Source: a virus (Duplodnaviria > Caudoviricetes). From it: a stretch of 64,000 bases of DNA. The first letter of the stretch is position 1. Each line of letters opens with the position of its first letter. The stretch lies in the IMG/VR virus record IMGVR_UViG_3300037067_006130, positions 1-64,000 of that record; one strand, given 5' to 3'. This document shows positions 1 to 64,000 of this stretch, in pieces. The position numbers were made by a program, and so were the translations under genes. Under the pieces are notes generated by a model that was not told the DNA's origin, ran no database searches, and saw only the letters and a program-made list of their open reading frames with translations.

Positions 1-1186
1 GAGTTGTAAAACAAGCCAATGAACCGAGAATAAAAAGTTAAGAGCAAAATATAACTACGTTTTCTTTGGGATGGATAACGTGGAAGGTATGAGAATTCCT
101 ATCCAATCGGTAATTGCTAAATTGGACAACTCATACAATGACGTTCAATTTCTAATTAACAAGGAAGTTAAAAAACCATCAGGAAGTGCATTAGGCATTA
201 ACATGGGATTTATAGCTAAAGAAGCAGGAACCTATAAAGATGTAATGACCGAGCTTACCGATGATGGTACGATTAGGTATAATACCGCTTCTGAAGGGAA
301 TAAGTATAACATGGAGGGCAAATCAGAGCAAGCCCTTAGCGGTGTTAATGTTGGCGATAAGGGGAGAGTTCTTGATGTACTCCTTCGCCTAAAAATGGAT
401 ATAGAGAATTCTGTCGATAGAATTACTGGTATTACAAGAGGTCGGTCAGGTAACGAGTACGCAACGACTACGGCTACAACCTCAAACAATAATCTTGAGT
501 CATCCAGAACCGTTACCTACGATTTCTTTTACCAGTCAAAAATATACTTCGATGAGATAATGACTCGTCTTTGCGAGAAGGGTAAATTGAACATGATCGA
601 GAATAATCCCGATCTATTCGGTGGCATCTTCTCAGACGAAGAGTTTAACTTCATTCGGGCCACAAGCGATATTCCGTTGGAAAACTTTACCGCCTATATC
701 AATGATGGTCGTAAAGAGCTTCATATCATGGATAAGATTGAAGCGTTATTCCAAGGAGATATCAATAGCGGTCAATTAAGAAGTAAAGATGTTGCTAGAT
801 TCTATTTAGCAGATTCTTTATTCGAAGGTTTAAAAGTTCTTGATAAGGCTTGGTTAGAAATACAACAAGTATCTCAACAGAATAACCAGTCGAAAGAACA
901 GTTAATGCTTCAGCAAGAACAAGAGAGAACAAAACAGTTACAGGCAGAACGTGAAGATGCTCAACAGCATGATATGGATATGATTGACCGTCAAGGAGAG
1001 GTTGACCAAGAGAATATCCGTGTTGAGAAAACGCTAGATGCCGGAATACATAGTGAAAAGAATGCTGCTCAATCAGTCATAGCCGACAAAAAGGTAAATG
1101 CAGACTTAGTAAAGAGTGGCCAAGCAATGCAAGCAAAGAAAGATTCAGATGCCTCTAAAAAGGTAAAACCAAAAACTAAAAAATAG
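1..1186 (+). CDS. Portal protein, C-terminal part (gene begins upstream of window; apparent frameshift near nt 25-35)
   Basis: The frame of ORF 71-1186 is open from nt 23 (TENKKLRAKYNYVFFGMDNVEG) and ends in a Q/E-rich coiled-coil tail. It lies directly before the scaffold-like and capsid genes, the crAss-like portal position. Frame 3 (nt 3-38, VVKQANEPRIKS) looks like the upstream continuation. Confidence 0.75.
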
Positions 1187-1191
1187 TAATC

Positions 1192-2439
1192 ATGGCAGAC
1201 GATGGCAAAGGAAAAAATATTTTCCGTGGATTTTCAGATGACGACGAAGTAATCGTTAAGGATAACGAAGGTGCTGGTGTATCTGATGTAAATAAGGATA
1301 AGACTCCTAAGTTAAAGCTTGAAAAAACTGCTGACGAAATTGCTGCTGAAAAGCAGATTGCTGATAAGGCTGAAGCAGATAGACTTGAAGCAGAAAAGAA
1401 AAAAGCTGGCGAGAAAACCGCCGAACAGTTGGAAGAGGAAAGACTTGCTGAGAGAGCAGAGAAGTACAAAGGTAAAACTGAGGAAGAGATTGCTGTTATC
1501 GAAGAAAAGGAGAATGAGATATCTCTAGATCTAAAACTTGATGATGATATCGATGATGATAAAGATAAGGATAAGGACTTAAAACCTTTAAACTATCTTG
1601 ATACCGCCAAGGAGTTAGAGTTAACTCTTGAAGAGGATGAAAAAGAGTTAACAAAAGAAGCGTTCGTTGAAAGAGTTAAAGAGAAGATTGAATCATCGAA
1701 AGAGAAATTCAACTATCAACATATTCCAGAGGATGTACTTGATGTCGTGAAGTTCTTCGCAGAAGATGGAGGAACTACTGCAGATCTACTATCAGATCAC
1801 GACGTTGTACTTGCAGAAGTATACCTATCGATGGATTCCGAGTCCAAATTTCTCCGGTTCCAAAGCGACAAGTTAGAGAGAAATGGACTCGACAAAGAAT
1901 CCGCAGCCGCGAGAGCACAAGAATTGTGGGATCAAAAGCCCGAAAAGGAGCAGGCACAAGCCATTGCAGAGATTGATTCCCAAATCATTGCTTTCAAGAA
2001 TCAGGCGATAAAAGAAGTAGTTGGTAAACGTAAGGAAATTGTACAGAAACAGAAGGTTCAAGCAGAAGCGAAGGCCAAGGCCGAAAGAACCCGAATGGTC
2101 GATATTGTAAAAGGTATGACCGAGTTTATGGGAATGCAAATCCCCAAGGAGATCAATGACAAATTGGTTCGCAAGATAGAAAACGGTGACATCGACAAGG
2201 TGCTGAATAACGTAGCTGCGAAAGCTAGAGTTAATGCATTTATGATTGAGTTGTTTGGTAAACAGATTAACGAGACAAGCAAGAAGATCCTTAGTGATAC
2301 ATCAAGAGAGTCATACAACAAGGGAGTTCAAAAGCTCATCGAGAAAAATCACAACGTTAAACCGGAACGAAGAGAGAAGGGGCAACAGACCGAAAAGAAG
2401 GACAAGAAGTTCGACTTTAGCGGTATTGATAACGAATAA
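1192..2439 (+). CDS. Acidic coiled-coil protein between portal and MCP (crAss gene-77-like, putative scaffold)
   Basis: 415 aa with a very D/E/K-rich N-half; occupies the conserved position between portal and major capsid gene in crAss-like phages. Confidence 0.65.
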   Translation: MADDGKGKNIFRGFSDDDEVIVKDNEGAGVSDVNKDKTPKLKLEKTADEIAAEKQIADKAEADRLEAEKKKAGEKTAEQLEEERLAERAEKYKGKTEEEIAVIEEKENEISLDLKLDDDIDDDKDKDKDLKPLNYLDTAKELELTLEEDEKELTKEAFVERVKEKIESSKEKFNYQHIPEDVLDVVKFFAEDGGTTADLLSDHDVVLAEVYLSMDSESKFLRFQSDKLERNGLDKESAAARAQELWDQKPEKEQAQAIAEIDSQIIAFKNQAIKEVVGKRKEIVQKQKVQAEAKAKAERTRMVDIVKGMTEFMGMQIPKEINDKLVRKIENGDIDKVLNNVAAKARVNAFMIELFGKQINETSKKILSDTSRESYNKGVQKLIEKNHNVKPERREKGQQTEKKDKKFDFSGIDNE

Positions 2440-2450
2440 AAACCTTAAAA

Positions 2451-3968
2451 ATGAAAATTAAGATATACAATGGTCAGGTCGCCCCTGGTGATATTAATGA
2501 TTACCACTTGGTAACTAATCACCTAAAAGATCCTTCCCAAAACATTGACAAACTCATCATGTACGCTGAGAAGCGTTACTTAATGACTATGCTTGTTTCT
2601 GGTGCTATGGACAGTAAAATCGCCATGGCTGGTTATACTCCTAAAGGCAAGGATACCGTTGCTACCACAATCAAACCTATCCCACAAGGGGATATGATTA
2701 GTGACAACGCTTTCACCTATCGCATCATGCCACGTATGCAACGTTCGATGGAAGTAATTTCCATTAGCGGTACTGCTACTACTGGTAGTCAGATTGAAGG
2801 TGGTTGGTTCTCATTGATTTGTCGTGGTGAAGCAGGTGTTCCTGTAATTACCCATCAAATGAACGTTCAGTTCAGAAACGACAAGATTGCTCGTGTTATG
2901 GCTGTTCCTTCAAAGATTGGTGAAAATCAATTCCTATACAGATTCCAATGTTATCCCGGTGATACATTCGACTTCAACTCATGGGTTGGTACACAACCTG
3001 GTCAGAAAACCATTTTTGGTGGACATACAACCGTTGGTGAGCGTTCACGTAGAGGTTATGGTTACTTCACATATCCTGACAAATACATTCAACACACTAC
3101 CAAACAAAGGAAATCATTCTCTATTTCTGGTGATGCAGAAACTCAGAATGTTGTATGGTACGAATTGGATGGTCAGAAAGGTTTCTCTTTCGAAGCTGAG
3201 AAACAACTAAGAACCCAACTTCTTCTTGAAGATGAGGATCAAAAGTGGAATGGTCGTTCAACCATGAGAGATCAGTATGGCAACCTTCTTTCAACACCAT
3301 CTATGTACGATGAGAACAACCAACCTATCGTGGCTGGTGATGGTCTTATCGCACAGATTGAAGGTGCGAATGATGCATACTCTTCAGGAGTTGGTGGAAA
3401 ACCTACCTATGATGACTTCGTTGACATGGTACGTAGATTGAAAAAGAAACGTGACTATGAAGGAACTTACCCATTCTTCGCTGTTACTGGTTCATTAGGT
3501 ATTCAGTGGGCAGAGGAAATCATTGGTACTCAAGCAAAAGATTTTGGTATCTCTTACGTTGTTAACCAAACCGATAAGATTGGTGGGGCTGACGTTGCAG
3601 TAGGTTTCAAATTCCGTCAACTAAACGTTGCAGGTGAAACTCTAATCTTCGTTGAGAATCCAGCATTCGATGATGGTGAGCGTTATCCACACAAAACATC
3701 TTATGGTTATGATCTAAAATCAGGTTCTTACCTATTCTTAGATAACAGACCATTGGATAGTGGTAAAAACAACATGGAGATTCTAACCAGAGGTCGTGCA
3801 GGTATCAACCGTAACCTTGTTTACATGTGGGAAAATGGTATGACAGGCAGTACTCAGAAAGCTGATACTCCTATCGATGCTAACACATTCCACTTGTTCA
3901 AAGAGAACGCTATGGTTGTTTACGACACAGCAACCTTTGGTCGTTTGATGATTGATCAGAGTGCATAA
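2451..3968 (+). CDS. Major capsid protein (crAss-like)
   Basis: 505 aa with strongly biased codon usage. Motifs (RTTKQRKSFSISGDA-like HTTKQRKSFSISGDA, GDGLIAQIEG) resemble crAss-like MCPs. Followed by a strong terminator. Confidence 0.85.
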   Translation: MKIKIYNGQVAPGDINDYHLVTNHLKDPSQNIDKLIMYAEKRYLMTMLVSGAMDSKIAMAGYTPKGKDTVATTIKPIPQGDMISDNAFTYRIMPRMQRSMEVISISGTATTGSQIEGGWFSLICRGEAGVPVITHQMNVQFRNDKIARVMAVPSKIGENQFLYRFQCYPGDTFDFNSWVGTQPGQKTIFGGHTTVGERSRRGYGYFTYPDKYIQHTTKQRKSFSISGDAETQNVVWYELDGQKGFSFEAEKQLRTQLLLEDEDQKWNGRSTMRDQYGNLLSTPSMYDENNQPIVAGDGLIAQIEGANDAYSSGVGGKPTYDDFVDMVRRLKKKRDYEGTYPFFAVTGSLGIQWAEEIIGTQAKDFGISYVVNQTDKIGGADVAVGFKFRQLNVAGETLIFVENPAFDDGERYPHKTSYGYDLKSGSYLFLDNRPLDSGKNNMEILTRGRAGINRNLVYMWENGMTGSTQKADTPIDANTFHLFKENAMVVYDTATFGRLMIDQSA

Positions 3969-3972
3969 TAAT

Positions 3973-4006
3973 AAAAGCGGGGAAGAGAAATCTTCCCTGC
4001 TCTTTT
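3973..4006 (+). terminator. Rho-independent terminator after MCP
   Basis: Stem gcggggaaga (3977-3986) / tcttccctgc (3991-4000), GAAA tetraloop, followed by tctttt. Confidence 0.85.
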
Positions 4007-4030
4007 ACCCTTAAATTAAAATAACGAATC

Positions 4031-5008
4031 ATGAAAAATACGATTAGTCTTGAAGAAAGAGAATGGATAGCGGCAAACGCTTTTAAAGAGGTTGGTAATG
4101 AATCTCGTAAATTTAAAGTTGTTGACCTTGAAAAGCTAAAGAAACATTTCAAGGAAGAAAGGTACAAGACAGGTCTTGCTCCTACCATTTCCATCCTACC
4201 TATTCATGAGGACATGAAAAAGGATAGGAATTACACATTTTCAGTATTTAACGATAGGCAGTTTGGAATTCTTCACGGAATCTTTATTGGCCTTGATAAA
4301 AACGGTGAACCCAAATTTAAGAGAATGGATATCAGAGGTAGTCAAGATTTTGACTTTACTCGTCCTGACGATTTAGAATTCTGGTTAATCGCACGTTGGC
4401 ACCCTCAACTAAAAGGTTCGCCAAACGAAAGTGCACCATACTACAAAGTCTATGATGCTACAGAGGATATCCTTCGAAGTACCGATAAGATGGATTCAAT
4501 TCTTACTGCAGCAGCAAGAATTAAAGCAATGAAGCTAAAACAAAAGATCTACTTCCTGAGATACCTTCAGATCGTAGTTCAGAACACATATACCGAATCC
4601 ATCATTGATGGACTTCTATTCCAGTTTGCACAGAACAGTCCTTCGACGTTCAACGAAAGATATAGTTCTAGCCAACGTTCCATTTACGAAATATTCTATA
4701 CCGCTATTACGCTTGGTATCATCCAGCATATTCCTGATCAAGGTTATCGTTTTGAAAACTTTAAGTTAGGTGCTGTTGAATTCGACGTAATTGCTGCTCT
4801 TAACAAGGATAAGGTTGTTCTTGCATCTGTACTCGACAAGGTGGCCAAGATGGACCTTGCGGTAAGTGATATCGAGAATCGTACCAAACGCCTGCAGGAA
4901 GTTCAAGAAACTTCTAAGCAGAATGAGAATAAAGAGGTTGTTAACGTACTCACCGACGAGGAACTTGTCGAGGAAAACGCACAGCAACCAAAAGAAAACT
5001 GGGAATAA
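4031..5008 (+). CDS. Conserved crAss-like protein after MCP (gene-75-like)
   Basis: 325-aa ORF; assigned by synteny with the crAss capsid block. Confidence 0.55.
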   Translation: MKNTISLEEREWIAANAFKEVGNESRKFKVVDLEKLKKHFKEERYKTGLAPTISILPIHEDMKKDRNYTFSVFNDRQFGILHGIFIGLDKNGEPKFKRMDIRGSQDFDFTRPDDLEFWLIARWHPQLKGSPNESAPYYKVYDATEDILRSTDKMDSILTAAARIKAMKLKQKIYFLRYLQIVVQNTYTESIIDGLLFQFAQNSPSTFNERYSSSQRSIYEIFYTAITLGIIQHIPDQGYRFENFKLGAVEFDVIAALNKDKVVLASVLDKVAKMDLAVSDIENRTKRLQEVQETSKQNENKEVVNVLTDEELVEENAQQPKENWE

Positions 5009-5018
5009 CTAGACTACT

Positions 5019-5834
5019 ATGGCTAAGAATATTGTTCATCTGCACGAGCGCGTTAAGTTTTGGTTAGACATAACCAGGACTCCACGATTCAAAACGAATA
5101 CCATTGACAATGCGATCAACATTGCGGTGAACGATATTCTTATTAACCGTTTTAAACCATCTATTGAGGCTGATACGCAGCAAAAGAATCTTGAACTAAA
5201 AGGATTTCAACGTTCCAATCAGCTCAGGGATGAGTTAAAACCATTGGTAAAGGTTACCTCAGCAATCTCTCCATCAACAAACGTTCTTGTCAATGCAGAT
5301 CTTCCTGCAGATTATGGGTATCATACCCTATTCGAATGGACACTAACAAATGGAATGATAATCTATTCTACTCCGATTACTCAAGAGAAGTTAGATATTA
5401 TTCAGAAAGATCCGTATAAGCGGTTAAAGGATGGTGAGGCCATAAAGATTTACCATATCGAGCAATCAGATGGGTTTAGGTTCATATCTTCTTCATGGGG
5501 CAAGTCAAGAGCAGGTGCAACAATAACAGGAACAGTAAAGGTATATTACCTTGCTAAACCAACAGATGTATTCTATGGATTTGAAAAATTACTTTCGGCT
5601 GTTGGGGTTGGCGTTACAGCAATCGTTACGCAAGAAACGGCAACGATTCTTGCAACGGATAAAAAAATAGGAGATGAAATTCCATACAATGCGGGTAACT
5701 CTACGAATACTTGTAAAGTGGTTACCGGGTATATAAATTTAGCATTGCCCGAAATTTTATTCGACGAGGTTGCGAAACTTGCAGCGAATCATTTGATTAG
5801 TATAGTATCAAGAACAGCACAGATTAGTCAGTAA
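5019..5834 (+). CDS. Head-tail connector / ring protein (crAss gene-74-like)
   Basis: N-terminal IDNAINIA...GFQRSNQLRDELKPLVK pattern resembles crAss ring proteins; synteny. Confidence 0.6.
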   Translation: MAKNIVHLHERVKFWLDITRTPRFKTNTIDNAINIAVNDILINRFKPSIEADTQQKNLELKGFQRSNQLRDELKPLVKVTSAISPSTNVLVNADLPADYGYHTLFEWTLTNGMIIYSTPITQEKLDIIQKDPYKRLKDGEAIKIYHIEQSDGFRFISSSWGKSRAGATITGTVKVYYLAKPTDVFYGFEKLLSAVGVGVTAIVTQETATILATDKKIGDEIPYNAGNSTNTCKVVTGYINLALPEILFDEVAKLAANHLISIVSRTAQISQ

Positions 5835-5902
5835 TTAAAAATATTGTGTAATTTTACACAACAAGGGGATAATCCCATAACAACAATCAAATCAATTAAA
5901 TT

Positions 5903-6991
5903 ATGCAACCAGAAGCAAGATTAAAGAAAGGATTGATCAATTCAACTTCCGATCTTTCGTCTAGTCACAACAAGACCGATATTCCTGGTTTCGTGGTGAT
6001 TAAAGACGAGAATGGCAATAACGCCATTCCTCCAATTCCTTTAGGTGCTGTCTACGCTGTTGATAAAAAAGCGTCACAGATCGAGAAGGTCCAGATTGTA
6101 ACCATTGGTATACAAACTGAAGTTCCTGTAACAGGTGCTCGTTATACTGTAGGTATCGAATCACCAAAGGATAGAACCTCTGAGTCAGGTACTCGTAACC
6201 GTAAGGTATTTGCATACCAATTTGGTACTGCAGGTACAGCCGCTACTGACCGCACTACCCTCTACACCGCGCTGAAAGCAAAAATCAACGCTTACGTTCC
6301 TTCGTATACCAAAGCTGAGCTTTGCGATCTTGCTACCGTAACTGGTGATACAGGTATTACAGGTTTGGTTACTGGCGATAGAATTGGACAAGGTACTCTT
6401 GGTGCTACTTGGAAAGGTATTGTTGCGTATTGCGCTGCTCTTACCGCTACAACTAGTCAGGAAATTCTTTGCTATACCCTATCAGGAACTCTTACTGCAG
6501 CAACCATTATTAATAAGCTTACCGTTAATGATACTGTTGATACTGCAATGACAACTGCTGCTGTTGCTCTAACTGCAGGTCAAGGTTTGGTTGTTTATGA
6601 TCAGGCTGGTTACTTCTCATGGAAAGATAAACTAGGTCGCTCAGGCGCACCATTTGTTTATTCAAGTCCAACCTTCCTAAAGAATAGACCACTGCTTATC
6701 CAAGCATACCAATCATCTTTAGGTATTGGTTTAGAAATGTTAACCATGTCACCTGATTTCGATCTAACTAGACAGAACGTTGATGCTGGAAATATCCAAG
6801 CTCAGTTTACTCAACTTCCTGTTTCAGGATACACATATACCCAGTACATCATTCGTTATATGGGTAAATCGGCTCCTAACGCAATAGATGGTTCTGTTTC
6901 TATGATTCCATTGGAAGCAAACATTTTCTGTAGGGAGGCTGTAAACAGTACTTATAATACCAAGTTGACTACTCTATCTAACTACGTATAA
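5903..6991 (+). CDS. Putative auxiliary capsid / abundant structural protein
   Basis: 362 aa, T/A/G-rich, high-expression codon usage, flanked by an upstream palindrome and a downstream terminator. Confidence 0.5.
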   Translation: MQPEARLKKGLINSTSDLSSSHNKTDIPGFVVIKDENGNNAIPPIPLGAVYAVDKKASQIEKVQIVTIGIQTEVPVTGARYTVGIESPKDRTSESGTRNRKVFAYQFGTAGTAATDRTTLYTALKAKINAYVPSYTKAELCDLATVTGDTGITGLVTGDRIGQGTLGATWKGIVAYCAALTATTSQEILCYTLSGTLTAATIINKLTVNDTVDTAMTTAAVALTAGQGLVVYDQAGYFSWKDKLGRSGAPFVYSSPTFLKNRPLLIQAYQSSLGIGLEMLTMSPDFDLTRQNVDAGNIQAQFTQLPVSGYTYTQYIIRYMGKSAPNAIDGSVSMIPLEANIFCREAVNSTYNTKLTTLSNYV

Positions 6992-7010
6992 TAGTTAATC
7001 ATTCTGCTAT

Positions 7011-7056
7011 GGGAGAGGATACGCTAATGCTTAAAACATTAACTATCCTCTCTTTT
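7011..7056 (+). terminator. Extended hairpin / terminator after 5903-6991
   Basis: Outer stem gagaggata (7013-7021) / tatcctctc (7044-7052), inner stem taatg/catta, then tttt. Confidence 0.65.
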
Positions 7057-7075
7057 GCCTTTAAAACCAACAAAA

Positions 7076-7492
7076 ATGACACCGGAGGAAGATAAAGTGA
7101 TTAGCCTACAATTCGATAATATTCTTGATGCAATAAAGAATCAGGCTGCGCAACAAGAGCTGAAAGACAAGAATATTATGCTTAAACTTGAGAACCTATC
7201 TCGTCAAGTTCAAGCGAACATGGAATTGATTACTATGGTTACGGATAGAGATAGAAAAGATCTACTTAAAACATTACACAATACAGAGATAACAAATGGT
7301 CGGGTTACCAAGTTAGAAACGACTAGAAATGACCATATTGTTAACTGTCCACGTATTCCTGAGATTAAAGAGATTAACAAGGCTATTGAAGATGTTACCT
7401 TTTGGTCTAGGCATCCAAACCTATTTATTGCGGTTGTGGCTGTATGCGTGATTATAAGTATAATCGGATTCATAAATTCAATCCCCAAATGA
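7076..7492 (+). CDS. Coiled-coil protein with one C-terminal TM helix (holin/antiholin-like membrane protein)
   Basis: ATG at 7076 preferred over TTG 7055, which lies inside the terminator. C-terminal hydrophobic segment LFIAVVAVCVIISIIGFI. Confidence 0.5.
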   Translation: MTPEEDKVISLQFDNILDAIKNQAAQQELKDKNIMLKLENLSRQVQANMELITMVTDRDRKDLLKTLHNTEITNGRVTKLETTRNDHIVNCPRIPEIKEINKAIEDVTFWSRHPNLFIAVVAVCVIISIIGFINSIPK

Positions 7493-8133
7493 TAAGTAAA
7501 AATAATGTTATCATAATCCTTGGCGTTCTTCTGATTGGAATCATCTTCGGAGGAATTGCTTGGATTGATAATTTATACAATCGTGCTGAAAAAGCAGAAA
7601 GCAACCTGGCTATCAACCAAAGCCAATGGAAAGACGAAAAGGGAAGATTAGTAAGTGAGATAGAACAGGGTACTGTTTCTATTAAGAACATGAAGAATAT
7701 CTTTCAGAAGGATAGTTCAAAACTTTCAACAGACTACGAAAAACGTATATACGGTTTGAAACGCGATCTCAATGCGCTTGGGATAAAGTATAAAAATCTT
7801 CTCGAGGCGACTGGTGGAACAATGACCGTTAGAGATACGTTTATAACCAAATTCATAAAGAAGGACACCACGTTCACTGCAAATCATAATGATGGATTCC
7901 TTAACCAAAATTTCACCTTGCTACGTGATTTTACAATGCAAAGTGATTATACCTATAAAGATGAAATTAAAGTGTTTAGTATTCGCAAACCTAGACCAAA
8001 AGATAACGGAAAGAAGCATTGGCCAAACTGGGGTAATCTTCCATGGGTAGGATGGGATTGCAATACGTTAATACTATCAAATAATCCAAAGGCTAGCTAT
8101 ACCGGTGTTTACTCATTAAAAACTGAACGATGA
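7489..8133 (+). CDS. N-terminally anchored DUF6549-like protein (possible spanin-like)
   Basis: ATG 7489 overlaps the previous stop (ATGA). N-terminal TM IIILGVLLIGIIFGGIAWI, then coiled coil and a C-terminal W-rich motif ending SNNPKASY, resembling Bacteroidota phage DUF6549 proteins. Confidence 0.5.
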   Translation: MISKNNVIIILGVLLIGIIFGGIAWIDNLYNRAEKAESNLAINQSQWKDEKGRLVSEIEQGTVSIKNMKNIFQKDSSKLSTDYEKRIYGLKRDLNALGIKYKNLLEATGGTMTVRDTFITKFIKKDTTFTANHNDGFLNQNFTLLRDFTMQSDYTYKDEIKVFSIRKPRPKDNGKKHWPNWGNLPWVGWDCNTLILSNNPKASYTGVYSLKTER

Positions 8134-8825
8134 ATACGTTAGAATCAACCGCTTATGACATTAGGCATCTTTTAAGTAAGCTTAATTATACTGACGAGAT
8201 TGAGGATGAACATCTCTACGATAAGATAGTGCACTATCTCGAGGTGATGAAGAAATTGATCTACGAAAAATCAAAGACAATAGATCCAGCATGGATAGTT
8301 AATCTTGGTCGTGTTGAATGTGAAAAATCCAATAGCGGGGATGATATAAATGTTCCGAATGGAAGCGTAGTGTTCTCGAAGTATACTATTCCACAACCAG
8401 TACAGTTTGGCAAGAATCCTTTTGTAAGGGTTTCTAACGGACTGAGAACAATCGAATTCACCAAGGTTGATTCGTTTGACTTGTTTTATCAGATATATAA
8501 TGGAGATAAGGAGTTACTAGAACGTAATCCTGTCTACGTACTAATTGGTAATACAATCTATGCGTATCCGTTCAAACTTGGACTATCAGTTATGCTTGTT
8601 CCAAGTGATCCTAGGCAGTGTTACATTAGAAGAGCACTTACACCACCATACGGAGAAAAGACTCCTTATACAGCAACAGAACTACGAAAATTCACCATAT
8701 GGGATGAACTTCCAGCAAGTGGTGATATGATTCAAATGGTCGTAGATCAAATCATAACAAAAGACTTTGCTCAGAATAGACAGGATAAAGTAGATGAAAC
8801 CCAAGATGGAACTGCGGAAAACTAA
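8130..8825 (+). CDS. Tail ring protein (crAss gene-73-like)
   Basis: Pattern LGRVECEK...KYTIPQP...YVLIGNTIY...LMLVPSDP-like motif and C-terminal D(K)xD motif fit crAss ring proteins; ATGA-coupled. Confidence 0.6.
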   Translation: MNTLESTAYDIRHLLSKLNYTDEIEDEHLYDKIVHYLEVMKKLIYEKSKTIDPAWIVNLGRVECEKSNSGDDINVPNGSVVFSKYTIPQPVQFGKNPFVRVSNGLRTIEFTKVDSFDLFYQIYNGDKELLERNPVYVLIGNTIYAYPFKLGLSVMLVPSDPRQCYIRRALTPPYGEKTPYTATELRKFTIWDELPASGDMIQMVVDQIITKDFAQNRQDKVDETQDGTAEN

Positions 8826-9222
8826 CGTTTTGGATAATGAGCCGATAGGTGAGTACCTTCAAGGTAGAGTTGTTAGAAAATACAACAAAAAAGTTTCTGT
8901 TGACATTATTAACAACTTGCTTGAAAAATACTTTGAGGAAGTTGTTGACCATGTTCTAGAAAATGGTACTTTTACCTACAGAAATATGAGTGTAGGAATT
9001 CATAAAGTTGAAACAGTCCTAGTAGAGAAGAAGTTAAGACAGTATTACATCATTCCTGCATATGGTTCAGCTTACTCGTACACGATAAGGATTTCGTTTA
9101 AAGACAAGTTAAAAGGGGTTTACTTTCTGAAACCAGAAAGAAAGTTACTGAAGAAGTTAGAGGATAGACTTAACACTTCACCCGATTTTAAAATAAGAAT
9201 ATATGCCAAAAAAACTGCTTGA
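8794..9222 (+). CDS. IHF/HU-like protein of the crAss tail module
   Basis: Basic 142 aa with the helix-strand pattern VSVDIINNLLEKYFEEVVDHVLENGTFTYRNMSVGI; conserved location in crAss-like phages. Confidence 0.55.
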   Translation: MKPKMELRKTNVLDNEPIGEYLQGRVVRKYNKKVSVDIINNLLEKYFEEVVDHVLENGTFTYRNMSVGIHKVETVLVEKKLRQYYIIPAYGSAYSYTIRISFKDKLKGVYFLKPERKLLKKLEDRLNTSPDFKIRIYAKKTA

Positions 9223-9862
9223 ATCGGCCTTTATCGATATACTGAATATCCCTGCAGAAGAATTTCAACAACAGAAATACTTCTTTTACCGTTGGGCCGT
9301 ATACATCGAGAAGGAAATTGGTCTTAATAGAGGGAAACAGGTTGTATCCCTAATCACCTTCGAGGATATGAAAGCCTTGTTGCCAGAATTAACAATTCGT
9401 GTTAAAGCGATTTACTCAGGAAATTTATTCTCATTGAACGAGAGTGAAGTGAAAGACTTCTCTTTCTATAAAAATATCTCTGCAGTAGAACTGGTATCAC
9501 TTAGATTTGCAGAACAGGATAACGTAATCGTTATTGCCAGGAATGAAACAACTTGTACCATCGTTTACGAAACACTTGATGTAAACGAGTTCAACCAACC
9601 AATCGTAGAAGAATCACATATTCCCGCCATCCAATCCTATATCAAGTATAGAATCGTTGAACAGGCAAGACTACTTTCTGCTTTACGTGAAGGTGGTAAT
9701 TACTACCAACTTCGTAATGAGGCGAAAGAGCAGGAACGTGATTATAGCGTTGCCATCATTAACGCAAGAGCATTGGAACAATTCAAAGAAGCCGAAAAGG
9801 TTACTGAATCTAACGATTTAATAATAACCGAATCCGATGGTGACTTCGACTTTTCCAAGTAA
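9203..9862 (+). CDS. Tail tubular / ring protein (Ttub-like)
   Basis: 219 aa immediately before the large tail stabilisation gene; QPIVEESHIPAIQSYIKY motif. Confidence 0.55.
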   Translation: MPKKLLESAFIDILNIPAEEFQQQKYFFYRWAVYIEKEIGLNRGKQVVSLITFEDMKALLPELTIRVKAIYSGNLFSLNESEVKDFSFYKNISAVELVSLRFAEQDNVIVIARNETTCTIVYETLDVNEFNQPIVEESHIPAIQSYIKYRIVEQARLLSALREGGNYYQLRNEAKEQERDYSVAIINARALEQFKEAEKVTESNDLIITESDGDFDFSK

Positions 9863-12800
9863 AGGAGTACAAACCGATGTAAGTATTCTTAAACATGATC
9901 CCGATTTCGCAAGAGATTCCGTGAACGGAAGATTCACCACCATTGGTAGCAATCTTTCTTGGGAATCAATCAAACTCTTCAAACAGGAAAAACAGTACAA
10001 TAGCGCTGATATTCTCGGTGCATTCAATTTTCAGGGTAATACATACTTCTTTTTTATCGATACGGTTTATTTTAACATTAGCCGATACAATCCTGTAACA
10101 AAAACATTCGCCACCTTATTTACAAGGACTAACTCGGATTTTGGGTTTAGTTCCACGTATCTAATTCGTAGCTGTTCGTTTTGGACCAACATTTCAGAAA
10201 CCAAGCTAAGAATTTATTTCACGGATGGGAATACCAATCCATGGAGTATTGATCTTCTCGACGCGTCAAGTCAAACCTGTGATATTGTAGACCTGACTTT
10301 TTCACCAAAGGTAGGAACACCTATACTAGATTTATACCAGGTATCAAACGGAGGTTCTGTTCTTTGTGGAAAATACTACTATGCTATCCAAGCGTACAAA
10401 CCATCAGGGATATCAACAGACTGGATTATGATGCATAATCCGGTTGAGGTTCCAAATCAAATGCCGATTAACTATGGTCCAGTTGACTATCAGAATATCG
10501 AAGGTGGCAATAGTACCTTAAAATCGTCATGCAAGATTGTTCTTAAACTGCTAAACTTAACTGAGTTTCATGGTTGGTATGTTAAGATTGCAGCTTTCTA
10601 CGCTATTGATGAATTTAAGATTGATACTGGTAGAGTTTTCTACGACGGAGCAGTAGGTACTGGTGAATACACCCATTCGTCAAATGTTGAGTTAGAGAGT
10701 ATCTTGCTTGAAAAGGTGATGAAAAACACCATCTCAATCAAGAAGGTTGGCGTTATGGCTTCGAATGGAGAAATTAACACGCTTGGAGATATTGAGATTA
10801 ACGAGATGGTTCCTGATGAGAATACTATTTTCGATAACATTAAGTTTAAGACAAGACCAACCATTGCGTTAAAACGATTTTCGAATGGTGCTTCAACTGG
10901 AATAGAATCTCCAATAGTTCTTGACAAGGCGACAAACAATGAGATCTATAACTTTACATCTTCAGGACAAAAGAAGCAGGCTCAGTTTTCAGAAAAACTA
11001 GCAAAAAGCTCCTTTGAAACGTTAAGCCCTAGAACATACAAAAGGTACAATGATAGCGTATGGAACAAGGATAATAAGAACTATGGGCCAGGTTTTGCTG
11101 ATTATACGAACCCTCATATAGCGTTTAGAAATAAAATTTATCGTAGTGGCGAACCATTACGCTTAGCAATAGTTCCATTCGATTTATACGGAAAACCATT
11201 ACGTCCAATCTGGATTGGAGATCTTGAATCGCAAACAGGTTACTATGCGAATGCTCCAATGACACAGCTTGCTTCCTTTAGTTCTATAATGGAAACAGTG
11301 AAGGGTACTGTATGGTTTCAGAAAAACAAGTACGGAACATCTGAGTTTGCAGCAACAGATGGTGATTTCTTTGTAAATGAATCAACAAATCCGTATAGAT
11401 TACAGCTAGATTTTAACTGGCTCGAAATAATCGGATTGGATCTAAAAGATTTTATAAGCAATGGTGTACCATTAATATCAGGATTTTCCATCGTTCAGGC
11501 AGAACCAGTAGTTAAAAGAATTGTTACCGAAGGATTCTTTACGAGAATAACAAAATCAACATTACTACCTAACCTAGTTCCGTTCTATAGTTGCAGTACT
11601 GATCTAGACACACCCCCATTTAATGGTGATGGTTGGATTCTTATATACTCACCGGAATACTTCTTTAACGGAGAGATGCCAAAAGCCGGAGATAAGATTC
11701 ACGCCACCGCATGGGAGAATACAACCTATGCGAACTGGATGGATTCTATATGGGAGTACGATAGCAATAAGCATTTAAACCTCTTTAAGTTATACTTCAG
11801 AAGATTGTTTGATTCTGCTGTTTATGATAATGTCGGAACCATTGAGAAAATCATTGAACTACCAAACCTACCAGAAACAGAAAGCATTGTTGTGGAAGGA
11901 CTAGGCACTATTGCCAATGCAGGTAGAGGAAGAAACTCTGGAGGGGTAGGAATGGGGAATAAAAAAGGCTTACTTATAAAACTAAAAGACGAAACAGGCT
12001 TATATCAGTCACTTTCAGCAAGTCAAACAAATACGAAAAATGTATTAGAGTATTGGACTTATAGGATTGAAAGGGTTGGTTATGGATTTGCATCTCAGGA
12101 TGATTCAGACTTAGCAAATACTATTTATAAGTTCATAGGGCACTATCAAAAGACAGATGCTACATTCTTTCAAAACATATTTAGAATTTCTGATCAGAGC
12201 TACAAGTGTGACATATCAGTTTATGGTGGTCAGTACTATGCTAATGTATTTGAAGTAATGCGAATTTCGAAGTTTACTAATACCAACGGTAATTCTTCAA
12301 ATACAGTATACATGCCGGTTACCTCTAAGATAAACCTTCGTATGAGAACTGGTGTTCGTCATTCAAGAAATAGAATACTTGGGGAAGCATCAGGATCTCA
12401 TATAAATCTGGGAGGAATAGGAATCGCTAGTAATAGAGGACAGTTTGAAGATTTTCTTTACGGAACGTCATATCTCTCAAAGAATTCAGGGAGAGAGTTA
12501 GTACCAGTACCGAATGACTTCGAGATAAATACTAAGCTAACGAATGTTATCTACTGGTCGGAAAAACAAGCACTTCAAGGAGATCAGGATTATTTCAGAA
12601 AAATATATTCTGATTCATATGCAATATGCGATGTGAATGGAAAGAATATCCGTGGATTGGAATTTACTAAGGATAAGTTAATTGTGTTCCAACAGAATGC
12701 CATTGGATTTTTACCATACATGGAAAGAATGTTGGCCAATATGTCAAACAACACAAATCTTGTTGTTTCCTATGGTTCTATCTTTCCTAAGTACGAGAGT

Positions 12801-13547
12801 ATAGATAATCTAAATGGGATTGACCACAACCTTATGAAGATTACTACTCCTTCAGGTATTGTATTCTATAATTCATCTGATGGAACATTAAACATACTTG
12901 GTGAGGGAATCGAAGATTTTGCTAGAAAATTGGGTATCGTTAATCTAGTTAAAACATATCTAACAAGTATTAAGTCATTAATGTATAGCAAAGAAACTAA
13001 ATGCTTAATGGTTCTATCAGGCAATAAGATTCTTGAAGTATCTATGAATCCTTTCATTGTTAATGGAATTCAGCATCTTGATAATACTTACTCAATTAGT
13101 ATATACCCTTTTGGTGAAAAAGTAGCAATTATCGATAAGCTAGAGCGGGGTGGTGGTATTAAGATTTATACTGAAAGTGAAAGCGGTACAGTTAAGCTTA
13201 ATAGCTACTATTCTATTCTTCTCGTTGTTGGTGCGGATAAACGTGATATTTTCAAGAAAATATTCGATAATATCATCATACATACCCTTGAAGGTTTACA
13301 ACCAGAAACGATACAGTTTTTTGTTGGAAACCTTCAATCTATCCAAGAAACTTTGGCTAATAATGAATATGTCACTATTAATGGTTCAACGATTTATATG
13401 GCTGTTCCATTCATTGACATCCCCAATTCAGAAGGGATATTGCAACATTCAAGGGTTGCCGACTCTTCGGTTTGTGCAGTACTTCTAAGATCACTTAATC
13501 GATTTGCCCTTGAGAGTTTAATTTGTGAATACCGTAACGCGAAATAA
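9837..13547 (+). CDS. Tail stabilisation / muzzle protein (Tstab, P22 gp10-like)
   Basis: 1236 aa, beta-rich, N-terminal RDSVNGRF motif, GKYYYAIQAY; size and position match crAss Tstab. Confidence 0.7.
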   Translation: MVTSTFPSKGVQTDVSILKHDPDFARDSVNGRFTTIGSNLSWESIKLFKQEKQYNSADILGAFNFQGNTYFFFIDTVYFNISRYNPVTKTFATLFTRTNSDFGFSSTYLIRSCSFWTNISETKLRIYFTDGNTNPWSIDLLDASSQTCDIVDLTFSPKVGTPILDLYQVSNGGSVLCGKYYYAIQAYKPSGISTDWIMMHNPVEVPNQMPINYGPVDYQNIEGGNSTLKSSCKIVLKLLNLTEFHGWYVKIAAFYAIDEFKIDTGRVFYDGAVGTGEYTHSSNVELESILLEKVMKNTISIKKVGVMASNGEINTLGDIEINEMVPDENTIFDNIKFKTRPTIALKRFSNGASTGIESPIVLDKATNNEIYNFTSSGQKKQAQFSEKLAKSSFETLSPRTYKRYNDSVWNKDNKNYGPGFADYTNPHIAFRNKIYRSGEPLRLAIVPFDLYGKPLRPIWIGDLESQTGYYANAPMTQLASFSSIMETVKGTVWFQKNKYGTSEFAATDGDFFVNESTNPYRLQLDFNWLEIIGLDLKDFISNGVPLISGFSIVQAEPVVKRIVTEGFFTRITKSTLLPNLVPFYSCSTDLDTPPFNGDGWILIYSPEYFFNGEMPKAGDKIHATAWENTTYANWMDSIWEYDSNKHLNLFKLYFRRLFDSAVYDNVGTIEKIIELPNLPETESIVVEGLGTIANAGRGRNSGGVGMGNKKGLLIKLKDETGLYQSLSASQTNTKNVLEYWTYRIERVGYGFASQDDSDLANTIYKFIGHYQKTDATFFQNIFRISDQSYKCDISVYGGQYYANVFEVMRISKFTNTNGNSSNTVYMPVTSKINLRMRTGVRHSRNRILGEASGSHINLGGIGIASNRGQFEDFLYGTSYLSKNSGRELVPVPNDFEINTKLTNVIYWSEKQALQGDQDYFRKIYSDSYAICDVNGKNIRGLEFTKDKLIVFQQNAIGFLPYMERMLANMSNNTNLVVSYGSIFPKYESIDNLNGIDHNLMKITTPSGIVFYNSSDGTLNILGEGIEDFARKLGIVNLVKTYLTSIKSLMYSKETKCLMVLSGNKILEVSMNPFIVNGIQHLDNTYSISIYPFGEKVAIIDKLERGGGIKIYTESESGTVKLNSYYSILLVVGADKRDIFKKIFDNIIIHTLEGLQPETIQFFVGNLQSIQETLANNEYVTINGSTIYMAVPFIDIPNSEGILQHSRVADSSVCAVLLRSLNRFALESLICEYRNAK

Positions 13548-13548
13548 C

Positions 13549-15771
13549 ATGGCACTACTAGAAGAAAAAACCCAGTACGATAATATGGTCAAGACTCTAG
13601 GGGCAGACCATCCCGATACCATTGCGGCGAAACAAAAACTTCGTGCGAAGCAAATGGGTATCGCTTCGGCAGTGACAACAGGCACAACGATGGCTACTGA
13701 ATTTATTGATCCAAATAGAGAGGATGGTACTGTCAATACTAAACAGGCAATGGCAAAATCAGCACTTACCATGGGTGCTCAAGGTGCTGCTGCAGGAATG
13801 GCTTTTGGACCAGTTGGTGCATTAGTTGGTGGTGGCTTGGGAGCTATTGGTGGTGCATTATTCGGAAAGAAATCAGCAAATGCACAAAACAGACGAGTTC
13901 GTAACGCTAATCTAAAAGCGTTTTCAAAGAAAATATCTTTCGCTGCAGATAAAGAGGAATCACTATTCAACTCGAATGCACCTCAGTATCTTTCAAAAGG
14001 TGGAGAAGTTAAAAAAGGAAAAGATGAAATTCTAGATAGTGAAGGAAGAAAACGTGATACACTTCTTCGTAAAGCACAAGAAAAGTTAACCCTTGCCCTG
14101 CAGAAGAAATATCCTAATATTCCAATGGCCGATTTTATCAAACGATACGGTTCTGAAGATTATGATTCTAGAAAGATTGAGGACTATGCCGTTGCTTTTG
14201 AAGGACAGTATGGTAAAACATATCTTACACCTGAAGAGATGAAGGCAGTTTTAGGCGCGGAAGAATATTCAAAATATCAAAATAATCTTAAGTTACATCT
14301 CAAGAGCCAATGGGGTTCAGTTAAGAATGTTAATGGTGAACTAGAACAGAAGATAGCCGCAGAATCAACTTCATTTGGGCCTAGACATATGTTAGGTCGA
14401 TATGCCTGGAATGACTTACGAAATGGTGGTGGCCCATACGGTGCTATGAATAATCCTGAATTTAATCCGAGTGGATGGGTATATGGTAAAAAAGGTAAGG
14501 ATGTCAATACCGCTAAGGTAACCGACCAATCATTTGTTATTCCTGCTACGGATAATCCTAAATTAAATGACACAGTTGAAAAGATTGCTCGTGTAGCGGG
14601 TATTGATAAATCATTACAGAAGAATAATAACAAAGGAAATACAGAGGTTAAACTAACTAAAGACGAATTAGTAGTTAGCCCTGAAAAAGTTCAAGAATTA
14701 CAACAAAAAGGGATAGATTTAACTGCAGTAAAAGATTCTATCAATGCCGATAAGGAGAAAGGAAAAACTATGAAACCAACAAGAAAATATTTAGGCAAAT
14801 TCGCTAAAGGAGGTTTGGTTAAAACTCAAAAAGAGATTGATGATGAACTTTTACGAATAAAATTAGGACTTCCCTCAGCTAATTTAAAAGGTGTTTCAGA
14901 TCCTAGAATGAGTGGAATTAATATTCGAAAAAATGATTCTAAGAAACGTTTATTAAAGTCAGATGTTAATACAATAGGCGATTCTGAATTCGTTAAGAAA
15001 AGTATTGATGTAACTAAAGCGCCTATAACTGTTGGTGAAAAGAAAAAACCTACTAAATCTAGTGATAAATCGACAAGTGAATCTACCACTACTACTGATC
15101 CATTTGCTTCTGATTCCAACTATAAAACGGATAGAATTATTGCAACAATGCAAAGTGTTGCTGGTATTGCAGGTCAGATAAAAAATGAACAAGCAGTTCG
15201 TAGAAATTTTAGACAACAACAAAATGTTGCGGATAAAGCAAAAGCCGAAGAGGAAGGAGCAATATTCGCTTCTGCAGCAGAAAAAAGAGCTGCTATTGAA
15301 ACTGGATTTAAAGATACTCGAAATACGATTGAGAGATTAAAGAAAGGAAGTATGAAGGATCTTGCCAAGAATTCACTAACTACTGCTGAGTTTGGTGCCA
15401 ATTACGCACAAACAGCAGCAGCGTTAGGGGATAAGGTTGGTGATGCAAATCTCGCAAAAACATCTGCTATTCTTAACGTACAAGGAGATGCAACAAGTCA
15501 AATTAGAGATACCATTCGTTCAGCAAAACAAGATGATTTGAATCGTTTATCCACTGAGAACGGATTGAATAGTGCTAAACTTACCCAATCCGCATTACTT
15601 CAGAAAGCAGGAATTGATAATCTTCTTTCCTCTATCAAACAGGAAAGGAATGAAACTATACGAAAACGCAAGATGAACCAGTTACTTAAATTCGCAAAAG
15701 ATAATAACCTAAGCCTACGTCAGCTCGGTTACATTAACGACGAGGATGTTGCAAATCTAGGAGGAAAGTAG
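13549..15771 (+). CDS. Virion cargo (ejected) protein 1
   Basis: ATG 13549 is the likely start. Glycine zipper (GAAAGMAFGPVGALVGGGLGAIGGALFG), two xKGGxVK motifs, coiled-coil C-terminus; first of three cargo genes. Confidence 0.6.
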   Translation: MALLEEKTQYDNMVKTLGADHPDTIAAKQKLRAKQMGIASAVTTGTTMATEFIDPNREDGTVNTKQAMAKSALTMGAQGAAAGMAFGPVGALVGGGLGAIGGALFGKKSANAQNRRVRNANLKAFSKKISFAADKEESLFNSNAPQYLSKGGEVKKGKDEILDSEGRKRDTLLRKAQEKLTLALQKKYPNIPMADFIKRYGSEDYDSRKIEDYAVAFEGQYGKTYLTPEEMKAVLGAEEYSKYQNNLKLHLKSQWGSVKNVNGELEQKIAAESTSFGPRHMLGRYAWNDLRNGGGPYGAMNNPEFNPSGWVYGKKGKDVNTAKVTDQSFVIPATDNPKLNDTVEKIARVAGIDKSLQKNNNKGNTEVKLTKDELVVSPEKVQELQQKGIDLTAVKDSINADKEKGKTMKPTRKYLGKFAKGGLVKTQKEIDDELLRIKLGLPSANLKGVSDPRMSGINIRKNDSKKRLLKSDVNTIGDSEFVKKSIDVTKAPITVGEKKKPTKSSDKSTSESTTTTDPFASDSNYKTDRIIATMQSVAGIAGQIKNEQAVRRNFRQQQNVADKAKAEEEGAIFASAAEKRAAIETGFKDTRNTIERLKKGSMKDLAKNSLTTAEFGANYAQTAAALGDKVGDANLAKTSAILNVQGDATSQIRDTIRSAKQDDLNRLSTENGLNSAKLTQSALLQKAGIDNLLSSIKQERNETIRKRKMNQLLKFAKDNNLSLRQLGYINDEDVANLGGK

Positions 15772-15772
15772 T

Positions 15773-17338
15773 ATGCCTGAGAATTTCGATACATACGGAC
15801 AGATTAGCCCAATGGGATTTACGCAAGACTATGGCAATCAAACCGAACAACAGTTGGATAATACATACCTCAACATGGCGTTTAATTTCGAGGAACAGAG
15901 AAATGCTGTACTTCTAAAGAAACAACATGAACTGGATGCGTTAGGACAACAAATTACTGCAGAGCATGAGAAGATTGCTGATACTTCTTTTGTGAAAGAC
16001 AAGACTATTCTAGAACAAGGATTTAGAGAGGGTATCGATAAACTTAAAAATTTGTATAAAACTCCGGGGGATAAACGAGATGTGGAGTGGTATCGTTTAA
16101 AGGATGATTACACCAAAAATATCAATTCTGAAGCCATTAATAATGACCTTTACAATAAGGATAAGTATAAAGAACATTACGACGCTATGCGTTCAGGAGC
16201 AATATCCGTTACCGACTTCTATGATTGGAAATCAAAGTTTATGCAAGAGGCAGAACAAGGAATAAAGACAACAATTCCCGATCCACCTTCAGCAAAAGAG
16301 AATATGTACGCAACAGGTATGCAGGTTATCAATGATGCTACATGGAATCCTGCAACAGATTTTGAGGCCGACGGCACCACGATTAATAAGAATTCATGGA
16401 AGAGTATGATTGATAATCGTATCATTGAAGCGGTATATCCTAGCGCACATGCTAAGTTTTTGAATCTACCTGAAGCAGAACGTGATAAATACTATGAGTT
16501 AAGTGGAGATAAAAATCATGAGTATAATAGCGAAGAGAAAACTCGTTCAGCGATTAAGCAGTATATCTACGAGCAGTTTGAAGGTCAACGTTACCGTTTA
16601 ACTGAACAAGCATATCAGCAAAGAGTTCTTGCTCATGCCCGGTCAACCAAGACTGAACCACGTTCTCTTTTTGATGAAACGGTACTTCCATACCTAAACC
16701 AGATTAGTCCTGAGTATACCGATAAGGCAGGTGTTACCCATAAAGAGCAACGTAGAACCTTTAAAATGCTTGCACCGGATTTGCTTACCTCTACTCCACG
16801 AAATATGTACGTTCAGAATCAAGAGGTATCGTTTGCTAATGAAGTTCGGAAAGGAAAGGTTTATGTAAATTTTAGAATTCCTGATGGGCAATCAAAGTAT
16901 CTTCTTGATGCAGAGAAACGTAGAAAAGCAGGGGCGAAAGTAGATGTAGGTTGGGAACAGAATGAGGTTCGTGCAAACATCATGGATGAACCAGTAGTTC
17001 TTACCGCAACGAATATGCAGAATGTCATAGATAACGTTAATGAATTTTATGACGAGAACGGACAACCTATTGAAAACTTAACTGAAAGCGATAAAATTGC
17101 AATTCGTCAATCACTAATGCTTTCGTATCGTGATAGAACAATTACCGATGAATCTGCTCAATACGCATTTACAGGAGTAAAAGAACCTATCTACGTAATA
17201 CCAAACAATATCAGCAAGAGCAATTCATTTAAACACATTACCCGAGGCATTTACGATGCAACCCTTACAACCTACAACAAGTATGTAGGAGATAATGGCG
17301 GTATGGCAGGTGTTGATGGAATGGAAGTTGAACGTTAG
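15773..17338 (+). CDS. Virion cargo (ejected) protein 2
   Basis: 521-aa helical protein directly before the giant RNAP gene, as in the crAss cargo trio. Confidence 0.55.
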   Translation: MPENFDTYGQISPMGFTQDYGNQTEQQLDNTYLNMAFNFEEQRNAVLLKKQHELDALGQQITAEHEKIADTSFVKDKTILEQGFREGIDKLKNLYKTPGDKRDVEWYRLKDDYTKNINSEAINNDLYNKDKYKEHYDAMRSGAISVTDFYDWKSKFMQEAEQGIKTTIPDPPSAKENMYATGMQVINDATWNPATDFEADGTTINKNSWKSMIDNRIIEAVYPSAHAKFLNLPEAERDKYYELSGDKNHEYNSEEKTRSAIKQYIYEQFEGQRYRLTEQAYQQRVLAHARSTKTEPRSLFDETVLPYLNQISPEYTDKAGVTHKEQRRTFKMLAPDLLTSTPRNMYVQNQEVSFANEVRKGKVYVNFRIPDGQSKYLLDAEKRRKAGAKVDVGWEQNEVRANIMDEPVVLTATNMQNVIDNVNEFYDENGQPIENLTESDKIAIRQSLMLSYRDRTITDESAQYAFTGVKEPIYVIPNNISKSNSFKHITRGIYDATLTTYNKYVGDNGGMAGVDGMEVER

Positions 17339-17353
17339 TAAAAAAATAAAACA

Positions 17354-20300
17354 ATGGCTTACCCTCTAGGTCCTGATAATAATCAATCTCAAGGTTTTGA
17401 TCTTTTTGGAAAAATCGTTAAACCCGAGGAACTTGAACTAGTAAAGAAGGATACTACCTACAACGAAACGATGTATAACACATTGGCGGGTGAAGGTAAA
17501 TATCCGTTCAGTAGCTATGACCAGTTCCAAAAGGAAACAATGGATCCTGAGATTTGGAAAAAAAATAAAGAGGAAAAATTACAAAAGGATATCGAGGAAA
17601 AGAAACGCCTGAAGGATGAGTACATGAAAGGTCAGGCCACCATGCAGCATGGTGACTACTATAATACTCCCGAAGGTCAGGAACTAAAAAAGAAACAGGC
17701 TGAGGTTGAAACATCGGATGATGATCTAGAAAAGTTTAAGATTGAACATACCGAAAACTATAAACCATTAGTTGACGAGTTTGAAGCGCTGGACAAAGAT
17801 CCTGCAAACTACGAAAAGAATATTCAAAACTTTAAGGCAAAACTTGATTCTATCTACGGTAAACAGTCAGGATTAGCCTTTGAAAAAATTGCAATACACC
17901 ATGTTGATAATGTTGACAAATCTCAACGTGAACGCAATGAGGATGGTACTTATAAGAATCCGCTATACAAGAATACTTCAGACGAGATAACCCAAGAAAG
18001 TGCTATAACCCAACAGAAGTATTTAAAACGTTCTTTTGACGAAGCTCAGAAATTTATTCAAAGTCCTGAAGGGCAGGATGAGGTTATGCGTAGGGTTACC
18101 AGTCAGGTAGGTGATATGGTAAAACAGTACAAACAGAACTATGCCAAGCTTACACCTGCTCAGAAGATATCATTCGAACAGGCATACAATGGTGCTATTC
18201 AAGACGAACTATCTGCAGTACATAAAGAGAAGTATTCACAGATGATGGAATCTTCCGCAAAAGCGGTTCCTGAAGAAGTACAACAGTATGTTTCAACTGC
18301 TCTAAAGAACATTCGCGATAATGCGAAAAACTCTACCTACGAGGAACGTCAAAAGAATTTAGAGCTAATCGAGAATACTGCAATCGGTGAGATAAAGGAT
18401 CCTGAGTTAAGGAAGAAATTGTTTAGCAATCCCGAAGCGTTGAAAGAGTTTCGTTCGGACCTTCGGTTCTACATGCATAACAATACTGACTATTTCCTTG
18501 ACCAGAATGGTTGGAATCCCGATATCGTTAAGAATAATACCAGGTACTATCAGGATGTTATTCTAAAAGCTCAAACTCCTACCAAGCAGGCGATGGAAGA
18601 TCACTATGAGCAGAAAGATAATCTTCAAAAATTGATTGGTAATACTGTTCCGTCAAAAACTCTCGCCAATAGTAAAACCACCAATGAGGTTCTACTCGAG
18701 ATGTTAAATAGTCCTTTAGAAAGTTGGCAATCACTTGAGGTTGATATCTCAAAGGCGATTGATTCGAAGAAGGATATCCGTTTAGTGACTCAACCAACCT
18801 TAAAGGATAATTGGAATGCGATTGATATCTCCAAGAAAATTAAGTACGATGAAAGTTTGTCTTTCGGGGAAAACGCATTAGCGAACATTTGGGGCATTAA
18901 AAAGACTAAACCGTTCGAATGGACAGATGAAAAGCAGAGTAGACTGGATAGCCTTGCTAAATATGCTTTAGGAGTAGATACTTATGATAAGTTAATAGAC
19001 CAATCTATTAAAATGTCTAACTCCATGTTTGCTACTGAAGATTTCAAACAGCAGGAATTAAAGAATCAGGCGATATGGAATACTCAAAAAGCCGTTGCGG
19101 AAAATGCTAAAAAACAGTATGACGAACTTTTATTAGAACGCAATAAGGGTATATACGAATATGATCGTTTAAAGAGAATTGCTGAATCGAATAAACCTGA
19201 AGGGGAAAAGGATGGTGTTATCACGAGAACACTTACCTCTTTTGCTCATTCACTGGGTTCAGTACTTCAGGGAACAGCAGAACAGAGTATCGCACTAGAT
19301 AATCTTTTAAGTAAAGCCGGAATTAAATCGTCAGATTCTCAACGTTCAAATCTTCGTGCCTGGTCACAACTTGGTTCGGAAGTCGCTAGAGATTTGCCTA
19401 TTGCAGAGTCGAAAAAAGAAGAGTTTATTTCAGGACTTGCACCGTATATTGCTCTTGCGGCAACAACCATACTAACCAAAAATCCAACCGTTGCTTATGC
19501 ATCATCGGGTGCTTTCGGGTATATGGGTGTTGGAGAGGCAACACAATCCATCGAGGATTACGAAAATCAAACAGGTAAAACCTTATCAGAACGTCAGGCA
19601 TTAGGGGCAAAGGCTATGTATGCATTAGCCTATACTCTTCCAATGGCAGAATATCTTGGCAAATTAATTCCTAAAGGATTAATCGGTAAGGGAATGGCAA
19701 CGGTATTCAAGAGTAATCCTAAGATGTTTATTCAATCCGGTGAGGAAATGGTTAATGCATATCTAAAGAAATATCCAAAAGCATTACCGCTTCTAGAACG
19801 AGTACTGGACTACGGTAAAAAGATGGCCAGTGGAACTACTCATAGTGTAGTTACTATGGAAGCCATTAACACCATGAAAGAGCTAGGGAATAACTGGTTC
19901 ATGGAGAAAAAGTGGGATTGGGATGAGTACCTACAGAATTCCGCAAAAAGTCTTGAGAGTGGTATCGCATTCGGTGTCCTTGTTTCTCCATTCTCTATTG
20001 CTATGGCAAATAAGGCAACTAGGGATAGAAGGAATCAACAAGGTTCTGTATACCTTGCTCAGGATAAGAATGGGAATACGGTAGAGGTAATTCATGATGG
20101 GAAAGATGTATACGGTCTTTCGCCTAAAGGAGAAAAAGTAAAACTTACCGAGGAACAAATTGCTAATCAGGTAGTCGTTCCTGTCAAAATATTCGATCAA
20201 AACGTTAAGTACTTCCGGGAACATGGTACAACAGATCCTAACATTAATCGTGATGTTGTTTCAGAGAGTGTTAAAACCAAGTTAAACGAGGTAAGCACTT

Positions 20301-23300
20301 CAGATGGCACTGTTTATTTCACTAAGGATAATCAAGGTAATATGTTTCTTATTCGCGGGTATAATAAAGAGAAAGGCGAATACAGTCTATATACCAAGAA
20401 CTTTGGTGAAGTAAAGATGTCAGAGAAGGATTTTCAAGCCAATATGGAGCAGGTTCAAAAAGTTGAGTCTGATGCGTTATATCGTAATTTCATGCAGGAG
20501 TACGATAAAAATTCAGGAATTGTAACTGAACCTATAGTCGAAAGAACTAAGATAGAGGAAACACCAAAAGCAAAAACAGAAACCGAAAAAGTTGAGGTAG
20601 AGAAACCTAAAGTAGAAAAACCTAAAACCGAAGAGATTACTATTACTACTGATGAGTTTCAAAAGTTAGGTTTGCTTGAGAAGGATACTAAGGGTGAATT
20701 TGTTCCTTTAACAATCGATAAAGCCGAAGAAAAACTTAAAGAAGTATATTCAAAACAGAACGAGATACCTGAGGTAAATCGTACTGAAGAGGATATGCAT
20801 AAACTTGAAATACTTGACCAGCAAGAGCAGGCGCTTACCTCTTTCATCGAGAAAGAAAAACCATCCTTTGAAAAATCAAAACCGGTAAGCGTAAAGGAAA
20901 CTCCTAAGCCTGTTGAGAAGGTAGTTGAGGAACCTATTGTTAAGACTGGTTCATTGAAGGATAAGGCCATTAACAAGTTTGCTCAGAATCGTGCTCGTAG
21001 TGAAAAGAATATTCGTAATCTGAACGAGGAACTAACTACTCAGTTTGGACCAGAATTTACGAGTAAGATTGCAGAACAAATTGACAAGGTTACTCCTGAA
21101 GCCGTAGATGGAAAGTTTGTGGCTGAACAGAGAAAGGCCGATAGACAATTCAACGATTATGCAAAGAAGCATGATGAGATTGCCGGAAAAGATTTTGGAT
21201 TAAGTAATCGAGTAACCTCTCCCCAGGTAGAGGCTATTAAGATGCTTGAAAAAACCGCCATTCTACCTAAGAGTGGTATGGTAGAAATTGATATCCACGA
21301 AGCAAATGATATGATTTTTGAAGGAGTTACTAAGATTCAGTACCTCAAACAGAATAAGGATAATGATATTCAGAAACTATCAGAACTTCAAAGTCGTCTA
21401 TTCGCACTAATGGCCAGTGAGAAAACCAATGCGTACAACAAAGAAACTTTAGATTTCCTTAAGAGTGCTCATACCCTTAACGAAGACCAGCTCAATCAGA
21501 AAAAAGTCGATATTCAAAAAGAAATTAACAAGAACGAGAAAGCCTTAGAGAAGAAGAAAGAGTATAACCTCAGTAAGAGACAGATTGAATCTAAAGAAAA
21601 GTTCGTTAAGGATTCTAAACAACTTCTCGATGTTATCGATGAGGAAATAGCCTCTAAACAAATAAAAAGTAAAGAGAAGAAAGTAGCAAAGGCAAAAGTA
21701 GAGAAAAAACCTAGAGCCAAAAAGAAGCCAAAGGTTAAGGAAGAAGTTGATATCGAAACGGAAGTCAAAGAGATGATGGCCGAACATGGTACAGCCAAAC
21801 CTAAACCATTAAAGGATATCATATCCTCTCTTGAGGAACTAGAGAATGCAAAACTTTACGCACCTAAAGCCGATGGTTCTGATAAGTACTCTGAGCTATT
21901 CCCTAAAATTCGGGTAGATAATATCAAGACATTTATTGGTGTTATTAAAAAGGCCATGATGGATAGTGGTATGGACAGCTTTGAGAAAGCCGCCATGGAA
22001 GCAATTCGTTTGGCTAGACAGGTAGCGAAAGAGAATCCTAAGTTCAACACCGACCATCCTGCAATCGAGGATTTATTCTATAAACTATTCAGTTTTAAGT
22101 ATGAGCCAAAGAACGAGTTTCAACTTAAAGTTGCGAATGCGGTTAATGAGTTGTTCAACAATTCTATCCCGAAAATTAAAGCAGCTCTTGAAGAGCATCA
22201 GCACAGTTCGAGTTTATTAACAACTAGTGAACAGAGGTTAGAGGAACAACGTAAAAACCTATCCCCTCTATTCGATGCGATGGCCAGAGAAAGTAAACTG
22301 CAAAAGAATTTCCTTGAACGTGAATTCCATTCTCGGGTAAGGATGGGTAAATACAAACTAAAGGATTCTGAGGATTACCTTAAATTTCTTGATAAGCTAG
22401 AACATTCAACTGACGATTTTGATGATTATCTTCTTTCATCACTATATGAGAATAATGTAAACTGGGATACATTCCTAAGTTACCTTAACTTCTATTCAAC
22501 AGTTGACTTACATCGTTTTGAATCAATTAAGATATTCATTAACGGTAAGGATGCCAATAAATATGAAAGAACATTCCTCAATCCTGAGTTTGACCTTGAT
22601 TCGCTGATTAAACCATTCATGTCGAAGATTAATAACTTTAGGATTGACCATAAAGACGGTACGCATAGTGAGGGCGAAAAAGCATTATCTACTCGTATTG
22701 GACAGTATATCAACGAGCATAATAAATTTGTTAGAGAGTACGACCATGAGAATCCTAATAAGGCCAAAATATTCGAACATGATTTACAGTTCCTAGAAGA
22801 TGTCACAGGGATTAGCAAAGAGATTTGGAGGGATCATTACTTCTATGATAATGATAAGAAGGAGAATGAAACCCTTATGCGTGTTGTGGATGAGAAAGGT
22901 AATGAAAAGTATGTTAAAACAGTATTCAATAGTTTTAAAGACATCATTGACTTTAATCACTACAAGGCTAATGAAAGCATAGAGGATTTAACATCTCTAG
23001 GAATTAAAAAGATTGACCTACCAAAAGGTTCAACCTTTGTAGATAGCAAACCTTACTACGCACCTGATAAAACAAGTCTATCCTCTAAGATGATGGGTTC
23101 GTTTGCGGGTAAGTATAATACCCAGGTTGGTAAAGAAAAGAAGTCGAACAAAGAGTTTATGTTTGATTTCATGACCAAAGGGGTTAAGGGTGTCTTTGCG
23201 AATATCGTTAAGCTTAGCACCTCTAAAAAGGGTGGATTAGGATTAATGGTTCGTGACCTTGATGGGAAACAGTTCGCAGCTTACGTGCAAGATTTTCCTG

Positions 23301-26300
23301 CTCTTAAAACGCTTAAAAAAGCATTTGATGTTCAAGAGCATCCTTTTATGCAGAAGTTAAAAAAACTTGGTGTCCAACCAACCATTATGTATCAACAGGG
23401 TATCAAAGGGTATGACTTTGAGAAGGGAAATAAGAAAGAAAATTCTATCGAGAATCAACATATTTCGCCTGAAGATTTTTGGGTATCTCAGATGATTCAA
23501 TTTTTTGATGGGGATAAAACGTATTATGCTAATGCTGGACAGTTCAGTGATCGTAAGATGTTACTCCATGTGAATGCTCCAAAACTCTCAAGAACTAAAT
23601 CACCGGTAGCGAGTGAAAAATGGTTAACCGAAAATCTACCTGACTACGAAGATGTAGTACAGGCTTATATTAGTGATTATGGTGAAAGAATAAAGACTAC
23701 TTTTAATATTGACCATGCTGGACTTGAAAATTTTGTAAAGGATTTTGTTTACAACTTCGCAAGGAATACCAAAGACTTGATGGAGATTATTCATGGTAAT
23801 CTTAAGCAGTACGATGGTGGTTTTATTCAGATTCTAAAGCGTGGTGCGACAAGAACTTCAACAGGTCTAGGAACTATACCTACATCAGGTATTCCACGAG
23901 AATTTAAGGTAATGGTTGCTGAAGATCTAAAAGAACTTGGATTCAACGATTCTGAATTCGCTGTAATGGATGGTCTTGCCATTGGTTCTAGTAAATTCAT
24001 GGCGAATTATGGTAAAAATCTTGGTTCTATCTATAATAGGGTTCTAGAACTAGGTGACTTTAAAACATCAAAATCATTGGTTGACTTCCTTGATGATAAA
24101 GGAATGAGGACTATCTGCAAGGCAAACTTTGTAGATATCAGTGTGTTCGTTGATACGTTTGGTGGTGCTAAATGGAAGGCACTAGCTGACTTTATGGATA
24201 AGAATGGGATTGACGTATTCACTACAGATAAAGCGGTAAAACTTAATGGTAGTAAACTATTAGATAATCCACATTCTTCCAGTAAGGGTTCACTAGCACT
24301 ATTCAAAAAGGATGGTACATTAAATGATATTCCAACCGAACATATTGAGAAATTCAAACAAACTTGGAGTTTAGATAATGTTATCTCTCAGCAAGAACTT
24401 CGTAAGAAAGTAGGTGCTGAAGGTAAGGGTAAGGTTCCTATTCAGCTTAAAACAAATCTTATCGCTCTTCCAAGTTTTTCGGGTTATCTCGAGCATGTAA
24501 ATAAACAGATTGATATCACATTAGCGGAACTTGAAAAGAAGTTCAACGGAATGACTAAACCTGAAGAGATTAAATCTTTCGTTATCGAACTATTCACCAA
24601 GGAATTCGCAAATGTAACCATCGATCCTGATACTGGTGAAGAGAATATACTCGATTCTGAAGGTAGTAAATTAGATCCAAAAAATCTCGAGGGAAATGCT
24701 TTACTTGTATATAGAAGATTATCGTCTGGTGCAAGTATCAATGAACCATTCATTCGCGAATCAATCGTTAGAAAGGTTCTTTCCTACATTGAACGTGAGG
24801 GGTTAACTCTAGATGGTAATCGTCAGGGAACATATCTTATTCCCGACGTATTCGGACACTTAAAAGATTATAGACCATCTAAGGATAGTCGATACACTTT
24901 ACTTCCACAGGTAGCCGCAAATCTTCCCGGAGGTAGATATCCTAAATTTTTCGTCACGGAAAAAGAAGCGATATCACATATTGAAAAGAATAGCAAACAG
25001 CATTCCGATTTATATAACGATAAAGGAAAACTAAACGATTGGGAGGTTGAAGAGGTTGATGGTAAATTTATGGTTCCCGGTGAAATGGTATTCGTTAATT
25101 TTGTACCAGGTACTAACTATCATAGTCATCCACTTGGAAGATTAACTCTTCGCTCTGTTGGTAACTCTAGTTCTGTTAGCGCTACCCTTGCAAGTAGAGC
25201 AGGTAAAGATTTCGATGCGGATGGAGCATATTTACTATTCCTATTCAAGGATAAACAAGGAAATATAATCCTAGACGAGAGCAAAAAAGGTCGTTCTAAT
25301 CAATCAATCCTTGCCATTAAAAAAGACTTCAATGATTCAAACAATCTTCAGATGTTGATGAATCCTATTGATACGGAAAAATATGACGTTCCTGTACTGA
25401 AGGTAATCGACAAATTATATCCACCTGATAAGTCAAGAACTTTTGATAAGAAATTATACTGGCATCCCTGGGCACTTCAAGAGGCAAGAATAATCAGTTT
25501 AGATGGTGTTAATCTAAAGGCCATTGCAACCAATCATGCAACAACCTATAGCTATCTAAATGCGATTAAACCTGATATCAAGAAATTTACCGCCAAGAAT
25601 GGTAAGCAGTATACTACATCATTTCCTATTCCAAGATATGATGATAAAGGAAAGCAACAAGGTTCTATTAAGCTAGATGGTATTCCTGAAGATGTATTCA
25701 ATGTTTATAAAGAACATCATGGGAATATTACCAATTTATGTTTCGATAATATGACCGATCCTAAGATTGGAAGGATGGGATATAATGTTTGGACATCTAA
25801 CCTATTTGAGTTTGCTCTTATCAATGATAGCTCATTATCATCTAAGAACTACAAAACTGCTCAACTTTTAGATAAAGCGGTTACCCAACGAATTAAAGAG
25901 CTTTCAATCTTCTTTAACCGTCCAGTATTTAAAATGTTTGCAGTAGAGTGTGATCGATTTAATAAATCAAACGAATTCTACTCTACATCAGAGGTTCAAA
26001 AACTTGCATTTACTGAGGTTGAAAGAATGTTTAATTCAAAAGAACCTGCAGATGTTGTTGCTCTAGATAAGTTAATGAAGTATTCCAGCGACCTAAACGT
26101 GATTAAAGGTGTTCAGAAGTTAACCGAGCAGACACCAAAAAGTTACGAAGAATACGCTGCTTCATTGGATTCGATAAAGAGATTAATGACCAATGGACTT
26201 TATTTCTATGATACTCGTGCATTTTTAAACGATACCCAAAGAGAGTTAACCCCTCTTCTCGAGAATGCCATTAAGTCATTAATGGCTGCAGAAAATCTTG

Positions 26301-29300
26301 CATTCAAAAAGAGCATCGAAACATCGAAGATTGCTCAGTTTGTAGTCCATGAGATTAAGAACAAGATTGCTTTAGAGAAGGGTTCAGAACGTGGAGTATG
26401 GCTTGGAACCGAAACGGTTAAGAAAATTATGAATAACCTTCAGGCATTCATCTCCCTTAACGCATTGGTTAAAGATGTAGAACCGGGTACTATCGCGGAT
26501 AAACTGATTAACGATTTCCCTATGTACAAAACAAAATTTATGAATAACAAATTCATGGATTTTGTGCAGGTTGAGGATAGAGCAGATATTACCGACATTA
26601 AGAACATAAAACTTCGCGAGGAAAAGACGATACAAGTTCCAACTATCTTTAGAACCATTAACCTAACACCAGAACAGCTTAAAGAAATTCATGATGATTT
26701 TGATGCTCTTCCTGCAGAGTTAAAGGATGCTTTGTATACCTACATGATATATGAGCATGGTATTAAGAATGCAATAACTACAGGAACTTACTATCAGTTC
26801 ATGAGTGACAAGTTTCTTAACGAAAAAGCAAAAGTTATTGAATCCGAGATGCAACGTTGGGAACAGAATGATTTTGGCGAGTTAACTGCAGGTCAGATAT
26901 CCCAAGTACTTGTTGATAACATAAAGGAATTCCTTAAGGGTAATCGTGGTAAGGTTCGATTCAAATATGAAACAAAACACAAGTACGATGTTCAGGATCT
27001 CAAGAATAATTTCTCTGAGTTTGTAGGTTCGTTTAGCCTTGCTGACCATCAGAAGTATGCTAACATAAAGACTGAAGCACAATTCATCAAGTTTATCGAG
27101 GCAAAAGGAGTTACTTACGAAGACTTTAAGACTGCTCTAATCTATCATATCACCGAGAATGGAATTAAGGTTAATCCTAAAACCATGATTTCGGACTACT
27201 TTTCTAACCCTGAGAACTTTGTCAAGGTCGAAAAGATGGATCATAAGATGGCCTCAGCCGATAATATTACAGGTAAAGATACGACCACGTTAGTCGAATC
27301 AGAGAAAGGTAATAGAACAGCAAGTACTCGCTCTTTCCCGCTAGGTTCGTTTAAGAATGAGAATTTAGCCTACGCTGAGAAGGATATCCCAGGTCGATTA
27401 ATCCGTCTTGAAGGAGGTAAAGAATTATACGTTGTAGAAAAAGTAGAACAGCTTACCAAAGATGTTCTCGCTGATCCTACGTTCCCTGAACGTTGGAGCA
27501 AGAAAGAACTTTGGACACCAGAATACTTCAAGAAAGTGTTAGGTGGACCAACCGTTCACGAAGGTTCTTGGCAGACCACATGGAGAAAAATAGATAGAAG
27601 TGAGTTAAAGATGGCTCATGCTGGTGGAAATAAAGTTGCCAATGAACTACCTATTGACTATCATGGTTCTATTGTATTCGCTTCCATTGGTACTGGTAAG
27701 TCAGTATTCGTTTCTCAAAAACAAGGTGTACTCGATGCGGATGATTTGCTTAGAGAAATTCTTGACGATCATGGAATCGAGTATGATGTTAATAACTTCG
27801 GACTTAAAGGATATGAGAACATCGATACTATTTGGGATGATTTAAGACAGTTATTAACCGATAAACTTAATGAAGGACATACAATTTTTGGTAGCAATTT
27901 CTTTTTACTTCATGAGGATCTTGGAAAGGATTTAGTGAAGTATGCTCTTCTCGAAAAAGACACGAATCTATTACACGACAGAACAACACAAAGAGCAAAA
28001 GCAGAAGGAAGAAATGAAATACAGATTGATTACCTAAATCGTAGAGTAAGACAGGAAGTAGATGCTTTCAAAGACCTTGGTAAGAATAGAAAAGAACTAG
28101 GTGGTAAATTTGTATCAGATCATTTTAACCCTGAAACACAATCGAAATTAGGTAATATAAGTGAGAAAGTAGTATTCGGTAAACTTGAGGTAATTAATAC
28201 TAATCAGGGTAGAACGAATGAGTTATCCCTAAAAGATTTATCAGAACGTATATTAACGATGAATCCTGAGATTGAGAAGTTAGTTAATAAACTCATTTTA
28301 TCCTATCCAAACAGTAAGGTTATCCTTTACCTAGATAAGATTGATCCTCTTGGAAGTGCCGCATTGGGTACCGACAATAATATTGAGATGTACAAGGATT
28401 CCGTTGGCGAAGGATTTGAACAGAGATTATATCATGAACTAGCACATCTTGAAACAAAAGATAAGATTAACAAGGATAAACAGCTTCGTTCAGAACTTGA
28501 AAAATTGCTTGCTCTTTCTCGAAAGGAAACAACTACTCCTGGTCTATATGGATATAGTAATGTTCACGATTTTGCTGCAGAGTACATATCAAACCCTGAG
28601 TTTAAGAAGGAACTATCCGGTGCTATCGTAAATAAATTAGATAAACTATTTAAGGATAAAGAGATTAAAAATCAGTATACAAATCAAACGACAACTGGTA
28701 TAATAAAAATAATATCTGGCGGTCAATTAGGTGTTGATATGGCAGGACTCGATGCAGCAAAAGAAATAGGAATTGAAACAGGAGGTACAGCTGCTGCTGG
28801 ATATAAACAATCAGTAAGTAAAGAGAAAAACATAAATAATAAAAATCTTAAAATAACTTATGGTTTAAAAGAAGGAAAAACAACAAGAAGGCAAGGAAAA
28901 TTTGGAGAATACAATGACGTTTACCATCAAAGAACAATAGATAATGCACAAGAAGCAGATGGTACTATTTGGTTTGGAAAAGAAGATAGCCCAGGAGGAA
29001 AATTAACATTAGGTAGAGAAGCACAAAGAGGCAAACCAGAACCATTGGTTAATCCTAATAATGTTAAAGAAATAAAGGATTGGGTAATCAACAATAATAT
29101 AAAAATATTAAACGTTGCAGGAAACAGAGAGTGGACTAATCCTGGTATTTATAATAAAGCTAGAAGAATACTTGTAGATGCTCTAAAATCAAATGGGGAT
29201 ATTATAAAAAATCAGTTACCAAAAACTGCTCACGAGGCATTGCTTACCAATGATCCAGAACTGGCAGAATTTATGATTGACCATCTCGTTAAGTCATTCC

Positions 29301-32300
29301 CTGAGATTGAGATGTTTAAAAGCAGAGATAACTTTATTAAATTCTGCGAAACAAACGCTAAAAGAGGACTTGTTTTCGATACCAGAGCCATTGGCCATGC
29401 TTTTGCCAACGCTGTCTATATCGATCCTAAAAAGGCATTCCAATCAACTCCTGTACATGAGTACGGACATATCTACTATGATTCATTACCCGATTCGAAT
29501 ACATCAAAGAAAATTCTTCGTCAGCTATTCACCGAAAATGGTTTATCTCTAAGCGAGATTGACGAGAATATCGTATTCGAGATAGGTCGTGCCGGAGTAA
29601 AACTAGCAATCAACCAGTTAGAACTATCCAAGAAAAATAAGTTGGAAAAAGAGTTACCTAAGTTTTGGGAAAGCGTTAAAAAGGTGTGGTCTAAACCTAA
29701 GTTTAAAACGAAGGATGATTTCATTAATGATATCGTCGAACAGATGTGGAATCGTGAACCTAACGAGAATGACCGTTTCAATCAACAGGTAGTTCGTAAT
29801 ATGATTGTTGAGCAGGATCCTAATGGTGATCCAACCTTTGAGGAACGAACGGAACCCGATGGTCATAACTCTCTTTGGGAGAAAGGTGGTAAGCGATTAA
29901 TTACTCCTTCAGGATTAAAATCTATCCTTACTAGCGGTAATCGTTTCAACGAAGAGGACTATATCAAGATTAAACTTCGTCAAACACAACTTGGCGATAG
30001 AAAATCGGTAACCCTTGCTGAAACAAAACGGTTAGAAGCCCAAGTTAAATTTATTACCGAAAGTGGTAATGACGTTCATAGTCTTTGTGCTGCTTACTTC
30101 GAGGAAGATCCTTTCATCAGCAAGGCGCTTATCGCTGAAATTTTAAAGAAAAAAGTAGTTGATGCTAATGAGGTTCTAAAAGGATTGGTAAACCTAAGAA
30201 AGTTTATCGAAACTAAATGGGGTAAAAACGTTAAGTACTATGCAGAACATACTTTTGCTAATGTAAAGAATAGACTTGCAGCAAGACCTGACCTAATCAT
30301 TGAGGTTGCACCAAACGAGTTGGTGTATATGGACTTTAAATCCTCAGACGCGTCTTTCTTTAACAAGGATGGTTCTTATAACGGAAAGGTAACTGAAACA
30401 CATGGACTATTTGGAAAGCCATTAGAATTTGTACCAAACACCATCGAGAATCAGCGTAAAGTACAATTCTCATTGACTAAATATATTCTCGAGAATCAAA
30501 ACAACGGTTCTAAGGAAAAGAACAAAATCGTCGGAATGTATGTAGTACCAATTTCCACCAGCCTCAACATTACTCAAAACGAGGATGGTGATTGGAACTA
30601 CACTATCGAGAACGTGGATATGAAGAAACCTATCCCAATAACTCCGATGACTGATCCAGCGATGAGAGGGATTCAGAAGTTTATCGATAGAACTAAAGAC
30701 CTTGGAAAAAACTATTTAAAACTTAAGAAAGAGTTTGGAAATACCCATAACGATTACGATTTGCACAATACTGGCCAGTTAATGGATATGATGGAAAACA
30801 TCACAAACACAACGCTTGATAAGACAAGTATGTTTGATGTGATGAATATTAACAAGACCGGTATAGCGAATATTGAAGATACTCTTTTAAGCATTTCAGA
30901 GGATGAAGGTGGTAAATCTTATCTTCCTTCAGATATTCATGGCGACAAATCGTTACCATTCGAGGAAATACTAGCAGCATCTAATCCTGAGAATCCTTTG
31001 AATAGAAAGAAGCTTGAGGCGAGTATTTCAGATAATGTGGTGGAATCTATAAAGAGAAAAATAGCACCACTAGAGCATGAGAATTGGGTTGAAAATAGTA
31101 CTGGTCACTTCTACGATCCGATTAGTAAGAAAGGATTTGAAGCGATTGGATATAAGGATTTAGTATCAGAGATAACATCTCCGGCCAAAGTATCGGAAGG
31201 TGATTCTATCGGTATTCCTATTCAATATACAGATTCATCAGGGAATAAACGATTAATCACTGAAATCGCTACGATAAAAAGTATTCATCATGATAGTAAA
31301 TCTCCATCTAAATCGTATGTTATCGCTGAGTCAGAGAATGGAGAGTTTATTCGTCTTGATAGTTTAGATCCTCATGATGGTATTCTACGTGAAGTCAAGA
31401 AGTGGATTACTACAAGTGCTTTTGAAAAGAAAAGAATGCAGGAAAGTCTTGATGCGGTAGAGGAAGCAAAACAATTCCCATACCAACCAACAATGGGATA
31501 TCAAGAGGTTTATAAAAGAAGTAGGCATGTAGTTCCTGAAGGGATTGATATGAATACTCCAAAATCAATGCGGGAATATTCTAGATATCTCGAGATGATT
31601 AAGGAATTTAAAACGCTTAACGATTTTTCTGATATCATAAACAAGGAACCAGAACGAATACTAAAGATTTTCAGAGAGATTCAGTTTAATGATAAGAAGT
31701 ACATAACACCTTTCAAAAAACTTATCATTGAATTAATGCATGCCAAGATGCTTGCTGAACGTATTCGTTTTGAGAATAGAGAAGGTCAACGTGCTTTCCC
31801 TTTGATAACAGGAATGCTTGGTGATTGGATGGTTAATCCCGGTGATAAAATTCTTGAACGCTTATTCGGGCAAATCATTACTAATCCTTCATGGAGAATG
31901 ATTCATACCATTCCTAACTACTTCGTAGCAGAAAACGTTGCGATGGACCACATGACTCATGCTCTATACAAAGAAAACTATGAAATGTCAATGGTTAGTG
32001 ATGAGTTGGCTAAATGGAATTCAAAGATTAAGGCAGATCCAATGTTTAGAATGTCAGATATCATTACAATTCGTAATGGTTCTTGGTATCTTAAACATCC
32101 ATCAACCATAAGTGGAAGCGGATTAGATTCTGAATTTGCGAACTATATCTATGAGAAATGGGAGAAATACGAAGGGGTAAGCCATGATGTTACAAAACCT
32201 ATTCGCATACCATCTCAGTCAGCATCAGTTAGTGAGTTAAATGAACGATATGCAAGTTTAAATCTAGGACCATTACTTACCAGAAGAATTAGAAATGCAT

Positions 32301-34384
32301 CACTACCTGATCCATGGGATAATGAATCAGTAACCTATAAAGGACAAACCAAACGCTTAATTGATTGGAAGAAATATTTTATAGCACAACTCGTTACAAC
32401 CAAACAGTACGACGAAATTTATGGTACTGGCGCTCGTCAGGTTCTATCTCTTGGTGGAAAATTAATGACGATTAATGATGGTGTTCTTAACCAGTTAAGG
32501 TACGAAGCGAGAAAAGAGTACAAAAAGTCAAGCGTAGAGATACTAAGATTAAACTTTGGTAAGGCAAGAGAAACAGCAATTCCTAGCGACAAGGTAATCC
32601 GAGATTTTGAGCAAGGTTTTAAAAAGTTAATTCATGCCTATGCACATGAAGAATCGAATGCAGTTGTAGACTACCTGGCAACTAAAATTCGCAAGATTGA
32701 GCAGGAAAAAAATTCTTCCTATCAGGCAACTGCTGAATACATCAGCAATATGCTTCGCATTATTGGCCATGAGAAAAGGGATATCCCTAACGATTATTTT
32801 AAAGTATTCGATTCGTATATACGATTTACGAACAGAATGTTTTCTCATGTTGTTCTTGGTGCGAATCCAATCGTTCAGTTAGGAAACTATGTTGCTGGTG
32901 ATGCTACTACGCTAATCAGTATGCCTGAAATGCTTATGAAAGGATATAAGGAGGCGATTATCAATCCTAAAAATCTTAAAAAAGCATGGATTCTAATGAC
33001 AGCCTATAAGGTTTTAAACCTAAGTCATAGTTTAAGACTTGAAGATGCTAGTCGTTTAAGACAATGGTTGGATAATAAAGAGTACTGGTTCTTAGATAAA
33101 ACAGAAAAAGCCGTTGCTCTTAAAGTATTCCTTGCCCTATGCGGAAAACAACTTGATGCATACGACAACAATGCTAAACTTATTAAAGGTCGTGAAAAAG
33201 ATGAGATAAGCCTTGAACAGATTAAGTATATCGTTGACATCATGGCTTTCACACAAGGCCCATATAGTACATCATCAAAACCACCTGCAGCGTATTCAAC
33301 AGGTGGAAATCTTGCATTACTATTTAAAGTTTGGATGCTTACTCGTAAGCACGACATGTTTGCTCGACCATATACCGATAAACGAGGTATGGAAAGAGCA
33401 GGATTTATCTCGAGAGAAACAATCGGACTATTGGCCATTGCAAACTTTAACAAAAAGTCTTTTGAGGAAAGGAAACGACTAACCGAAGAGGCCGATCAGA
33501 AACAGTTTAAAGGCTATTTTAGCTACGAAACGTGGTTAGAGCATAAGATGAGGCAGAGTAAATATGAAAAAGGTTCTAATGGGGATTATAAGATTCCTTA
33601 TGATAGGAAAACGCTTGAGAATATTACCAAAGCATCATTAGCGATTGCCTATACCGCACTTGTGTACTATCTAATTCATAAAAAAGAGGATGATGATCCT
33701 TACGGAGAAAAGGCTTCAGCAGATTACTGGTTTAGAACGATAATTCTAGGCCCAGTGGCAACGTTTACTTTCTTAGATCCTGATAAGATCATGAACCCAT
33801 CAAAGCTAAAAGCATCTGATTTTTTTCCTCAGATTAGAGTTTGGGAATCAATGATGAGAGGTGCGTCTGATTTTGGTGGACTTGTATATGAGTTCTTTAA
33901 ACGTCGTTCAGATAAAAATTATCGTAATCCGAATTTATACTACGGAAAAGATAGTAAATCTAAGATGGGTACCGAAGGAGAATCTAGAATTCCTGAAGAT
34001 TTCTTTAATCTGATTGAAATGGGTGGTGTTATGAAGCAAATAGCGATTGCCTACCATCAATATGAATTAGACGATAAATTTCCGTTCTATAAAAAGAAAC
34101 AAACGGTGCTCGATAAGGAGGGTGCCAAGAAATTTAATACTTCAATCGATCTGATTAAGGAGCAACAACGACTAAAAATGACTCCTGAAATGCTCGAAAG
34201 ATATGAGAAAATGCGGATAAAGAGAGATTCTGTAATTAATGCAAGAAAAACTCAGCTATTTGATGCTAAGTTTAAAGAAAATCCGACTAAATTTGAAGAA
34301 ATTAAGAAAGAGGTCGATGATAAGGGTAAACTTTCGGTAAGAAAAACCCAGGCACGTATTAACGCACTACAAAAAAAGAAATAG
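17354..34384 (+). CDS. Giant virion-associated RNA polymerase polyprotein (fused two-barrel RNAP plus accessory domains)
   Basis: 5676-aa uninterrupted ORF. RAGKDFDADG at nt 25208-25222 (residues 2619-2623) matches the DFDID-type catalytic motif of crAss-like vRNAPs, with upstream KRG...TG and DGLAIGS motifs. HELAH at 28433 and HEYGH at 29456; P-loop at 27680; SLOG-like at about 28700; PD...DFK at 30287-30340. Confidence 0.85.
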   Translation: MAYPLGPDNNQSQGFDLFGKIVKPEELELVKKDTTYNETMYNTLAGEGKYPFSSYDQFQKETMDPEIWKKNKEEKLQKDIEEKKRLKDEYMKGQATMQHGDYYNTPEGQELKKKQAEVETSDDDLEKFKIEHTENYKPLVDEFEALDKDPANYEKNIQNFKAKLDSIYGKQSGLAFEKIAIHHVDNVDKSQRERNEDGTYKNPLYKNTSDEITQESAITQQKYLKRSFDEAQKFIQSPEGQDEVMRRVTSQVGDMVKQYKQNYAKLTPAQKISFEQAYNGAIQDELSAVHKEKYSQMMESSAKAVPEEVQQYVSTALKNIRDNAKNSTYEERQKNLELIENTAIGEIKDPELRKKLFSNPEALKEFRSDLRFYMHNNTDYFLDQNGWNPDIVKNNTRYYQDVILKAQTPTKQAMEDHYEQKDNLQKLIGNTVPSKTLANSKTTNEVLLEMLNSPLESWQSLEVDISKAIDSKKDIRLVTQPTLKDNWNAIDISKKIKYDESLSFGENALANIWGIKKTKPFEWTDEKQSRLDSLAKYALGVDTYDKLIDQSIKMSNSMFATEDFKQQELKNQAIWNTQKAVAENAKKQYDELLLERNKGIYEYDRLKRIAESNKPEGEKDGVITRTLTSFAHSLGSVLQGTAEQSIALDNLLSKAGIKSSDSQRSNLRAWSQLGSEVARDLPIAESKKEEFISGLAPYIALAATTILTKNPTVAYASSGAFGYMGVGEATQSIEDYENQTGKTLSERQALGAKAMYALAYTLPMAEYLGKLIPKGLIGKGMATVFKSNPKMFIQSGEEMVNAYLKKYPKALPLLERVLDYGKKMASGTTHSVVTMEAINTMKELGNNWFMEKKWDWDEYLQNSAKSLESGIAFGVLVSPFSIAMANKATRDRRNQQGSVYLAQDKNGNTVEVIHDGKDVYGLSPKGEKVKLTEEQIANQVVVPVKIFDQNVKYFREHGTTDPNINRDVVSESVKTKLNEVSTSDGTVYFTKDNQGNMFLIRGYNKEKGEYSLYTKNFGEVKMSEKDFQANMEQVQKVESDALYRNFMQEYDKNSGIVTEPIVERTKIEETPKAKTETEKVEVEKPKVEKPKTEEITITTDEFQKLGLLEKDTKGEFVPLTIDKAEEKLKEVYSKQNEIPEVNRTEEDMHKLEILDQQEQALTSFIEKEKPSFEKSKPVSVKETPKPVEKVVEEPIVKTGSLKDKAINKFAQNRARSEKNIRNLNEELTTQFGPEFTSKIAEQIDKVTPEAVDGKFVAEQRKADRQFNDYAKKHDEIAGKDFGLSNRVTSPQVEAIKMLEKTAILPKSGMVEIDIHEANDMIFEGVTKIQYLKQNKDNDIQKLSELQSRLFALMASEKTNAYNKETLDFLKSAHTLNEDQLNQKKVDIQKEINKNEKALEKKKEYNLSKRQIESKEKFVKDSKQLLDVIDEEIASKQIKSKEKKVAKAKVEKKPRAKKKPKVKEEVDIETEVKEMMAEHGTAKPKPLKDIISSLEELENAKLYAPKADGSDKYSELFPKIRVDNIKTFIGVIKKAMMDSGMDSFEKAAMEAIRLARQVAKENPKFNTDHPAIEDLFYKLFSFKYEPKNEFQLKVANAVNELFNNSIPKIKAALEEHQHSSSLLTTSEQRLEEQRKNLSPLFDAMARESKLQKNFLEREFHSRVRMGKYKLKDSEDYLKFLDKLEHSTDDFDDYLLSSLYENNVNWDTFLSYLNFYSTVDLHRFESIKIFINGKDANKYERTFLNPEFDLDSLIKPFMSKINNFRIDHKDGTHSEGEKALSTRIGQYINEHNKFVREYDHENPNKAKIFEHDLQFLEDVTGISKEIWRDHYFYDNDKKENETLMRVVDEKGNEKYVKTVFNSFKDIIDFNHYKANESIEDLTSLGIKKIDLPKGSTFVDSKPYYAPDKTSLSSKMMGSFAGKYNTQVGKEKKSNKEFMFDFMTKGVKGVFANIVKLSTSKKGGLGLMVRDLDGKQFAAYVQDFPALKTLKKAFDVQEHPFMQKLKKLGVQPTIMYQQGIKGYDFEKGNKKENSIENQHISPEDFWVSQMIQFFDGDKTYYANAGQFSDRKMLLHVNAPKLSRTKSPVASEKWLTENLPDYEDVVQAYISDYGERIKTTFNIDHAGLENFVKDFVYNFARNTKDLMEIIHGNLKQYDGGFIQILKRGATRTSTGLGTIPTSGIPREFKVMVAEDLKELGFNDSEFAVMDGLAIGSSKFMANYGKNLGSIYNRVLELGDFKTSKSLVDFLDDKGMRTICKANFVDISVFVDTFGGAKWKALADFMDKNGIDVFTTDKAVKLNGSKLLDNPHSSSKGSLALFKKDGTLNDIPTEHIEKFKQTWSLDNVISQQELRKKVGAEGKGKVPIQLKTNLIALPSFSGYLEHVNKQIDITLAELEKKFNGMTKPEEIKSFVIELFTKEFANVTIDPDTGEENILDSEGSKLDPKNLEGNALLVYRRLSSGASINEPFIRESIVRKVLSYIEREGLTLDGNRQGTYLIPDVFGHLKDYRPSKDSRYTLLPQVAANLPGGRYPKFFVTEKEAISHIEKNSKQHSDLYNDKGKLNDWEVEEVDGKFMVPGEMVFVNFVPGTNYHSHPLGRLTLRSVGNSSSVSATLASRAGKDFDADGAYLLFLFKDKQGNIILDESKKGRSNQSILAIKKDFNDSNNLQMLMNPIDTEKYDVPVLKVIDKLYPPDKSRTFDKKLYWHPWALQEARIISLDGVNLKAIATNHATTYSYLNAIKPDIKKFTAKNGKQYTTSFPIPRYDDKGKQQGSIKLDGIPEDVFNVYKEHHGNITNLCFDNMTDPKIGRMGYNVWTSNLFEFALINDSSLSSKNYKTAQLLDKAVTQRIKELSIFFNRPVFKMFAVECDRFNKSNEFYSTSEVQKLAFTEVERMFNSKEPADVVALDKLMKYSSDLNVIKGVQKLTEQTPKSYEEYAASLDSIKRLMTNGLYFYDTRAFLNDTQRELTPLLENAIKSLMAAENLAFKKSIETSKIAQFVVHEIKNKIALEKGSERGVWLGTETVKKIMNNLQAFISLNALVKDVEPGTIADKLINDFPMYKTKFMNNKFMDFVQVEDRADITDIKNIKLREEKTIQVPTIFRTINLTPEQLKEIHDDFDALPAELKDALYTYMIYEHGIKNAITTGTYYQFMSDKFLNEKAKVIESEMQRWEQNDFGELTAGQISQVLVDNIKEFLKGNRGKVRFKYETKHKYDVQDLKNNFSEFVGSFSLADHQKYANIKTEAQFIKFIEAKGVTYEDFKTALIYHITENGIKVNPKTMISDYFSNPENFVKVEKMDHKMASADNITGKDTTTLVESEKGNRTASTRSFPLGSFKNENLAYAEKDIPGRLIRLEGGKELYVVEKVEQLTKDVLADPTFPERWSKKELWTPEYFKKVLGGPTVHEGSWQTTWRKIDRSELKMAHAGGNKVANELPIDYHGSIVFASIGTGKSVFVSQKQGVLDADDLLREILDDHGIEYDVNNFGLKGYENIDTIWDDLRQLLTDKLNEGHTIFGSNFFLLHEDLGKDLVKYALLEKDTNLLHDRTTQRAKAEGRNEIQIDYLNRRVRQEVDAFKDLGKNRKELGGKFVSDHFNPETQSKLGNISEKVVFGKLEVINTNQGRTNELSLKDLSERILTMNPEIEKLVNKLILSYPNSKVILYLDKIDPLGSAALGTDNNIEMYKDSVGEGFEQRLYHELAHLETKDKINKDKQLRSELEKLLALSRKETTTPGLYGYSNVHDFAAEYISNPEFKKELSGAIVNKLDKLFKDKEIKNQYTNQTTTGIIKIISGGQLGVDMAGLDAAKEIGIETGGTAAAGYKQSVSKEKNINNKNLKITYGLKEGKTTRRQGKFGEYNDVYHQRTIDNAQEADGTIWFGKEDSPGGKLTLGREAQRGKPEPLVNPNNVKEIKDWVINNNIKILNVAGNREWTNPGIYNKARRILVDALKSNGDIIKNQLPKTAHEALLTNDPELAEFMIDHLVKSFPEIEMFKSRDNFIKFCETNAKRGLVFDTRAIGHAFANAVYIDPKKAFQSTPVHEYGHIYYDSLPDSNTSKKILRQLFTENGLSLSEIDENIVFEIGRAGVKLAINQLELSKKNKLEKELPKFWESVKKVWSKPKFKTKDDFINDIVEQMWNREPNENDRFNQQVVRNMIVEQDPNGDPTFEERTEPDGHNSLWEKGGKRLITPSGLKSILTSGNRFNEEDYIKIKLRQTQLGDRKSVTLAETKRLEAQVKFITESGNDVHSLCAAYFEEDPFISKALIAEILKKKVVDANEVLKGLVNLRKFIETKWGKNVKYYAEHTFANVKNRLAARPDLIIEVAPNELVYMDFKSSDASFFNKDGSYNGKVTETHGLFGKPLEFVPNTIENQRKVQFSLTKYILENQNNGSKEKNKIVGMYVVPISTSLNITQNEDGDWNYTIENVDMKKPIPITPMTDPAMRGIQKFIDRTKDLGKNYLKLKKEFGNTHNDYDLHNTGQLMDMMENITNTTLDKTSMFDVMNINKTGIANIEDTLLSISEDEGGKSYLPSDIHGDKSLPFEEILAASNPENPLNRKKLEASISDNVVESIKRKIAPLEHENWVENSTGHFYDPISKKGFEAIGYKDLVSEITSPAKVSEGDSIGIPIQYTDSSGNKRLITEIATIKSIHHDSKSPSKSYVIAESENGEFIRLDSLDPHDGILREVKKWITTSAFEKKRMQESLDAVEEAKQFPYQPTMGYQEVYKRSRHVVPEGIDMNTPKSMREYSRYLEMIKEFKTLNDFSDIINKEPERILKIFREIQFNDKKYITPFKKLIIELMHAKMLAERIRFENREGQRAFPLITGMLGDWMVNPGDKILERLFGQIITNPSWRMIHTIPNYFVAENVAMDHMTHALYKENYEMSMVSDELAKWNSKIKADPMFRMSDIITIRNGSWYLKHPSTISGSGLDSEFANYIYEKWEKYEGVSHDVTKPIRIPSQSASVSELNERYASLNLGPLLTRRIRNASLPDPWDNESVTYKGQTKRLIDWKKYFIAQLVTTKQYDEIYGTGARQVLSLGGKLMTINDGVLNQLRYEARKEYKKSSVEILRLNFGKARETAIPSDKVIRDFEQGFKKLIHAYAHEESNAVVDYLATKIRKIEQEKNSSYQATAEYISNMLRIIGHEKRDIPNDYFKVFDSYIRFTNRMFSHVVLGANPIVQLGNYVAGDATTLISMPEMLMKGYKEAIINPKNLKKAWILMTAYKVLNLSHSLRLEDASRLRQWLDNKEYWFLDKTEKAVALKVFLALCGKQLDAYDNNAKLIKGREKDEISLEQIKYIVDIMAFTQGPYSTSSKPPAAYSTGGNLALLFKVWMLTRKHDMFARPYTDKRGMERAGFISRETIGLLAIANFNKKSFEERKRLTEEADQKQFKGYFSYETWLEHKMRQSKYEKGSNGDYKIPYDRKTLENITKASLAIAYTALVYYLIHKKEDDDPYGEKASADYWFRTIILGPVATFTFLDPDKIMNPSKLKASDFFPQIRVWESMMRGASDFGGLVYEFFKRRSDKNYRNPNLYYGKDSKSKMGTEGESRIPEDFFNLIEMGGVMKQIAIAYHQYELDDKFPFYKKKQTVLDKEGAKKFNTSIDLIKEQQRLKMTPEMLERYEKMRIKRDSVINARKTQLFDAKFKENPTKFEEIKKEVDDKGKLSVRKTQARINALQKKK

Positions 34385-34385
34385 T

Positions 34386-34943
34386 ATGGCAGCACCAGCA
34401 GGAACTTCAGTAAGAATAGAGACCGATATCTTTAATGATGCGTCTAAACTTATCATCATTGACAAGTCGGTATGGATGTCCGAAGCGAGTACAGTTAAGG
34501 ATGTTCAGTTAACCATTGTGTCGAATACATCTATGAATGGTTACTATCATGACATTGTTCTTAACAGTGGCAGTAAGGTAGAATTGACCGCCTTTATTTC
34601 ACAAGGATTACAACTAGCTCCTTCTACATTCTTTAAAGATGGTGTTCAGTGTGATTTAGACGCATTCCCTGATGGTCGCTACGAGATAACATTGTCGGTA
34701 AAATATTCTAACGATTGGGTTTCAACCTATACCGACAACCAAGGATTTATACCATTCGTGGAGAATGCGATTCAACGCGTCCAGATCGATATGAAAGGAA
34801 GTGCATTGGAACGATTCGTAAATATTCACATATACGCTTATGGTGCTAAAGCAGCAGGTTCAGTCGGTAAGATCGAACAATTTGATACCTTAGTTGACTT
34901 AATCAATGCGAAGCTGAATAATTACCTAATCTCCTATCCATGA
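34386..34943 (+). CDS. Putative structural (tail/fibre attachment) protein
   Basis: 185-aa ORF between vRNAP and fibre genes, tightly coupled to neighbours. Confidence 0.45.
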   Translation: MAAPAGTSVRIETDIFNDASKLIIIDKSVWMSEASTVKDVQLTIVSNTSMNGYYHDIVLNSGSKVELTAFISQGLQLAPSTFFKDGVQCDLDAFPDGRYEITLSVKYSNDWVSTYTDNQGFIPFVENAIQRVQIDMKGSALERFVNIHIYAYGAKAAGSVGKIEQFDTLVDLINAKLNNYLISYP

Positions 34944-35239
34944 CAACTGCTGATTTATACAATGCCATACTAAATGCTCGGTGGTATATCGCTGAGCATG
35001 CTACCATTCTCAGTCAGTACGAAGAGAATGATGATCCAAACCTTAAAAAACAGCAAGAACGTATAATGAATGTTATTCTTAACACAAAACTGTTAGAGAA
35101 TCATTATACCCAAATTCTTCAGAAATCAGGTGGAGATGTAAATGCTTTAATTGATAGCGTTACGTATTTGAGCGTCGAAGAGATAGTCCTACTGGTATCA
35201 CGTAACCAAGAACTATGCGATTTGCCAATCAAAAACTAA
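34940..35239 (+). CDS. Hypothetical helical protein, likely structural
   Basis: 99 aa, ATGA overlap with the previous gene. Confidence 0.5.
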
Positions 35240-35243
35240 TGCT

Positions 35244-36053
35244 ATGAGTAAAAAAGTTCCTATTCTTAACCCCGATATGAATCTTGGGCAGGATTTTAGC
35301 GGGAACGTTGCTATAAGTCCTGATGAAGAGTTCGTTAATAAAAAGATTCCTAGTCAAACCCAGCCAATCTTTAATCCAGAAGTAGGTAGTGGGCAACAAC
35401 AGATTGTTGTTGGGCCTCCTGGCCCTTCGGGTGCCGACGGTGCAGACGGACAAGACGGAGCTGATGGAGCTGACGGTGCAACCGGCCCTGTCGGACCTGA
35501 TGGTAGACCAATCGAACTTCAAAAATCAGCAACTCATATTCAGTGGAGATATGTCGGTGATGTATCATGGACTGATCTAGTCGCGCTAGAGGATATTACA
35601 GGCCCTTCGGGTGAAACTGGTCCGACTGGTCAGACAGGAGCCACAGGAGCCACAGGAGCTACTGGTGCTACAGGGGAAACAGGTGCAACAGGAGCCGATG
35701 GGCAAACTGGCCCTGCAGGTGCGGATTCATCTTCGCTATACTGTTATAAAATTGTAGTTCCAACTGGTGCAAGCGTTACTGCGAGATGTGCCGCAATGAT
35801 TCCGGGAACAGAATACCCTGATGATTGGTTGTTAGAAGTAAGTACGAATACTAATGACCTTAAGATTACCCATTCGCTTGCAGGAAAGCAACTCGCAATG
35901 GTTAGCGTATTTGAGGTAACAAGTGGTGTATCTATGCTTCTAATTGGTACCGCAGCCTATACTGGTGTAAAGAATCTATCCGATTACGTTGTGGAGATTA
36001 ATGGGTTCTGTACGGTTCAGAAACAACTTATTTTAAATCTCATTTTTATTTAA
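35244..36053 (+). CDS. Collagen-like (Gly-X-Y) fibre protein
   Basis: Two GXY runs ([16 protein letters not shown]..., [19 protein letters not shown]...) separated by the [16 protein letters not shown]...W..LVAL linker typical of phage collagen fibres. Confidence 0.8.
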
Positions 36054-36063
36054 AATATTTTTT

Positions 36064-39000
36064 ATGGAATATACCTCTGAAGTTGCTTGGAGTTCGGTCA
36101 TTCGGAACGTAGTCATGATAGATTCGATTACCTATCAGATCGATCTATCCCATGACGATCCCAATGAACCAGGAGCAACACAAGAACTTTGTCAGGTGGG
36201 GTATTACCTTAGAGATTTTATCGGTCATACTTATTTTGTTACTCAGATTAATGGTACGAATCCACTTCAGATTGAGGTTGAGGATTTCCTAGAATGTGGT
36301 ATTGGGCCACAACTTGATCAGACTGGGTACGTTTACGCTACCGTAGATGATAATGATGCATACCTTATCGCACCGATAAAGTATGGTCGACTAGATCCTA
36401 CTGCTCGAGATTATGCTCTCGCTTACGAGATGGAAGTGCTTTGGAAACATCGTGGAGTTTCACTATGGGATAAGAATGCATCTCCTTCTGCAAAGTATGT
36501 CGATAATATTACACGGTTAAAGTTTTCAGATGAATTTTCGATAAGTATAAACAATACTGATACCGGATGGAAGGGTGGAAATGTTTACGATGTTAGCATT
36601 AAACCGTGGAGACTTTATCAACCAGATGGAACGAACCCATTCGTGTATACCGATAATAACGGTAAACTTCATATAGAAGGGGATATTATCAATACAGGTG
36701 AACCATGGATTACCCATGCAGAGCATGTTTATACAACCGATAATGAGATTGTACTTCGTGATGGTGCCGTAGCTGCTTTAGGAACGAATGAGTATGTGGG
36801 ATTTCGTGCAAAACTTTACGATGGTGTAAACGATGGACACCTAGTTTTTGATAAAGATGGTATTGCTCGAGTAGGTGATGTGGGAAGTACTCAGCCATTA
36901 ACAACAAGGATTGAAGCACCTACCAATAACTATTTTGCTTATTGGGAAAACGCAAATACAAGATTAAATTTTAAGGCAATATCAAAATCAGATTTGCCTA
37001 ATACAATCGTATATACTGATCAGGTCAATGCGTATGGGGATTATGCCCAAACGTTCAAGGATAATATTATTCGAATAAATAATCCTGCTGATACTTTTTA
37101 TTACACCTTAACTGCAGGTGCTATCGGGGATAATAGAATCCTAAATATTCCGGTTATCACCGCAAATGATACCTTGGCTGTTCTTGGACTAGCACAAACT
37201 TTTACAGGTACAAAAACGTTCTACTCAAGTAGATTTAAGATTAATAATCCAGGTAATACTTTTGCCTATACTTTTATCGGTGCAGCATTAGCAGCAAGTT
37301 ATAATATTACACTACCATTGCTAACCAGTAACGATACACTCGTTACAGAGGCATTTGCAGCCACGATAACGAATAAAACGCTTAATGCGACTAATAATAC
37401 CATTACGGATAGTTCTACCGAATTAGGTGATCTATTCAAGAGTAATGGAACTAAGTTTGTAAGGTTTGCGAAGGGAACATCACTTCAGGTTTTAAGGGTT
37501 AACGTAGGAGGTACTGATCTTGAATGGGGAACTATCGGAGAAAGTATGACCTATCCTTCAGGAACAGGATTTACTATTGTTACATCAGGAACTTCTTGGG
37601 GAACAACAATACCCGCCAATCAGGTAGCCTATTTTGGTTCAGCCATAACCGGAACACCATCATCGTCAACCTATCTTAGAGGCGATGGTACGTGGTCAAC
37701 TCCAAGTGGAGGTGTTACTCCTGCAGCTTTGACAAAAACAGACGATACCAATATAACCTTAACACTTGGAGGAACGCCAGCAACGGCTCTTCTCCAAGCA
37801 ACATCGTTAACTCTTGGTTGGACAGGAACCCTAGCCGATGGTAGAATTGCTAGTGCCGCTACTTGGAATGCTAAACAAGCAGGGCATACAAACCTAACCT
37901 CTTTAGCAGGTTTGTCATATGTTTCTACCTCTTTCGTAAAAATGACTGCAGCCGGAACGTTTGCATTGGACACGAATACCTATTCATTAAGTTCACATAC
38001 ACACTACACCGCCGCCGCACTAACTAAAACAAATGACACTAATGTTACCTTAACGTTAGGTGGTACACCCGCTACTGCTCTGCTTCAGGCAACCTCTTTA
38101 ACGTTAGGATGGACTGGCACGTTAGCGGATGGTAGAATTGCTTCAGCAACGACTTGGAACGCCAAGCAAACTGGTCATGCCAATCTTACTTCTCTTGCAG
38201 GATTGACCTACGCTTCTGCTTCGTTTGTAAAAATGACTGGTGCGAATACATTTACCCTTGACACGAACACATACCTCTCTAATACTCCATCGGCACTAAC
38301 TAAAACAAATGACACGAATGTTACGCTAACTCTAGGAGGAACACCAAATACTTCTTTACTACAAGCTGTTTCGTTGACATTGGGTTGGACAGGTACATTG
38401 GCTGATGGCAGAATAGCCTCTGCAGCAACATGGAATGGTAAGCAAACAGGACACGCGAATTTAACATCACTTGCCGCTTTATCTTATGTTTCCGCATCAT
38501 TCGTTAAGATGACTGCTGCAGGTACGTTTACTCTTGATACCAATACTTATTTAACTAGTGCTGTTACATCAGTTGCCATGACTGTACCTACTGGTTTAAC
38601 TGTTACTGGGTCTCCTATTACTACTTCTGGTACTTTAGCGTTAACATTTACATCTGGTTATTCAATACCTACAACTGCTAATCAAACTAATTGGAGTTCT
38701 GCCTACACATTTACTAATGGATATACAACTAATTACCCAGATTTAGTTGCAATTGAAGCATTATCAGGTACTAGTGGATTACTTAAAAAGACTGCCGCTG
38801 ATACGTGGGCTTTGGATACCAATACTTATTTAACGGCTATTACTAAAAGTATGGTTGAGGCTGTGCTAACCGGGGCAATTACTACCCATACCCATAGCTA
38901 TCTGCCCTTAACAGGTAAGGCTGCTGATAGTGAATTACTAGATGGGATTAGCTCGATTGGATTTGGTCGTGCTTATTCGGGTGGTTCTGCTTTTGGTACA

Positions 39001-40395
39001 GGGGTAGCTATGACGACTGCCGAATTTATTACAATGTTAACCGATTTACACGCATTTAGCTACCCTTATTGGGTAGCTAGAGGAAGCTGGAATTATGCTG
39101 GGAATAACTATATATCTGATAGTGGATTAGGAACTATTCATTTGGCAGGAGCGGTAGTAGAGGTAATGGGAAATACTGTATATCATACAATAAGAATTAC
39201 AACACCTACTACTTCTCCACTTGGAGTTACTAACGCTGAATTTATTTACGTAAATAACGGTAGTAGTTTTTCTCCCGGTTGGCGAAAAGCATGGAATACG
39301 GCTAATTTTAATCCTTCTGATTATTCATTAACTACCCACACGCATAATTACCAGCCAGTAGATGCCGATTTAACGGCAATTGCTGCTTTATCGGGTACAT
39401 CGGGGTTACTAAAGAAAACCGCTGCCGATACCTGGGCGTTGGATACGAGTGCCTACCTAACATCAATAACCAAGGCTCAGGTAGAGGCAGTGCTAACAGG
39501 TGCAATTACTACCCATACGCATAACTATCTAACGGCTATTACCAAGGCACAGGTAGAGGCAGTGCTAACGGGTGCAATTACTTCGCATACACACGCTTAT
39601 GAAGCATCTTTAGGTAATCCTTCCGCTACTAATTATGTTTTAACATCGACTACTGCTGGTGTTAGGAGTTGGACAAATGTTAGTACCCTTATTAGTTGGT
39701 ATGCACTAACCGATAGTGCTAGTCCTTTTAATACAGAACTCGGATATGTGGAAGCTATGGGTAATGGTACGTATAATACTATTATTGGATATCTTGCCAA
39801 AAGTAGTGGGGGTTCACATAATGTAATTATTGGCGACAGTACTGGTCATTATGGAGCAAGTTATAGTGTTATAATTGGAAGTAATAGCGGTCATGTAGAT
39901 TGTACTGAATGTCTTCGAAATGTTATTATAGGTTATAATGCAACTACTGGGTGGGATACTAGAATTGATGGTACTCTCCAACCATTTAATGATAAACTTG
40001 TAATAGCTAATTCTAATACGATCAACCCACTTATTTATGGTGATTTTGTAACAGGGTTAACTACACTTGTTCGTCCAACAACAGACCTTACTATTAGTTA
40101 CACAAATATATATACTGGCTTTTCAGAAATTAACATACACGGCAGAAGAGAAGGAAAAACAAATACTATTTCTGGCTATTGTAATATGAATGAAAATGGT
40201 AGTACAACTGCTAGACTTGCAGGTACTATTACAAATTATATTAGTCCTGGTTATATTGTTTATTTTCCACTTAATATTAGACAATTATATGAAGGTGCAG
40301 TCGGATATATTAATACAAATGGTACTATATACATATTATGGGGTAATTATTCAAGTGAACGTTATTATTTTACTGCAACATGGATAACATCATAA
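36064..40395 (+). CDS. Mosaic tail fibre / receptor-binding protein
   Basis: 1443 aa, T/A/G/S-rich, with internal repeats, a Mu/P1/P2-type fibre module, YadA-head-like IIG repeats and KLVIANS...PLIYGDF near the C-terminus. Confidence 0.85.
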   Translation: MEYTSEVAWSSVIRNVVMIDSITYQIDLSHDDPNEPGATQELCQVGYYLRDFIGHTYFVTQINGTNPLQIEVEDFLECGIGPQLDQTGYVYATVDDNDAYLIAPIKYGRLDPTARDYALAYEMEVLWKHRGVSLWDKNASPSAKYVDNITRLKFSDEFSISINNTDTGWKGGNVYDVSIKPWRLYQPDGTNPFVYTDNNGKLHIEGDIINTGEPWITHAEHVYTTDNEIVLRDGAVAALGTNEYVGFRAKLYDGVNDGHLVFDKDGIARVGDVGSTQPLTTRIEAPTNNYFAYWENANTRLNFKAISKSDLPNTIVYTDQVNAYGDYAQTFKDNIIRINNPADTFYYTLTAGAIGDNRILNIPVITANDTLAVLGLAQTFTGTKTFYSSRFKINNPGNTFAYTFIGAALAASYNITLPLLTSNDTLVTEAFAATITNKTLNATNNTITDSSTELGDLFKSNGTKFVRFAKGTSLQVLRVNVGGTDLEWGTIGESMTYPSGTGFTIVTSGTSWGTTIPANQVAYFGSAITGTPSSSTYLRGDGTWSTPSGGVTPAALTKTDDTNITLTLGGTPATALLQATSLTLGWTGTLADGRIASAATWNAKQAGHTNLTSLAGLSYVSTSFVKMTAAGTFALDTNTYSLSSHTHYTAAALTKTNDTNVTLTLGGTPATALLQATSLTLGWTGTLADGRIASATTWNAKQTGHANLTSLAGLTYASASFVKMTGANTFTLDTNTYLSNTPSALTKTNDTNVTLTLGGTPNTSLLQAVSLTLGWTGTLADGRIASAATWNGKQTGHANLTSLAALSYVSASFVKMTAAGTFTLDTNTYLTSAVTSVAMTVPTGLTVTGSPITTSGTLALTFTSGYSIPTTANQTNWSSAYTFTNGYTTNYPDLVAIEALSGTSGLLKKTAADTWALDTNTYLTAITKSMVEAVLTGAITTHTHSYLPLTGKAADSELLDGISSIGFGRAYSGGSAFGTGVAMTTAEFITMLTDLHAFSYPYWVARGSWNYAGNNYISDSGLGTIHLAGAVVEVMGNTVYHTIRITTPTTSPLGVTNAEFIYVNNGSSFSPGWRKAWNTANFNPSDYSLTTHTHNYQPVDADLTAIAALSGTSGLLKKTAADTWALDTSAYLTSITKAQVEAVLTGAITTHTHNYLTAITKAQVEAVLTGAITSHTHAYEASLGNPSATNYVLTSTTAGVRSWTNVSTLISWYALTDSASPFNTELGYVEAMGNGTYNTIIGYLAKSSGGSHNVIIGDSTGHYGASYSVIIGSNSGHVDCTECLRNVIIGYNATTGWDTRIDGTLQPFNDKLVIANSNTINPLIYGDFVTGLTTLVRPTTDLTISYTNIYTGFSEINIHGRREGKTNTISGYCNMNENGSTTARLAGTITNYISPGYIVYFPLNIRQLYEGAVGYINTNGTIYILWGNYSSERYYFTATWITS
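37723..38550 (+). repeat. Three copies of an 87-codon repeat in the tail fibre
   Basis: xALTKTxDTNxTLTLGGTP...DTNTY at 37723-37983, 38014-38274 and 38290-38550; protein near-identical with many synonymous differences. Confidence 0.9.
39457..39594 (+). repeat. 72-nt tandem duplication (LTxITKAQVEAVLTGAITxHTH)
   Basis: Copies start at 39457 and 39529; a third related copy lies at about 38830-38897. Confidence 0.85.
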
Positions 40396-40409
40396 AAATA
40401 AATATAAGT

Positions 40410-40626
40410 ATGAAAAAAACAAAAGTCACAACCAACAACGCTAACAGATATTGATGGTAATATATATCCAGTACTTAATTTAGGAATAAAACTTTGGACC
40501 GCTACCAATCTAAGGGTAACAAGATTAAATGATGGTTCAGGTATCTCTAAGGTAACTGATCCGACGACATGGATGGGATTAACAACAAAAGCCTACTGCA
40601 TTTATAACAATTTAGAGTTAGGATAA
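40410..40626 (+). pseudogene. Frameshifted short ORF encoding the N-terminal part of a FISUMP (Fib_succ_major)-like domain
   Basis: ATG 40410 is followed by an A7 tract. Removing one A gives MKKQKSQPTTLTDIDGNIYPVLNLGIKLWTATNLRVTRLNDGSGISKVTDPTTWMGLTTKAYCIYNNLELG*, matching the TDIDGNxY...W.A.NL...AYC.YNN pattern. Not in the ORF track. Confidence 0.7.
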
Positions 40627-40637
40627 CAAATAATTTT

Positions 40638-40645
40638 TAACTTTG
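40638..40645 (+). promoter_or_regulatory. Possible Bacteroidota -7 element (TAACTTTG)
   Basis: Matches TAnnTTTG 23 nt before ATG 40669; no good -33 TTTG at the expected spacing. Confidence 0.35.
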
Positions 40646-40668
40646 TATAAACTAATACCTTAAAAGTC

Positions 40669-40917
40669 ATGACGATTAAAACGCTTAAGAATGTAGGTGA
40701 TACGGTATATACGTTTCTTGACAATACCCTGACAATCGTTGGTGGTAAAGTGGAGATGATCAATACCGAATCAAGGTCGAATGGTACGACAGTTGAAACT
40801 GTTGTTAGGTACCACGTAAAAACCGAAACCAACATGGTTTTTAAAGACGAGAAGGACATCTATGCTTCTGCAGAGGAAATCCTTGCAGTAATCAAAACTA
40901 ACAGTAATCTAGTTTAA
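40669..40917 (+). CDS. Small beta-rich hypothetical protein near fibre genes
   Basis: 82 aa, SH3-like xVGDTVY pattern. Confidence 0.55.
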   Translation: MTIKTLKNVGDTVYTFLDNTLTIVGGKVEMINTESRSNGTTVETVVRYHVKTETNMVFKDEKDIYASAEEILAVIKTNSNLV

Positions 40918-40928
40918 AAACGACATCT

Positions 40929-41465
40929 ATGGTAAAGACAGACAAGAAGGATGAAAAATCTAAACTACCTGGTCTGATTTTTGTAAGTCCAAGCGACTTG
41001 GCAAATATGAATCAGGCCATCGAAAAGATGAATGGGCTTAATAGCTCAGACCTTGGGGCGAAACGCGCTAAGCTTCGTCGCTTAATCAAAGAGGACATTG
41101 ATAGTCTTAACGATTTCATGGAAACAACAGAATGGAAACGAATCAATGACCTCTACGAAAAGATTGACGAACAATTTGCTCGTAAGAACGCATCAGGGGA
41201 TGCTAGGAGGACGGAGAAAGGACAGATCCTAATCGATCCTACTAAGATTAAAGAGCGTGAACTTGCCATTGCTAGAATGGAAGAATCCGAACGAGAAGCT
41301 GTTGATAAACGTAAAGAGATTATCAAGGCGTACTATAGTGACATGGATAAGAAAAAGGTGGATATTACCCACTACATTCGTATTCCATTCGATATGTTCC
41401 CCAAAGACACAACTCCAACCGAAGTAATCGACTGGCTAGATCCAATCATCGATTACGAAGATTAA
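40929..41465 (+). CDS. Helical hypothetical protein (possible fibre assembly chaperone)
   Basis: 178 aa, charged coiled coil; product suggested only by its position after the fibre genes. Confidence 0.4.
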   Translation: MVKTDKKDEKSKLPGLIFVSPSDLANMNQAIEKMNGLNSSDLGAKRAKLRRLIKEDIDSLNDFMETTEWKRINDLYEKIDEQFARKNASGDARRTEKGQILIDPTKIKERELAIARMEESEREAVDKRKEIIKAYYSDMDKKKVDITHYIRIPFDMFPKDTTPTEVIDWLDPIIDYED

Positions 41466-41475
41466 CTAATAGTCT

Positions 41476-41988
41476 ATGCTACCCTACGAAGATAAAATAA
41501 CCACGGATAAGGATAAGTTTCTTGCGAAGCTTTCCATTATCTGTCAAAATCTTGGGATTAAACCGGAATGGTTAATGATCTGTATGGCCATCGAGTCGGC
41601 TAAAACATTTCTTCCAAGTATTCAGAACGCATCAACAGGTGCGACAGGGTTAATCCAGTTTATGCCAAGTACTGCTAAAGGCTTGGGAACTACTTGTGAT
41701 GCTCTAAAAGGAATGAAAAATTATGAACAGCTCGACTGGGTGTTCAAATACTTCAAGCCATGGACTGGCAAGATGAGATCCTTCACGGATGTTTATCTTG
41801 TCATTTTTTATCCTATGGCCGTAGGGAAACCTGATAGTTATCCTTTAGGGTTAACACCTGAACAGCAACATATCATTGCTAAGTATAATCCTGCATACGA
41901 TATTAATAAAGACGGAATGATACAGAAAAGCGAGATTAAAGAGATCGTTTCCAAGTTCATTCCGACTGCTTGGAAAGACAAAGTTTAA
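41476..41988 (+). CDS. Endolysin, lysozyme-like / SLT transglycosylase
   Basis: WLMICMAIES (catalytic Glu) ... GATGLIQFMPSTA ... EQLDWVFKYF; C-terminal EF-hand-like DINKDGMIQKSE. Confidence 0.85.
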   Translation: MLPYEDKITTDKDKFLAKLSIICQNLGIKPEWLMICMAIESAKTFLPSIQNASTGATGLIQFMPSTAKGLGTTCDALKGMKNYEQLDWVFKYFKPWTGKMRSFTDVYLVIFYPMAVGKPDSYPLGLTPEQQHIIAKYNPAYDINKDGMIQKSEIKEIVSKFIPTAWKDKV

Positions 41989-42005
41989 CCCTAAAAAACA
42001 ATTTT

Positions 42006-42263
42006 ATGAAGTTAAGTGCAAAACACGTATTTGAAGAGTGGGTATCAACCATATTTGGTTGTCTTATTCTTGCTTTCGACCTAATCTATATCGGAAAATT
42101 GGTATGGTTTACACCCGAAATTGTAACGATGGGGCAGATTGGGATGACTGTTGCTCTCGGTGCTGTTGGTATAATCTTTGTTTTCGTCAAGATTGACGCA
42201 ATCATAAGATTCCTACCAAGAGGTGCTGAAGGAGGACAGCCATCAGAAGATTTGCCCAAATAA
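42006..42263 (+). CDS. Holin (two TM helices)
   Basis: ATG 42006 preferred; two hydrophobic segments and a charged C-tail; directly follows the endolysin. Confidence 0.65.
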   Translation: MKLSAKHVFEEWVSTIFGCLILAFDLIYIGKLVWFTPEIVTMGQIGMTVALGAVGIIFVFVKIDAIIRFLPRGAEGGQPSEDLPK

Positions 42264-42449
42264 TTGAATTATGCCTGTCAACAAGATAAGATTAAGTGTA
42301 GGGGTAGGTTTACTGTTTTGGTCAAGACCAACCAATTATGCCTCTTCATCATTTTCTTATCTTGCTGATAAGGATTCACAACGGCCATATCAATCATGAT
42401 GCTCAAGTAGAACGATTATTTATTCCATTGCTCGTAAAAAAAGTGTAAT

Positions 42450-42480
42450 AAAAAACCCCTCAAATGAGGGGCTTTTTTTT
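42450..42480. terminator. Bidirectional Rho-independent terminator at the convergence of late and early modules
   Basis: aaaaaa-cccctc-aaat-gagggg-ctttttttt; A-tract on the left, T-tract on the right. Confidence 0.85.
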
Positions 42481-42991
42481 ATCTTCTTTCGTTACCGCAT
42501 TTATCGCATACCCATTTCTTATACTCATCCCTATACTTATAATCAGGAATAGTACAATCACAGAATGTTATTTCACTAAACTTAGAAGGATCTCGTTTCT
42601 TCCAACCGAAAATCTCAGAGTCATGGATTACGTTCATCTGAATACCCTTATTATCCCAATCGGTAATAACAGGTAGATTAATTGGTGTGATACCATCCCA
42701 AATTAGAGGGAATACCTCGTCACCCATCTCAAGTTTGATATCAGGTTGTGCAGTATCAACATTGAAGTCTTGTGATGCCTTAACCACGTAATATCTTCTT
42801 GATTCTATCTTAACAGGATTCTGATTGTGATCCTTAGTAAGATTAAAGTCAGGAATGATAAACCCTTTATCGGTCTTTAAATCACCTACTGCAGTAGAAA
42901 TGATTAGGGCGCGATGCTGGCCGGGATTAATAGTAGTCTTAGGGATTAAGACCTCTATCTGTTTTTTTTCTAGATCTTTATTCTCTTTCAT
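42479..42991 (-). CDS. GroES-like protein with C-terminal Cys motif
   Basis: KTDKGFIIPD...YVVKAS...KLEMGDEVF resembles the GroES mobile-loop and K.GD.V motifs; CDC...CDKCG at the C-terminus. Confidence 0.4.
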   Translation of the reverse strand: MKENKDLEKKQIEVLIPKTTINPGQHRALIISTAVGDLKTDKGFIIPDFNLTKDHNQNPVKIESRRYYVVKASQDFNVDTAQPDIKLEMGDEVFPLIWDGITPINLPVITDWDNKGIQMNVIHDSEIFGWKKRDPSKFSEITFCDCTIPDYKYRDEYKKWVCDKCGNERR

Positions 42992-43008
42992 TTTTTATTT
43001 TTTACGGA

Positions 43009-43323
43009 TTAGATAATTCCATCAAGTTTCTCAGAAATATATCGTAACCTATCTTTAAGGACAAGTAATGATCTAATATTTCCTTCAAGCAAATCTACGA
43101 AACAATTTGGATCTTTCGATTTTCCTTCCTTAATGTCTCTATCCTCGGGTTTAGGCTCTCGGATATCCTGAATCTTACAAATCTTTAGTAAGATATCATT
43201 GGTGTGTTGATGACAAATATCCATGTTAGCATCAAGTTCTCGGTAAAGTTCCTCGAGCACTGCTGGTTTTTTTTCACATTTTTCTTCCATAAAATTATTG
43301 TTTAGGTTTAGTTGAAAAATCAA
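43009..43323 (-). CDS. Hypothetical coiled-coil protein
   Basis: ORF in a tightly packed operon; the start is probably the internal MEEK. Confidence 0.5.
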   Translation of the reverse strand: MIFQLNLNNNFMEEKCEKKPAVLEELYRELDANMDICHQHTNDILLKICKIQDIREPKPEDRDIKEGKSKDPNCFVDLLEGNIRSLLVLKDRLRYISEKLDGII

Positions 43324-44167
43324 ACATGTAGGTTAAATCCCAAAAGTAATCATCGCTTAGGATTCTCCGTATCTCTTCGATACGTTTTTTCGCATCATCA
43401 AATGGTATATGCCCTGTACCTACGGATTCCTTGATCTTTTTGATGATCATATCCATCTGTACGTATGGTCGTATATCGATTGAATACTTTCTAAGGCTAT
43501 CATCGTAGTACTTACACTCCTTAAAGAACGTGTGCATTTCGGAGAAATGCTTACAGCCAAAAAATCCTTTTGCTGCAGAGAGAGGTGATGGGTGTACCGA
43601 TTCAAGGATAAGATGATGCTTTCCTTTTATCAGGTGTTTTAACCCTCGAGCGTTGTTTCCCCAAAGTAGGAATACAATCGGTCTTTCCTCTTGTCCTAGT
43701 TTTTCAATGACCAGGGATGTTAAATCCTCCCAACCTTTGCCTTGATGCGAGTTAGGTTTGTCCTTCTCAACGGTCATGACTGTGTTCATTAATAGTATGC
43801 CTTGTTTTGCCCAATTTTCAAGCGAATTGGATGGCATAAAGTCTTTCCACGTTGGTTCGGCCATATAAGAGTATAGATTACTCTTAAGCTCTTTAAAGAT
43901 GTTTCTAAGGCTATCCGGTGTAGTGGTACTTCGGGATGAAAAAGCAAGTCCATCTGCAGTACCATTGTAGTAAGGATCCTGCCCAACGATAACCGCCTTG
44001 ATGTGACGGTAAGGACAGGTTTCTTCCTTGAATACTCGCATCATATCCTTCTTATCAGGATAGACCGTAGTAAAGGAACGCTGTTCCTCTACGAATCGTT
44101 TAAGCGCTAATCCTTTTTCGCTATGCAAAAATGGGGCGACGATATCAGTCCAATCGGTAGGTTTCAT
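43295..44167 (-). CDS. ung: Uracil-DNA glycosylase, family 1
   Basis: Canonical motifs IVGQDPY, GLAFS, QGILLMNTVMTV, SHQGKGWE, LLWG, HPSPLS, GFFGCKHFS. Confidence 0.95.
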   Translation of the reverse strand: MKPTDWTDIVAPFLHSEKGLALKRFVEEQRSFTTVYPDKKDMMRVFKEETCPYRHIKAVIVGQDPYYNGTADGLAFSSRSTTTPDSLRNIFKELKSNLYSYMAEPTWKDFMPSNSLENWAKQGILLMNTVMTVEKDKPNSHQGKGWEDLTSLVIEKLGQEERPIVFLLWGNNARGLKHLIKGKHHLILESVHPSPLSAAKGFFGCKHFSEMHTFFKECKYYDDSLRKYSIDIRPYVQMDMIIKKIKESVGTGHIPFDDAKKRIEEIRRILSDDYFWDLTYMFDFSTKPKQ

Positions 44168-44508
44168 ACAAAAAGGTATTTAAGCCAAGCGTAATGCTTG
44201 CGTTTATACGCATAGGAACCATCTCTTTCAAACTTATAGGCTTCCTGCTCGAATGATAACTTCATGTAAGCACCTTTACCGTACTTGATGAATTTAATCA
44301 GGTACTCGATAATATACCAAGCATAGAAGAAGATGATTAACATCTCAAGCTGTTGTTTCCAATGAATCTCTTCGTGGAATAAGGTTACGATACTACCTTC
44401 TGGTTTCGAGTATATTCCGAATGGAGCAATGGTAATCGCTACAACATTCGCGGGAAGTATCCATATCATCCAGTTCGGCATATGGTGGAACTTACTAATA
44501 GTACTCAT
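44164..44508 (-). CDS. Small HExxH-motif membrane-associated protein
   Basis: HEEIHWKQQLEML...WYIIEYLIK...AY..LSFEQEAY, a pattern common in Bacteroidota phages. Confidence 0.6.
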   Translation of the reverse strand: MSTISKFHHMPNWMIWILPANVVAITIAPFGIYSKPEGSIVTLFHEEIHWKQQLEMLIIFFYAWYIIEYLIKFIKYGKGAYMKLSFEQEAYKFERDGSYAYKRKHYAWLKYLFV

Positions 44509-44809
44509 CGGGATCTACTCTTTTAGCGTTGATTGACTGGTATCCTAGTATCTTTCCCACATCAATTCGTTTGATGCGAAAATTCTGCTTGAAATGAACT
44601 ATCTTCTCAGCAGTTCTCATTCCTTTACCAACACAACGGCTAGTGATGAAGGACATATCCACATCGTTATCCAAAAACTCTTGGATTGTCGTGCTGGTCG
44701 ATGGTATTTCCATAGAGAATAGTTCCTTCTCCGTAATGGTATTACCCCTCTTGGTAATCTCACATACGGTCACATTGTTGTAATAAATCGGTTTTCCTTG
44801 GTCCATCAC
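44495..44809 (-). CDS. Hypothetical protein
   Basis: 104-aa ORF overlapping its neighbours in the operon. Confidence 0.5.
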   Translation of the reverse strand: MMDQGKPIYYNNVTVCEITKRGNTITEKELFSMEIPSTSTTIQEFLDNDVDMSFITSRCVGKGMRTAEKIVHFKQNFRIKRIDVGKILGYQSINAKRVDPDEYY

Positions 44810-44954
44810 ATTCTATTAAGTGTTCACCAATATTAAATAATCCTCTCTTAACAATTTGGTCGCAAAGCCTACACCGATACACATCGGTTTCATGGATATA
44901 GTCGATATCACTTGTAACCGTGAGTAGTTCTAAATCCTTGATTGATGCAGACAT
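44760..44954 (-). CDS. Small Cys/His (zinc-finger-like) protein
   Basis: YRCRLC...EHLIEC motif; adjacent to the previous stop. Confidence 0.5.
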   Translation of the reverse strand: MSASIKDLELLTVTSDIDYIHETDVYRCRLCDQIVKRGLFNIGEHLIECDGPRKTDLLQQCDRM

Positions 44955-45278
44955 TTACGCTTCTTTAATCTGTTCCGCTTTAAGCAAGGCATCTGCTTCA
45001 GATTCCTCAACAAGACTTGCCTTTAACCTTACGTTTATGCTATACCGGGCACAGAGCCAAAGAATATCTCGCTGAGTCGGAAATCCTAGAACAGGAACAT
45101 CGTTATTCAGGTATCGGGATAACTTTTCTTTGGTAATCGTTTTCATCCCCCTTTCATTGGCATCCTTCACCACATCGGAAGGTTTTAGGTTCTTTCCCTT
45201 GAATACCAGTTTAAGGTACTCCTTAATGGTTAAACTGTATAGTACAATGTCAACCTTTTTTTGCTCGTTCGAACTCAT
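44955..45278 (-). CDS. XRE-like helix-turn-helix protein
   Basis: LKPSDVVKDA...ITKEKLSRYLNN resembles an XRE HTH. Confidence 0.55.
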   Translation of the reverse strand: MSSNEQKKVDIVLYSLTIKEYLKLVFKGKNLKPSDVVKDANERGMKTITKEKLSRYLNNDVPVLGFPTQRDILWLCARYSINVRLKASLVEESEADALLKAEQIKEA

Positions 45279-45385
45279 TTTCTCGGATTATAATTTGATG
45301 TTTAACAGCATATTCTCTAAACCTTGGATCATAAGCATCCCTTAGGGTTATTATATCACGACGTTCATCGTGGTTTATAGCTCAT
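45250..45385 (-). pseudogene. Small ORF with apparent +1 frameshift
   Basis: ATG 45385 (ATGA-coupled to the upstream gene) reads MSYKPR*. Deleting one A of AAA at 45374-45376 gives 44 aa, MSYNHDERRDIITLRDAYDPRFREYAVKHQIIIRENEFERAKKG*, filling the gap to the HTH gene. Confidence 0.4.
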
Positions 45386-45858
45386 TTTCGGGTTAGTCTT
45401 ATCTTGTCAATATGATACATCTCGTAGTCCTTAACGATTATCCCAAAGTTTTCCTCGAGATACCATATAAGGTCAGTAAGGTATAGGGCGAAATTTGCCT
45501 GATCGTAGGATAGAACATCCTCAACAGCATTCTCGGCTCTAACTCCTGTATTACCCTCTAAAGGGGCGAGTAGTTTAACGTAGGAACGAAGTTTGGAAGC
45601 AAACATGTAGTGCAACTCCATCTCGTTAAAATAGGTTTTAAATGCCTCTGACGACATGACCTCTTTTCGGATGATAATTCCGAAGTAGAACGCATAAAGG
45701 TCAGGAGTAACTGGTTGCGAAACATCGTCAAACGTAACGGTAATGGTCTTTCCCTTGTACGCATTACACGCATGAAGAAAAGCGGTTTGATTCAAGAAGT
45801 GTAGGGAATTATTCTCTATCTTTGCTCTCAGTTTAGGTTTTCTGTTGATAATTGCCAT
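45382..45858 (-). CDS. NinB/YbcN-like recombination protein
   Basis: YAFYFG...ELHYMF...ANFALYLTDLIWYLEENFGIIVKD resembles the NinB-like pattern. Confidence 0.5.
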   Translation of the reverse strand: MAIINRKPKLRAKIENNSLHFLNQTAFLHACNAYKGKTITVTFDDVSQPVTPDLYAFYFGIIIRKEVMSSEAFKTYFNEMELHYMFASKLRSYVKLLAPLEGNTGVRAENAVEDVLSYDQANFALYLTDLIWYLEENFGIIVKDYEMYHIDKIRLTRK

Positions 45859-45888
45859 TGTCGATGAGTTAGTTTAAGGGTTAGTAGT

Positions 45889-45924
45889 AAATCCCCCATC
45901 GGATGATTCCTTTGGGGGATTTTT
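45889..45924 (-). terminator. Hairpin (probable terminator) after the SSB-like gene
   Basis: Stem aaatccccca / tgggggattt with internal gga/tcc pairing; short U-tract on the - strand. Confidence 0.5.
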
Positions 45925-45937
45925 AATACTAGGGGCG

Positions 45938-46594
45938 TTAACCCCAGCTGTCACTACCTGCGTTTCCCTCTTGTTCGGGTTCGTTCCCTTCACCATCTTT
46001 AGGTTCTAGGTAATCCTCCAAGCGGTGCCCTTGTGCCTTAAACTCATCTGACTGGGCGACTATCTTCATTACCCATCCGGGTAGCATCTTAAACTTCTCT
46101 TTATCCCACTCGTTGATATCGAAGATAAACTTTTCCTTCTTAGTCTTAGGAAGAGGCATCCCTTTAGGAAGGGTAGTAATACCAACTAGGTTAGTATATG
46201 ACTTACCGTTCTTTCCGGGTTTTGTTTCAATCGTGATCAGCGCTGTTTTCCCAACCATCATTGCCACATCGAAATTCTTAATCTTCTCTTTATCTATTAC
46301 ACCACCACTCCAAGGATTAAGTAACTTTAAAAGGTTACCCTTTGGGGATGGAGTAAAGGTAATCTGATGGCTAATAACATGAGATTTTGTAATCTCTTCA
46401 CCGTCTTTTTCGTAGGTGTATTCCTCACCGGGGATATCAAAGAATATCCTGATGTAAAGTGATTTGCTTTTCTTGCCCTGGAAATCCTTTTCTAAGGTTC
46501 CGACAATAGCGATTCCATAGCACACTGCGGCGTATGGAGCGTTTGGTAAACTCTTAAAGTCCACCCCTGATGATTCAGGTACTTTTGTACTCAT
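45938..46594 (-). CDS. Phage ssDNA-binding / replication protein (NGO0469-like OB fold)
   Basis: Internal ATG 46594 (MSTKVPESSG) follows an A-rich leader and a promoter. YAAVCYGIAIVGT...KGNLLKLLNPW...MVGKTALITI...YTNL...LPGWV; acidic tail ending in W. Confidence 0.65.
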   Translation of the reverse strand: MSTKVPESSGVDFKSLPNAPYAAVCYGIAIVGTLEKDFQGKKSKSLYIRIFFDIPGEEYTYEKDGEEITKSHVISHQITFTPSPKGNLLKLLNPWSGGVIDKEKIKNFDVAMMVGKTALITIETKPGKNGKSYTNLVGITTLPKGMPLPKTKKEKFIFDINEWDKEKFKMLPGWVMKIVAQSDEFKAQGHRLEDYLEPKDGEGNEPEQEGNAGSDSWG

Positions 46595-46642
46595 GGTTTT
46601 TTTTCTTTTTACGTTAACTTTTGGTAGTGATATTTTGTTGTT

Positions 46643-46673
46643 CAAAATTACAATTTTATTTAGTTTCTCCAAA
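46643..46673 (-). promoter_or_regulatory. Bacteroidota sigma-70-type promoter (TTTG-N19-TAATTTTG)
   Basis: Exact consensus -33 (46670-46673) and -7 (46643-46650) with a 19-nt spacer, about 50 nt before ATG 46594. Confidence 0.75.
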
Positions 46674-46903
46674 GAGATTCCCTTGTATTTTTTAGCAACT
46701 TTAATTTTCTTTTTTTTTCTAACAGCCTTAAATAATTCTTTGACCTTCCGTTTATAGTCAGGTCTAGGGGATAACGTTCCAAGTCCGGGAACCTTCACAT
46801 CTAAACCGATAGCGAAATTCCGAAAAGTAAAGAGTCTGCTTACTAGGAATTCAGCAAACTCTTTCTCTTCAGGGTTCAATTTACGATTTGACGACTTTGA
46901 CAT
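46660..46903 (-). CDS. Basic HU-like small protein (read in the ORF track as N-terminus of 45938-46903)
   Basis: DVKVPGLGTLSPRP resembles the HU/IHF V.I.GFG.F motif. One fewer A in the A9 tract (46710-46718) would end it at TAA 46660-46662. Confidence 0.4.
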
Positions 46904-47900
46904 TGTTGAAGAATTTAACGCCTTTAATCGCTTCTACGCTCTCATGGGTAGCAAGCATCTGTTTCAGTTCCTCACGATGGGTAGCAAGGTAATCGTCAAC
47001 CTTCTTTTCATCCAAACAGAGATAGGTCAATGGTACTTTGGTGATATCGATTAGTTCATAATCAATGGTCTTACGAGTACCCTTCATTACCGACTGAACA
47101 CTTTTACCAATGGTTTTAACTTGCAGTTTATTCTCTTTCTCGAGTTGTTTAATCTCCTTCTTCAGCTCTACCTGAAACTTCTCTTCGAGTTTAATCTTGC
47201 CAAGGTTAAAGTCATACCCAGTTCCTTTCAAGCCAATCTCTATCTCGTTGATTGATTGAATGGCCAGTTCCTTTGCCATGATAACATTCGCTGCGAATTT
47301 ACCAAAGGTATCGGGATTAGGAAACTTTTCCTCGAATACCTTTCGCATATGCTGTGCGGCTTCAACACTATTAAGTTGGGTGAATAGGGTTTCTTTTCCA
47401 CCAACAACAGCGCTACCACCGAATATCCTGCATACGCTAATAACGCATAGCTTCTCTAGCTTATCAAAGTTATCCTTGTTCTGCTTAAACTCGTTGCTGA
47501 CATCTTCAAGCTGCTTATTCGCGGCTTCCTTAACCTTTTCAGCCTCCATTGTTTTGTAGTTAAGGATTTTGTTTCCGGCTATCTCAAGGTTCTTGGTAAG
47601 CGGAGAAACAAATGCATTGAAGTAGGACTGAATTCGATTGGCTGTTTCGGTGAACGGTGCTTTTAGTTCTGCCGAAAACTTGACAATCTCATCCTGTATT
47701 TCCTTCCCCCGATTAAAGGTCATCTGTGCTGAATTAAGGGATATCTCATCCTCAACCTTAAGTTCTAGCAGGTTCTTTTCAACCTCTTCCTTCTTAACGC
47801 GAAAGGGAGTAAAAGATTTACTCACCTCTTCAGCGTCAAAAGTGTACTTCGTTAGTTTTGTACTTGCTTTTTCTGTCATATACGTATAGTTAAAATTCAA
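46881..47900 (-). CDS. Coiled-coil protein (DUF1351/Gp157-like)
   Basis: Long helical N-terminus with KAPF motif; C-terminal DYELIDITKVPLTYL...DEKKV...IKGVKF pattern. Confidence 0.45.
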   Translation of the reverse strand: MNFNYTYMTEKASTKLTKYTFDAEEVSKSFTPFRVKKEEVEKNLLELKVEDEISLNSAQMTFNRGKEIQDEIVKFSAELKAPFTETANRIQSYFNAFVSPLTKNLEIAGNKILNYKTMEAEKVKEAANKQLEDVSNEFKQNKDNFDKLEKLCVISVCRIFGGSAVVGGKETLFTQLNSVEAAQHMRKVFEEKFPNPDTFGKFAANVIMAKELAIQSINEIEIGLKGTGYDFNLGKIKLEEKFQVELKKEIKQLEKENKLQVKTIGKSVQSVMKGTRKTIDYELIDITKVPLTYLCLDEKKVDDYLATHREELKQMLATHESVEAIKGVKFFNNVKVVKS

Positions 47901-49779
47901 ACTCCATTTGTTCTGTTTTATCCTTTAATGCATCCTCTAGCGGATCGAACCCATCCTTATCCTCAAACCGATTACTTCTTCGGTTAAAAGTTAGCAGTAC
48001 TGGGCTCTCTCTCGGCGTAGGTACTCCTGTTGTTTTATGATGCTTTACTTTCTGTACGTGCACCTCAACATCAGTATTCTGAAAGTCATCACTTGACCTA
48101 TGAAAGCAAAGAATCTCATACATCTTCTTCGACCAGGCACCACCACCCTCGATGTCAAACATGGAAGGTGCATTGTAGATCTTCGTGGAAGTCTTTTCTG
48201 GTGTTGGTGGATGAACCCCGATAAGAACCATCGTGTTATTGTTGGTCGCAAATCGGTTGATATTCGATAACCTTTTCTTTAGGTAGTCATCAATGTTATA
48301 GTGTGATTCCCTACGATGGTCAAGTGAATTCCATGGATCGAAAGAGCATACCCGAACGCCATACCGTTTTACCGCATTGGCGAAGATAGAAAGGATTTTC
48401 TTCACGGAATACCCCTCATCGGTTTTATCCTCGATAAGATAGATATTATTCTTGATGAACTCTGCTCCACGTTGGTACTCTATCATATTCATCCGATCAC
48501 TCGCATCTGCCTTTGCTGACTTACCGATGTATATCTCGATTAGGTGTTCGAATACCTGTTCTACCGGATAGTTCTCGGGGGTGTAGCAAATGCTTTTCCA
48601 CTTATAAACCACTGCGAAGTAAACGAAACAGTAAAGTATCCATGATGTCTTGCCCATTGTTGGGTAACCATTCACTGCAATTGAATGGCCAAGATGCCAC
48701 GAAAAATGTGGATCAAGGGATGGGAATCCAGTGGACATGCCATGAGTAAACACTTTATCATAGTTGGCCATGAGCTGATCGTAAACTTGATCGGCTGAGA
48801 TGATTTCCTGTACTGGAAAGTACTCTGCCGTATCAACAGTCTTGAGCAGTTCTTTCGGACCATGAAACATAAGCACATCATTCCCGTCCTTACATGGTTC
48901 ACCATTCTCTTTTTTCCAAATGGAAAATTTGATGTATCTACACTTGTCCTTTCCTAATCTACGAGCCAACTCCTCACGAAGTTTTATACCTGCAGGATCA
49001 TCATCGGTTGCAATGATTATCTCAGGTATTTCATCGAATAAGTCGATATGCGCATCAAGATAGGTCAGATTTAACGGTTTAAATTCTGTCAACTTACCTG
49101 TCGCCTTAAATATCTCAAGTTCCTTTGGTGATATTGTCGCACCATTCGGAACAGAAACGACTGCGGTAAAAGTTGCCTCATGGTAGGACATACAATCAAT
49201 ATACCCTTCAGTAATAACTGCCTGTTTAATCCCTTTACCCTTCAGCGCATCGATATTAAAGAGAATCTTTTCCGCTTTCGGTTCCATCGAGAAATTCTTA
49301 TCCTGATCCCTGTACTGAACGTTGATTAGTTTGTTATCGTTAAGCAAAGGGAAGGCAATACAGCTTCGTTCTACCCATTGACCTCTCTCAGCATCCTTAT
49401 TCGTATGAATCTGTAGAATCTTCTTATTAGCCTGTTTAATGCGAAAGTAGTCTACGGTTGCCTTGGATATCCTTCTAGAGTTAAAGAATTTGTAAATACC
49501 ATCAGTAACAATCTTACCTGGTGGGGAGTAGGTTAATGGTTTAATCTTATCCTCAATATCCTTGTCGGTATGAAGATACCCTCCTTCGCCACAATGGTTA
49601 CAACGCCAAACCATCTCCTGAATGTTTACTGCGAATTTTTGTTCGCCACGATGTTCGGGTTTACGGTGCATGGTGCAGATAGGACACACCATGTACCGTT
49701 CCCCGCTTGTATCAGATTTTGCGTGTAGAGCAACATCAAGCTCTATCATTCCTATTGAGGTAAATATCTTATACTTCAT
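47890..49779 (-). CDS. Bifunctional primase-helicase (T7 gp4/Twinkle-like)
   Basis: N-terminal Zn finger (CPIC...CNHC), TOPRIM (ITEGYID, ATDDDPAG), SF4 helicase (NGYPTMGKT, FDPWN, VHP, GGGAW, VQKVK). Confidence 0.92.
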   Translation of the reverse strand: MKYKIFTSIGMIELDVALHAKSDTSGERYMVCPICTMHRKPEHRGEQKFAVNIQEMVWRCNHCGEGGYLHTDKDIEDKIKPLTYSPPGKIVTDGIYKFFNSRRISKATVDYFRIKQANKKILQIHTNKDAERGQWVERSCIAFPLLNDNKLINVQYRDQDKNFSMEPKAEKILFNIDALKGKGIKQAVITEGYIDCMSYHEATFTAVVSVPNGATISPKELEIFKATGKLTEFKPLNLTYLDAHIDLFDEIPEIIIATDDDPAGIKLREELARRLGKDKCRYIKFSIWKKENGEPCKDGNDVLMFHGPKELLKTVDTAEYFPVQEIISADQVYDQLMANYDKVFTHGMSTGFPSLDPHFSWHLGHSIAVNGYPTMGKTSWILYCFVYFAVVYKWKSICYTPENYPVEQVFEHLIEIYIGKSAKADASDRMNMIEYQRGAEFIKNNIYLIEDKTDEGYSVKKILSIFANAVKRYGVRVCSFDPWNSLDHRRESHYNIDDYLKKRLSNINRFATNNNTMVLIGVHPPTPEKTSTKIYNAPSMFDIEGGGAWSKKMYEILCFHRSSDDFQNTDVEVHVQKVKHHKTTGVPTPRESPVLLTFNRRSNRFEDKDGFDPLEDALKDKTEQMEFEF

Positions 49780-50018
49780 TAAAGTATTGGTTTTAAGATA
49801 TTAATAAGATCGTAGAAAGTACCCTCGAAAATAACATCCTTATCCTCTAGTATTCTGATGTGTGTTTGTTTTCGTCTATGATAGGCATTACCATCTCCCT
49901 CGAAGTCATCGAAAGTAATCCTATTTATACTGTATTCTGGTCTTACCTCTACGAATCCGACTTCCTTGAAGTTAGATAGAGTTTTTCCTTGAATTCCTTG
50001 TGTTCTTATGTTAAGCAT
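49779..50018 (-). CDS. Hypothetical protein
   Basis: 79 aa; stop overlaps the primase-helicase start. Confidence 0.5.
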   Translation of the reverse strand: MLNIRTQGIQGKTLSNFKEVGFVEVRPEYSINRITFDDFEGDGNAYHRRKQTHIRILEDKDVIFEGTFYDLINILKPIL

Positions 50019-50020
50019 AG

Positions 50021-50680
50021 TTAGAATTTATTACGTACATCTTCTTTGGTTATCTTAGGTTGTATTTTTACCTCTTGAATAACATCCTTGTTTATCTGCT
50101 TGCCCCAATCCTCAGAGTAACGTTTCGTTTCTATGTTGAGGAATACAGAGCAACCCATTACCTTTCGAAAATCGCTACTCGCAATCATCTTAAAGTATAG
50201 CTCTCTTTGGGCCATAAGATACTCAAACGATTCAATCTTTCTCGTCTTGACAAATTTATTATAGGCATCCTGCTTGGAACCTGCCCACGAGATGTTCTTT
50301 TTCCCATTGGCGGTGCTATACACCTTAGATGCCCAAAACTCTTCAAACTCGATCTTAACGGTGGAGAATCCATCAAACCATTTGCTCGTCGGTTTGAATT
50401 TCGATACAGAATTACAAGCCTGTATGAAATCATCATGCCATAGTGATGCGAATAGTTCTTTCGCCTCGTCATGGTCTACCCCTGTTTTCTCGTAGATAGA
50501 AGGGTAGTTTATGGGTATGGAATCACGAGTACACTTTTCAACGTACTCCATGATTGCATACTCTATCATCGTTAAGCCTAGTTTAATACGAATTTGATGG
50601 TTAATAATGCTCGTGCCGGTGATTGGTCGGACTGACGAAAGTTCGGGTATCTTCGCCTTGATATCTATCTTCTTGGTCAT
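50021..50680 (-). CDS. Replication initiator / replisome organiser-like protein
   Basis: N-terminal wHTH-like segment, FEEFW...KQDAYNKF helical domain; upstream of the primase-helicase. Confidence 0.55.
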   Translation of the reverse strand: MTKKIDIKAKIPELSSVRPITGTSIINHQIRIKLGLTMIEYAIMEYVEKCTRDSIPINYPSIYEKTGVDHDEAKELFASLWHDDFIQACNSVSKFKPTSKWFDGFSTVKIEFEEFWASKVYSTANGKKNISWAGSKQDAYNKFVKTRKIESFEYLMAQRELYFKMIASSDFRKVMGCSVFLNIETKRYSEDWGKQINKDVIQEVKIQPKITKEDVRNKF

Positions 50681-50719
50681 AGTCGTTGTGGTTGGTTCAA
50701 AAGACTAAATAATTTCACG

Positions 50720-50998
50720 TCAATCCTTCATCAGGATATTCTGAACCAGCCATCGTAGGCCAGGTTTAATCCACTTCTCTTTGCGAATCTGAAATACCTT
50801 ATTCGCCTTGGGAAAGAACTTAATCATGCCGTACTTGCTATGCTCAATAAAATAGCACCACTGCTTCTCATTGTACTCGATGGAAATACACTTCTCCTTT
50901 AGGGTAGGAAGCCATTCCGCAAACTTTTTATCACGCTCTTCGCGCAGGGAACGTCGAGTATGATGTAACCCATAATCATTATGCTCTTCGCTGCTCAT
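50720..50998 (-). CDS. Hypothetical protein
   Basis: 92-aa ORF (FFPKANKVFQIRKEKWIKPGLRWL). Confidence 0.55.
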   Translation of the reverse strand: MSSEEHNDYGLHHTRRSLREERDKKFAEWLPTLKEKCISIEYNEKQWCYFIEHSKYGMIKFFPKANKVFQIRKEKWIKPGLRWLVQNILMKD

Positions 50999-51327
50999 AG
51001 TATTTTATAATCTTTAGGATCAAGGTAAACGATTAGAGGTTTTTTTCTAAATTTAGTCGGTGGTAATTCTTTACCGACAATTTTCTCGCCAATAATCGGC
51101 CAGTCAAACATTCCTACTGCCTCTTTAATAGTATATTTCTGCAAGATGTATCTTGCCTACCCGGAACGATAGATAATCATCTTGTACTTTTCCTGAGAAT
51201 CGTACTTCATAACCATTAGTCCATTCCATAAGGTTATCGTTTCGCATGGCGTATTTTTGTTGCAAAGCTCATCAACTCGATTCTGCTTATACAACCACTT
51301 TTTCAGCGCATCCCATGTTATCTTCAT
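50995..51327 (-). pseudogene. 110-codon ORF interrupted by one in-frame TAG
   Basis: ATG 51327, TAG at 51157-51159 (codon 57). The frame stays open to TGA 50995-50997, which overlaps the next ATG (ATGA). Confidence 0.5.
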
Positions 51328-51336
51328 AAAGTTAGC

Positions 51337-51786
51337 TTATAAGTTAATTTCTTTAGGTTTTCCTACTCCAAGTGATTCGTTCTCAGGAATAGGTTGTGCG
51401 TTTGGAAATTTTCTTCTATCCACAATCATTCCTGAAGGAAGTATGCCAGCGTAACCCTCTTTTGATATCTCTGCTAGTTCTAAAATAGTATCGATATAGA
51501 TTTTTTGTATTCGATCTATCTCAGCAGCAATCATAGCACCTGCAACTATTAACTTCTGCAGATCTGATTTACCTTCTATTTTAGCACAAACATTTTCATC
51601 CCAGTGTTCCGGCCAGGGTAATCCGCTAACAGTACCAATACATTTTGTAATTCCTATGCGTAATGGGAGTATCTTAAATGGTCCTGATGGAGTTGAATTC
51701 TCAGCAACATCTCGTATAACCGAATGACCATGTTTCTCAATCTGTTCTGCCCTTTCAATGGCAATCAGTTCAATTCCTGTTTTCAT
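51337..51786 (-). CDS. Conserved phage hypothetical protein
   Basis: ERAEQIEKHG...WPEHWD...LIVAGAMIAAEIDR, a widespread phage pattern. Confidence 0.6.
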   Translation of the reverse strand: MKTGIELIAIERAEQIEKHGHSVIRDVAENSTPSGPFKILPLRIGITKCIGTVSGLPWPEHWDENVCAKIEGKSDLQKLIVAGAMIAAEIDRIQKIYIDTILELAEISKEGYAGILPSGMIVDRRKFPNAQPIPENESLGVGKPKEINL

Positions 51787-51789
51787 CGT

Positions 51790-54330
51790 TTAGATTTTAA
51801 AGTTAGGATCATACTTATGATCGGATATCATCTTTTGTTTAATCTTGGAATACTGTCCGTTAAGAACCGTTCCTGATACATCATAACCCCATTCTGATAA
51901 CTTCTTTAGCTGCCAGTACTGGGCAGGTTCATTAGAGATTAGTTCGTTACACATACCCTTAGTGTATTCCACATCGGGTTCCCATAGACCAAGCTTCTTT
52001 AGATAGTCTAGCTGAGCAGGTGTAGCTAAGTCCTGAGTCCACTCACCACCGTAAATCTTTAGTTCTGGTAGTTTAAGTAGGTTGATACGACCATCCTGTT
52101 TAACCTTAGTGTCAATCTTCGCTTCTCTACGCTGCTTCTCGGCAAAGAGAAGTTTCTCTTTATTCTCTTTGGTAACAAAGGTTTTTTCTTTTGCGGTCTT
52201 GCCCTTATCGAGAGTCCATGTATTGATTAGGTTGTGCTTGCCGGAATTGTCTACAAAGTCAAGAATCTTACAGTCATTCAAACCGTACTTCGTTCTAAAC
52301 TCAGGACTTTTTAAACGGCATCCTCTACCAATCGACTGCATGTAGAAAGTTAGCGATTGGGTAGGTCTAGCCATTAGCACAGCACCTACATCTGCGTAAT
52401 CCCATCCTTCAATGAGAATCTGTACGTTCAAAAGCACCTTCGTTTCTTTGCCCCTAAATCGGCTATTTACGCCTTTACGGTCAGGACAAACGTTTTCATC
52501 CGCAACGAGTATTTCGCATGAAATTCCGCTTTGTATGAATGCTTCTCGAAGGTGTATCGCATGAAGGACATCAACACAAAAACCGATAGCCTGTCTATCA
52601 CTACAATATTTCTGATAGGATTCAACGATAAGCTTATTTCTTTCCTTAGTATCAACTAGGTTAGATAACTCATTAATCTTGAAGTCGCCAGCCTGTCGAT
52701 GTACCTTAGAAAGATCTGTTTCTGTCTTAATACGAATACCATCAAGCTCACAAAGAAATCCATCCTCTATCGCTTTGGCGATATTATACTCAAAGGTGAT
52801 ATCGTCAAATAAATCCGCAAGAGATAGTCCATCCAACCGATATGGAGTAGCAGTCCAACCAACGGTTAGCTGTGGTTTAAAATGCTGTACCGCTTTCACC
52901 CATGTACGAGCAAGGTATCGATGACAATTATGTACTAATATATTTTCTACGAAATAGTTGTTATTATCTTCTACTTCCAGATTGTAGACAAAATTGTCTG
53001 AACCACTAAGTTTGGATTTAGATCTACTTCTTCGTTTGTAAATCTTAGAACAGTCCAACCCAACGAATTCAAAACGTTCGTTTTCCGTTTGTCTAAGAAC
53101 TTCCAACGTTTTAACTTGTGAGTTTTTCCATCTATTTCTATCGCAAGTTTCGAGGGAGGATCGGCTAGATCTACTTTGTAATGATATGGCAAACAAGTTT
53201 CTGAAGACGTTTGATTTTTCGTTAGGATCACATATTCCATTGGAAGTTCTGTCAGGTTGTGAATCATTAATTGTTGCTTCGTTAGTTGACCATTTCCTCC
53301 GCGAGAAAGGAATGTTTTTCCTTGCATACTTCGAATCATCTTTGTCTTGGCTTCCGGATTGAACATCGGATTGTTTTTCTTCATTCTTTCCGAACAATCC
53401 CTTTTGTTTACTAGTATCATTGATTTTCTTGCAATTCCCTTGAAGTACTCCTTTTTGCATTTGATAGAACAGCAACCAGAACCTCTTATAACTGAAGCCA
53501 TGAATGTTTTCCGTTTTCTTCCTTCTTTGGCCCAAGACTCCCAACCAAATATTTTTCCACAGTTGTTGCAAACCAAAGTTGGATTTAATCTTAATTTTGT
53601 TTTTCTTGCTTTTTCGCAAATAGAAGAACAAGTTTCTCTGTGTGTCTGAGAATGAAACTTTATTCCACAATTTTTGCATATACCTGAACGTAATCGAGTC
53701 ATATAGATAGCACATTGATGTATGGCAAGTATATGACAAGTATATTTCTTTTGCAAGGCAATAACCTATTTTGTTTATATAAATAGGATGGTTCTTTGTG
53801 CAAGAAAATACTCCAAAATCGTATAGATACTTTGGTTTTTCTTTAACAATCACATTTATTACTTTTTTTAGTTCAATGCGATTTTCTTGATGATTAAAAG
53901 AATGAACATAATCACCAATTTCTATGATTTCTATTGGTTGTTTATCAACCAAGGTTCCTGCGGGAAAACATTCGTCAATCTGTACCAAGGCGAAATGGTT
54001 TGGGCTAATCCTATCCAGTCGGTTAATCAACGTTTGAGGAGAGGCAACCACGACTTTCTTATCAATCTCAAATCGTGATCCCTTGATTACCCCAACGTTC
54101 ATAAACCCATGGAACTTCTCCATGTCTTTCACTGCCTGCTCAATCAACTCTTCGCTATGAGCTAAGAACAGGCTATTCTTAAACTTGGTAGATACGTTGA
54201 CCGCCGCAATTCGCTTGCCCGTTCCGGTAGCTTGTATAACTAACTGTCGTTTAAGCCCTTTCTCCTTAAAAGCGGTGTGTATCGCCTTAAAGCAGGCAAC
54301 CTGATATGGTCGCCAATTTACGTCAATCAT
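51790..54330 (-). CDS. SF2 (Res/DEAD-like) helicase precursor containing an intein
   Basis: RPYQ, ATGTGK, motif II DE|CH split by the intein, TATP, NVQILIEGWD, MARPT, YMQSIGRG.R; mature protein 498 aa. Confidence 0.92.
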   Translation of the reverse strand: MIDVNWRPYQVACFKAIHTAFKEKGLKRQLVIQATGTGKRIAAVNVSTKFKNSLFLAHSEELIEQAVKDMEKFHGFMNVGVIKGSRFEIDKKVVVASPQTLINRLDRISPNHFALVQIDECFPAGTLVDKQPIEIIEIGDYVHSFNHQENRIELKKVINVIVKEKPKYLYDFGVFSCTKNHPIYINKIGYCLAKEIYLSYTCHTSMCYLYDSITFRYMQKLWNKVSFSDTQRNLFFYLRKSKKNKIKIKSNFGLQQLWKNIWLGVLGQRRKKTENIHGFSYKRFWLLFYQMQKGVLQGNCKKINDTSKQKGLFGKNEEKQSDVQSGSQDKDDSKYARKNIPFSRRKWSTNEATINDSQPDRTSNGICDPNEKSNVFRNLFAISLQSRSSRSSLETCDRNRWKNSQVKTLEVLRQTENERFEFVGLDCSKIYKRRSRSKSKLSGSDNFVYNLEVEDNNNYFVENILVHNCHRYLARTWVKAVQHFKPQLTVGWTATPYRLDGLSLADLFDDITFEYNIAKAIEDGFLCELDGIRIKTETDLSKVHRQAGDFKINELSNLVDTKERNKLIVESYQKYCSDRQAIGFCVDVLHAIHLREAFIQSGISCEILVADENVCPDRKGVNSRFRGKETKVLLNVQILIEGWDYADVGAVLMARPTQSLTFYMQSIGRGCRLKSPEFRTKYGLNDCKILDFVDNSGKHNLINTWTLDKGKTAKEKTFVTKENKEKLLFAEKQRREAKIDTKVKQDGRINLLKLPELKIYGGEWTQDLATPAQLDYLKKLGLWEPDVEYTKGMCNELISNEPAQYWQLKKLSEWGYDVSGTVLNGQYSKIKQKMISDHKYDPNFKI
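52927..53970 (-). mobile_element. Intein (348 aa) inserted in helicase motif II
   Basis: Starts CFPAGT (Cys1 at 53968-53970), block B CTKNHPI, ends VYNLEVEDNNNYFVENILVHN, followed by Cys+1. Removal restores DECH. Confidence 0.93.
52971..53702 (-). CDS. DUF559/Vsr-like endonuclease encoded in an alternative frame inside the intein
   Basis: Frame differs by 1 from the helicase/intein. Two CxxC...C zinc-ribbon motifs, NUMOD-like RMKKNNPM, YKVDLA...LAIEIDGKTH...DKRKTNVLNSLGWTVLRF. ATG 53702 (TTG 53756 possible). Confidence 0.85.
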   Translation of the reverse strand: MTRLRSGICKNCGIKFHSQTHRETCSSICEKARKTKLRLNPTLVCNNCGKIFGWESWAKEGRKRKTFMASVIRGSGCCSIKCKKEYFKGIARKSMILVNKRDCSERMKKNNPMFNPEAKTKMIRSMQGKTFLSRGGNGQLTKQQLMIHNLTELPMEYVILTKNQTSSETCLPYHYKVDLADPPSKLAIEIDGKTHKLKRWKFLDKRKTNVLNSLGWTVLRFTNEEVDLNPNLVVQTILSTIWK

Positions 54331-54721
54331 GTTTACTTGCTAGTTTAAAGGATGGTATGAAGTACTCGTGTTTGCTCTCTGGCCATCCTTGGATTGTTTT
54401 ATGCCTGTCTTGGAGAAGGGGAATTAACTCCTTCCATTTCACATGGGAAATAAAGCACCGCCAAATATTCTCATCCTTTACCCATCTTGGATGGTTCGGA
54501 TGAATATCTGTACGAACGTTAAACTTGTATTTTAGCTTCTCTTTCCCATTATGATCTCCAATACGAACAGAGCACATTCGGCTATCCTTAAATCGGATAT
54601 ATACGCTTCCGGTGTTAGCGACATGCCATATATACGATTCGATACCGACCTCATCAAGAGCAGCGACTATCTTATTCGCAATACTCTCATGAGTTTCTTT
54701 GATCTGTTTATGCTTTTTCAT
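54323..54721 (-). CDS. Hypothetical protein
   Basis: GSVYIRF...VRIGDH motif; overlaps the helicase start. Confidence 0.55.
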   Translation of the reverse strand: MKKHKQIKETHESIANKIVAALDEVGIESYIWHVANTGSVYIRFKDSRMCSVRIGDHNGKEKLKYKFNVRTDIHPNHPRWVKDENIWRCFISHVKWKELIPLLQDRHKTIQGWPESKHEYFIPSFKLASKHD

Positions 54722-55025
54722 CGGTAATTGGTTCAGGTTTCCAACATCCAGCTTGCTTTAGTTCCTCGATATGCACTCCTATTCGACCTTCAATGACATA
54801 GAGGTAGTTCTTAAAATCTTTACGCATAAACCCTTTCGCCGTTCTACGACCAAGGTTGTTAAAGATAGTGGCTCGTTTCTGAATGGAGAGTAAGTCGTCA
54901 ATAAACTTTATCTCCATCATTATCTCTGCAGGATCTTCGGTATCTTCACTAAGAACTTGTACCATGATAGCAACTTCCTCCTTAGTCATTACCTCAATAC
55001 TTCCAAACTTATTCTTGTCTTTCAT
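54708..55025 (-). CDS. Hypothetical protein
   Basis: 105 aa, ATGA-coupled. Confidence 0.5.
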   Translation of the reverse strand: MKDKNKFGSIEVMTKEEVAIMVQVLSEDTEDPAEIMMEIKFIDDLLSIQKRATIFNNLGRRTAKGFMRKDFKNYLYVIEGRIGVHIEELKQAGCWKPEPITDEKA

Positions 55026-55606
55026 TTTAAGTTTAAGAATTCATCAATCATTCTAACTTCATCAACGTAGACAGTAAGGTGCCCTTTACCATCTTTACGG
55101 TTGCGAAATGCGTAGGCGTTAGGTGTCCAAGTCTTATGGAATAGACACTTCTTCATTGCTCCCGATCCGAATGGTACGATTTTTTGCACGTAGATTTTGT
55201 ACTTATCGTACACCCATTTCTGGTTAAGCGGGAATCGCATATCATTCTTATTCCCTCCGAAAGCGCCTTTTACATCAACCACTGATATTGGTTTCTCGTG
55301 GAACATCTGGCACTCAAACAGCCCTTCGGCTGCATTATCCCCAATAAACTTGACCAGCTTAATATCAAAGGCTTTCTGCCCCCAATGAATCTTGAAGTCA
55401 GCCTTGTACTCGTGGTCGTTAAGGAGTAGGTTCTTAATCTCTTTCTTCCCTTTCTTCTCAGGGAACGCTATTTCTGGTGAGAGTTTAAAAGGAATTGGTT
55501 GATGGGTATATCCCTCTACCAATTCCTCTTTCATTGCTTCATCCAGCCATGCCGCGAAGTACTTTTCCTCGTCGGATACTTCTAGGGTTACTATTTTGGA
55601 TTGCAT
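55022..55606 (-). CDS. PD-(D/E)xK nuclease, DUF1064/resolvase-like
   Basis: SDEEKYF...HEYKADFKI...VVDVKG motif arrangement. Confidence 0.65.
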   Translation of the reverse strand: MQSKIVTLEVSDEEKYFAAWLDEAMKEELVEGYTHQPIPFKLSPEIAFPEKKGKKEIKNLLLNDHEYKADFKIHWGQKAFDIKLVKFIGDNAAEGLFECQMFHEKPISVVDVKGAFGGNKNDMRFPLNQKWVYDKYKIYVQKIVPFGSGAMKKCLFHKTWTPNAYAFRNRKDGKGHLTVYVDEVRMIDEFLNLK

Positions 55607-55743
55607 GTCTCACCACATTGGGTACAGGTTAGCATTCCATCTAGGGTTGTCGTCGGTGCATCACAGCAGTCACTATTCGTAATTTGGATGTCGACATCTT
55701 CAGGTGGAAAATCTTTTAGATCTTCTTCATCTTCTCTTGCCAT
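55591..55743 (-). CDS. 50-aa acidic zinc-ribbon protein (not in ORF track)
   Basis: MAREDEEDLKDFPPEDVDIQITNSDCCDAPTTTLDGMLTCTQCGETCNPK*; overlaps the next start. Confidence 0.55.
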   Translation of the reverse strand: MAREDEEDLKDFPPEDVDIQITNSDCCDAPTTTLDGMLTCTQCGETCNPK

Positions 55744-55778
55744 TGTCGTTAATTTAATATTATTCAAGGGTTAAATAA

Positions 55779-56246
55779 TTAAACGTGTTTTCGGACAGCC
55801 ATCCAGTAGCGAACAACATCAAGTCGATACTTTAACGGTTGTTTCTCGTACCCTTCACCTCCATTCCAAAGGTATGCACCCTTTTCAAGGTCATACTTCG
55901 GATTATGCTTATCCATGAAGGTAAAGAACATCTCAATCGATTTTAGACTATCCCTTCGGTCTGCAAGGAAGTATTTCTGATATCCAACAATCTCATTACA
56001 GGCTCTCACCATGATTGGTCTTATCTGAAGTATGCCTACCGCATTCTCTTTATAGTACGCCTGTAGTGCAGCTTTCTTGCTCTTTGGTCGTTCTGCAAGA
56101 TAGGTTATCCTAAGTAGGGTTTCCTTACGCTGCGGAACTATTGATATTGGTTTTGATTCCCATACGATAAACGGTTCTAAACCATTCGGGGCATAGCATA
56201 ATAACGCTATTGGGATTAATAGTAGTAGTAAGCATAGTCTTTTCAT
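55779..56246 (-). CDS. Signal-peptide-bearing lysozyme-like (SLT-like) protein
   Basis: MKRLCLLLLLIPIALLCYA signal; AVGILQIRPIMV...DRRDSLKSIEMF...WNGG lysozyme-fold motifs. Confidence 0.65.
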   Translation of the reverse strand: MKRLCLLLLLIPIALLCYAPNGLEPFIVWESKPISIVPQRKETLLRITYLAERPKSKKAALQAYYKENAVGILQIRPIMVRACNEIVGYQKYFLADRRDSLKSIEMFFTFMDKHNPKYDLEKGAYLWNGGEGYEKQPLKYRLDVVRYWMAVRKHV

Positions 56247-56303
56247 TACGTTTAGATTAGTTAATACTATGGTTCTGGCGTTAGCCGTTGGTTATTCTAG
56301 CAA

Positions 56304-56334
56304 CAAATTTACACAATAAATCGTATATACCAAA
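56304..56334 (-). promoter_or_regulatory. Bacteroidota sigma-70-type promoter (TTTG-N19-TAAATTTG)
   Basis: Exact consensus: -33 at 56331-56334, -7 at 56304-56311, 19-nt spacer; 58 nt before ATG 56246. Confidence 0.8.
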
Positions 56335-56363
56335 AATAAGGGATGCAAAATTGCACCCCTTAT
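56332..56363 (-). terminator. Rho-independent terminator ending the PRTRC-containing operon
   Basis: Stem ataagggatgcaa / ttgcaccccttat (one G-U on the - strand) followed by TTTTT on the - strand; overlaps the -33 box of the next promoter. Confidence 0.75.
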
Positions 56364-56364
56364 C

Positions 56365-56718
56365 CTAAAGTTTATGTAAATGGTTTAACATCATCTTCTT
56401 CGGGTTTTGCTCCATTAGCTCTAACATTTGATCTGCAGTAAACAAAAGATCATCCGTGTAGATACAAGCAATCTTGTGACTACTTCCTTTACTCGGTGAT
56501 GGATCGTGTTCTGCGTAAAGTGACCATCGGTACGGAACTTCTCCGAATTCAAGGACAATGTGCTTGTCCTCTTTTACTGCCAGGATAAACGAGATCATTG
56601 GTGAGCTAAAAGGGGCGTAAACTATACACCCTTTCTCTTTTAGCTCAAATGCCATTCCTCTTAGTGTTGTATCCACTCGTTTTAAACGTAGCTGATACGC
56701 TGGAAAGAAATCGCTCAT
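56365..56718 (-). CDS. Hypothetical protein
   Basis: 117-aa ORF ending just before the terminator. Confidence 0.55.
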   Translation of the reverse strand: MSDFFPAYQLRLKRVDTTLRGMAFELKEKGCIVYAPFSSPMISFILAVKEDKHIVLEFGEVPYRWSLYAEHDPSPSKGSSHKIACIYTDDLLFTADQMLELMEQNPKKMMLNHLHKL

Positions 56719-56916
56719 TTCTCTTCCTCTTCCATGAATTCATCAGCCATTTCAAATGCCTGTTTCATGGTTATCCCATGATGGTGCGTAAACATTTCTA
56801 AAGCGGTACTATACCGCTTTAGAAACACCACATTCATGATCCTCAGTTTCTCCGAATGAACCGTAATTCTTATAGGCTATCGGGAATGCTGGTTCTAATC
56901 CTTTCTTGTTGCTCAT
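56715..56916 (-). pseudogene. Small AFP-motif phage gene with +1 frameshift at a perfect palindrome
   Basis: MSNKKGLEPAFP...GVSK then STALEMF...AFEMADEFMEEEEK* in the +1 frame. Length is 202 nt (one extra base); both ends are ATGA-coupled. Confidence 0.55.
56795..56825. repeat. Perfect 14-bp inverted repeat with 3-nt loop
   Basis: tttctaaagcggta-cta-taccgctttagaaa. Confidence 0.95.
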
Positions 56917-57050
56917 CGTTTTTCCTCCTTTTCTTTTACATCTTTCCAACCGATTTCTCGGTATAATCGTGCTGCTTCATGAGCAACACAAAAGTCAGTG
57001 GTATTGACTAGTTCACTACCACTGACGATTACAAGGTATCTCGTTTCCAT
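56913..57050 (-). CDS. 45-aa hypothetical protein (not in ORF track)
   Basis: METRYLVIVSGSELVNTTDFCVAHEAARLYREIGWKDVKEKEEKR*; directly follows the ThiF stop and is ATGA-coupled to the next ORF. Confidence 0.5.
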   Translation of the reverse strand: METRYLVIVSGSELVNTTDFCVAHEAARLYREIGWKDVKEKEEKR

Positions 57051-57779
57051 CTATACCGTATTAATATTCATTTCACCTAGATTAAAGTAAAGCTGATTGT
57101 AGGGTAGGTAAAGGTTACAGATAAAGTCCTTAATCATCCCTGCAGCAAAGGTGGCCATGTGTAGGTTAATAAATAAATCCTGCTTAGCTAGCGCTTCGAA
57201 TACAGAACAACTTGGGCCTTGTTCCTCTTTACTTCCAATCATATCCTCCATGAAGGGGAATACATCGAATACATGGGTTGCCCTACGTTTGGCAATCTCA
57301 TCTGAGAATTGTCCAAAGATAATCTGGCCAAAATCACGACCATTCCCAATATCCATCCAGTGCCTAAATAACGGTACTTTCTGAATCATTCTTCGTGCGG
57401 GAATATTATCCACGCATGAAATGGTTATCCCCTCATCATCATCATCCCAATGACCGATATACTTTGCGACCTCGCTATCAAACATCACCGGAAAGTACTC
57501 CCACTGAAATCCGTAGACATGGTTAATCGATTCAATCAGCGCTTGACACTTCATCTGATCAACCTGGCCATGAGAAAATGGTTGACGACCAACATTGGTT
57601 GAGGATATCTTATCCCCATCGAAGGCCCAAACTTTTATTCCTTTATAGCCTAATCGGATTATCGTTTCATTCACTGATACCAATCGGTTGATTAGATGTG
57701 CTCCTGTTCCACCTGTACCTATCACGACTACGTTGATAAGCATCCGTTCGGGTAGTAAATCACCTGCGTATATTTTCAT
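57051..57779 (-). CDS. PRTRC system ThiF-family (E1-like) protein
   Basis: VIGTGGTG, FDGDKISSTNVGRQPF, SCVDN..AR, WMDIGNGRDFGQ, GPSCSVFEALAKQDLFIN. Confidence 0.92.
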   Translation of the reverse strand: MKIYAGDLLPERMLINVVVIGTGGTGAHLINRLVSVNETIIRLGYKGIKVWAFDGDKISSTNVGRQPFSHGQVDQMKCQALIESINHVYGFQWEYFPVMFDSEVAKYIGHWDDDDEGITISCVDNIPARRMIQKVPLFRHWMDIGNGRDFGQIIFGQFSDEIAKRRATHVFDVFPFMEDMIGSKEEQGPSCSVFEALAKQDLFINLHMATFAAGMIKDFICNLYLPYNQLYFNLGEMNINTV

Positions 57780-58468
57780 CGTATGCTCGTTTTAAGTTGA
57801 AATGGTTCCATATCCCTCTGCTTATAGGTAAAGGATTTTGCCTTTGCCCATTTGAATCCAGTTGCATCAGCATGACTATTGAATGAGGATGCCCAAAACG
57901 CATCGTAGTAAGCATCCATCGTTTCACCAATGGTCATACCATCCTTTAACGTTACAGAACCTCCCATACAAACATTACCACTCATACCAATATTGGGTAG
58001 ATTGCAACCAACGAACCCTGCTCCTTTACGTTCGTAGACGTACAGCGAACTACCCTCGATTAGATAGTAGAACTTAGGAACATTCTTCAGCAGTTTCTTT
58101 TCGCCTTTGTAGTATATCCACTTTTCCTTTGCAGGTTCATCGACGAACATGATTGACTTTAAACTTCTCGAGAGGAAGAGAACAGGAAATCGGAATATGA
58201 GCATCTGCTCAGGAAGAAAATTCTTCTCCTTCTCCTGCCTGACCACTCGTAGAATGTTCTTGGCAAATCGTACCATAAAGTTAATCGTTACCGGAACGAA
58301 ATTACCAAGTAGGCCATGCTTTACTTCAGCGATCTCATAGTACTCTTTTCCGTCTGTTCTCGCGAAACAAGCCATAACATACTTAAGTTTTACCTTCGTG
58401 GATATTAGTTCTGATGCCGATTCACCGAGATACTGTTTATAGTTATATTCTTGTTGGGCTTTTTTCAT
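57776..58468 (-). CDS. PRTRC system protein B (prokaryotic E2 family D-like)
   Basis: LPNIGMSGNVCMG...YYDAFWASSFNSH matches the NV...G.VC.G...F..S.F.H pattern; ATGA-coupled to ThiF. Confidence 0.8.
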   Translation of the reverse strand: MKKAQQEYNYKQYLGESASELISTKVKLKYVMACFARTDGKEYYEIAEVKHGLLGNFVPVTINFMVRFAKNILRVVRQEKEKNFLPEQMLIFRFPVLFLSRSLKSIMFVDEPAKEKWIYYKGEKKLLKNVPKFYYLIEGSSLYVYERKGAGFVGCNLPNIGMSGNVCMGGSVTLKDGMTIGETMDAYYDAFWASSFNSHADATGFKWAKAKSFTYKQRDMEPFQLKTSIR

Positions 58469-59933
58469 TGCTATACAGCTCGTTAAAATTATTCATGAAT
58501 ACTAGTGCTGATTCCGAAAAGACATCAATGTACTTCCAAATTTTTTTGTACTCCTGGTTTATCTTTTCGTACCGATATGTACCGTTGATCTTTCTAATCT
58601 GAAATCCATCCGCACATATTTCCTCAAACAGGTCAGCGCCATCCTTCCAAATCATATCGTGGTAATGCTCCATTCTCCAATCATCGTAGTAGCTCGATTC
58701 GTAGAATATGTTATAGTACTGACGAATTCTATCGCGAAAGAATGTTAAAGAACATGCCGATTCGTCTATCCCACTATCATCCTCCTGACTCTCGATTAGA
58801 AAGTAGTGAAGTAGTTGTCTATCCTTACGAACCTTTTCAATCTCTTCAACAAGTAAGGCGGTTAGATTCTCTACCCTAACATTCATGACTAGGTTGGCCT
58901 TCATATGGGTTAACCATTTTACTAAAAATCCACCTATTCGGTAGAAGTTCTCGTAATACTCCAAGCGTAACCCTTTAGAGAGCATTGTAGTCATTTTCTG
59001 TTGGGCTTTGTAGACAAACCTATTATTCGTCACCATCTCGCCATACTGCCCTGTAATCATTTGGTAGCTGGTATGATCCTGCTCACTTCTACATCGTAAT
59101 AGGTAGATGAAACTGCTATCGATATCATTATCATCATTCCCTTCCAATTCCTCTAGCCATTCCCAAAAGTCAGTCTCATCGAAGTCAACACGCTCTTTGG
59201 CCTCTTTGATTAGCTCTATCATCTTGAGCATATTCGTCTGACAACCATCGTCATCTATACCCATCTCCATCTCCATCAGCTCACTTTGCCGTTGGTCGCT
59301 AGAGAAATCGTAGATATAGGCAATGTATTCGATTGCCCAGGTAATCAGCTTAACTATTTTCTTGTAGGAATACCCTGATTCGAGCATTGATTTTCGGACT
59401 AGATCATCCTGAGCCGGAACATCCTCGTAGACGGATAGTAGTATTTTAGTACTACACCTAAAGACATCCTCTATACCCATTAGGTCAACCTTATACTCGG
59501 CTTTAAGGTACATCTCGATATCCTTGCCAACACTCGCTTCGTAATGAGTAAGCATATCTGTCGGAATGTGTTTCTTGATTAGCTCTGAAAAAAACTGAAT
59601 GTACTCCTGAACGTTTAACTTACTCGGATCAACCTTAGAGGTTACCAAGTCTTTTTCAGTAGGACAAACTAAACGGTATACCTCGTAAACAAAGATGGCT
59701 GCTTCTCGCCATCCTTTCGGGGTGTGTAGCTCTAAACGAGAACCCGCTAGATTATACTCTAACGGGTTCCATTTTATCTTACCACCAATAAGTTTTCTTA
59801 TATCATCGTGCCAACCGGGTACATCCCGCCAGCCTCCCGAATTGGGTACTTGCTTACTTCGGGAAGTTCCAATCGGCTTTCTAATCCTTTTGAAAACTCT
59901 CTTGGCGATTTCTTGTTCTGTTGCCTCGCCCAT
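58443..59933 (-). CDS. Large acidic helical protein at the PRTRC protein F position
   Basis: 496 aa between the protein C and protein B homologues; assigned by synteny only. Confidence 0.45.
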   Translation of the reverse strand: MGEATEQEIAKRVFKRIRKPIGTSRSKQVPNSGGWRDVPGWHDDIRKLIGGKIKWNPLEYNLAGSRLELHTPKGWREAAIFVYEVYRLVCPTEKDLVTSKVDPSKLNVQEYIQFFSELIKKHIPTDMLTHYEASVGKDIEMYLKAEYKVDLMGIEDVFRCSTKILLSVYEDVPAQDDLVRKSMLESGYSYKKIVKLITWAIEYIAYIYDFSSDQRQSELMEMEMGIDDDGCQTNMLKMIELIKEAKERVDFDETDFWEWLEELEGNDDNDIDSSFIYLLRCRSEQDHTSYQMITGQYGEMVTNNRFVYKAQQKMTTMLSKGLRLEYYENFYRIGGFLVKWLTHMKANLVMNVRVENLTALLVEEIEKVRKDRQLLHYFLIESQEDDSGIDESACSLTFFRDRIRQYYNIFYESSYYDDWRMEHYHDMIWKDGADLFEEICADGFQIRKINGTYRYEKINQEYKKIWKYIDVFSESALVFMNNFNELYSNEKSPTRI

Positions 59934-59960
59934 CGTTTAAAGTGTCGTCTTGGATTAAAA

Positions 59961-60179
59961 CTATCCTTTTTCGCCTGCAACTGTTCGGAATTCATAGTCA
60001 ACTTCGCCATTCTTCCCTTGTGTTGGACCGATTACGGTTGCGTTTGTAATTGATGGGTGCTTTCCCGACAGAATCTTTTTCACCTCAATGACTGAACCTC
60101 CGGGTAAAGGATCTTTCTCGGTAATCTTTGTCTTACCGTCATTGATGATGAAGTTTCTTACTGCTCTTTGTAGTGCCAT
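59961..60179 (-). CDS. PRTRC system protein C (ubiquitin-like beta-grasp)
   Basis: 72 aa; DPLPGGS..EVKKILS..HPSITNATVIGP...YEFRTVAGEKG with the characteristic C-terminal GxKG. Confidence 0.88.
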   Translation of the reverse strand: MALQRAVRNFIINDGKTKITEKDPLPGGSVIEVKKILSGKHPSITNATVIGPTQGKNGEVDYEFRTVAGEKG

Positions 60180-60182
60180 AGT

Positions 60183-60965
60183 TTATCCCCAGTTTTCTTC
60201 TGTTTGGTCGGTTTCTGTTGCTTCGGTAGTTTCTTTAGGTTCATCAGGGTTGGATTCGTTCTGGTTGAACAACTCGTTCTTAGGAGTAGTATCAACAGCT
60301 TTACCCTTATTTACTGTAGTCTTGGTGGTCGTCTTTGCGGCATCCTCCTTCTTTACATCAGGTTTCTTCGCATCAGCCACTTTCTTCTCGGCTATCTTAA
60401 CAGCTTCCTTCTCGAGAGATATCTTCTGCTCGATTAACGCTTGAAGATCGGCAACCTTAGCCTTAACGGAAACGAATTCCTTAATCTGAGGTAGCACGTT
60501 CATCATGATTTCCTGAGCAGTACCGAACATGGTCACATCAATACCAGGTTTAATCGTGATGAGCAAATCAATCCTCTTGGGTTGTGTAGCACTTGGAGTA
60601 AGCGTTAACTTCTCGATGATATCACATACCGATTCCCAACCTGATAGGTCGAAGATAACCCCAACTCCGGGTTTTATTGCAGCATTCCCTTTCTCTTCGG
60701 TTGGGCCTTTAATGACTTCATTGCTCTTTTCCACAACTTTGTTCTGTTCTGTACTTGCAGCAACTTCGCTGAAGTATAGTTCAAAAGAAGATTGTTTCAG
60801 CTTTACTTGAGTTACACCATCAATGATGGTATACCCGAAGCCAATAGCATCGTTAATCTTTTCCTTTTCAAAACCATACTTCTTACCGATGGTTAACTTG
60901 TTTACGGGCGCGTTAGCGTCATCCGAATGTGAGTTTAGAACACAAAATCCTTTTACAGGTGCCAT
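60183..60965 (-). CDS. PRTRC system protein E-like, with extra N-terminal domain
   Basis: Central DVTMFGTAQEIMMNVLPQI resembles the protein E GT.EELD motif; low-complexity K/T/E tail; directly upstream of protein C. Confidence 0.6.
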   Translation of the reverse strand: MAPVKGFCVLNSHSDDANAPVNKLTIGKKYGFEKEKINDAIGFGYTIIDGVTQVKLKQSSFELYFSEVAASTEQNKVVEKSNEVIKGPTEEKGNAAIKPGVGVIFDLSGWESVCDIIEKLTLTPSATQPKRIDLLITIKPGIDVTMFGTAQEIMMNVLPQIKEFVSVKAKVADLQALIEQKISLEKEAVKIAEKKVADAKKPDVKKEDAAKTTTKTTVNKGKAVDTTPKNELFNQNESNPDEPKETTEATETDQTEENWG

Positions 60966-60983
60966 AAATTTATTTGTTTGTTA

Positions 60984-61241
60984 TTAGAATGGACAATCAT
61001 CTCTTGGACCTTGAATAACCAATCTTTGCCAAAAGTCCAAGGTCGTTATATCTACCTTTGGCTTCTCTACTATCTTGCCTGTTCTCGCGAACGTCTTTGC
61101 TTCCTCGTCTAAGGCAAGCATGGATTTTCCGATAGCCCATTTGACATAATTTTTGCCATCTGAGCTATCGAGAACTTCCTTCATCGTTTTCCCTTTAAAC
61201 TTTCCGAAGAAGAAAACATCATCAAGGGAATAGATTTTCAT
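60984..61241 (-). CDS. DUF3820 / ExoX-C-terminal-like small protein
   Basis: FFFGKFKGKTMKEV...NYVKW motif. Confidence 0.65.
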   Translation of the reverse strand: MKIYSLDDVFFFGKFKGKTMKEVLDSSDGKNYVKWAIGKSMLALDEEAKTFARTGKIVEKPKVDITTLDFWQRLVIQGPRDDCPF

Positions 61242-62227
61242 TACATGAACTCTTGGTCAGGTGCTACTTCGTTTCCTGTTGCTACGAATGCCTGATTCGT
61301 TAAATCCTCAACTGGTGTGAAATAGGTTTGATTAGCCATTTCCATCAGTACTGGATATTCCTCAAGTATCGCATCGTACCATACTTTAGGGGCATGGTAG
61401 ATATTCACCATATCCACATCGGTTGGCTTGTACAGGTTAGTACCTATATTGTATAGATCCCAAACAGTACCCAATCTCGAATCCTCCTTCAACCGCTTGT
61501 TGATATCCTGAGTTAGCACGCTCATTTGAGTCATAGTAAATGGCGCTACAACGCTACCATAGGCTTGCTCAACCGATTTACGGTATAGGTTACCTACCAA
61601 ACGGTCTACCTCTGATACCTTATCAATCTCCACGCTCTTCATTCCTTCAATCATTCTAAGGTCGAATTGCTCCTTCTCTGCCATTGTATCAAGCCAGTGG
61701 TTTAACACCTCAAGCATTTTATCGAAAGGAACCTTATTCTGACCATAGGTAGTCATTAGGTTCTTACCGAATACGCACATGTTTGAGCATATCCTAACGT
61801 TTTGTCCAAAGGCCACAAGCACACCGTTCTTATTGAACGATAAAGCGATTGAGGTATTGGTATCACCTTCCCTTGCAGGGTTCACGTTAATCTTGGTGAT
61901 AAGCTGGTTAAACAGCCACTTTGATATCGGAGTATTCTCTGCAGTGTAGATACCACGTTCTGCTGAGGTAAGAATCTGTTGTGATTCTGACTTCTGCACG
62001 TAGATATTATCCAACGCATGAGGAATTCCTCTTTCGCCAAGCTGGTTGGTAATCCTATCAATCAGCTCCCATGATTGTATGGGGCGAGAAATGATTTCCC
62101 TACCATTCTGCATACGCACGAGTTGGCTCTCGCGAAGGTGGTCCAGCGAGATTAGACTCGCCTTGCCATCACCTTCAAGTTTGTAAATAATTTCACTATT
62201 CTCCATTGGTCTCTTGAATTGATTCAA
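61241..62227 (-). CDS. DUF932-like protein
   Basis: VAFGQNVRICSNMCVFG...TVWDLYNIGTNLYK pattern. Confidence 0.65.
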   Translation of the reverse strand: MNQFKRPMENSEIIYKLEGDGKASLISLDHLRESQLVRMQNGREIISRPIQSWELIDRITNQLGERGIPHALDNIYVQKSESQQILTSAERGIYTAENTPISKWLFNQLITKINVNPAREGDTNTSIALSFNKNGVLVAFGQNVRICSNMCVFGKNLMTTYGQNKVPFDKMLEVLNHWLDTMAEKEQFDLRMIEGMKSVEIDKVSEVDRLVGNLYRKSVEQAYGSVVAPFTMTQMSVLTQDINKRLKEDSRLGTVWDLYNIGTNLYKPTDVDMVNIYHAPKVWYDAILEEYPVLMEMANQTYFTPVEDLTNQAFVATGNEVAPDQEFM

Positions 62228-62239
62228 ATGTGTAAATAA

Positions 62240-62605
62240 TTATACGTCTAACTTCGGATTTGGAATGTACGATACGTCAAACCCATCAATATTCACTCGC
62301 TTGAAAGTAGGTTGAGGGTATGCTCGTTCGTTTTCGAGCTGAGAACGTTTTACTACGAGCAGTTGATGTACGATGAAATTTAGGTTATGATGCCTATTCG
62401 TTTTCCAGCACATATTCTTGAATAGACGATAGTACTCTTCCGCAATATACCACTGCTCTACTGTTTTACAACTAACGATTACCTTTTGCGCCTTGTTAAA
62501 CGCTAGATTCATTTCCTGATCCTTCTTAGAGTAATCTTCGGTTGGTTGGTTTTTGGAACACATATTCTTCCCTTTCCTGTTTTTTGAGAAGCGCCCAGTT
62601 ATCAA
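62240..62605 (-). CDS. Hypothetical protein
   Basis: KAQKVIVSCKTVEQW..AEEYYRLF pattern; the true start may be internal (MCSK or MNLA). Confidence 0.5.
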   Translation of the reverse strand: MITGRFSKNRKGKNMCSKNQPTEDYSKKDQEMNLAFNKAQKVIVSCKTVEQWYIAEEYYRLFKNMCWKTNRHHNLNFIVHQLLVVKRSQLENERAYPQPTFKRVNIDGFDVSYIPNPKLDV

Positions 62606-62774
62606 TGATGTATGATTTTAGATTATCGGGTAGCTTTCCTTGTTCGTATAGGAATATTAAGTACCTAGCGGGCACATTTGCTAGTTTCTTGCCCTTGTGC
62701 GTACCGAAGGTGATGATACTCTCATCAGTCAATTCCTCCTGTATCGGTTTGTGGTCGCTCAGTCTTGTTGACAT
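62526..62774 (-). CDS. DUF3820-like small protein (second copy)
   Basis: ITFGTHKGKKLANVPARYLIFL motif. Confidence 0.75.
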   Translation of the reverse strand: MSTRLSDHKPIQEELTDESIITFGTHKGKKLANVPARYLIFLYEQGKLPDNLKSYIIDNWALLKKQEREEYVFQKPTNRRLL

Positions 62775-63543
62775 CTAAATGCTTTTTTAATAGTTTACTA
62801 AAATCCTTCTGTTCATCCTCTTCCAGCATGGTCAGCCAGTACCACTTATCGTTAAACGCTTTCTTATACTTCGGTGACAGATTCTTATCCTTCTTGATAA
62901 GGTCATTGAAGTTATAAAACGCGAATACGAGCAGTTCAGCTAAATCAGATTCGCTACACTTCTCAGGGAATAGCATATACCGATTATTGACGATACCCAC
63001 CTCGTAGTAAACCTCTCCATGAGTAAAGTAGGGTACGATATCCATGACAGAAACTCGTTCACCTGCAATCTTCTTGATATCAGCAATCTTCTTGGTGAAA
63101 TACATGTGTTCTACGAAAGCGGCTGATTTTCGGGTTTCATCCTTGAATAGCTCGAATCCTATCAGCTTCAGGATATCCCAATGCTTAAAGTTTTCAAGGT
63201 TCATCAATGGGTAATCCCGGATAAACTGGGCAACGGTACGAACTTCTTTAAGCATCCTTTCGAAGTGTTTTAAGGCGTTCTTTTCGTTGAGGGCGGTAAT
63301 GTAAAGGAATGAGTCTTTTGTGATAATCTTGCCCTTTATCATCGGCCCTTTGGTGGCAAAGTCAAACTCTACCTGAGCATCATAAGTCGCCCTCGATATC
63401 TCTCCATCCGCAAGGTTAAGACAGAATAGGCTATGACCTGGATAGACATTCTTTGTTCCGACAAAGGTGTACTGCCGAAACTTCTCCATTTCGGACACCA
63501 CTTCGATGTCCGTATGGAGTTGTTCTAGTTGATCTAATTTCAT
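62725..63543 (-). CDS. Hypothetical protein
   Basis: 272-aa ORF; start overlaps the KTSC stop. Confidence 0.55.
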   Translation of the reverse strand: MKLDQLEQLHTDIEVVSEMEKFRQYTFVGTKNVYPGHSLFCLNLADGEISRATYDAQVEFDFATKGPMIKGKIITKDSFLYITALNEKNALKHFERMLKEVRTVAQFIRDYPLMNLENFKHWDILKLIGFELFKDETRKSAAFVEHMYFTKKIADIKKIAGERVSVMDIVPYFTHGEVYYEVGIVNNRYMLFPEKCSESDLAELLVFAFYNFNDLIKKDKNLSPKYKKAFNDKWYWLTMLEEDEQKDFSKLLKKHLDVNKTERPQTDTGGID

Positions 63544-63758
63544 TAGACTGCTAATTTTTTACAAACGTAAATGGGTTTAACTTTCTCCGTAAAATATTTA
63601 CCTACCGACTTCTCACGAAGTAGTTGGGTATATACGCTTTTAGGTACCTTGAGGTATTGGTATATACTGTCGTTGGAAAACTTTACCTCGAGAACCATCG
63701 TTCTGTCGTCATAGCCAATCTCGGCTATCATGTGTGATGTTACTTTAATCCTTTTCAT
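63543..63758 (-). CDS. KTSC-domain protein
   Basis: VTSHMIAEIGYD...LEVKFSNDSIYQY..VP..VY..L...SVGKYF...VK. Confidence 0.9.
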   Translation of the reverse strand: MKRIKVTSHMIAEIGYDDRTMVLEVKFSNDSIYQYLKVPKSVYTQLLREKSVGKYFTEKVKPIYVCKKLAV

Positions 63759-63767
63759 TGGTTGGTT

Positions 63768-63974
63768 TTAGGATTTTGATTTATACTCTCTGCAGTAATC
63801 ATTATATCCTACGTTAAAAGCGATGGGATCGTGCTTTCGCTGGCACGTTCCGTATTTGCCATTCATGAAGTACTTCGTCTGAAGTTTACCATCCATGATG
63901 TATGATTCTCGGTCATGCTCCATCCTGTTCAGATATTACTCGTAATCATCCTTAGTGGGAGTAATGCTATTCAT
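63768..63974 (-). pseudogene. 68-codon ORF with in-frame TAA at codon 13
   Basis: MNSITPTKDDYE*YLNRMEHD...YGTCQRKHDPIAFNVGYNDY; TAA at 63936-63938. The DPIAF..G.ND motif recurs in small phage proteins. Confidence 0.55.
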
Positions 63975-64000
63975 AACATTTCCTCCGTACAATAGTAAGC

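What the first reader, a model, noticed from the sequence alone, without database searches (positions are those of the whole stretch)
52927..53970. Intein whose homing endonuclease is written in a second, fully overlapping reading frame
Seen: the intein frame stays open for 348 codons, but its middle about 240 codons read as motif-less sequence. The other frame over the same DNA encodes a coherent zinc-ribbon + NUMOD-like + DUF559/Vsr-type nuclease (52971-53702) whose TAG sits inside the block F codons NLEV. Established: canonical inteins carry the endonuclease (usually LAGLIDADG or HNH) in frame between splicing blocks. Inference: a free-standing nuclease gene invaded a mini-intein and both frames are now kept open. 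The splicing frame needs only to avoid stops, while the nuclease needs its own internal start or a frameshift. The insertion site in motif II (DE|CH) makes helicase activity depend on splicing.
Basis: partly seen in the sequence, partly recalled or inferred. Interest (0 to 1): 0.8.

Follow-up and report, generated by a model that had tools for sequence, protein, structure and literature searches.

The report
Helicase intein with overprinted homing endonuclease
A crAss-like phage helicase gene carries a self-splicing intein whose middle, read one base out of step, is also a complete gene for the DNA-cutting enzyme that spreads the intein; the double coding is real, kept by selection and shared by a large, mostly unannotated intein family, though the general layout has been described before.

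Summary
On the minus strand, a 348-codon intein (53970-52927) interrupts motif II (DE|CH) of an SF2 helicase (54330-51790). A 243-codon ORF in the +1 frame (53702-52971) encodes two FCS-type zinc fingers and a Vsr/DUF559 nuclease.

Both frames are under selection:
- Synonymous shuffling of the nuclease ORF predicts 21-25 stops in the helicase frame. There are none (0 of 2000 shuffles).
- The nuclease frame folds with pLDDT 90.6. The same DNA in the intein frame gives pLDDT below 50.
- In related pairs, substitutions move from helicase codon position 3 (flanks) to nuclease codon position 3 (nested part).

The layout is the normal state of a large family. It holds in 84 of 88 viral loci, 63 of 80 cellular-genome loci and six isolated phages. 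The frame is always +1, and the site is always the Walker B motif of SF2, SNF2 or DnaX-type ATPases.

The closest relative of this helicase has an empty DEAH site. Independent metagenomes carry a near-identical intein, without indels, inside about 5% diverged exteins. Both point to recent homing.

Out-of-frame intein endonucleases are already published (Gorbalenya 1998; Gogarten-lab preprints 2025-26), so this is a new variant, not a new kind. This scan has already reported the family on other DNA (21 notes in at least 18 genomes).

The parts
51790..54330 (-). SF2 (ResIII-type) helicase precursor gene, 846 codons plus stop, continuous through the intein
   Evidence: Pfam ResIII 5.9e-21 and Helicase_C, PHROG 16 DNA helicase 2.3e-60
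53971..54330 (-). N-extein (aa 1-120), ending ...QIDE (Walker B / motif II)
52927..53970 (-). Intein, 348 codons (C121...HN468)
   Evidence: In alignment A4 (55 host-frame inteins) C1, H61 (block B TxxH) and N348 are invariant. The A4 profile matches solved inteins: 7CFV 3.4e-24, 8UBS, 6QAZ.
53719..53970 (-). N-terminal splicing part of the HINT domain (intein residues 1-84, blocks A and B)
   Evidence: AF2 pLDDT 87-98; profile positions 4-96 match solved inteins
53071..53718 (-). Helicase-frame linker (intein residues 85-300): open, motif-less, predicted disordered; overlaps the nuclease gene
   Evidence: AF2 pLDDT below 50 for most of residues 86-297; no Pfam hit; conservation lower than in the +1 frame
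52927..53070 (-). C-terminal splicing part (intein residues 301-348, blocks F and G, ...LVHN). Residues 301-335 are also read as the nuclease C-terminus (dual constraint).
52924..52926 (-). +1 extein Cys codon (C469, DE|CH), the nucleophile for splicing
   Evidence: all 14 intein-bearing crAss-type homologues read DE|CH
51790..52926 (-). C-extein (aa 469-846 plus stop)
52971..53702 (-). Homing-endonuclease gene in the +1 frame: ATG 53702, 243 codons, TAG 52973-52971
   Evidence: AF2 mean pLDDT 90.6
53616..53678 (-). First zinc finger of the nuclease (C9, C12, C25, C29)
   Evidence: sequence; present in most family members
53457..53570 (-). Second, FCS-type zinc finger (C45, C48, C78, C82; invariant or nearly so)
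   Evidence: weak L24e/MYM finger matches; PF06467 on some homologues
53289..53387 (-). Conserved RMKxNNPM (aa 106-113) and RGGNG (aa 134-138) motifs of the nuclease. Their shadow in the helicase frame is NExKQS / RRKW.
52974..53297 (-). Vsr/DUF559 catalytic domain (aa 136-243). E189, D191, G192, H195 and D204 (53091-53138) and G215, W216, R220, F221, N223 are invariant.
   Evidence: Pfam; invariant columns; 3HRL Z 12.2, I-Bth0305I 3R3P Z 10.8, Vsr 1CW0 Z 10.0; profile against PDB

Best explanation
This is a mobile class-1 intein in motif II (DE|CH) of a crAss-like phage SF2 helicase. Its homing endonuclease is a separate gene, overprinted in the +1 frame on the intein's linker.

Shown:
- The helicase frame is kept free of stops by selection.
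- Its N-terminal 84 and C-terminal about 48 residues form a HINT domain with all splicing residues.
- The roughly 215 residues between them are unstructured filler.
- The same DNA in the +1 frame encodes a conserved nuclease with two zinc fingers and a Vsr/DUF559 domain. In relatives this frame is under purifying selection.
- The layout is ancestral to a large family.

Inferred:
- The 846-aa precursor is translated straight through. The HINT halves fold around the looped-out linker and splice to give a 498-aa helicase with DECH restored.
- The nuclease is translated on its own from ATG 53702.
- It cuts intein-less DExH alleles of co-infecting relatives near the insertion site, and recombinational repair copies the intein and nuclease in.
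For: Dual coding:
- The shuffle test gives 0 of 2000 stop-free shuffles against an expected 21-25 stops, and the same result in 20 other loci.
- T3 depletion is p=8e-15.
- AF2 gives pLDDT 90.6 for the +1 product, against below 50 for the in-frame linker, with the HINT parts above 90.

Nuclease identity:
- Pfam DUF559, E=5.9e-14.
- 3HRL Z 12.2, I-Bth0305I Z 10.8, Vsr Z 10.0.
- Invariant E189/D191/H195/D204 in 62 sequences.

Intein identity:
- Invariant C1, H61 and N348, plus the +1 Cys.
- Profile hits to solved inteins down to 3.4e-24.

Selection by frame:
- In related pairs, mismatches sit at helicase codon position 3 in the flanks but at position 1 (= nuclease position 3) in the nested part. 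L004/L005 give 12/5/49, 17/4/2 and 8/2/58 (p=3e-10). L043/L046 give p=8e-19.
- crAss-type relatives L090-L092 share 56-60% identity in the nuclease frame and 40-50% in the helicase frame.

Recurrence:
- The nuclease is nested, and always at helicase frame +1, in six isolated phages, 84 of 88 viral loci and 63 of 80 cellular-genome loci.

Internal start:
- An ATG lies 1-20 codons before the first CxxC in most of the 83 loci scored.
- GAGG/AGGAGG sits 6-9 nt upstream in Vibrio, Pseudomonas and other phages.
- In L061, L076 and L087 a +1-frame stop abuts the ATG.

Mobility:
- The closest homologue (86% identity) has an empty QIDE|AHRY site. Most homologues are about 500 aa and lack the intein.
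- Extein and intein identities are incongruent.
- Contigs from four studies show no indel. They differ by at most 3 letters across the intein, but by about 5% in the C-extein.
Against: - There is no experimental or expression evidence for this phage: splicing, nuclease translation and cleavage are all untested.
- No Shine-Dalgarno sequence precedes ATG 53702. This is expected only if the host is a Bacteroidota-type bacterium, which was not shown. A sigma-70-like match upstream is no better than chance.
- The frame-specific substitution test could be run only on other clades of the family. The window's own relatives are either too distant (about 60% aa) or nearly identical.
- The window's block F reads DNNNYF where the family consensus has His. 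This is shared with a sub-clade, and its effect on splicing is unknown.
- The read evidence comes from low-depth contigs, not raw reads.
Confidence: 0.8

Rival explanations
1. The nuclease is not initiated internally. It is made by a programmed +1 ribosomal frameshift from the helicase frame, giving an N-extein/IntN/nuclease fusion.
For: In the window the +1 frame is open for 18-21 codons upstream of the ATG. No SD precedes the ATG. One relative (L084) has N-extein and IntN fused in frame to the nuclease.
Against: In several relatives a +1-frame stop lies 0-4 codons before the ATG. Many have a well-placed SD. No conserved slippery site was seen. The frame is the same everywhere by descent, so it says nothing about mechanism.
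Confidence: 0.07
2. The window's copy is a late stage of the homing cycle: the nuclease or the splicing activity is already dead and the frames are open only because the insertion is recent.
For: Block F lacks the consensus His. The nuclease is about 15-20 residues shorter at its C-terminus than in L090-L092. No direct selection test was possible on this lineage.
Against: All invariant residues of both proteins are intact. AF2 confidence is 90.6. Zero stops against an expected 21-25 cannot be recency alone, because the arrangement is ancient. The single variant inside the nested part (53076) falls at nuclease codon position 3.
Confidence: 0.07
3. The nested nuclease serves the phage in another way than homing, for example exclusion of competing phages or host DNA attack, and its place in the intein is incidental.
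For: Free-standing relatives exist (L009, L117, L121). DUF559 proteins are widespread in cells.
Against: The association with one intein family at one kind of site is strict. Distribution among close helicase homologues is sporadic. A near-identical intein sits in diverged exteins. The free-standing relatives lie directly beside intein-less copies of the same helicase family, as homing endonuclease genes do.
Confidence: 0.05
4. Assembly or sequencing artefact: the nuclease is really in frame, and two compensating indels were introduced.
For: None beyond the metagenomic origin of the record.
Against: Contigs from four independent studies show no indel. The same +1 layout occurs in complete genomes of isolated phages and in about 147 other loci.
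Confidence: 0.01

Closest known systems
Non-canonical actinobacteriophage inteins (Gosselin, Arsenault, Gogarten; bioRxiv 10.1101/2025.01.02.630785)
   Same: A contiguous, splicing-competent intein whose endonuclease is a separate ORF overlapping the region between the splicing blocks. VSR-like/EDxHD nucleases are among them. The proposed origin is invasion by a free-standing endonuclease gene.
   Different: Their VSR-like endonucleases are on the antisense strand, and their only sense-strand case is an endonuclease VII-like ORF in frame 3. Their hosts are DNA polymerase, minor capsid, terminase and thymidylate synthase, and they call the layouts rare. Here the VSR-like gene is on the sense strand, always +1, in Walker B of helicases and clamp loaders, and common.
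Cyanobacterial dnaX intein with an out-of-frame LAGLIDADG endonuclease (Phillips, DeSimone, Gogarten, bioRxiv 10.64898/2026.09.14.751524; Gorbalenya 1998 as cited there)
   Same: Sense-strand overlapping endonuclease ORF. There is low constraint on the extein frame in the overlap and purifying selection on the nuclease frame. Some family members here also sit in DnaX-type clamp loaders. The nearest solved HINT domain is the Spl DnaX mini-intein.
   Different: That nuclease is LAGLIDADG, in a '+2 ORF', in cellular dnaX. Here it is zinc finger plus Vsr/DUF559, at +1, mainly in phages.
Fractured genes: split inteins flanking a free-standing Vsr-like or GIY-YIG endonuclease gene (Dassa et al. 2009, PMC2677866)
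   Same: The same nuclease family lies inside an intein of phage DNA-metabolism genes. The endonuclease 3' end overlaps the downstream intein part. The NrdJ-1 and gp41-1 inteins are among the closest solved HINT domains.
   Different: There the host gene is broken by a stop and a restart, and splicing is in trans. Here the host frame runs through and splicing must be in cis. L057 (one stop in the linker) may be an intermediate.
I-Bth0305I, EDxHD homing endonuclease of a group I intron (Taylor et al. 2011, PMC3239194; PDB 3R3P)
   Same: Catalytic-domain fold (Z 10.8, rmsd 2.4 over 87 residues, 28% identity; profile E=1.2e-3), with an N-terminal DNA-binding region ahead of it.
   Different: It is carried by an intron, not an intein, and is not overprinted on another coding frame.
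ShiLan-type out-of-frame HNH insertions in phage methylases (Arsenault et al. 2025, PMC11855218)
   Same: A homing endonuclease ORF is hidden in another frame of an insertion that leaves the host frame open.
   Different: That insertion has no splicing domain and a different nuclease family. Here a complete HINT domain brackets the insert.

Membership tests
Class 1 intein (HINT domain) | N-terminal Cys/Ser nucleophile and block B TxxH | tested here: met
   C1, T58 and H61 are invariant or nearly so in 55 aligned inteins
Class 1 intein (HINT domain) | C-terminal His-Asn followed by Cys/Ser/Thr in the extein | tested here: met
   ...LVHN|C in the window; [HS]N|C or S in nearly all nested loci with a readable junction
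Class 1 intein (HINT domain) | HINT fold formed by the N- and C-terminal parts | tested here: met
   The profile matches solved inteins in two stretches, 7CFV 3.4e-24. AF2 pLDDT is above 90 for residues 1-80 and 325-348.
Class 1 intein (HINT domain) | In-frame insertion at a conserved site, with the host protein continuous in intein-less homologues | tested here: met
   L089 reads QIDE|AHRY uninterrupted. Most homologues are about 500 aa and intein-less; 87 of them show an uninterrupted DExH.
Class 1 intein (HINT domain) | Protein splicing demonstrated | not testable with these tools
   Needs expression of the precursor
Vsr-like / EDxHD homing endonucleases (DUF559, PF04480; I-Bth0305I) | Sequence membership above the curated threshold | tested here: met
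   PF04480 52.3 bits against a cut-off of 20.6; 3HRL 2.8e-13 and 3R3P 1.2e-3 with the family profile
Vsr-like / EDxHD homing endonucleases (DUF559, PF04480; I-Bth0305I) | Vsr-type nuclease fold | tested here: met
   Z 12.2 (3HRL), 10.8 (3R3P), 10.0 (1CW0) over residues 136-243. Foldseek E-values alone were weak.
Vsr-like / EDxHD homing endonucleases (DUF559, PF04480; I-Bth0305I) | Conserved acidic/His active-site residues | tested here: met
   E189, D191, H195 and D204 are invariant in 62 sequences. Their catalytic roles are assigned by homology only.
Vsr-like / EDxHD homing endonucleases (DUF559, PF04480; I-Bth0305I) | Site-specific cleavage of the element-free allele | not testable with these tools
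   Needs a cleavage assay on a QIDE|AHRY-type site
Non-canonical inteins with an out-of-frame endonuclease | Contiguous intein frame plus a complete endonuclease ORF in another frame between the splicing blocks | tested here: met
Non-canonical inteins with an out-of-frame endonuclease | Purifying selection on the endonuclease frame, relaxed in the host frame | tested here: met
   Shown in relatives. For the window's own lineage there is only one informative variant.
Non-canonical inteins with an out-of-frame endonuclease | Same nuclease type, strand and frame as a described case | tested here: not met
   Described cases are antisense VSR-like, frame-3 EndoVII-like and +2 LAGLIDADG. Here it is sense +1 VSR-like.
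Fractured genes (split intein plus free-standing endonuclease gene) | Host gene broken by a stop and a new start on either side of the endonuclease gene | tested here: not met
   The helicase frame has no stop over 846 codons
Canonical bifunctional intein | Endonuclease domain in frame with the splicing domain | tested here: not met
   The in-frame middle has no domain and pLDDT below 50. The nuclease is at +1.

The most novel reading that the evidence does not exclude
Sense-strand +1 overprinting of a zinc-finger/Vsr-type endonuclease is the obligatory, ancient and stable state of a large intein family, not a passing intermediate. The family has hundreds of loci, is mostly invisible to gene callers, and targets the Walker B DExH motif of SF2, SNF2 and DnaX-type ATPases. 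It is a third solution beside in-frame fusion and gene fracture. It never resolves into an in-frame fusion, perhaps because this nuclease must act as a free multimer. Homologous free-standing, nested, stop-interrupted and N-fused states all exist, giving a testable series for how bifunctional and split inteins arise.
Probability: 0.55. Interest if true: 0.65.

Novelty: new variant of a known kind. Interest (0 to 1): 0.58.

Why it matters
- It gives a clean natural case of about 730 bp of true dual coding, with different kinds of constraint in each frame: stop avoidance in one, protein function in the other, and both over about 35 codons.
- It shows that a whole family of homing endonuclease genes goes uncalled in phage annotation, because a longer ORF covers them. 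Only 111 called relatives were found in a 5.8-billion-protein collection, mostly on roughly 1-kb contigs.
- It supplies related free-standing, nested, stop-interrupted and frame-fused states. These bear on the long-standing 'splicing first, endonuclease later' model of intein origin, and on how split inteins form.
- In practice, helicases and clamp loaders of this type should be annotated as intein precursors with a nested gene.

Tried and rejected
- blastn of the gene against the phage collection found nothing.
- Pfam gave no NUMOD family at E<=1, so the 'NUMOD-like' label is dropped.
- Foldseek against PDB gave no hit at E<=0.001, although the top three hits were the expected ones. The VIA re-alignment settled it.
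- The sigma-70 promoter scan found one 9/12 match ending 26 nt before the ATG, but the count in the region (4) is no higher than in shuffles (4.8). This is no evidence for an internal promoter.
- No Bacteroides-type TAnnTTTG motif lies upstream of the ATG.
- There are no tRNA genes in the window, so nothing points to stop-codon recoding. Reading through the TAG would add only 7 residues.
- No RNA holder is listed among the sequencing runs. The runs labelled RNA-Seq are probably DNA, so nothing can be said on expression.
- DNA for P0004 and P0007 could not be fetched.
- Gorbalenya 1998 is not held, so it is cited only through later papers.
- A formal dN/dS on the window's own clade was not attempted. 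L090-L092 are saturated at about 60% aa identity, and the metagenomic variants are nearly identical.
- I first took the intein as 53967-52924, one codon off, and corrected it to 53970-52927.
Full report
**What is in the window**

The minus strand of 54330..51790 is one 846-codon ORF without stops. Its ends are an SF2 helicase: Pfam ResIII 5.9e-21 and Helicase_C, PHROG 16 'DNA helicase' 2.3e-60. After ...QIDE (aa 120) the sequence changes to CFPAGT..., and it returns to the helicase at ...LVHN|CHRYLART. I first placed it one codon off and corrected this.

In the +1 frame of the same strand an ORF is open over 53756..52971. Its first ATG is at 53702 and its TAG at 52973-52971, inside the helicase codons of ...YNLEVED. 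Pfam places the C-terminal 67 residues of this product in DUF559 (E=5.9e-14, 52.3 bits, cut-off 20.6). Pfam finds nothing in the in-frame middle of the insert. The record is an 86-kb IMG/VR virus contig. Other notes on the genome describe a crAss-like virion RNA polymerase.

**Is it more than chance?**

I held the nuclease protein fixed and redrew synonymous codons, either from extein codon usage or by permuting the ORF's own codons. This gives a mean of 24.7 or 21.5 stops in the helicase frame, and 0 of 2000 shuffles were stop-free. The observed number is zero.

The mechanism is visible in the sequence. A helicase-frame stop can arise only when a nuclease codon ending in T precedes one starting with AA, AG or GA. 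T is used at 0 of 78 such places, against 76 of 185 elsewhere (p=8e-15). The same holds in 20 other loci tested. The third frame is open for at most 47 codons.

**Both products, by structure**

With a 62-sequence alignment the +1 product folds at mean pLDDT 90.6. Residues 136-243 superpose on these solved structures:
- the DUF559 protein 3HRL (Z 12.2, rmsd 1.3);
- the homing endonuclease I-Bth0305I, 3R3P (Z 10.8, rmsd 2.4, 87 residues, 28% identity);
- Vsr, 1CW0 (Z 10.0).

The family profile also finds 3HRL (2.8e-13) and 3R3P (1.2e-3) by sequence. E189, D191, G192, H195, D204, G215, W216, R220, F221 and N223 are invariant in 62 sequences. So are three of the four cysteines of the second zinc finger; the fourth is nearly invariant.

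The in-frame product, with a 55-sequence alignment, has pLDDT above 90 only for residues 1-80 and 325-348. It is below 50 for most of residues 86-297. Its profile matches solved inteins in two stretches: Spl DnaX mini-intein 3.4e-24, NrdJ-1, gp41-1 and others. C1, H61 of block B and N348 are invariant. One stretch of DNA is therefore a folded enzyme in one frame and a looped-out linker of a HINT domain in the other.

**The layout is a family trait**

tblastn of the nuclease against isolated phages hit 40 records, every one under a CDS annotated as helicase or hypothetical protein. I opened six:
- Corynebacterium phage phi673;
- Pseudomonas phage MR14;
- Vibrio phages CP-T1, 159E43-1b, 104E43.1 and 1.194.O.

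In all six the helicase frame has no stop, and the nuclease homologue occupies the +1 frame.

A profile scan of IMG/VR found 467 relatives. Of 88 loci examined, 84 have the nuclease fully nested in a 690-2196-aa open frame, always at host frame +1. A scan of species-representative genomes found 228 relatives. Of the best 80, 63 are nested in the same way. The rest are mostly weak generic DUF559 hits.

Nearly all nested loci have the junctions DE|CF..T... and ...VYNLEVEDNHNYFANGILV[HS]N|C or S. Eight host ORFs were scanned with Pfam. They include ResIII-type helicases, SNF2 helicases, a helicase-methylase fusion and DnaX-type clamp loaders. In each case the insert splits the ATPase domain next to a DE (Walker B / motif II) motif.

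**Selection by frame**

In pairs of related loci, mismatches fall at helicase codon position 3 in the exteins and splicing ends. In the nested part they fall at position 1, which is nuclease position 3.

| Pair | N-flank (pos 1/2/3) | Nested part | C-flank | Fisher p |
|---|---|---|---|---|
| L004/L005 | 12/5/49 | 17/4/2 | 8/2/58 | 3e-10 |
| L043/L046 | 48/32/106 | 93/22/31 | 46/20/127 | 8e-19 |

Sixteen of the other 17 pairs show the same direction.

In three crAss-type helicases with the same intein (L090-L092), identity to the window is 56-60% in the nuclease frame and 40-50% in the helicase frame over the same DNA.

Column conservation is higher in the nuclease frame throughout the nested part. 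The 'motifs' of the linker (NExKQS, RRKW) are shadows of RMKxNNPM and RGGNG. Only at intein residues 301-335 are both frames conserved. There the nuclease motif GW.VLRF.N lies over HINT strands and the start of block F.

**How the nuclease is made**

An ATG lies 1-20 codons before the first CxxC in most of the 83 loci scored. GAGG or AGGAG(G) sits 6-9 nt upstream in the Vibrio, Pseudomonas and several metagenomic phages. In L061, L076 and L087 a +1-frame stop directly abuts the ATG, and in others it lies 1-4 codons before it. This favours internal initiation over frameshifting. The window's own ATG has no SD, and no promoter match better than chance. That fits a Bacteroidota-type host, but the host was not established.

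**Mobility**

Most of the 120 closest C-extein homologues are about 500 aa and lack the intein. Fourteen carry this intein, and all of those read DE|CH.

The closest homologue (P0003, 86% identity) has an empty motif II site, QIDE|AHRY. It carries instead a canonical in-frame LAGLIDADG intein in Walker A.

Extein and intein similarity disagree. P0006 is 68% identical in the extein but 45% in the intein. P0031 is 50% and 54%.

Contigs from four independent studies were laid on the gene:
- They show no insertion or deletion.
- They differ by at most 3 letters across 1.1-1.5 kb spanning the intein.
- They differ by about 5% in the C-extein, with 33 of 35 listed sites at codon position 3.
- The one variant inside the nested part (53076) is at nuclease position 3.

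This is the expected mark of recent homing. The caveat is that these are low-depth contigs. The intein is also lower in G+C (0.34) than the exteins (0.41-0.45).

**Relatives in other states**

- L117 and L121 carry free-standing homologues directly upstream of intein-less helicases of the same type.
- L057 has a single stop in the linker.
- L084 has N-extein and IntN in frame with the nuclease, and the rest in another frame.
- L097 is a decayed remnant.

**What is known**

Out-of-frame or antisense endonuclease ORFs inside contiguous inteins were noted by Gorbalenya in 1998; that paper is not held and is cited through later ones. Three recent papers develop the theme:
- Gosselin et al. 2025 describe antisense LAGLIDADG, antisense VSR-like and frame-3 EndoVII-like ORFs, in polymerase, capsid, terminase and ThyX genes.
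- Phillips et al. 2026 describe the dnaX intein with a +2 LAGLIDADG ORF.
- Arsenault et al. 2025 describe hidden HNH ORFs without a splicing domain.

Dassa et al. 2009 described Vsr-like endonuclease genes between split-intein halves. Yutin et al. 2021 mention inteins in crAss-like phages but not this layout. I found no paper describing a sense-strand +1 VSR-like endonuclease in Walker B inteins, nor its abundance.

Earlier notes of this scan report the same family on other DNA: 21 notes in at least 18 genomes. I reached the same reading independently before consulting them.

**Verdict**

It is a member of a large family that is a new variant of a known kind. Splicing, translation of the nested gene and cleavage specificity remain inferred.

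Noticed in passing
L089:1501-4020 (protein P0003): The closest relative of this helicase (86% identity in the C-extein) has an empty motif II (DEAH). It carries a different, canonical in-frame LAGLIDADG intein in Walker A (ATG|C...HN|TGK). P0101 (1139 aa) appears to carry both inteins.
   Followed up: partly
L057:2300-4000: This is the only viral locus where the host frame has a stop (a single one) inside the linker, while both splicing ends and the nuclease are intact. It may be a step towards a split intein or fractured gene, or a sequencing error.
   Followed up: partly
L084:2341-3900: N-extein and the N-terminal intein part are in the same frame as the nuclease, giving one 397-codon ORF. 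The C-terminal intein part and C-extein are in another frame. This is either a frame-fused or split variant, or a pseudogene.
   Followed up: partly
L117:2998-4927 and L121:1558-2883: Free-standing homologues of the nuclease (about 215 aa) lie immediately upstream of intein-less helicases of the same type (DESHH / DECHH uninterrupted). This is the arrangement expected of a free-standing homing endonuclease gene next to its target.
   Followed up: partly
proteins P0003-P0121: Among intein-less homologues the residue after DE is A (43), C (13), V (10), G, S, I and others. The 13 intein-less DECH alleles could be footprints of precise intein loss or pre-adapted sites.
   Followed up: no
L041:729-4835: An SNF2 helicase precursor of 1369 aa carries a LAGLIDADG_3 domain at aa 384-448 as well as the nested-nuclease intein at aa 622-1030, so two inteins sit in one gene.
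   Followed up: no
L061, L072, L075, L078, L081; also L125, L129, L130, L132, L136: The same intein-plus-nuclease unit sits in the Walker B motif of DnaX-type clamp loaders (Pfam confirmed for L061 and L072 only; the others are judged from their junction motifs). The nearest solved HINT domain is the Spl DnaX mini-intein (7CFV). This suggests switching between ATPase families through the shared DE-x-H site.
   Followed up: partly
window 52927-53970 against flanks: G+C is 0.337 in the intein (0.291 in its N-terminal part) against 0.447 in the N-extein and 0.409 in the C-extein, consistent with foreign origin.
   Followed up: partly
window 57051-60965 and 17354-34384: Other first-stage notes on this window describe a PRTRC-like ubiquitin-type cassette and a 5,676-aa virion RNA polymerase polyprotein. 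Neither was examined here.
   Followed up: no

Follow-up and report, generated by a model that had tools for sequence, protein, structure and literature searches.

A divergent PRTRC-type ubiquitin-like conjugation cassette in a distant crAss-like phage

Why an apparently virulent crAss-like phage should carry what looks like its own set of genes for ubiquitin-like (Ubl) protein conjugation is the question raised by positions 57051-60965 of the window analysed here (the first 64,000 nucleotides of IMG/VR record IMGVR_UViG_3300037067_006130, which is 86,412 bp long in full). Several bacterial E1/E2/Ubl systems (CBASS Cap2 and Bil, with a similar role predicted for Bub) were recently shown to act in phage defence. 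The PRTRC gene set (ParB-Related, ThiF-Related Cassette; NCBIfam TIGR03734-03742) corresponds to what Iyer, Burroughs and Aravind classed in 2006 (PMC1779556) as operon type 6d. They predicted Ubl transfer for it and noted a "rapidly diverging alpha-helical protein" among its products; no biochemical or genetic data on any PRTRC cassette were found in the literature searched. The present locus is a real, divergent and stripped-down variant of this known gene set and, judging from its sequence, very probably encodes a genuine E1/E2/Ubl conjugation cassette.

Composition of the cassette

The locus consists of five tightly packed genes, and all five open reading frames, which the first-pass annotation had described as coupled genes on the minus strand, were verified at the coordinates below, listed with three flanking genes.

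55022..55606, minus strand: 194-aa protein downstream of the cassette, found again close to the PRTRC cassettes of other viral records
57051..57779, minus strand: E1, PRTRC-type ThiF-family adenylating enzyme, 242 aa (TIGR03736)
57776..58468, minus strand: E2, Prok-E2_D / PRTRC_B-like UBC-fold protein, 230 aa (PF14460)
58443..59933, minus strand: 496-aa protein, fast-evolving and probably helical, in the PRTRC_F (alpha-hel2) position (placed by position; no family match)
59961..60179, minus strand: Ubl, 72-aa Prok_Ub / PRTRC_C-like beta-grasp protein ending in GEKG (PF14454)
60183..60965, minus strand: 260-aa protein in the PRTRC_E position (placed by position, with weak profile and motif likeness)
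60984..61241, minus strand: 85-aa protein with an ExoX-like C-terminal motif (PF20600), flanked by the E-position and 328-aa genes
61241..62227, minus strand: 328-aa protein directly upstream of the cassette, whose homologues precede it in related phage contigs too (no family match)

Read from the E-position gene through the Ubl, 496-aa and E2 genes to ThiF, the gaps are 3, 27, -26 and -4 nt, so that the E2 gene overlaps the ThiF gene by 4 nt; the ThiF gene directly adjoins the next open reading frame. The order E-C-X-B-ThiF is common to approximately 150 loci and to the RefSeq-annotated PRTRC example of Ralstonia phage Dina (gp02-gp07, E-C-F-B-A-ThiF), which bears out the earlier identification of a PRTRC-type cassette in canonical order. 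The family profiles agreed with that identification in part: ThiF scored above its PRTRC cut-off, the PRTRC_B and PRTRC_C models scored below theirs, and PRTRC_E and PRTRC_F found no match. Nothing in PHROGs matched any cassette protein. Sigma-70 promoter-like sites were below shuffled expectation, by a method that does not cover Bacteroidota promoters, and terminator-like sites were within about 1.4 sd of shuffled expectation.

The E1 is the most clearly assigned of the five by its PRTRC model (170.2 bits against TIGR03736, PRTRC_ThiF, cut-off 144.75). It retains all 21 invariant columns of an alignment of 26 sequences. It has the nucleotide loop GTGGTG, Asp54/Asp56, Arg65, Lys77, Asp124 and the invariant PSCS cysteine (Cys191, 57207-57209), and its catalytic residues are invariant among relatives at 39-91% identity. 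The best PDB matches of its profile are the adenylation domains of eukaryotic E1 enzymes, and there are also weak matches to ThiF models of the thiazole pathway. A single-protein scan of viral contigs found no close ThiF relatives.

The E2 matches PF14460 (Prok-E2_D) at 32.7 bits (GA 25) and TIGR03737 (PRTRC_B) at 18.7 bits, below the equivalog cut-off of 131.45. The GNVCMG cysteine singled out by the first-pass annotation is Cys167 (57968-57970); it falls in register with the VCxG motif of the family and His199 with its F-[ST]-H motif, and comparison with 80 homologues indicates that the invariant residues P131, P158, N159, C167 and G169 are retained. The expected E2 fold was recovered both by the above-GA profile match and by VIA-align, which, given an AF2 model of medium quality (pLDDT 64), returned approximately 30 E2 enzymes among its top matches (Z 4.2-6.0, residues 96-215). 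Foldseek searches of the PDB with the same model gave nothing at E<=0.001 and only weak UbcH7 rows, and a PDB sequence profile search gave no match for this protein.

The Ubl, for which a beta-grasp match had likewise been anticipated, scores 36.3 bits against PF14454 (Prok_Ub, GA 25) and 31.4 bits against TIGR03738 (PRTRC_C, cut-off 45.95, thus below it). Its predicted GEKG terminus, ending in Gly72 (59964-59966), is in register with the GxKG end of the family, found in 69 of 70 viral and approximately 68 of 72 genomic loci. No JAB peptidase (PF14464, PF01398, TIGR03735) was matched in the 86,412-bp record, although TIGR03735 was silent also in all control genomes and so is uninformative here, and no ParB_N was found in the record, which may be incomplete. 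The first-pass annotation was right that both genes are missing from the cassette, but this is no novelty of the phage: the JAB-less, ParB-less form is normal in Bacteroidota elements and accounts for about half of the viral records. Of 70 cellular-genome loci measured, mostly from Bacteroidota, 60 have the E2 gene directly next to ThiF and no protein A; of 50 viral records with PRTRC, 29 have no ParB, among them the five nearest to this one. Across approximately 150 loci, cassettes without JAB have a Ubl that stops exactly at GxKG and those with JAB have one that runs on past KG, which supports the earlier argument that a Ubl already ending in glycine needs no maturation protease and so fits the missing JAB gene.

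The two remaining proteins match neither PRTRC_E, PRTRC_F nor any other family even at E<=10, are not matched by position-derived HMMs for canonical E and X, and have no usable match in the ESM Atlas. The labels "E" and "F-like" previously given to them thus lack significant HMM support and stand on gene position and weak profile or motif resemblance. The 496-aa protein has only 4 relatives among 1.84 billion representatives and is homologous to its counterpart in one related phage contig, L002 (hhalign 94%); a five-sequence profile of the phage clade aligned with the canonical middle-gene family over 138 C-terminal columns (hhalign 47%, E 2e-4; control families <0.5%). Its AF2 model, made with one close homologue, was unusable (pLDDT 33). 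The sole detected homologue of the 260-aa protein is also encoded by L002. Similarity of the 260-aa protein to PRTRC_E is weak (-2.6 bits against a custom HMM of the N-domain, 8.5 bits for the L002 counterpart; hhalign 56% over 40 columns only), and its architecture of globular part, Lys/Glu-rich stretch, acidic tail with a NELF motif (60267-60278) and C-terminal WG resembles that of canonical E proteins, as does its xLF motif.

Among E proteins, the motif [QE]-G-S-[LM]-F is present in 85 of 106 distinct sequences, compared to about 5 expected in shuffled tails. The E-protein motif resembles the consensus for binding the beta sliding clamp, QL[S/D]LF or QxxLF (PMC12309361). An association of Q-type motifs with an adjacent clamp gene (DnaN) was considered and rejected, as motif type does not track adjacency.

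The carrier phage and the distribution of the cassette

By its sequence matches the carrier genome is a distant crAss-like phage. Its capsid protein matches PF23898 (Crass_capsid) at 28.2 bits (GA 27), and its 708-aa TerL matches 59 INPHARED records at 23-25% identity, of which the 12 listed are crAss-like phages or known relatives and the rest bear organism names consistent with this; the relationship is a distant one. The genome carries a 5676-aa open reading frame, and no integrase was found in the 86-kb record; these results accord with its earlier description as an apparently lytic crAss-like phage. Megablast of 20 kb against GenBank phages and a tblastn search with the capsid protein returned nothing.

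The cassette lies among DNA-replication genes in the non-structural, replication-gene arm of the genome. At other loci its neighbours include DnaN, DnaB, ResIII helicases and topoisomerase III. The replication module including the cassette is collinear in a related phage contig (G001) and shared with another (G034). Homologues of the 328-aa protein precede the cassette in L002 (E 5e-103), L052 and L056 and are syntenic in G001 and G034; the 85-aa protein (24 bits against PF20600, below the GA of 26.5) has a 46%-identical counterpart in the same place in G001; and the 194-aa protein clusters with proteins of 11 other viral PRTRC loci, making 12 loci in all, where the median distance from ThiF is about +6.9 kb, with matches in G040, G018, G034 and G001. 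The constant position of the cassette in the replication module, seen also in related phage contigs, speaks for a functional system that was passed on vertically.

In the ThiF tree the phage sequence groups exclusively with viral sequences (successive nodes supported at 0.993, 0.937 and 0.973), some of them from records with crAss-type capsids, and none of the 80 genomic sequences included falls within this clade. A survey of Crassvirales, suggested by the first-pass annotation, found no cassette among deposited genomes, and detected it in at least 4 crAss-capsid IMG/VR records and in approximately 134 IMG/VR contigs. The PRTRC/6d family as a whole extends to hundreds of Bacteroidota genomes and more than 100 viral contigs; among 80 IMG/VR records with PRTRC there are 26 proviruses, and CTn-like islands harbour many of the genomic loci. 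Phage-borne cassettes, including those of temperate phages, are already annotated in GenBank and mentioned in papers.

Proposed pathway and competing explanations

Taken as a whole, the locus probably represents a minimal working Ubl-conjugation pathway of the JAB-less PRTRC type, inherited within a virus lineage, with a possible role in establishment or replication. The ThiF-type E1 would adenylate the free C-terminal Gly72 of the Ubl, for which no protease would be required because the Ubl is translated in its finished form; the E1 would probably hold the Ubl as a thioester on Cys191 and hand it on to Cys167 of the E2, which would join it to a lysine of the target. The two other products, the probably helical one of 496 aa and the one of 260 aa in the E position, are likely to be target-choosing factors or target partners, the former possibly a specificity factor or E3-like partner. 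The lineage in which the cassette appears to have been passed on, inside the replication-gene arm, is exclusively viral and counts crAss-like phages among its members. From this context the most likely role of the cassette may be the tagging of a host or element protein that matters when the phage genome is established and replicated after infection of a Bacteroidota cell, a suggestion that is made tentatively.

That E1 and Ubl tag no protein and serve only for adenylation or as a sulfur-carrier system, in the manner of ThiF/ThiS or MoeB/MoaD, or that the cassette is a decaying passenger, is highly improbable. The E1 is indeed a minimal 242-aa enzyme of the ThiF/MoeB type, to which the thiazole-pathway matches would be suited, and the cassette has neither an E3 nor a deconjugating enzyme; but a cysteine-bearing UBC-fold E2 is linked in 80 of 81 loci, sulfur-transfer partner genes are absent, and the invariant catalytic residues together with the conserved synteny argue against decay. 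A counter-defence function, as put forward in the first-pass annotation, in which the phage would tag or inactivate a host immune protein or interfere with Ubl-based immunity (Bil, CBASS Cap2), is unlikely, although it would suit the position of the cassette in the non-structural arm, the very fast evolution of the accessory proteins and the sharing of the cassette by ICEs, plasmids and phages, as is the case for anti-restriction genes. An arms-race signature may also be seen in a Phocaeicola vulgatus prophage, whose PRTRC protein B is reported to be a recurrent hotspot of mutation, linked by the authors of that study to a diversity-generating retroelement (bioRxiv 2026), but no template/variable (TR/VR) repeat of the cassette was found in the present genome. 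No known anti-defence family was matched, nothing indicates that the hosts carry Bil or CBASS, and PADLOC detected only superfamily-level likeness to Cap2 E1-E2 and BilD (12-20 bits, in the nucleotide-binding region of the E1), with no matches for the E2, Ubl or accessory proteins.

Improbable, too, is the converse explanation that the element turns its Ubl system on competing phages or other mobile elements. Characterized bacterial E1/E2/Ubl operons (Bil, which tags a phage tail protein, and type II CBASS) are antiphage and Bub is predicted to be so, and proviruses and CTn-like islands are among the carriers; yet the cassettes are located in replication modules rather than defence islands, PADLOC has no model for them, and a phage lineage that has no integrase and seems to be virulent has kept the cassette. 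A more specific proposal, for which the probability is similarly small, is that PRTRC performs replisome-directed tagging, with protein E docking on the beta sliding clamp by means of a disordered tail that carries the [QE]-G-S-[LM]-F motif, while E1 and E2 place the Ubl on the clamp or a clamp-bound protein. The DnaN gene adjoins E in 29 of 160 loci, but Q is present in only about one quarter of the E-protein motifs, and this phage has KNELF only and no DnaN of its own. If true, mobile elements would have their own equivalent of PCNA ubiquitination or SUMOylation, with which phages, ICEs and plasmids might take over or protect replication.

The retention of a complete JAB-less cassette in the replication module of an apparently virulent crAss-like lineage suggests that it is the mobile element that benefits from the system. 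The phage cassette offers a compact five-gene test case for PRTRC/6d, and from the conserved GxKG end a mono-glycine remnant (+57 Da) is to be expected on the lysines of targets digested with trypsin, which would be a direct mass-spectrometry handle on the targets.

Comparison with known systems

Similar to PRTRC/6d cassettes, the phage locus has, by gene position, the order E-C-F-B-(A)-ThiF, an E1 above the PRTRC_ThiF cut-off, a Prok-E2_D E2 with a cysteine and a downstream histidine, a Prok_Ub Ubl with a GxKG end, and a fast-diverging, probably helical protein between Ubl and E2. Unlike them, it has no JAB/DUF2016 protein A, no ParB and no C-terminal tail on the Ubl; the proteins in its E and F positions are 260 and 496 aa long (versus approximately 200 and 380) and unrecognised by the family models; and its carrier is an apparently virulent crAss-like phage instead of a plasmid, ICE or temperate phage. 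The JAB-less PRTRC cassettes of Bacteroidota (CTn-like islands and proviruses; loci L003-L162) have an identical five-gene architecture in which the E2 gene abuts ThiF, a Ubl ending exactly at GxKG, and adjacent DNA-replication or DNA-processing genes, whereas the phage ThiF is only 29-39% identical to theirs and the accessory proteins have no significant alignment. With Bil (BilABCD) and Bub (6E/DUF6527) the cassette shares the combination of E1, E2 and Ubl with no E3, the E2 being thought to choose the target, and with type II Bub the usual absence of a JAB peptidase. The E1 architecture differs (multidomain in Bil; E1 fusions and oxyester chemistry in Bub), as do the E2 families, and those systems are chromosomal defence operons, whereas the PRTRC cassette described here is borne by a phage.

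Gene content and core enzymes of the cassette

All five minus-strand ORFs that the first-pass annotation had read as a PRTRC (ParB-Related, ThiF-Related Cassette) ubiquitin-like conjugation cassette are present, with spacings of 3, 27, -26 and -4 nt in order, inside a continuous minus-strand gene run that extends from about 62.2 kb down to a helicase gene at 51.8 kb. The motifs quoted for them were also verified: the ubiquitin-like protein (Ubl) ends in K71-G72, the E2 contains GNVCMG with Cys167, and the E1 contains GTGGTG as well as PSCS with Cys191.

Genes of the cassette and its flanks (window coordinates)
61241-62227, minus strand: 328-aa protein flanking the cassette; recurs beside the PRTRC cassettes of L002, L052 and L056
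60183-60965, minus strand: E-position protein, 260 aa; ORF confirmed
59961-60179, minus strand: Ubl (C), 72 aa; ORF confirmed, Prok_Ub match
58443-59933, minus strand: F-position protein, 496 aa; ORF confirmed
57776-58468, minus strand: E2 (B), 230 aa; ORF confirmed, Prok-E2_D match
57051-57779, minus strand: ThiF E1, 242 aa; ORF confirmed, TIGR03736 match
55022-55606, minus strand: 194-aa protein flanking the cassette; family recurs beside PRTRC cassettes, in 12 viral loci with this phage counted

The PRTRC cassette corresponds to type 6d among the operons of Iyer et al. 2006 (PMC1779556), who list as its components a Ubl, a JAB protein and an E1, together with an E2 that has a conserved Cys followed downstream by a His, and a "rapidly diverging alpha-helical protein". 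Ralstonia phage Dina has the gene order E-C-F-B-A-ThiF in its RefSeq annotation, and its proteins are recognized by Pfam as DUF2016 plus Prok-JAB (A), Prok-E2_D (B), Prok_Ub (C) and, weakly, alpha-hel2 (F). At least 576 genome stretches match, the closest among the matches listed being overwhelmingly from Bacteroidota. The loci fetched for comparison (80 from IMG/VR and 80 from species-representative genomes, designated by L numbers) nearly all have the same layout: E of about 200 aa, C of 69-73 aa, a gene of about 380 aa, B of about 233 aa and ThiF of about 257 aa.

The ThiF protein of the phage scores 170.2 bits against TIGR03736 (PRTRC_ThiF, cut-off 144.75), the E2 passes Pfam Prok-E2_D (32.7 bits, GA 25) and the Ubl passes Prok_Ub (36.3 bits, GA 25); the E2 and Ubl also match NCBIfam PRTRC_B and PRTRC_C, respectively, each under the model cut-off. 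ThiF retains all invariant columns of a 26-sequence alignment, including Asp54/Asp56, Arg65-Gln66, Lys77, Asp124 and Cys191-Ser192, and the top solved-structure relatives of its profile are eukaryotic E1 adenylation domains. The E2 retains Pro131, Pro158-Asn159, Cys167 and Gly169, which are invariant in 80 E2 homologues, and its His199 corresponds to the family motif F-[ST]-H, offset by one residue. With the AF2 model of the E2 (pLDDT 64), Foldseek returned weak UbcH7 rows and nothing stronger, and an exhaustive VIA-align search ranked about 30 E2 enzymes first (Z 4.2-6.0, with about 95 residues aligned in the region 96-215 of the model), with bacterial BubB and a CBASS E2 lower in the ranking. 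The two folds whose absence was to refute the earlier reading were thus both found, the E2 fold by HMM and by fold search, and the beta-grasp fold of the Ubl at the level of the Pfam family model. Judging from these families and their invariant residues, Gly72 of the Ubl would be adenylated, the Ubl would form thioesters on Cys191 of the E1 and Cys167 of the E2, and it would then be transferred to lysine.

Proteins in the E and F positions

The 260-aa and 496-aa proteins have no match to PRTRC_E, PRTRC_F, alpha-hel2 or any other family model, even at E<=10, and searches of PHROGs and the ESM Atlas were blank for both. Of 1.84 billion representative proteins, four are related to the 496-aa protein, and adding these to the profile brought its counterpart in L002 into detection (hhalign 94%). 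The resulting five-sequence profile aligns with the canonical middle-gene family (between Ubl and E2) over the C-terminal third of that family (47% probability, E 2e-4), compared with less than 0.5% for each of three unrelated control families. The 260-aa protein has a single detected homologue, in L002, and a faint alignment to the PRTRC_E N-domain. Its build is that of canonical E, in which a small globular portion is followed by a stretch rich in Lys and Glu and by an acidic tail that contains an xLF motif. The two are positional counterparts of E and F, and their homology to them is suggestive but unproven; the labels "E" and "F-like" given previously hold for gene position and faint similarity, but not at the level of family models. 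Both phage-clade E-position proteins (60183-60965, minus strand, and L002:3251-4321) have an acidic run followed by a C-terminal W-G (an ENWG/EDWG pair), an ending that canonical E proteins lack.

The phage genome and descent of the cassette

The IMG/VR record, of which the window covers the first 64 kb, is 86.4 kb long. "Apparently lytic crAss-like phage" is a reasonable designation for it because of its capsid, terminase and 5676-aa ORF and because a search of the genome for an integrase or resolvase found none; its kinship to crAss-like phages is remote, however, and it is not a closed genome. A 505-aa protein (2451-3968) narrowly passes Pfam Crass_capsid (28.2 bits, GA 27), and the large terminase (708 aa, record positions 83000-85126) has hits at 23-25% identity in 59 phage records of GenBank; the 12 that were listed belong to crAss-like phages or to known relatives of these, and the organism names of the other 47 are consistent with that. 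The 5676-aa single ORF of the structural arm (window 17354-34384, plus strand) is of a kind found in crAss-like phages. The primase-helicase is nearest to those of Bacteroidota phages. A Shine-Dalgarno-like sequence precedes none of the 17 start codons examined on the minus strand of 54000-63000, which fits a Bacteroidota host. An intein (Pfam Intein_splicing, residues 441-468) interrupts a ResIII/SNF2-type helicase (window 51790-54330, minus strand), splitting the helicase motifs to either side; the counterparts in L002 and L052 match just 375-385 residues or so of this protein.

A tblastn search with ThiF of 50,697 GenBank phage records matched six records, corresponding to five distinct phages or fragments (temperate Burkholderia and Ralstonia phages and two faecal fragments), with no named crAss-like phage among them. 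Culturable phages with a PRTRC cassette include Ralstonia phage Dina and Burkholderia phage BgVeeders33. ThiF relatives are encoded on 134 IMG/VR contigs; the best 80 records include 26 proviruses and four with a Crass_capsid match (L061 and L078 over the cut-off, L045 and L023 under it). In a tree of 170 ThiF sequences rooted on Dina, the phage protein belongs to a seven-member clade (support 0.993) together with L002, four metagenomic proteins (51-91% identity) and one more at 39%; L023, L024 and L061 form the sister group (0.937), and the 14-member clade that encloses both (0.973) contains zero cellular-genome sequences. L078 and L045 belong to a second clade made up of viral sequences only. 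The 40-kb viral contig of L078 encodes both a protein with a strong Crass_capsid match (185.7 bits, G078:C1:21565-22908) and a cassette of this second clade, indicating that at least two crAss-like lineages carry PRTRC cassettes. Collinearity between the L002 record and the phage genome extends over 44.9-69 kb of the latter and takes in the cassette, and the L052 record has in common with the phage the replication module, ThiF, both flanking proteins (328 aa and 194 aa) and the terminase (45% identity). The ThiF clades, this collinearity and the module shared with L052 argue that this phage group has long kept the cassette in its replication arm by vertical descent.

Cassette composition, possible roles and known systems

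No match to JAB or to ParB_N was found anywhere in the 86,412-bp record. A cassette without JAB and ParB is the rule, not the exception, since 60 of 70 genomic loci have the E2 gene and ThiF directly adjoining each other and ParB_N is missing from 29 of 50 cassette-carrying viral records. In 69 of 70 viral loci, and in about 68 of the 72 genomic ones, GxKG is the very end of the Ubl; tails of 30-65 residues beyond KG occur in the JAB-bearing Dina and in Syntrophorhabdus and Nitrospirae loci, where the gap between E2 and ThiF is big enough for a JAB-type gene. This pattern supports the argument of the first-pass annotation that no protease is required to mature a Ubl already made in finished form, as a tendency and not a rule, because L093 has the gap and yet a finished Ubl.

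Neighbours of the cassette in viral loci include DnaN, ResIII and DnaB helicases, DUF6633 proteins and integrases, and those in genomic loci include topoisomerase III and DUF3945/DUF4099 proteins, which are typical of conjugative transposons. Many Bacteroidota genomic loci have a hybrid histidine kinase and a sigma-54-type response regulator directly downstream of ThiF (e.g. L044:12244-15868), an arrangement reminiscent of the rteA-rteB regulators of CTnDOT-type elements. In the phage, the flanking 328-aa and 194-aa proteins may be parts of an extended cassette module. The context favours a role for the cassette in tagging linked to establishment or replication, to which counter-defence and exclusion are both live rivals; PADLOC has no model for the cassette and gave weak E1 superfamily matches at most.

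The motif [QE]-G-S-[LM]-F occurs in the tail of 85 of 106 distinct PRTRC_E proteins (about five expected in shuffles). Written out as [GN]-[QE]-G-[STN]-[LM]-F-[GED], for which the counts are likewise 85 of 106 against about five in shuffles, the motif lies near residue 160 in an otherwise low-complexity tail (loci L003-L162; e.g. L044:4943-5899 and L004:5190-5831). The tail motif resembles the beta-clamp-binding motif QxxLF (PMC12309361), and docking of E proteins on the beta clamp through it is a possible lead. DnaN often adjoins PRTRC cassettes, and the E motif type had no correspondence with DnaN adjacency in the loci compared. The phage E-position protein has KNELF as its sole such motif, and no DnaN of the phage's own was found in its genome.

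No study on the function of PRTRC or of type 6d turned up in a literature search. Bil, Bub and type II CBASS belong to operon families other than PRTRC. The PRTRC cassette of a Burkholderia gladioli prophage has been interpreted as a partition module (PMC13366799), and PRTRC protein B of a Phocaeicola vulgatus prophage is a recurrent mutational hotspot, which its authors tie to a diversity-generating retroelement (bioRxiv 10.64898/2026.10.01.756045).
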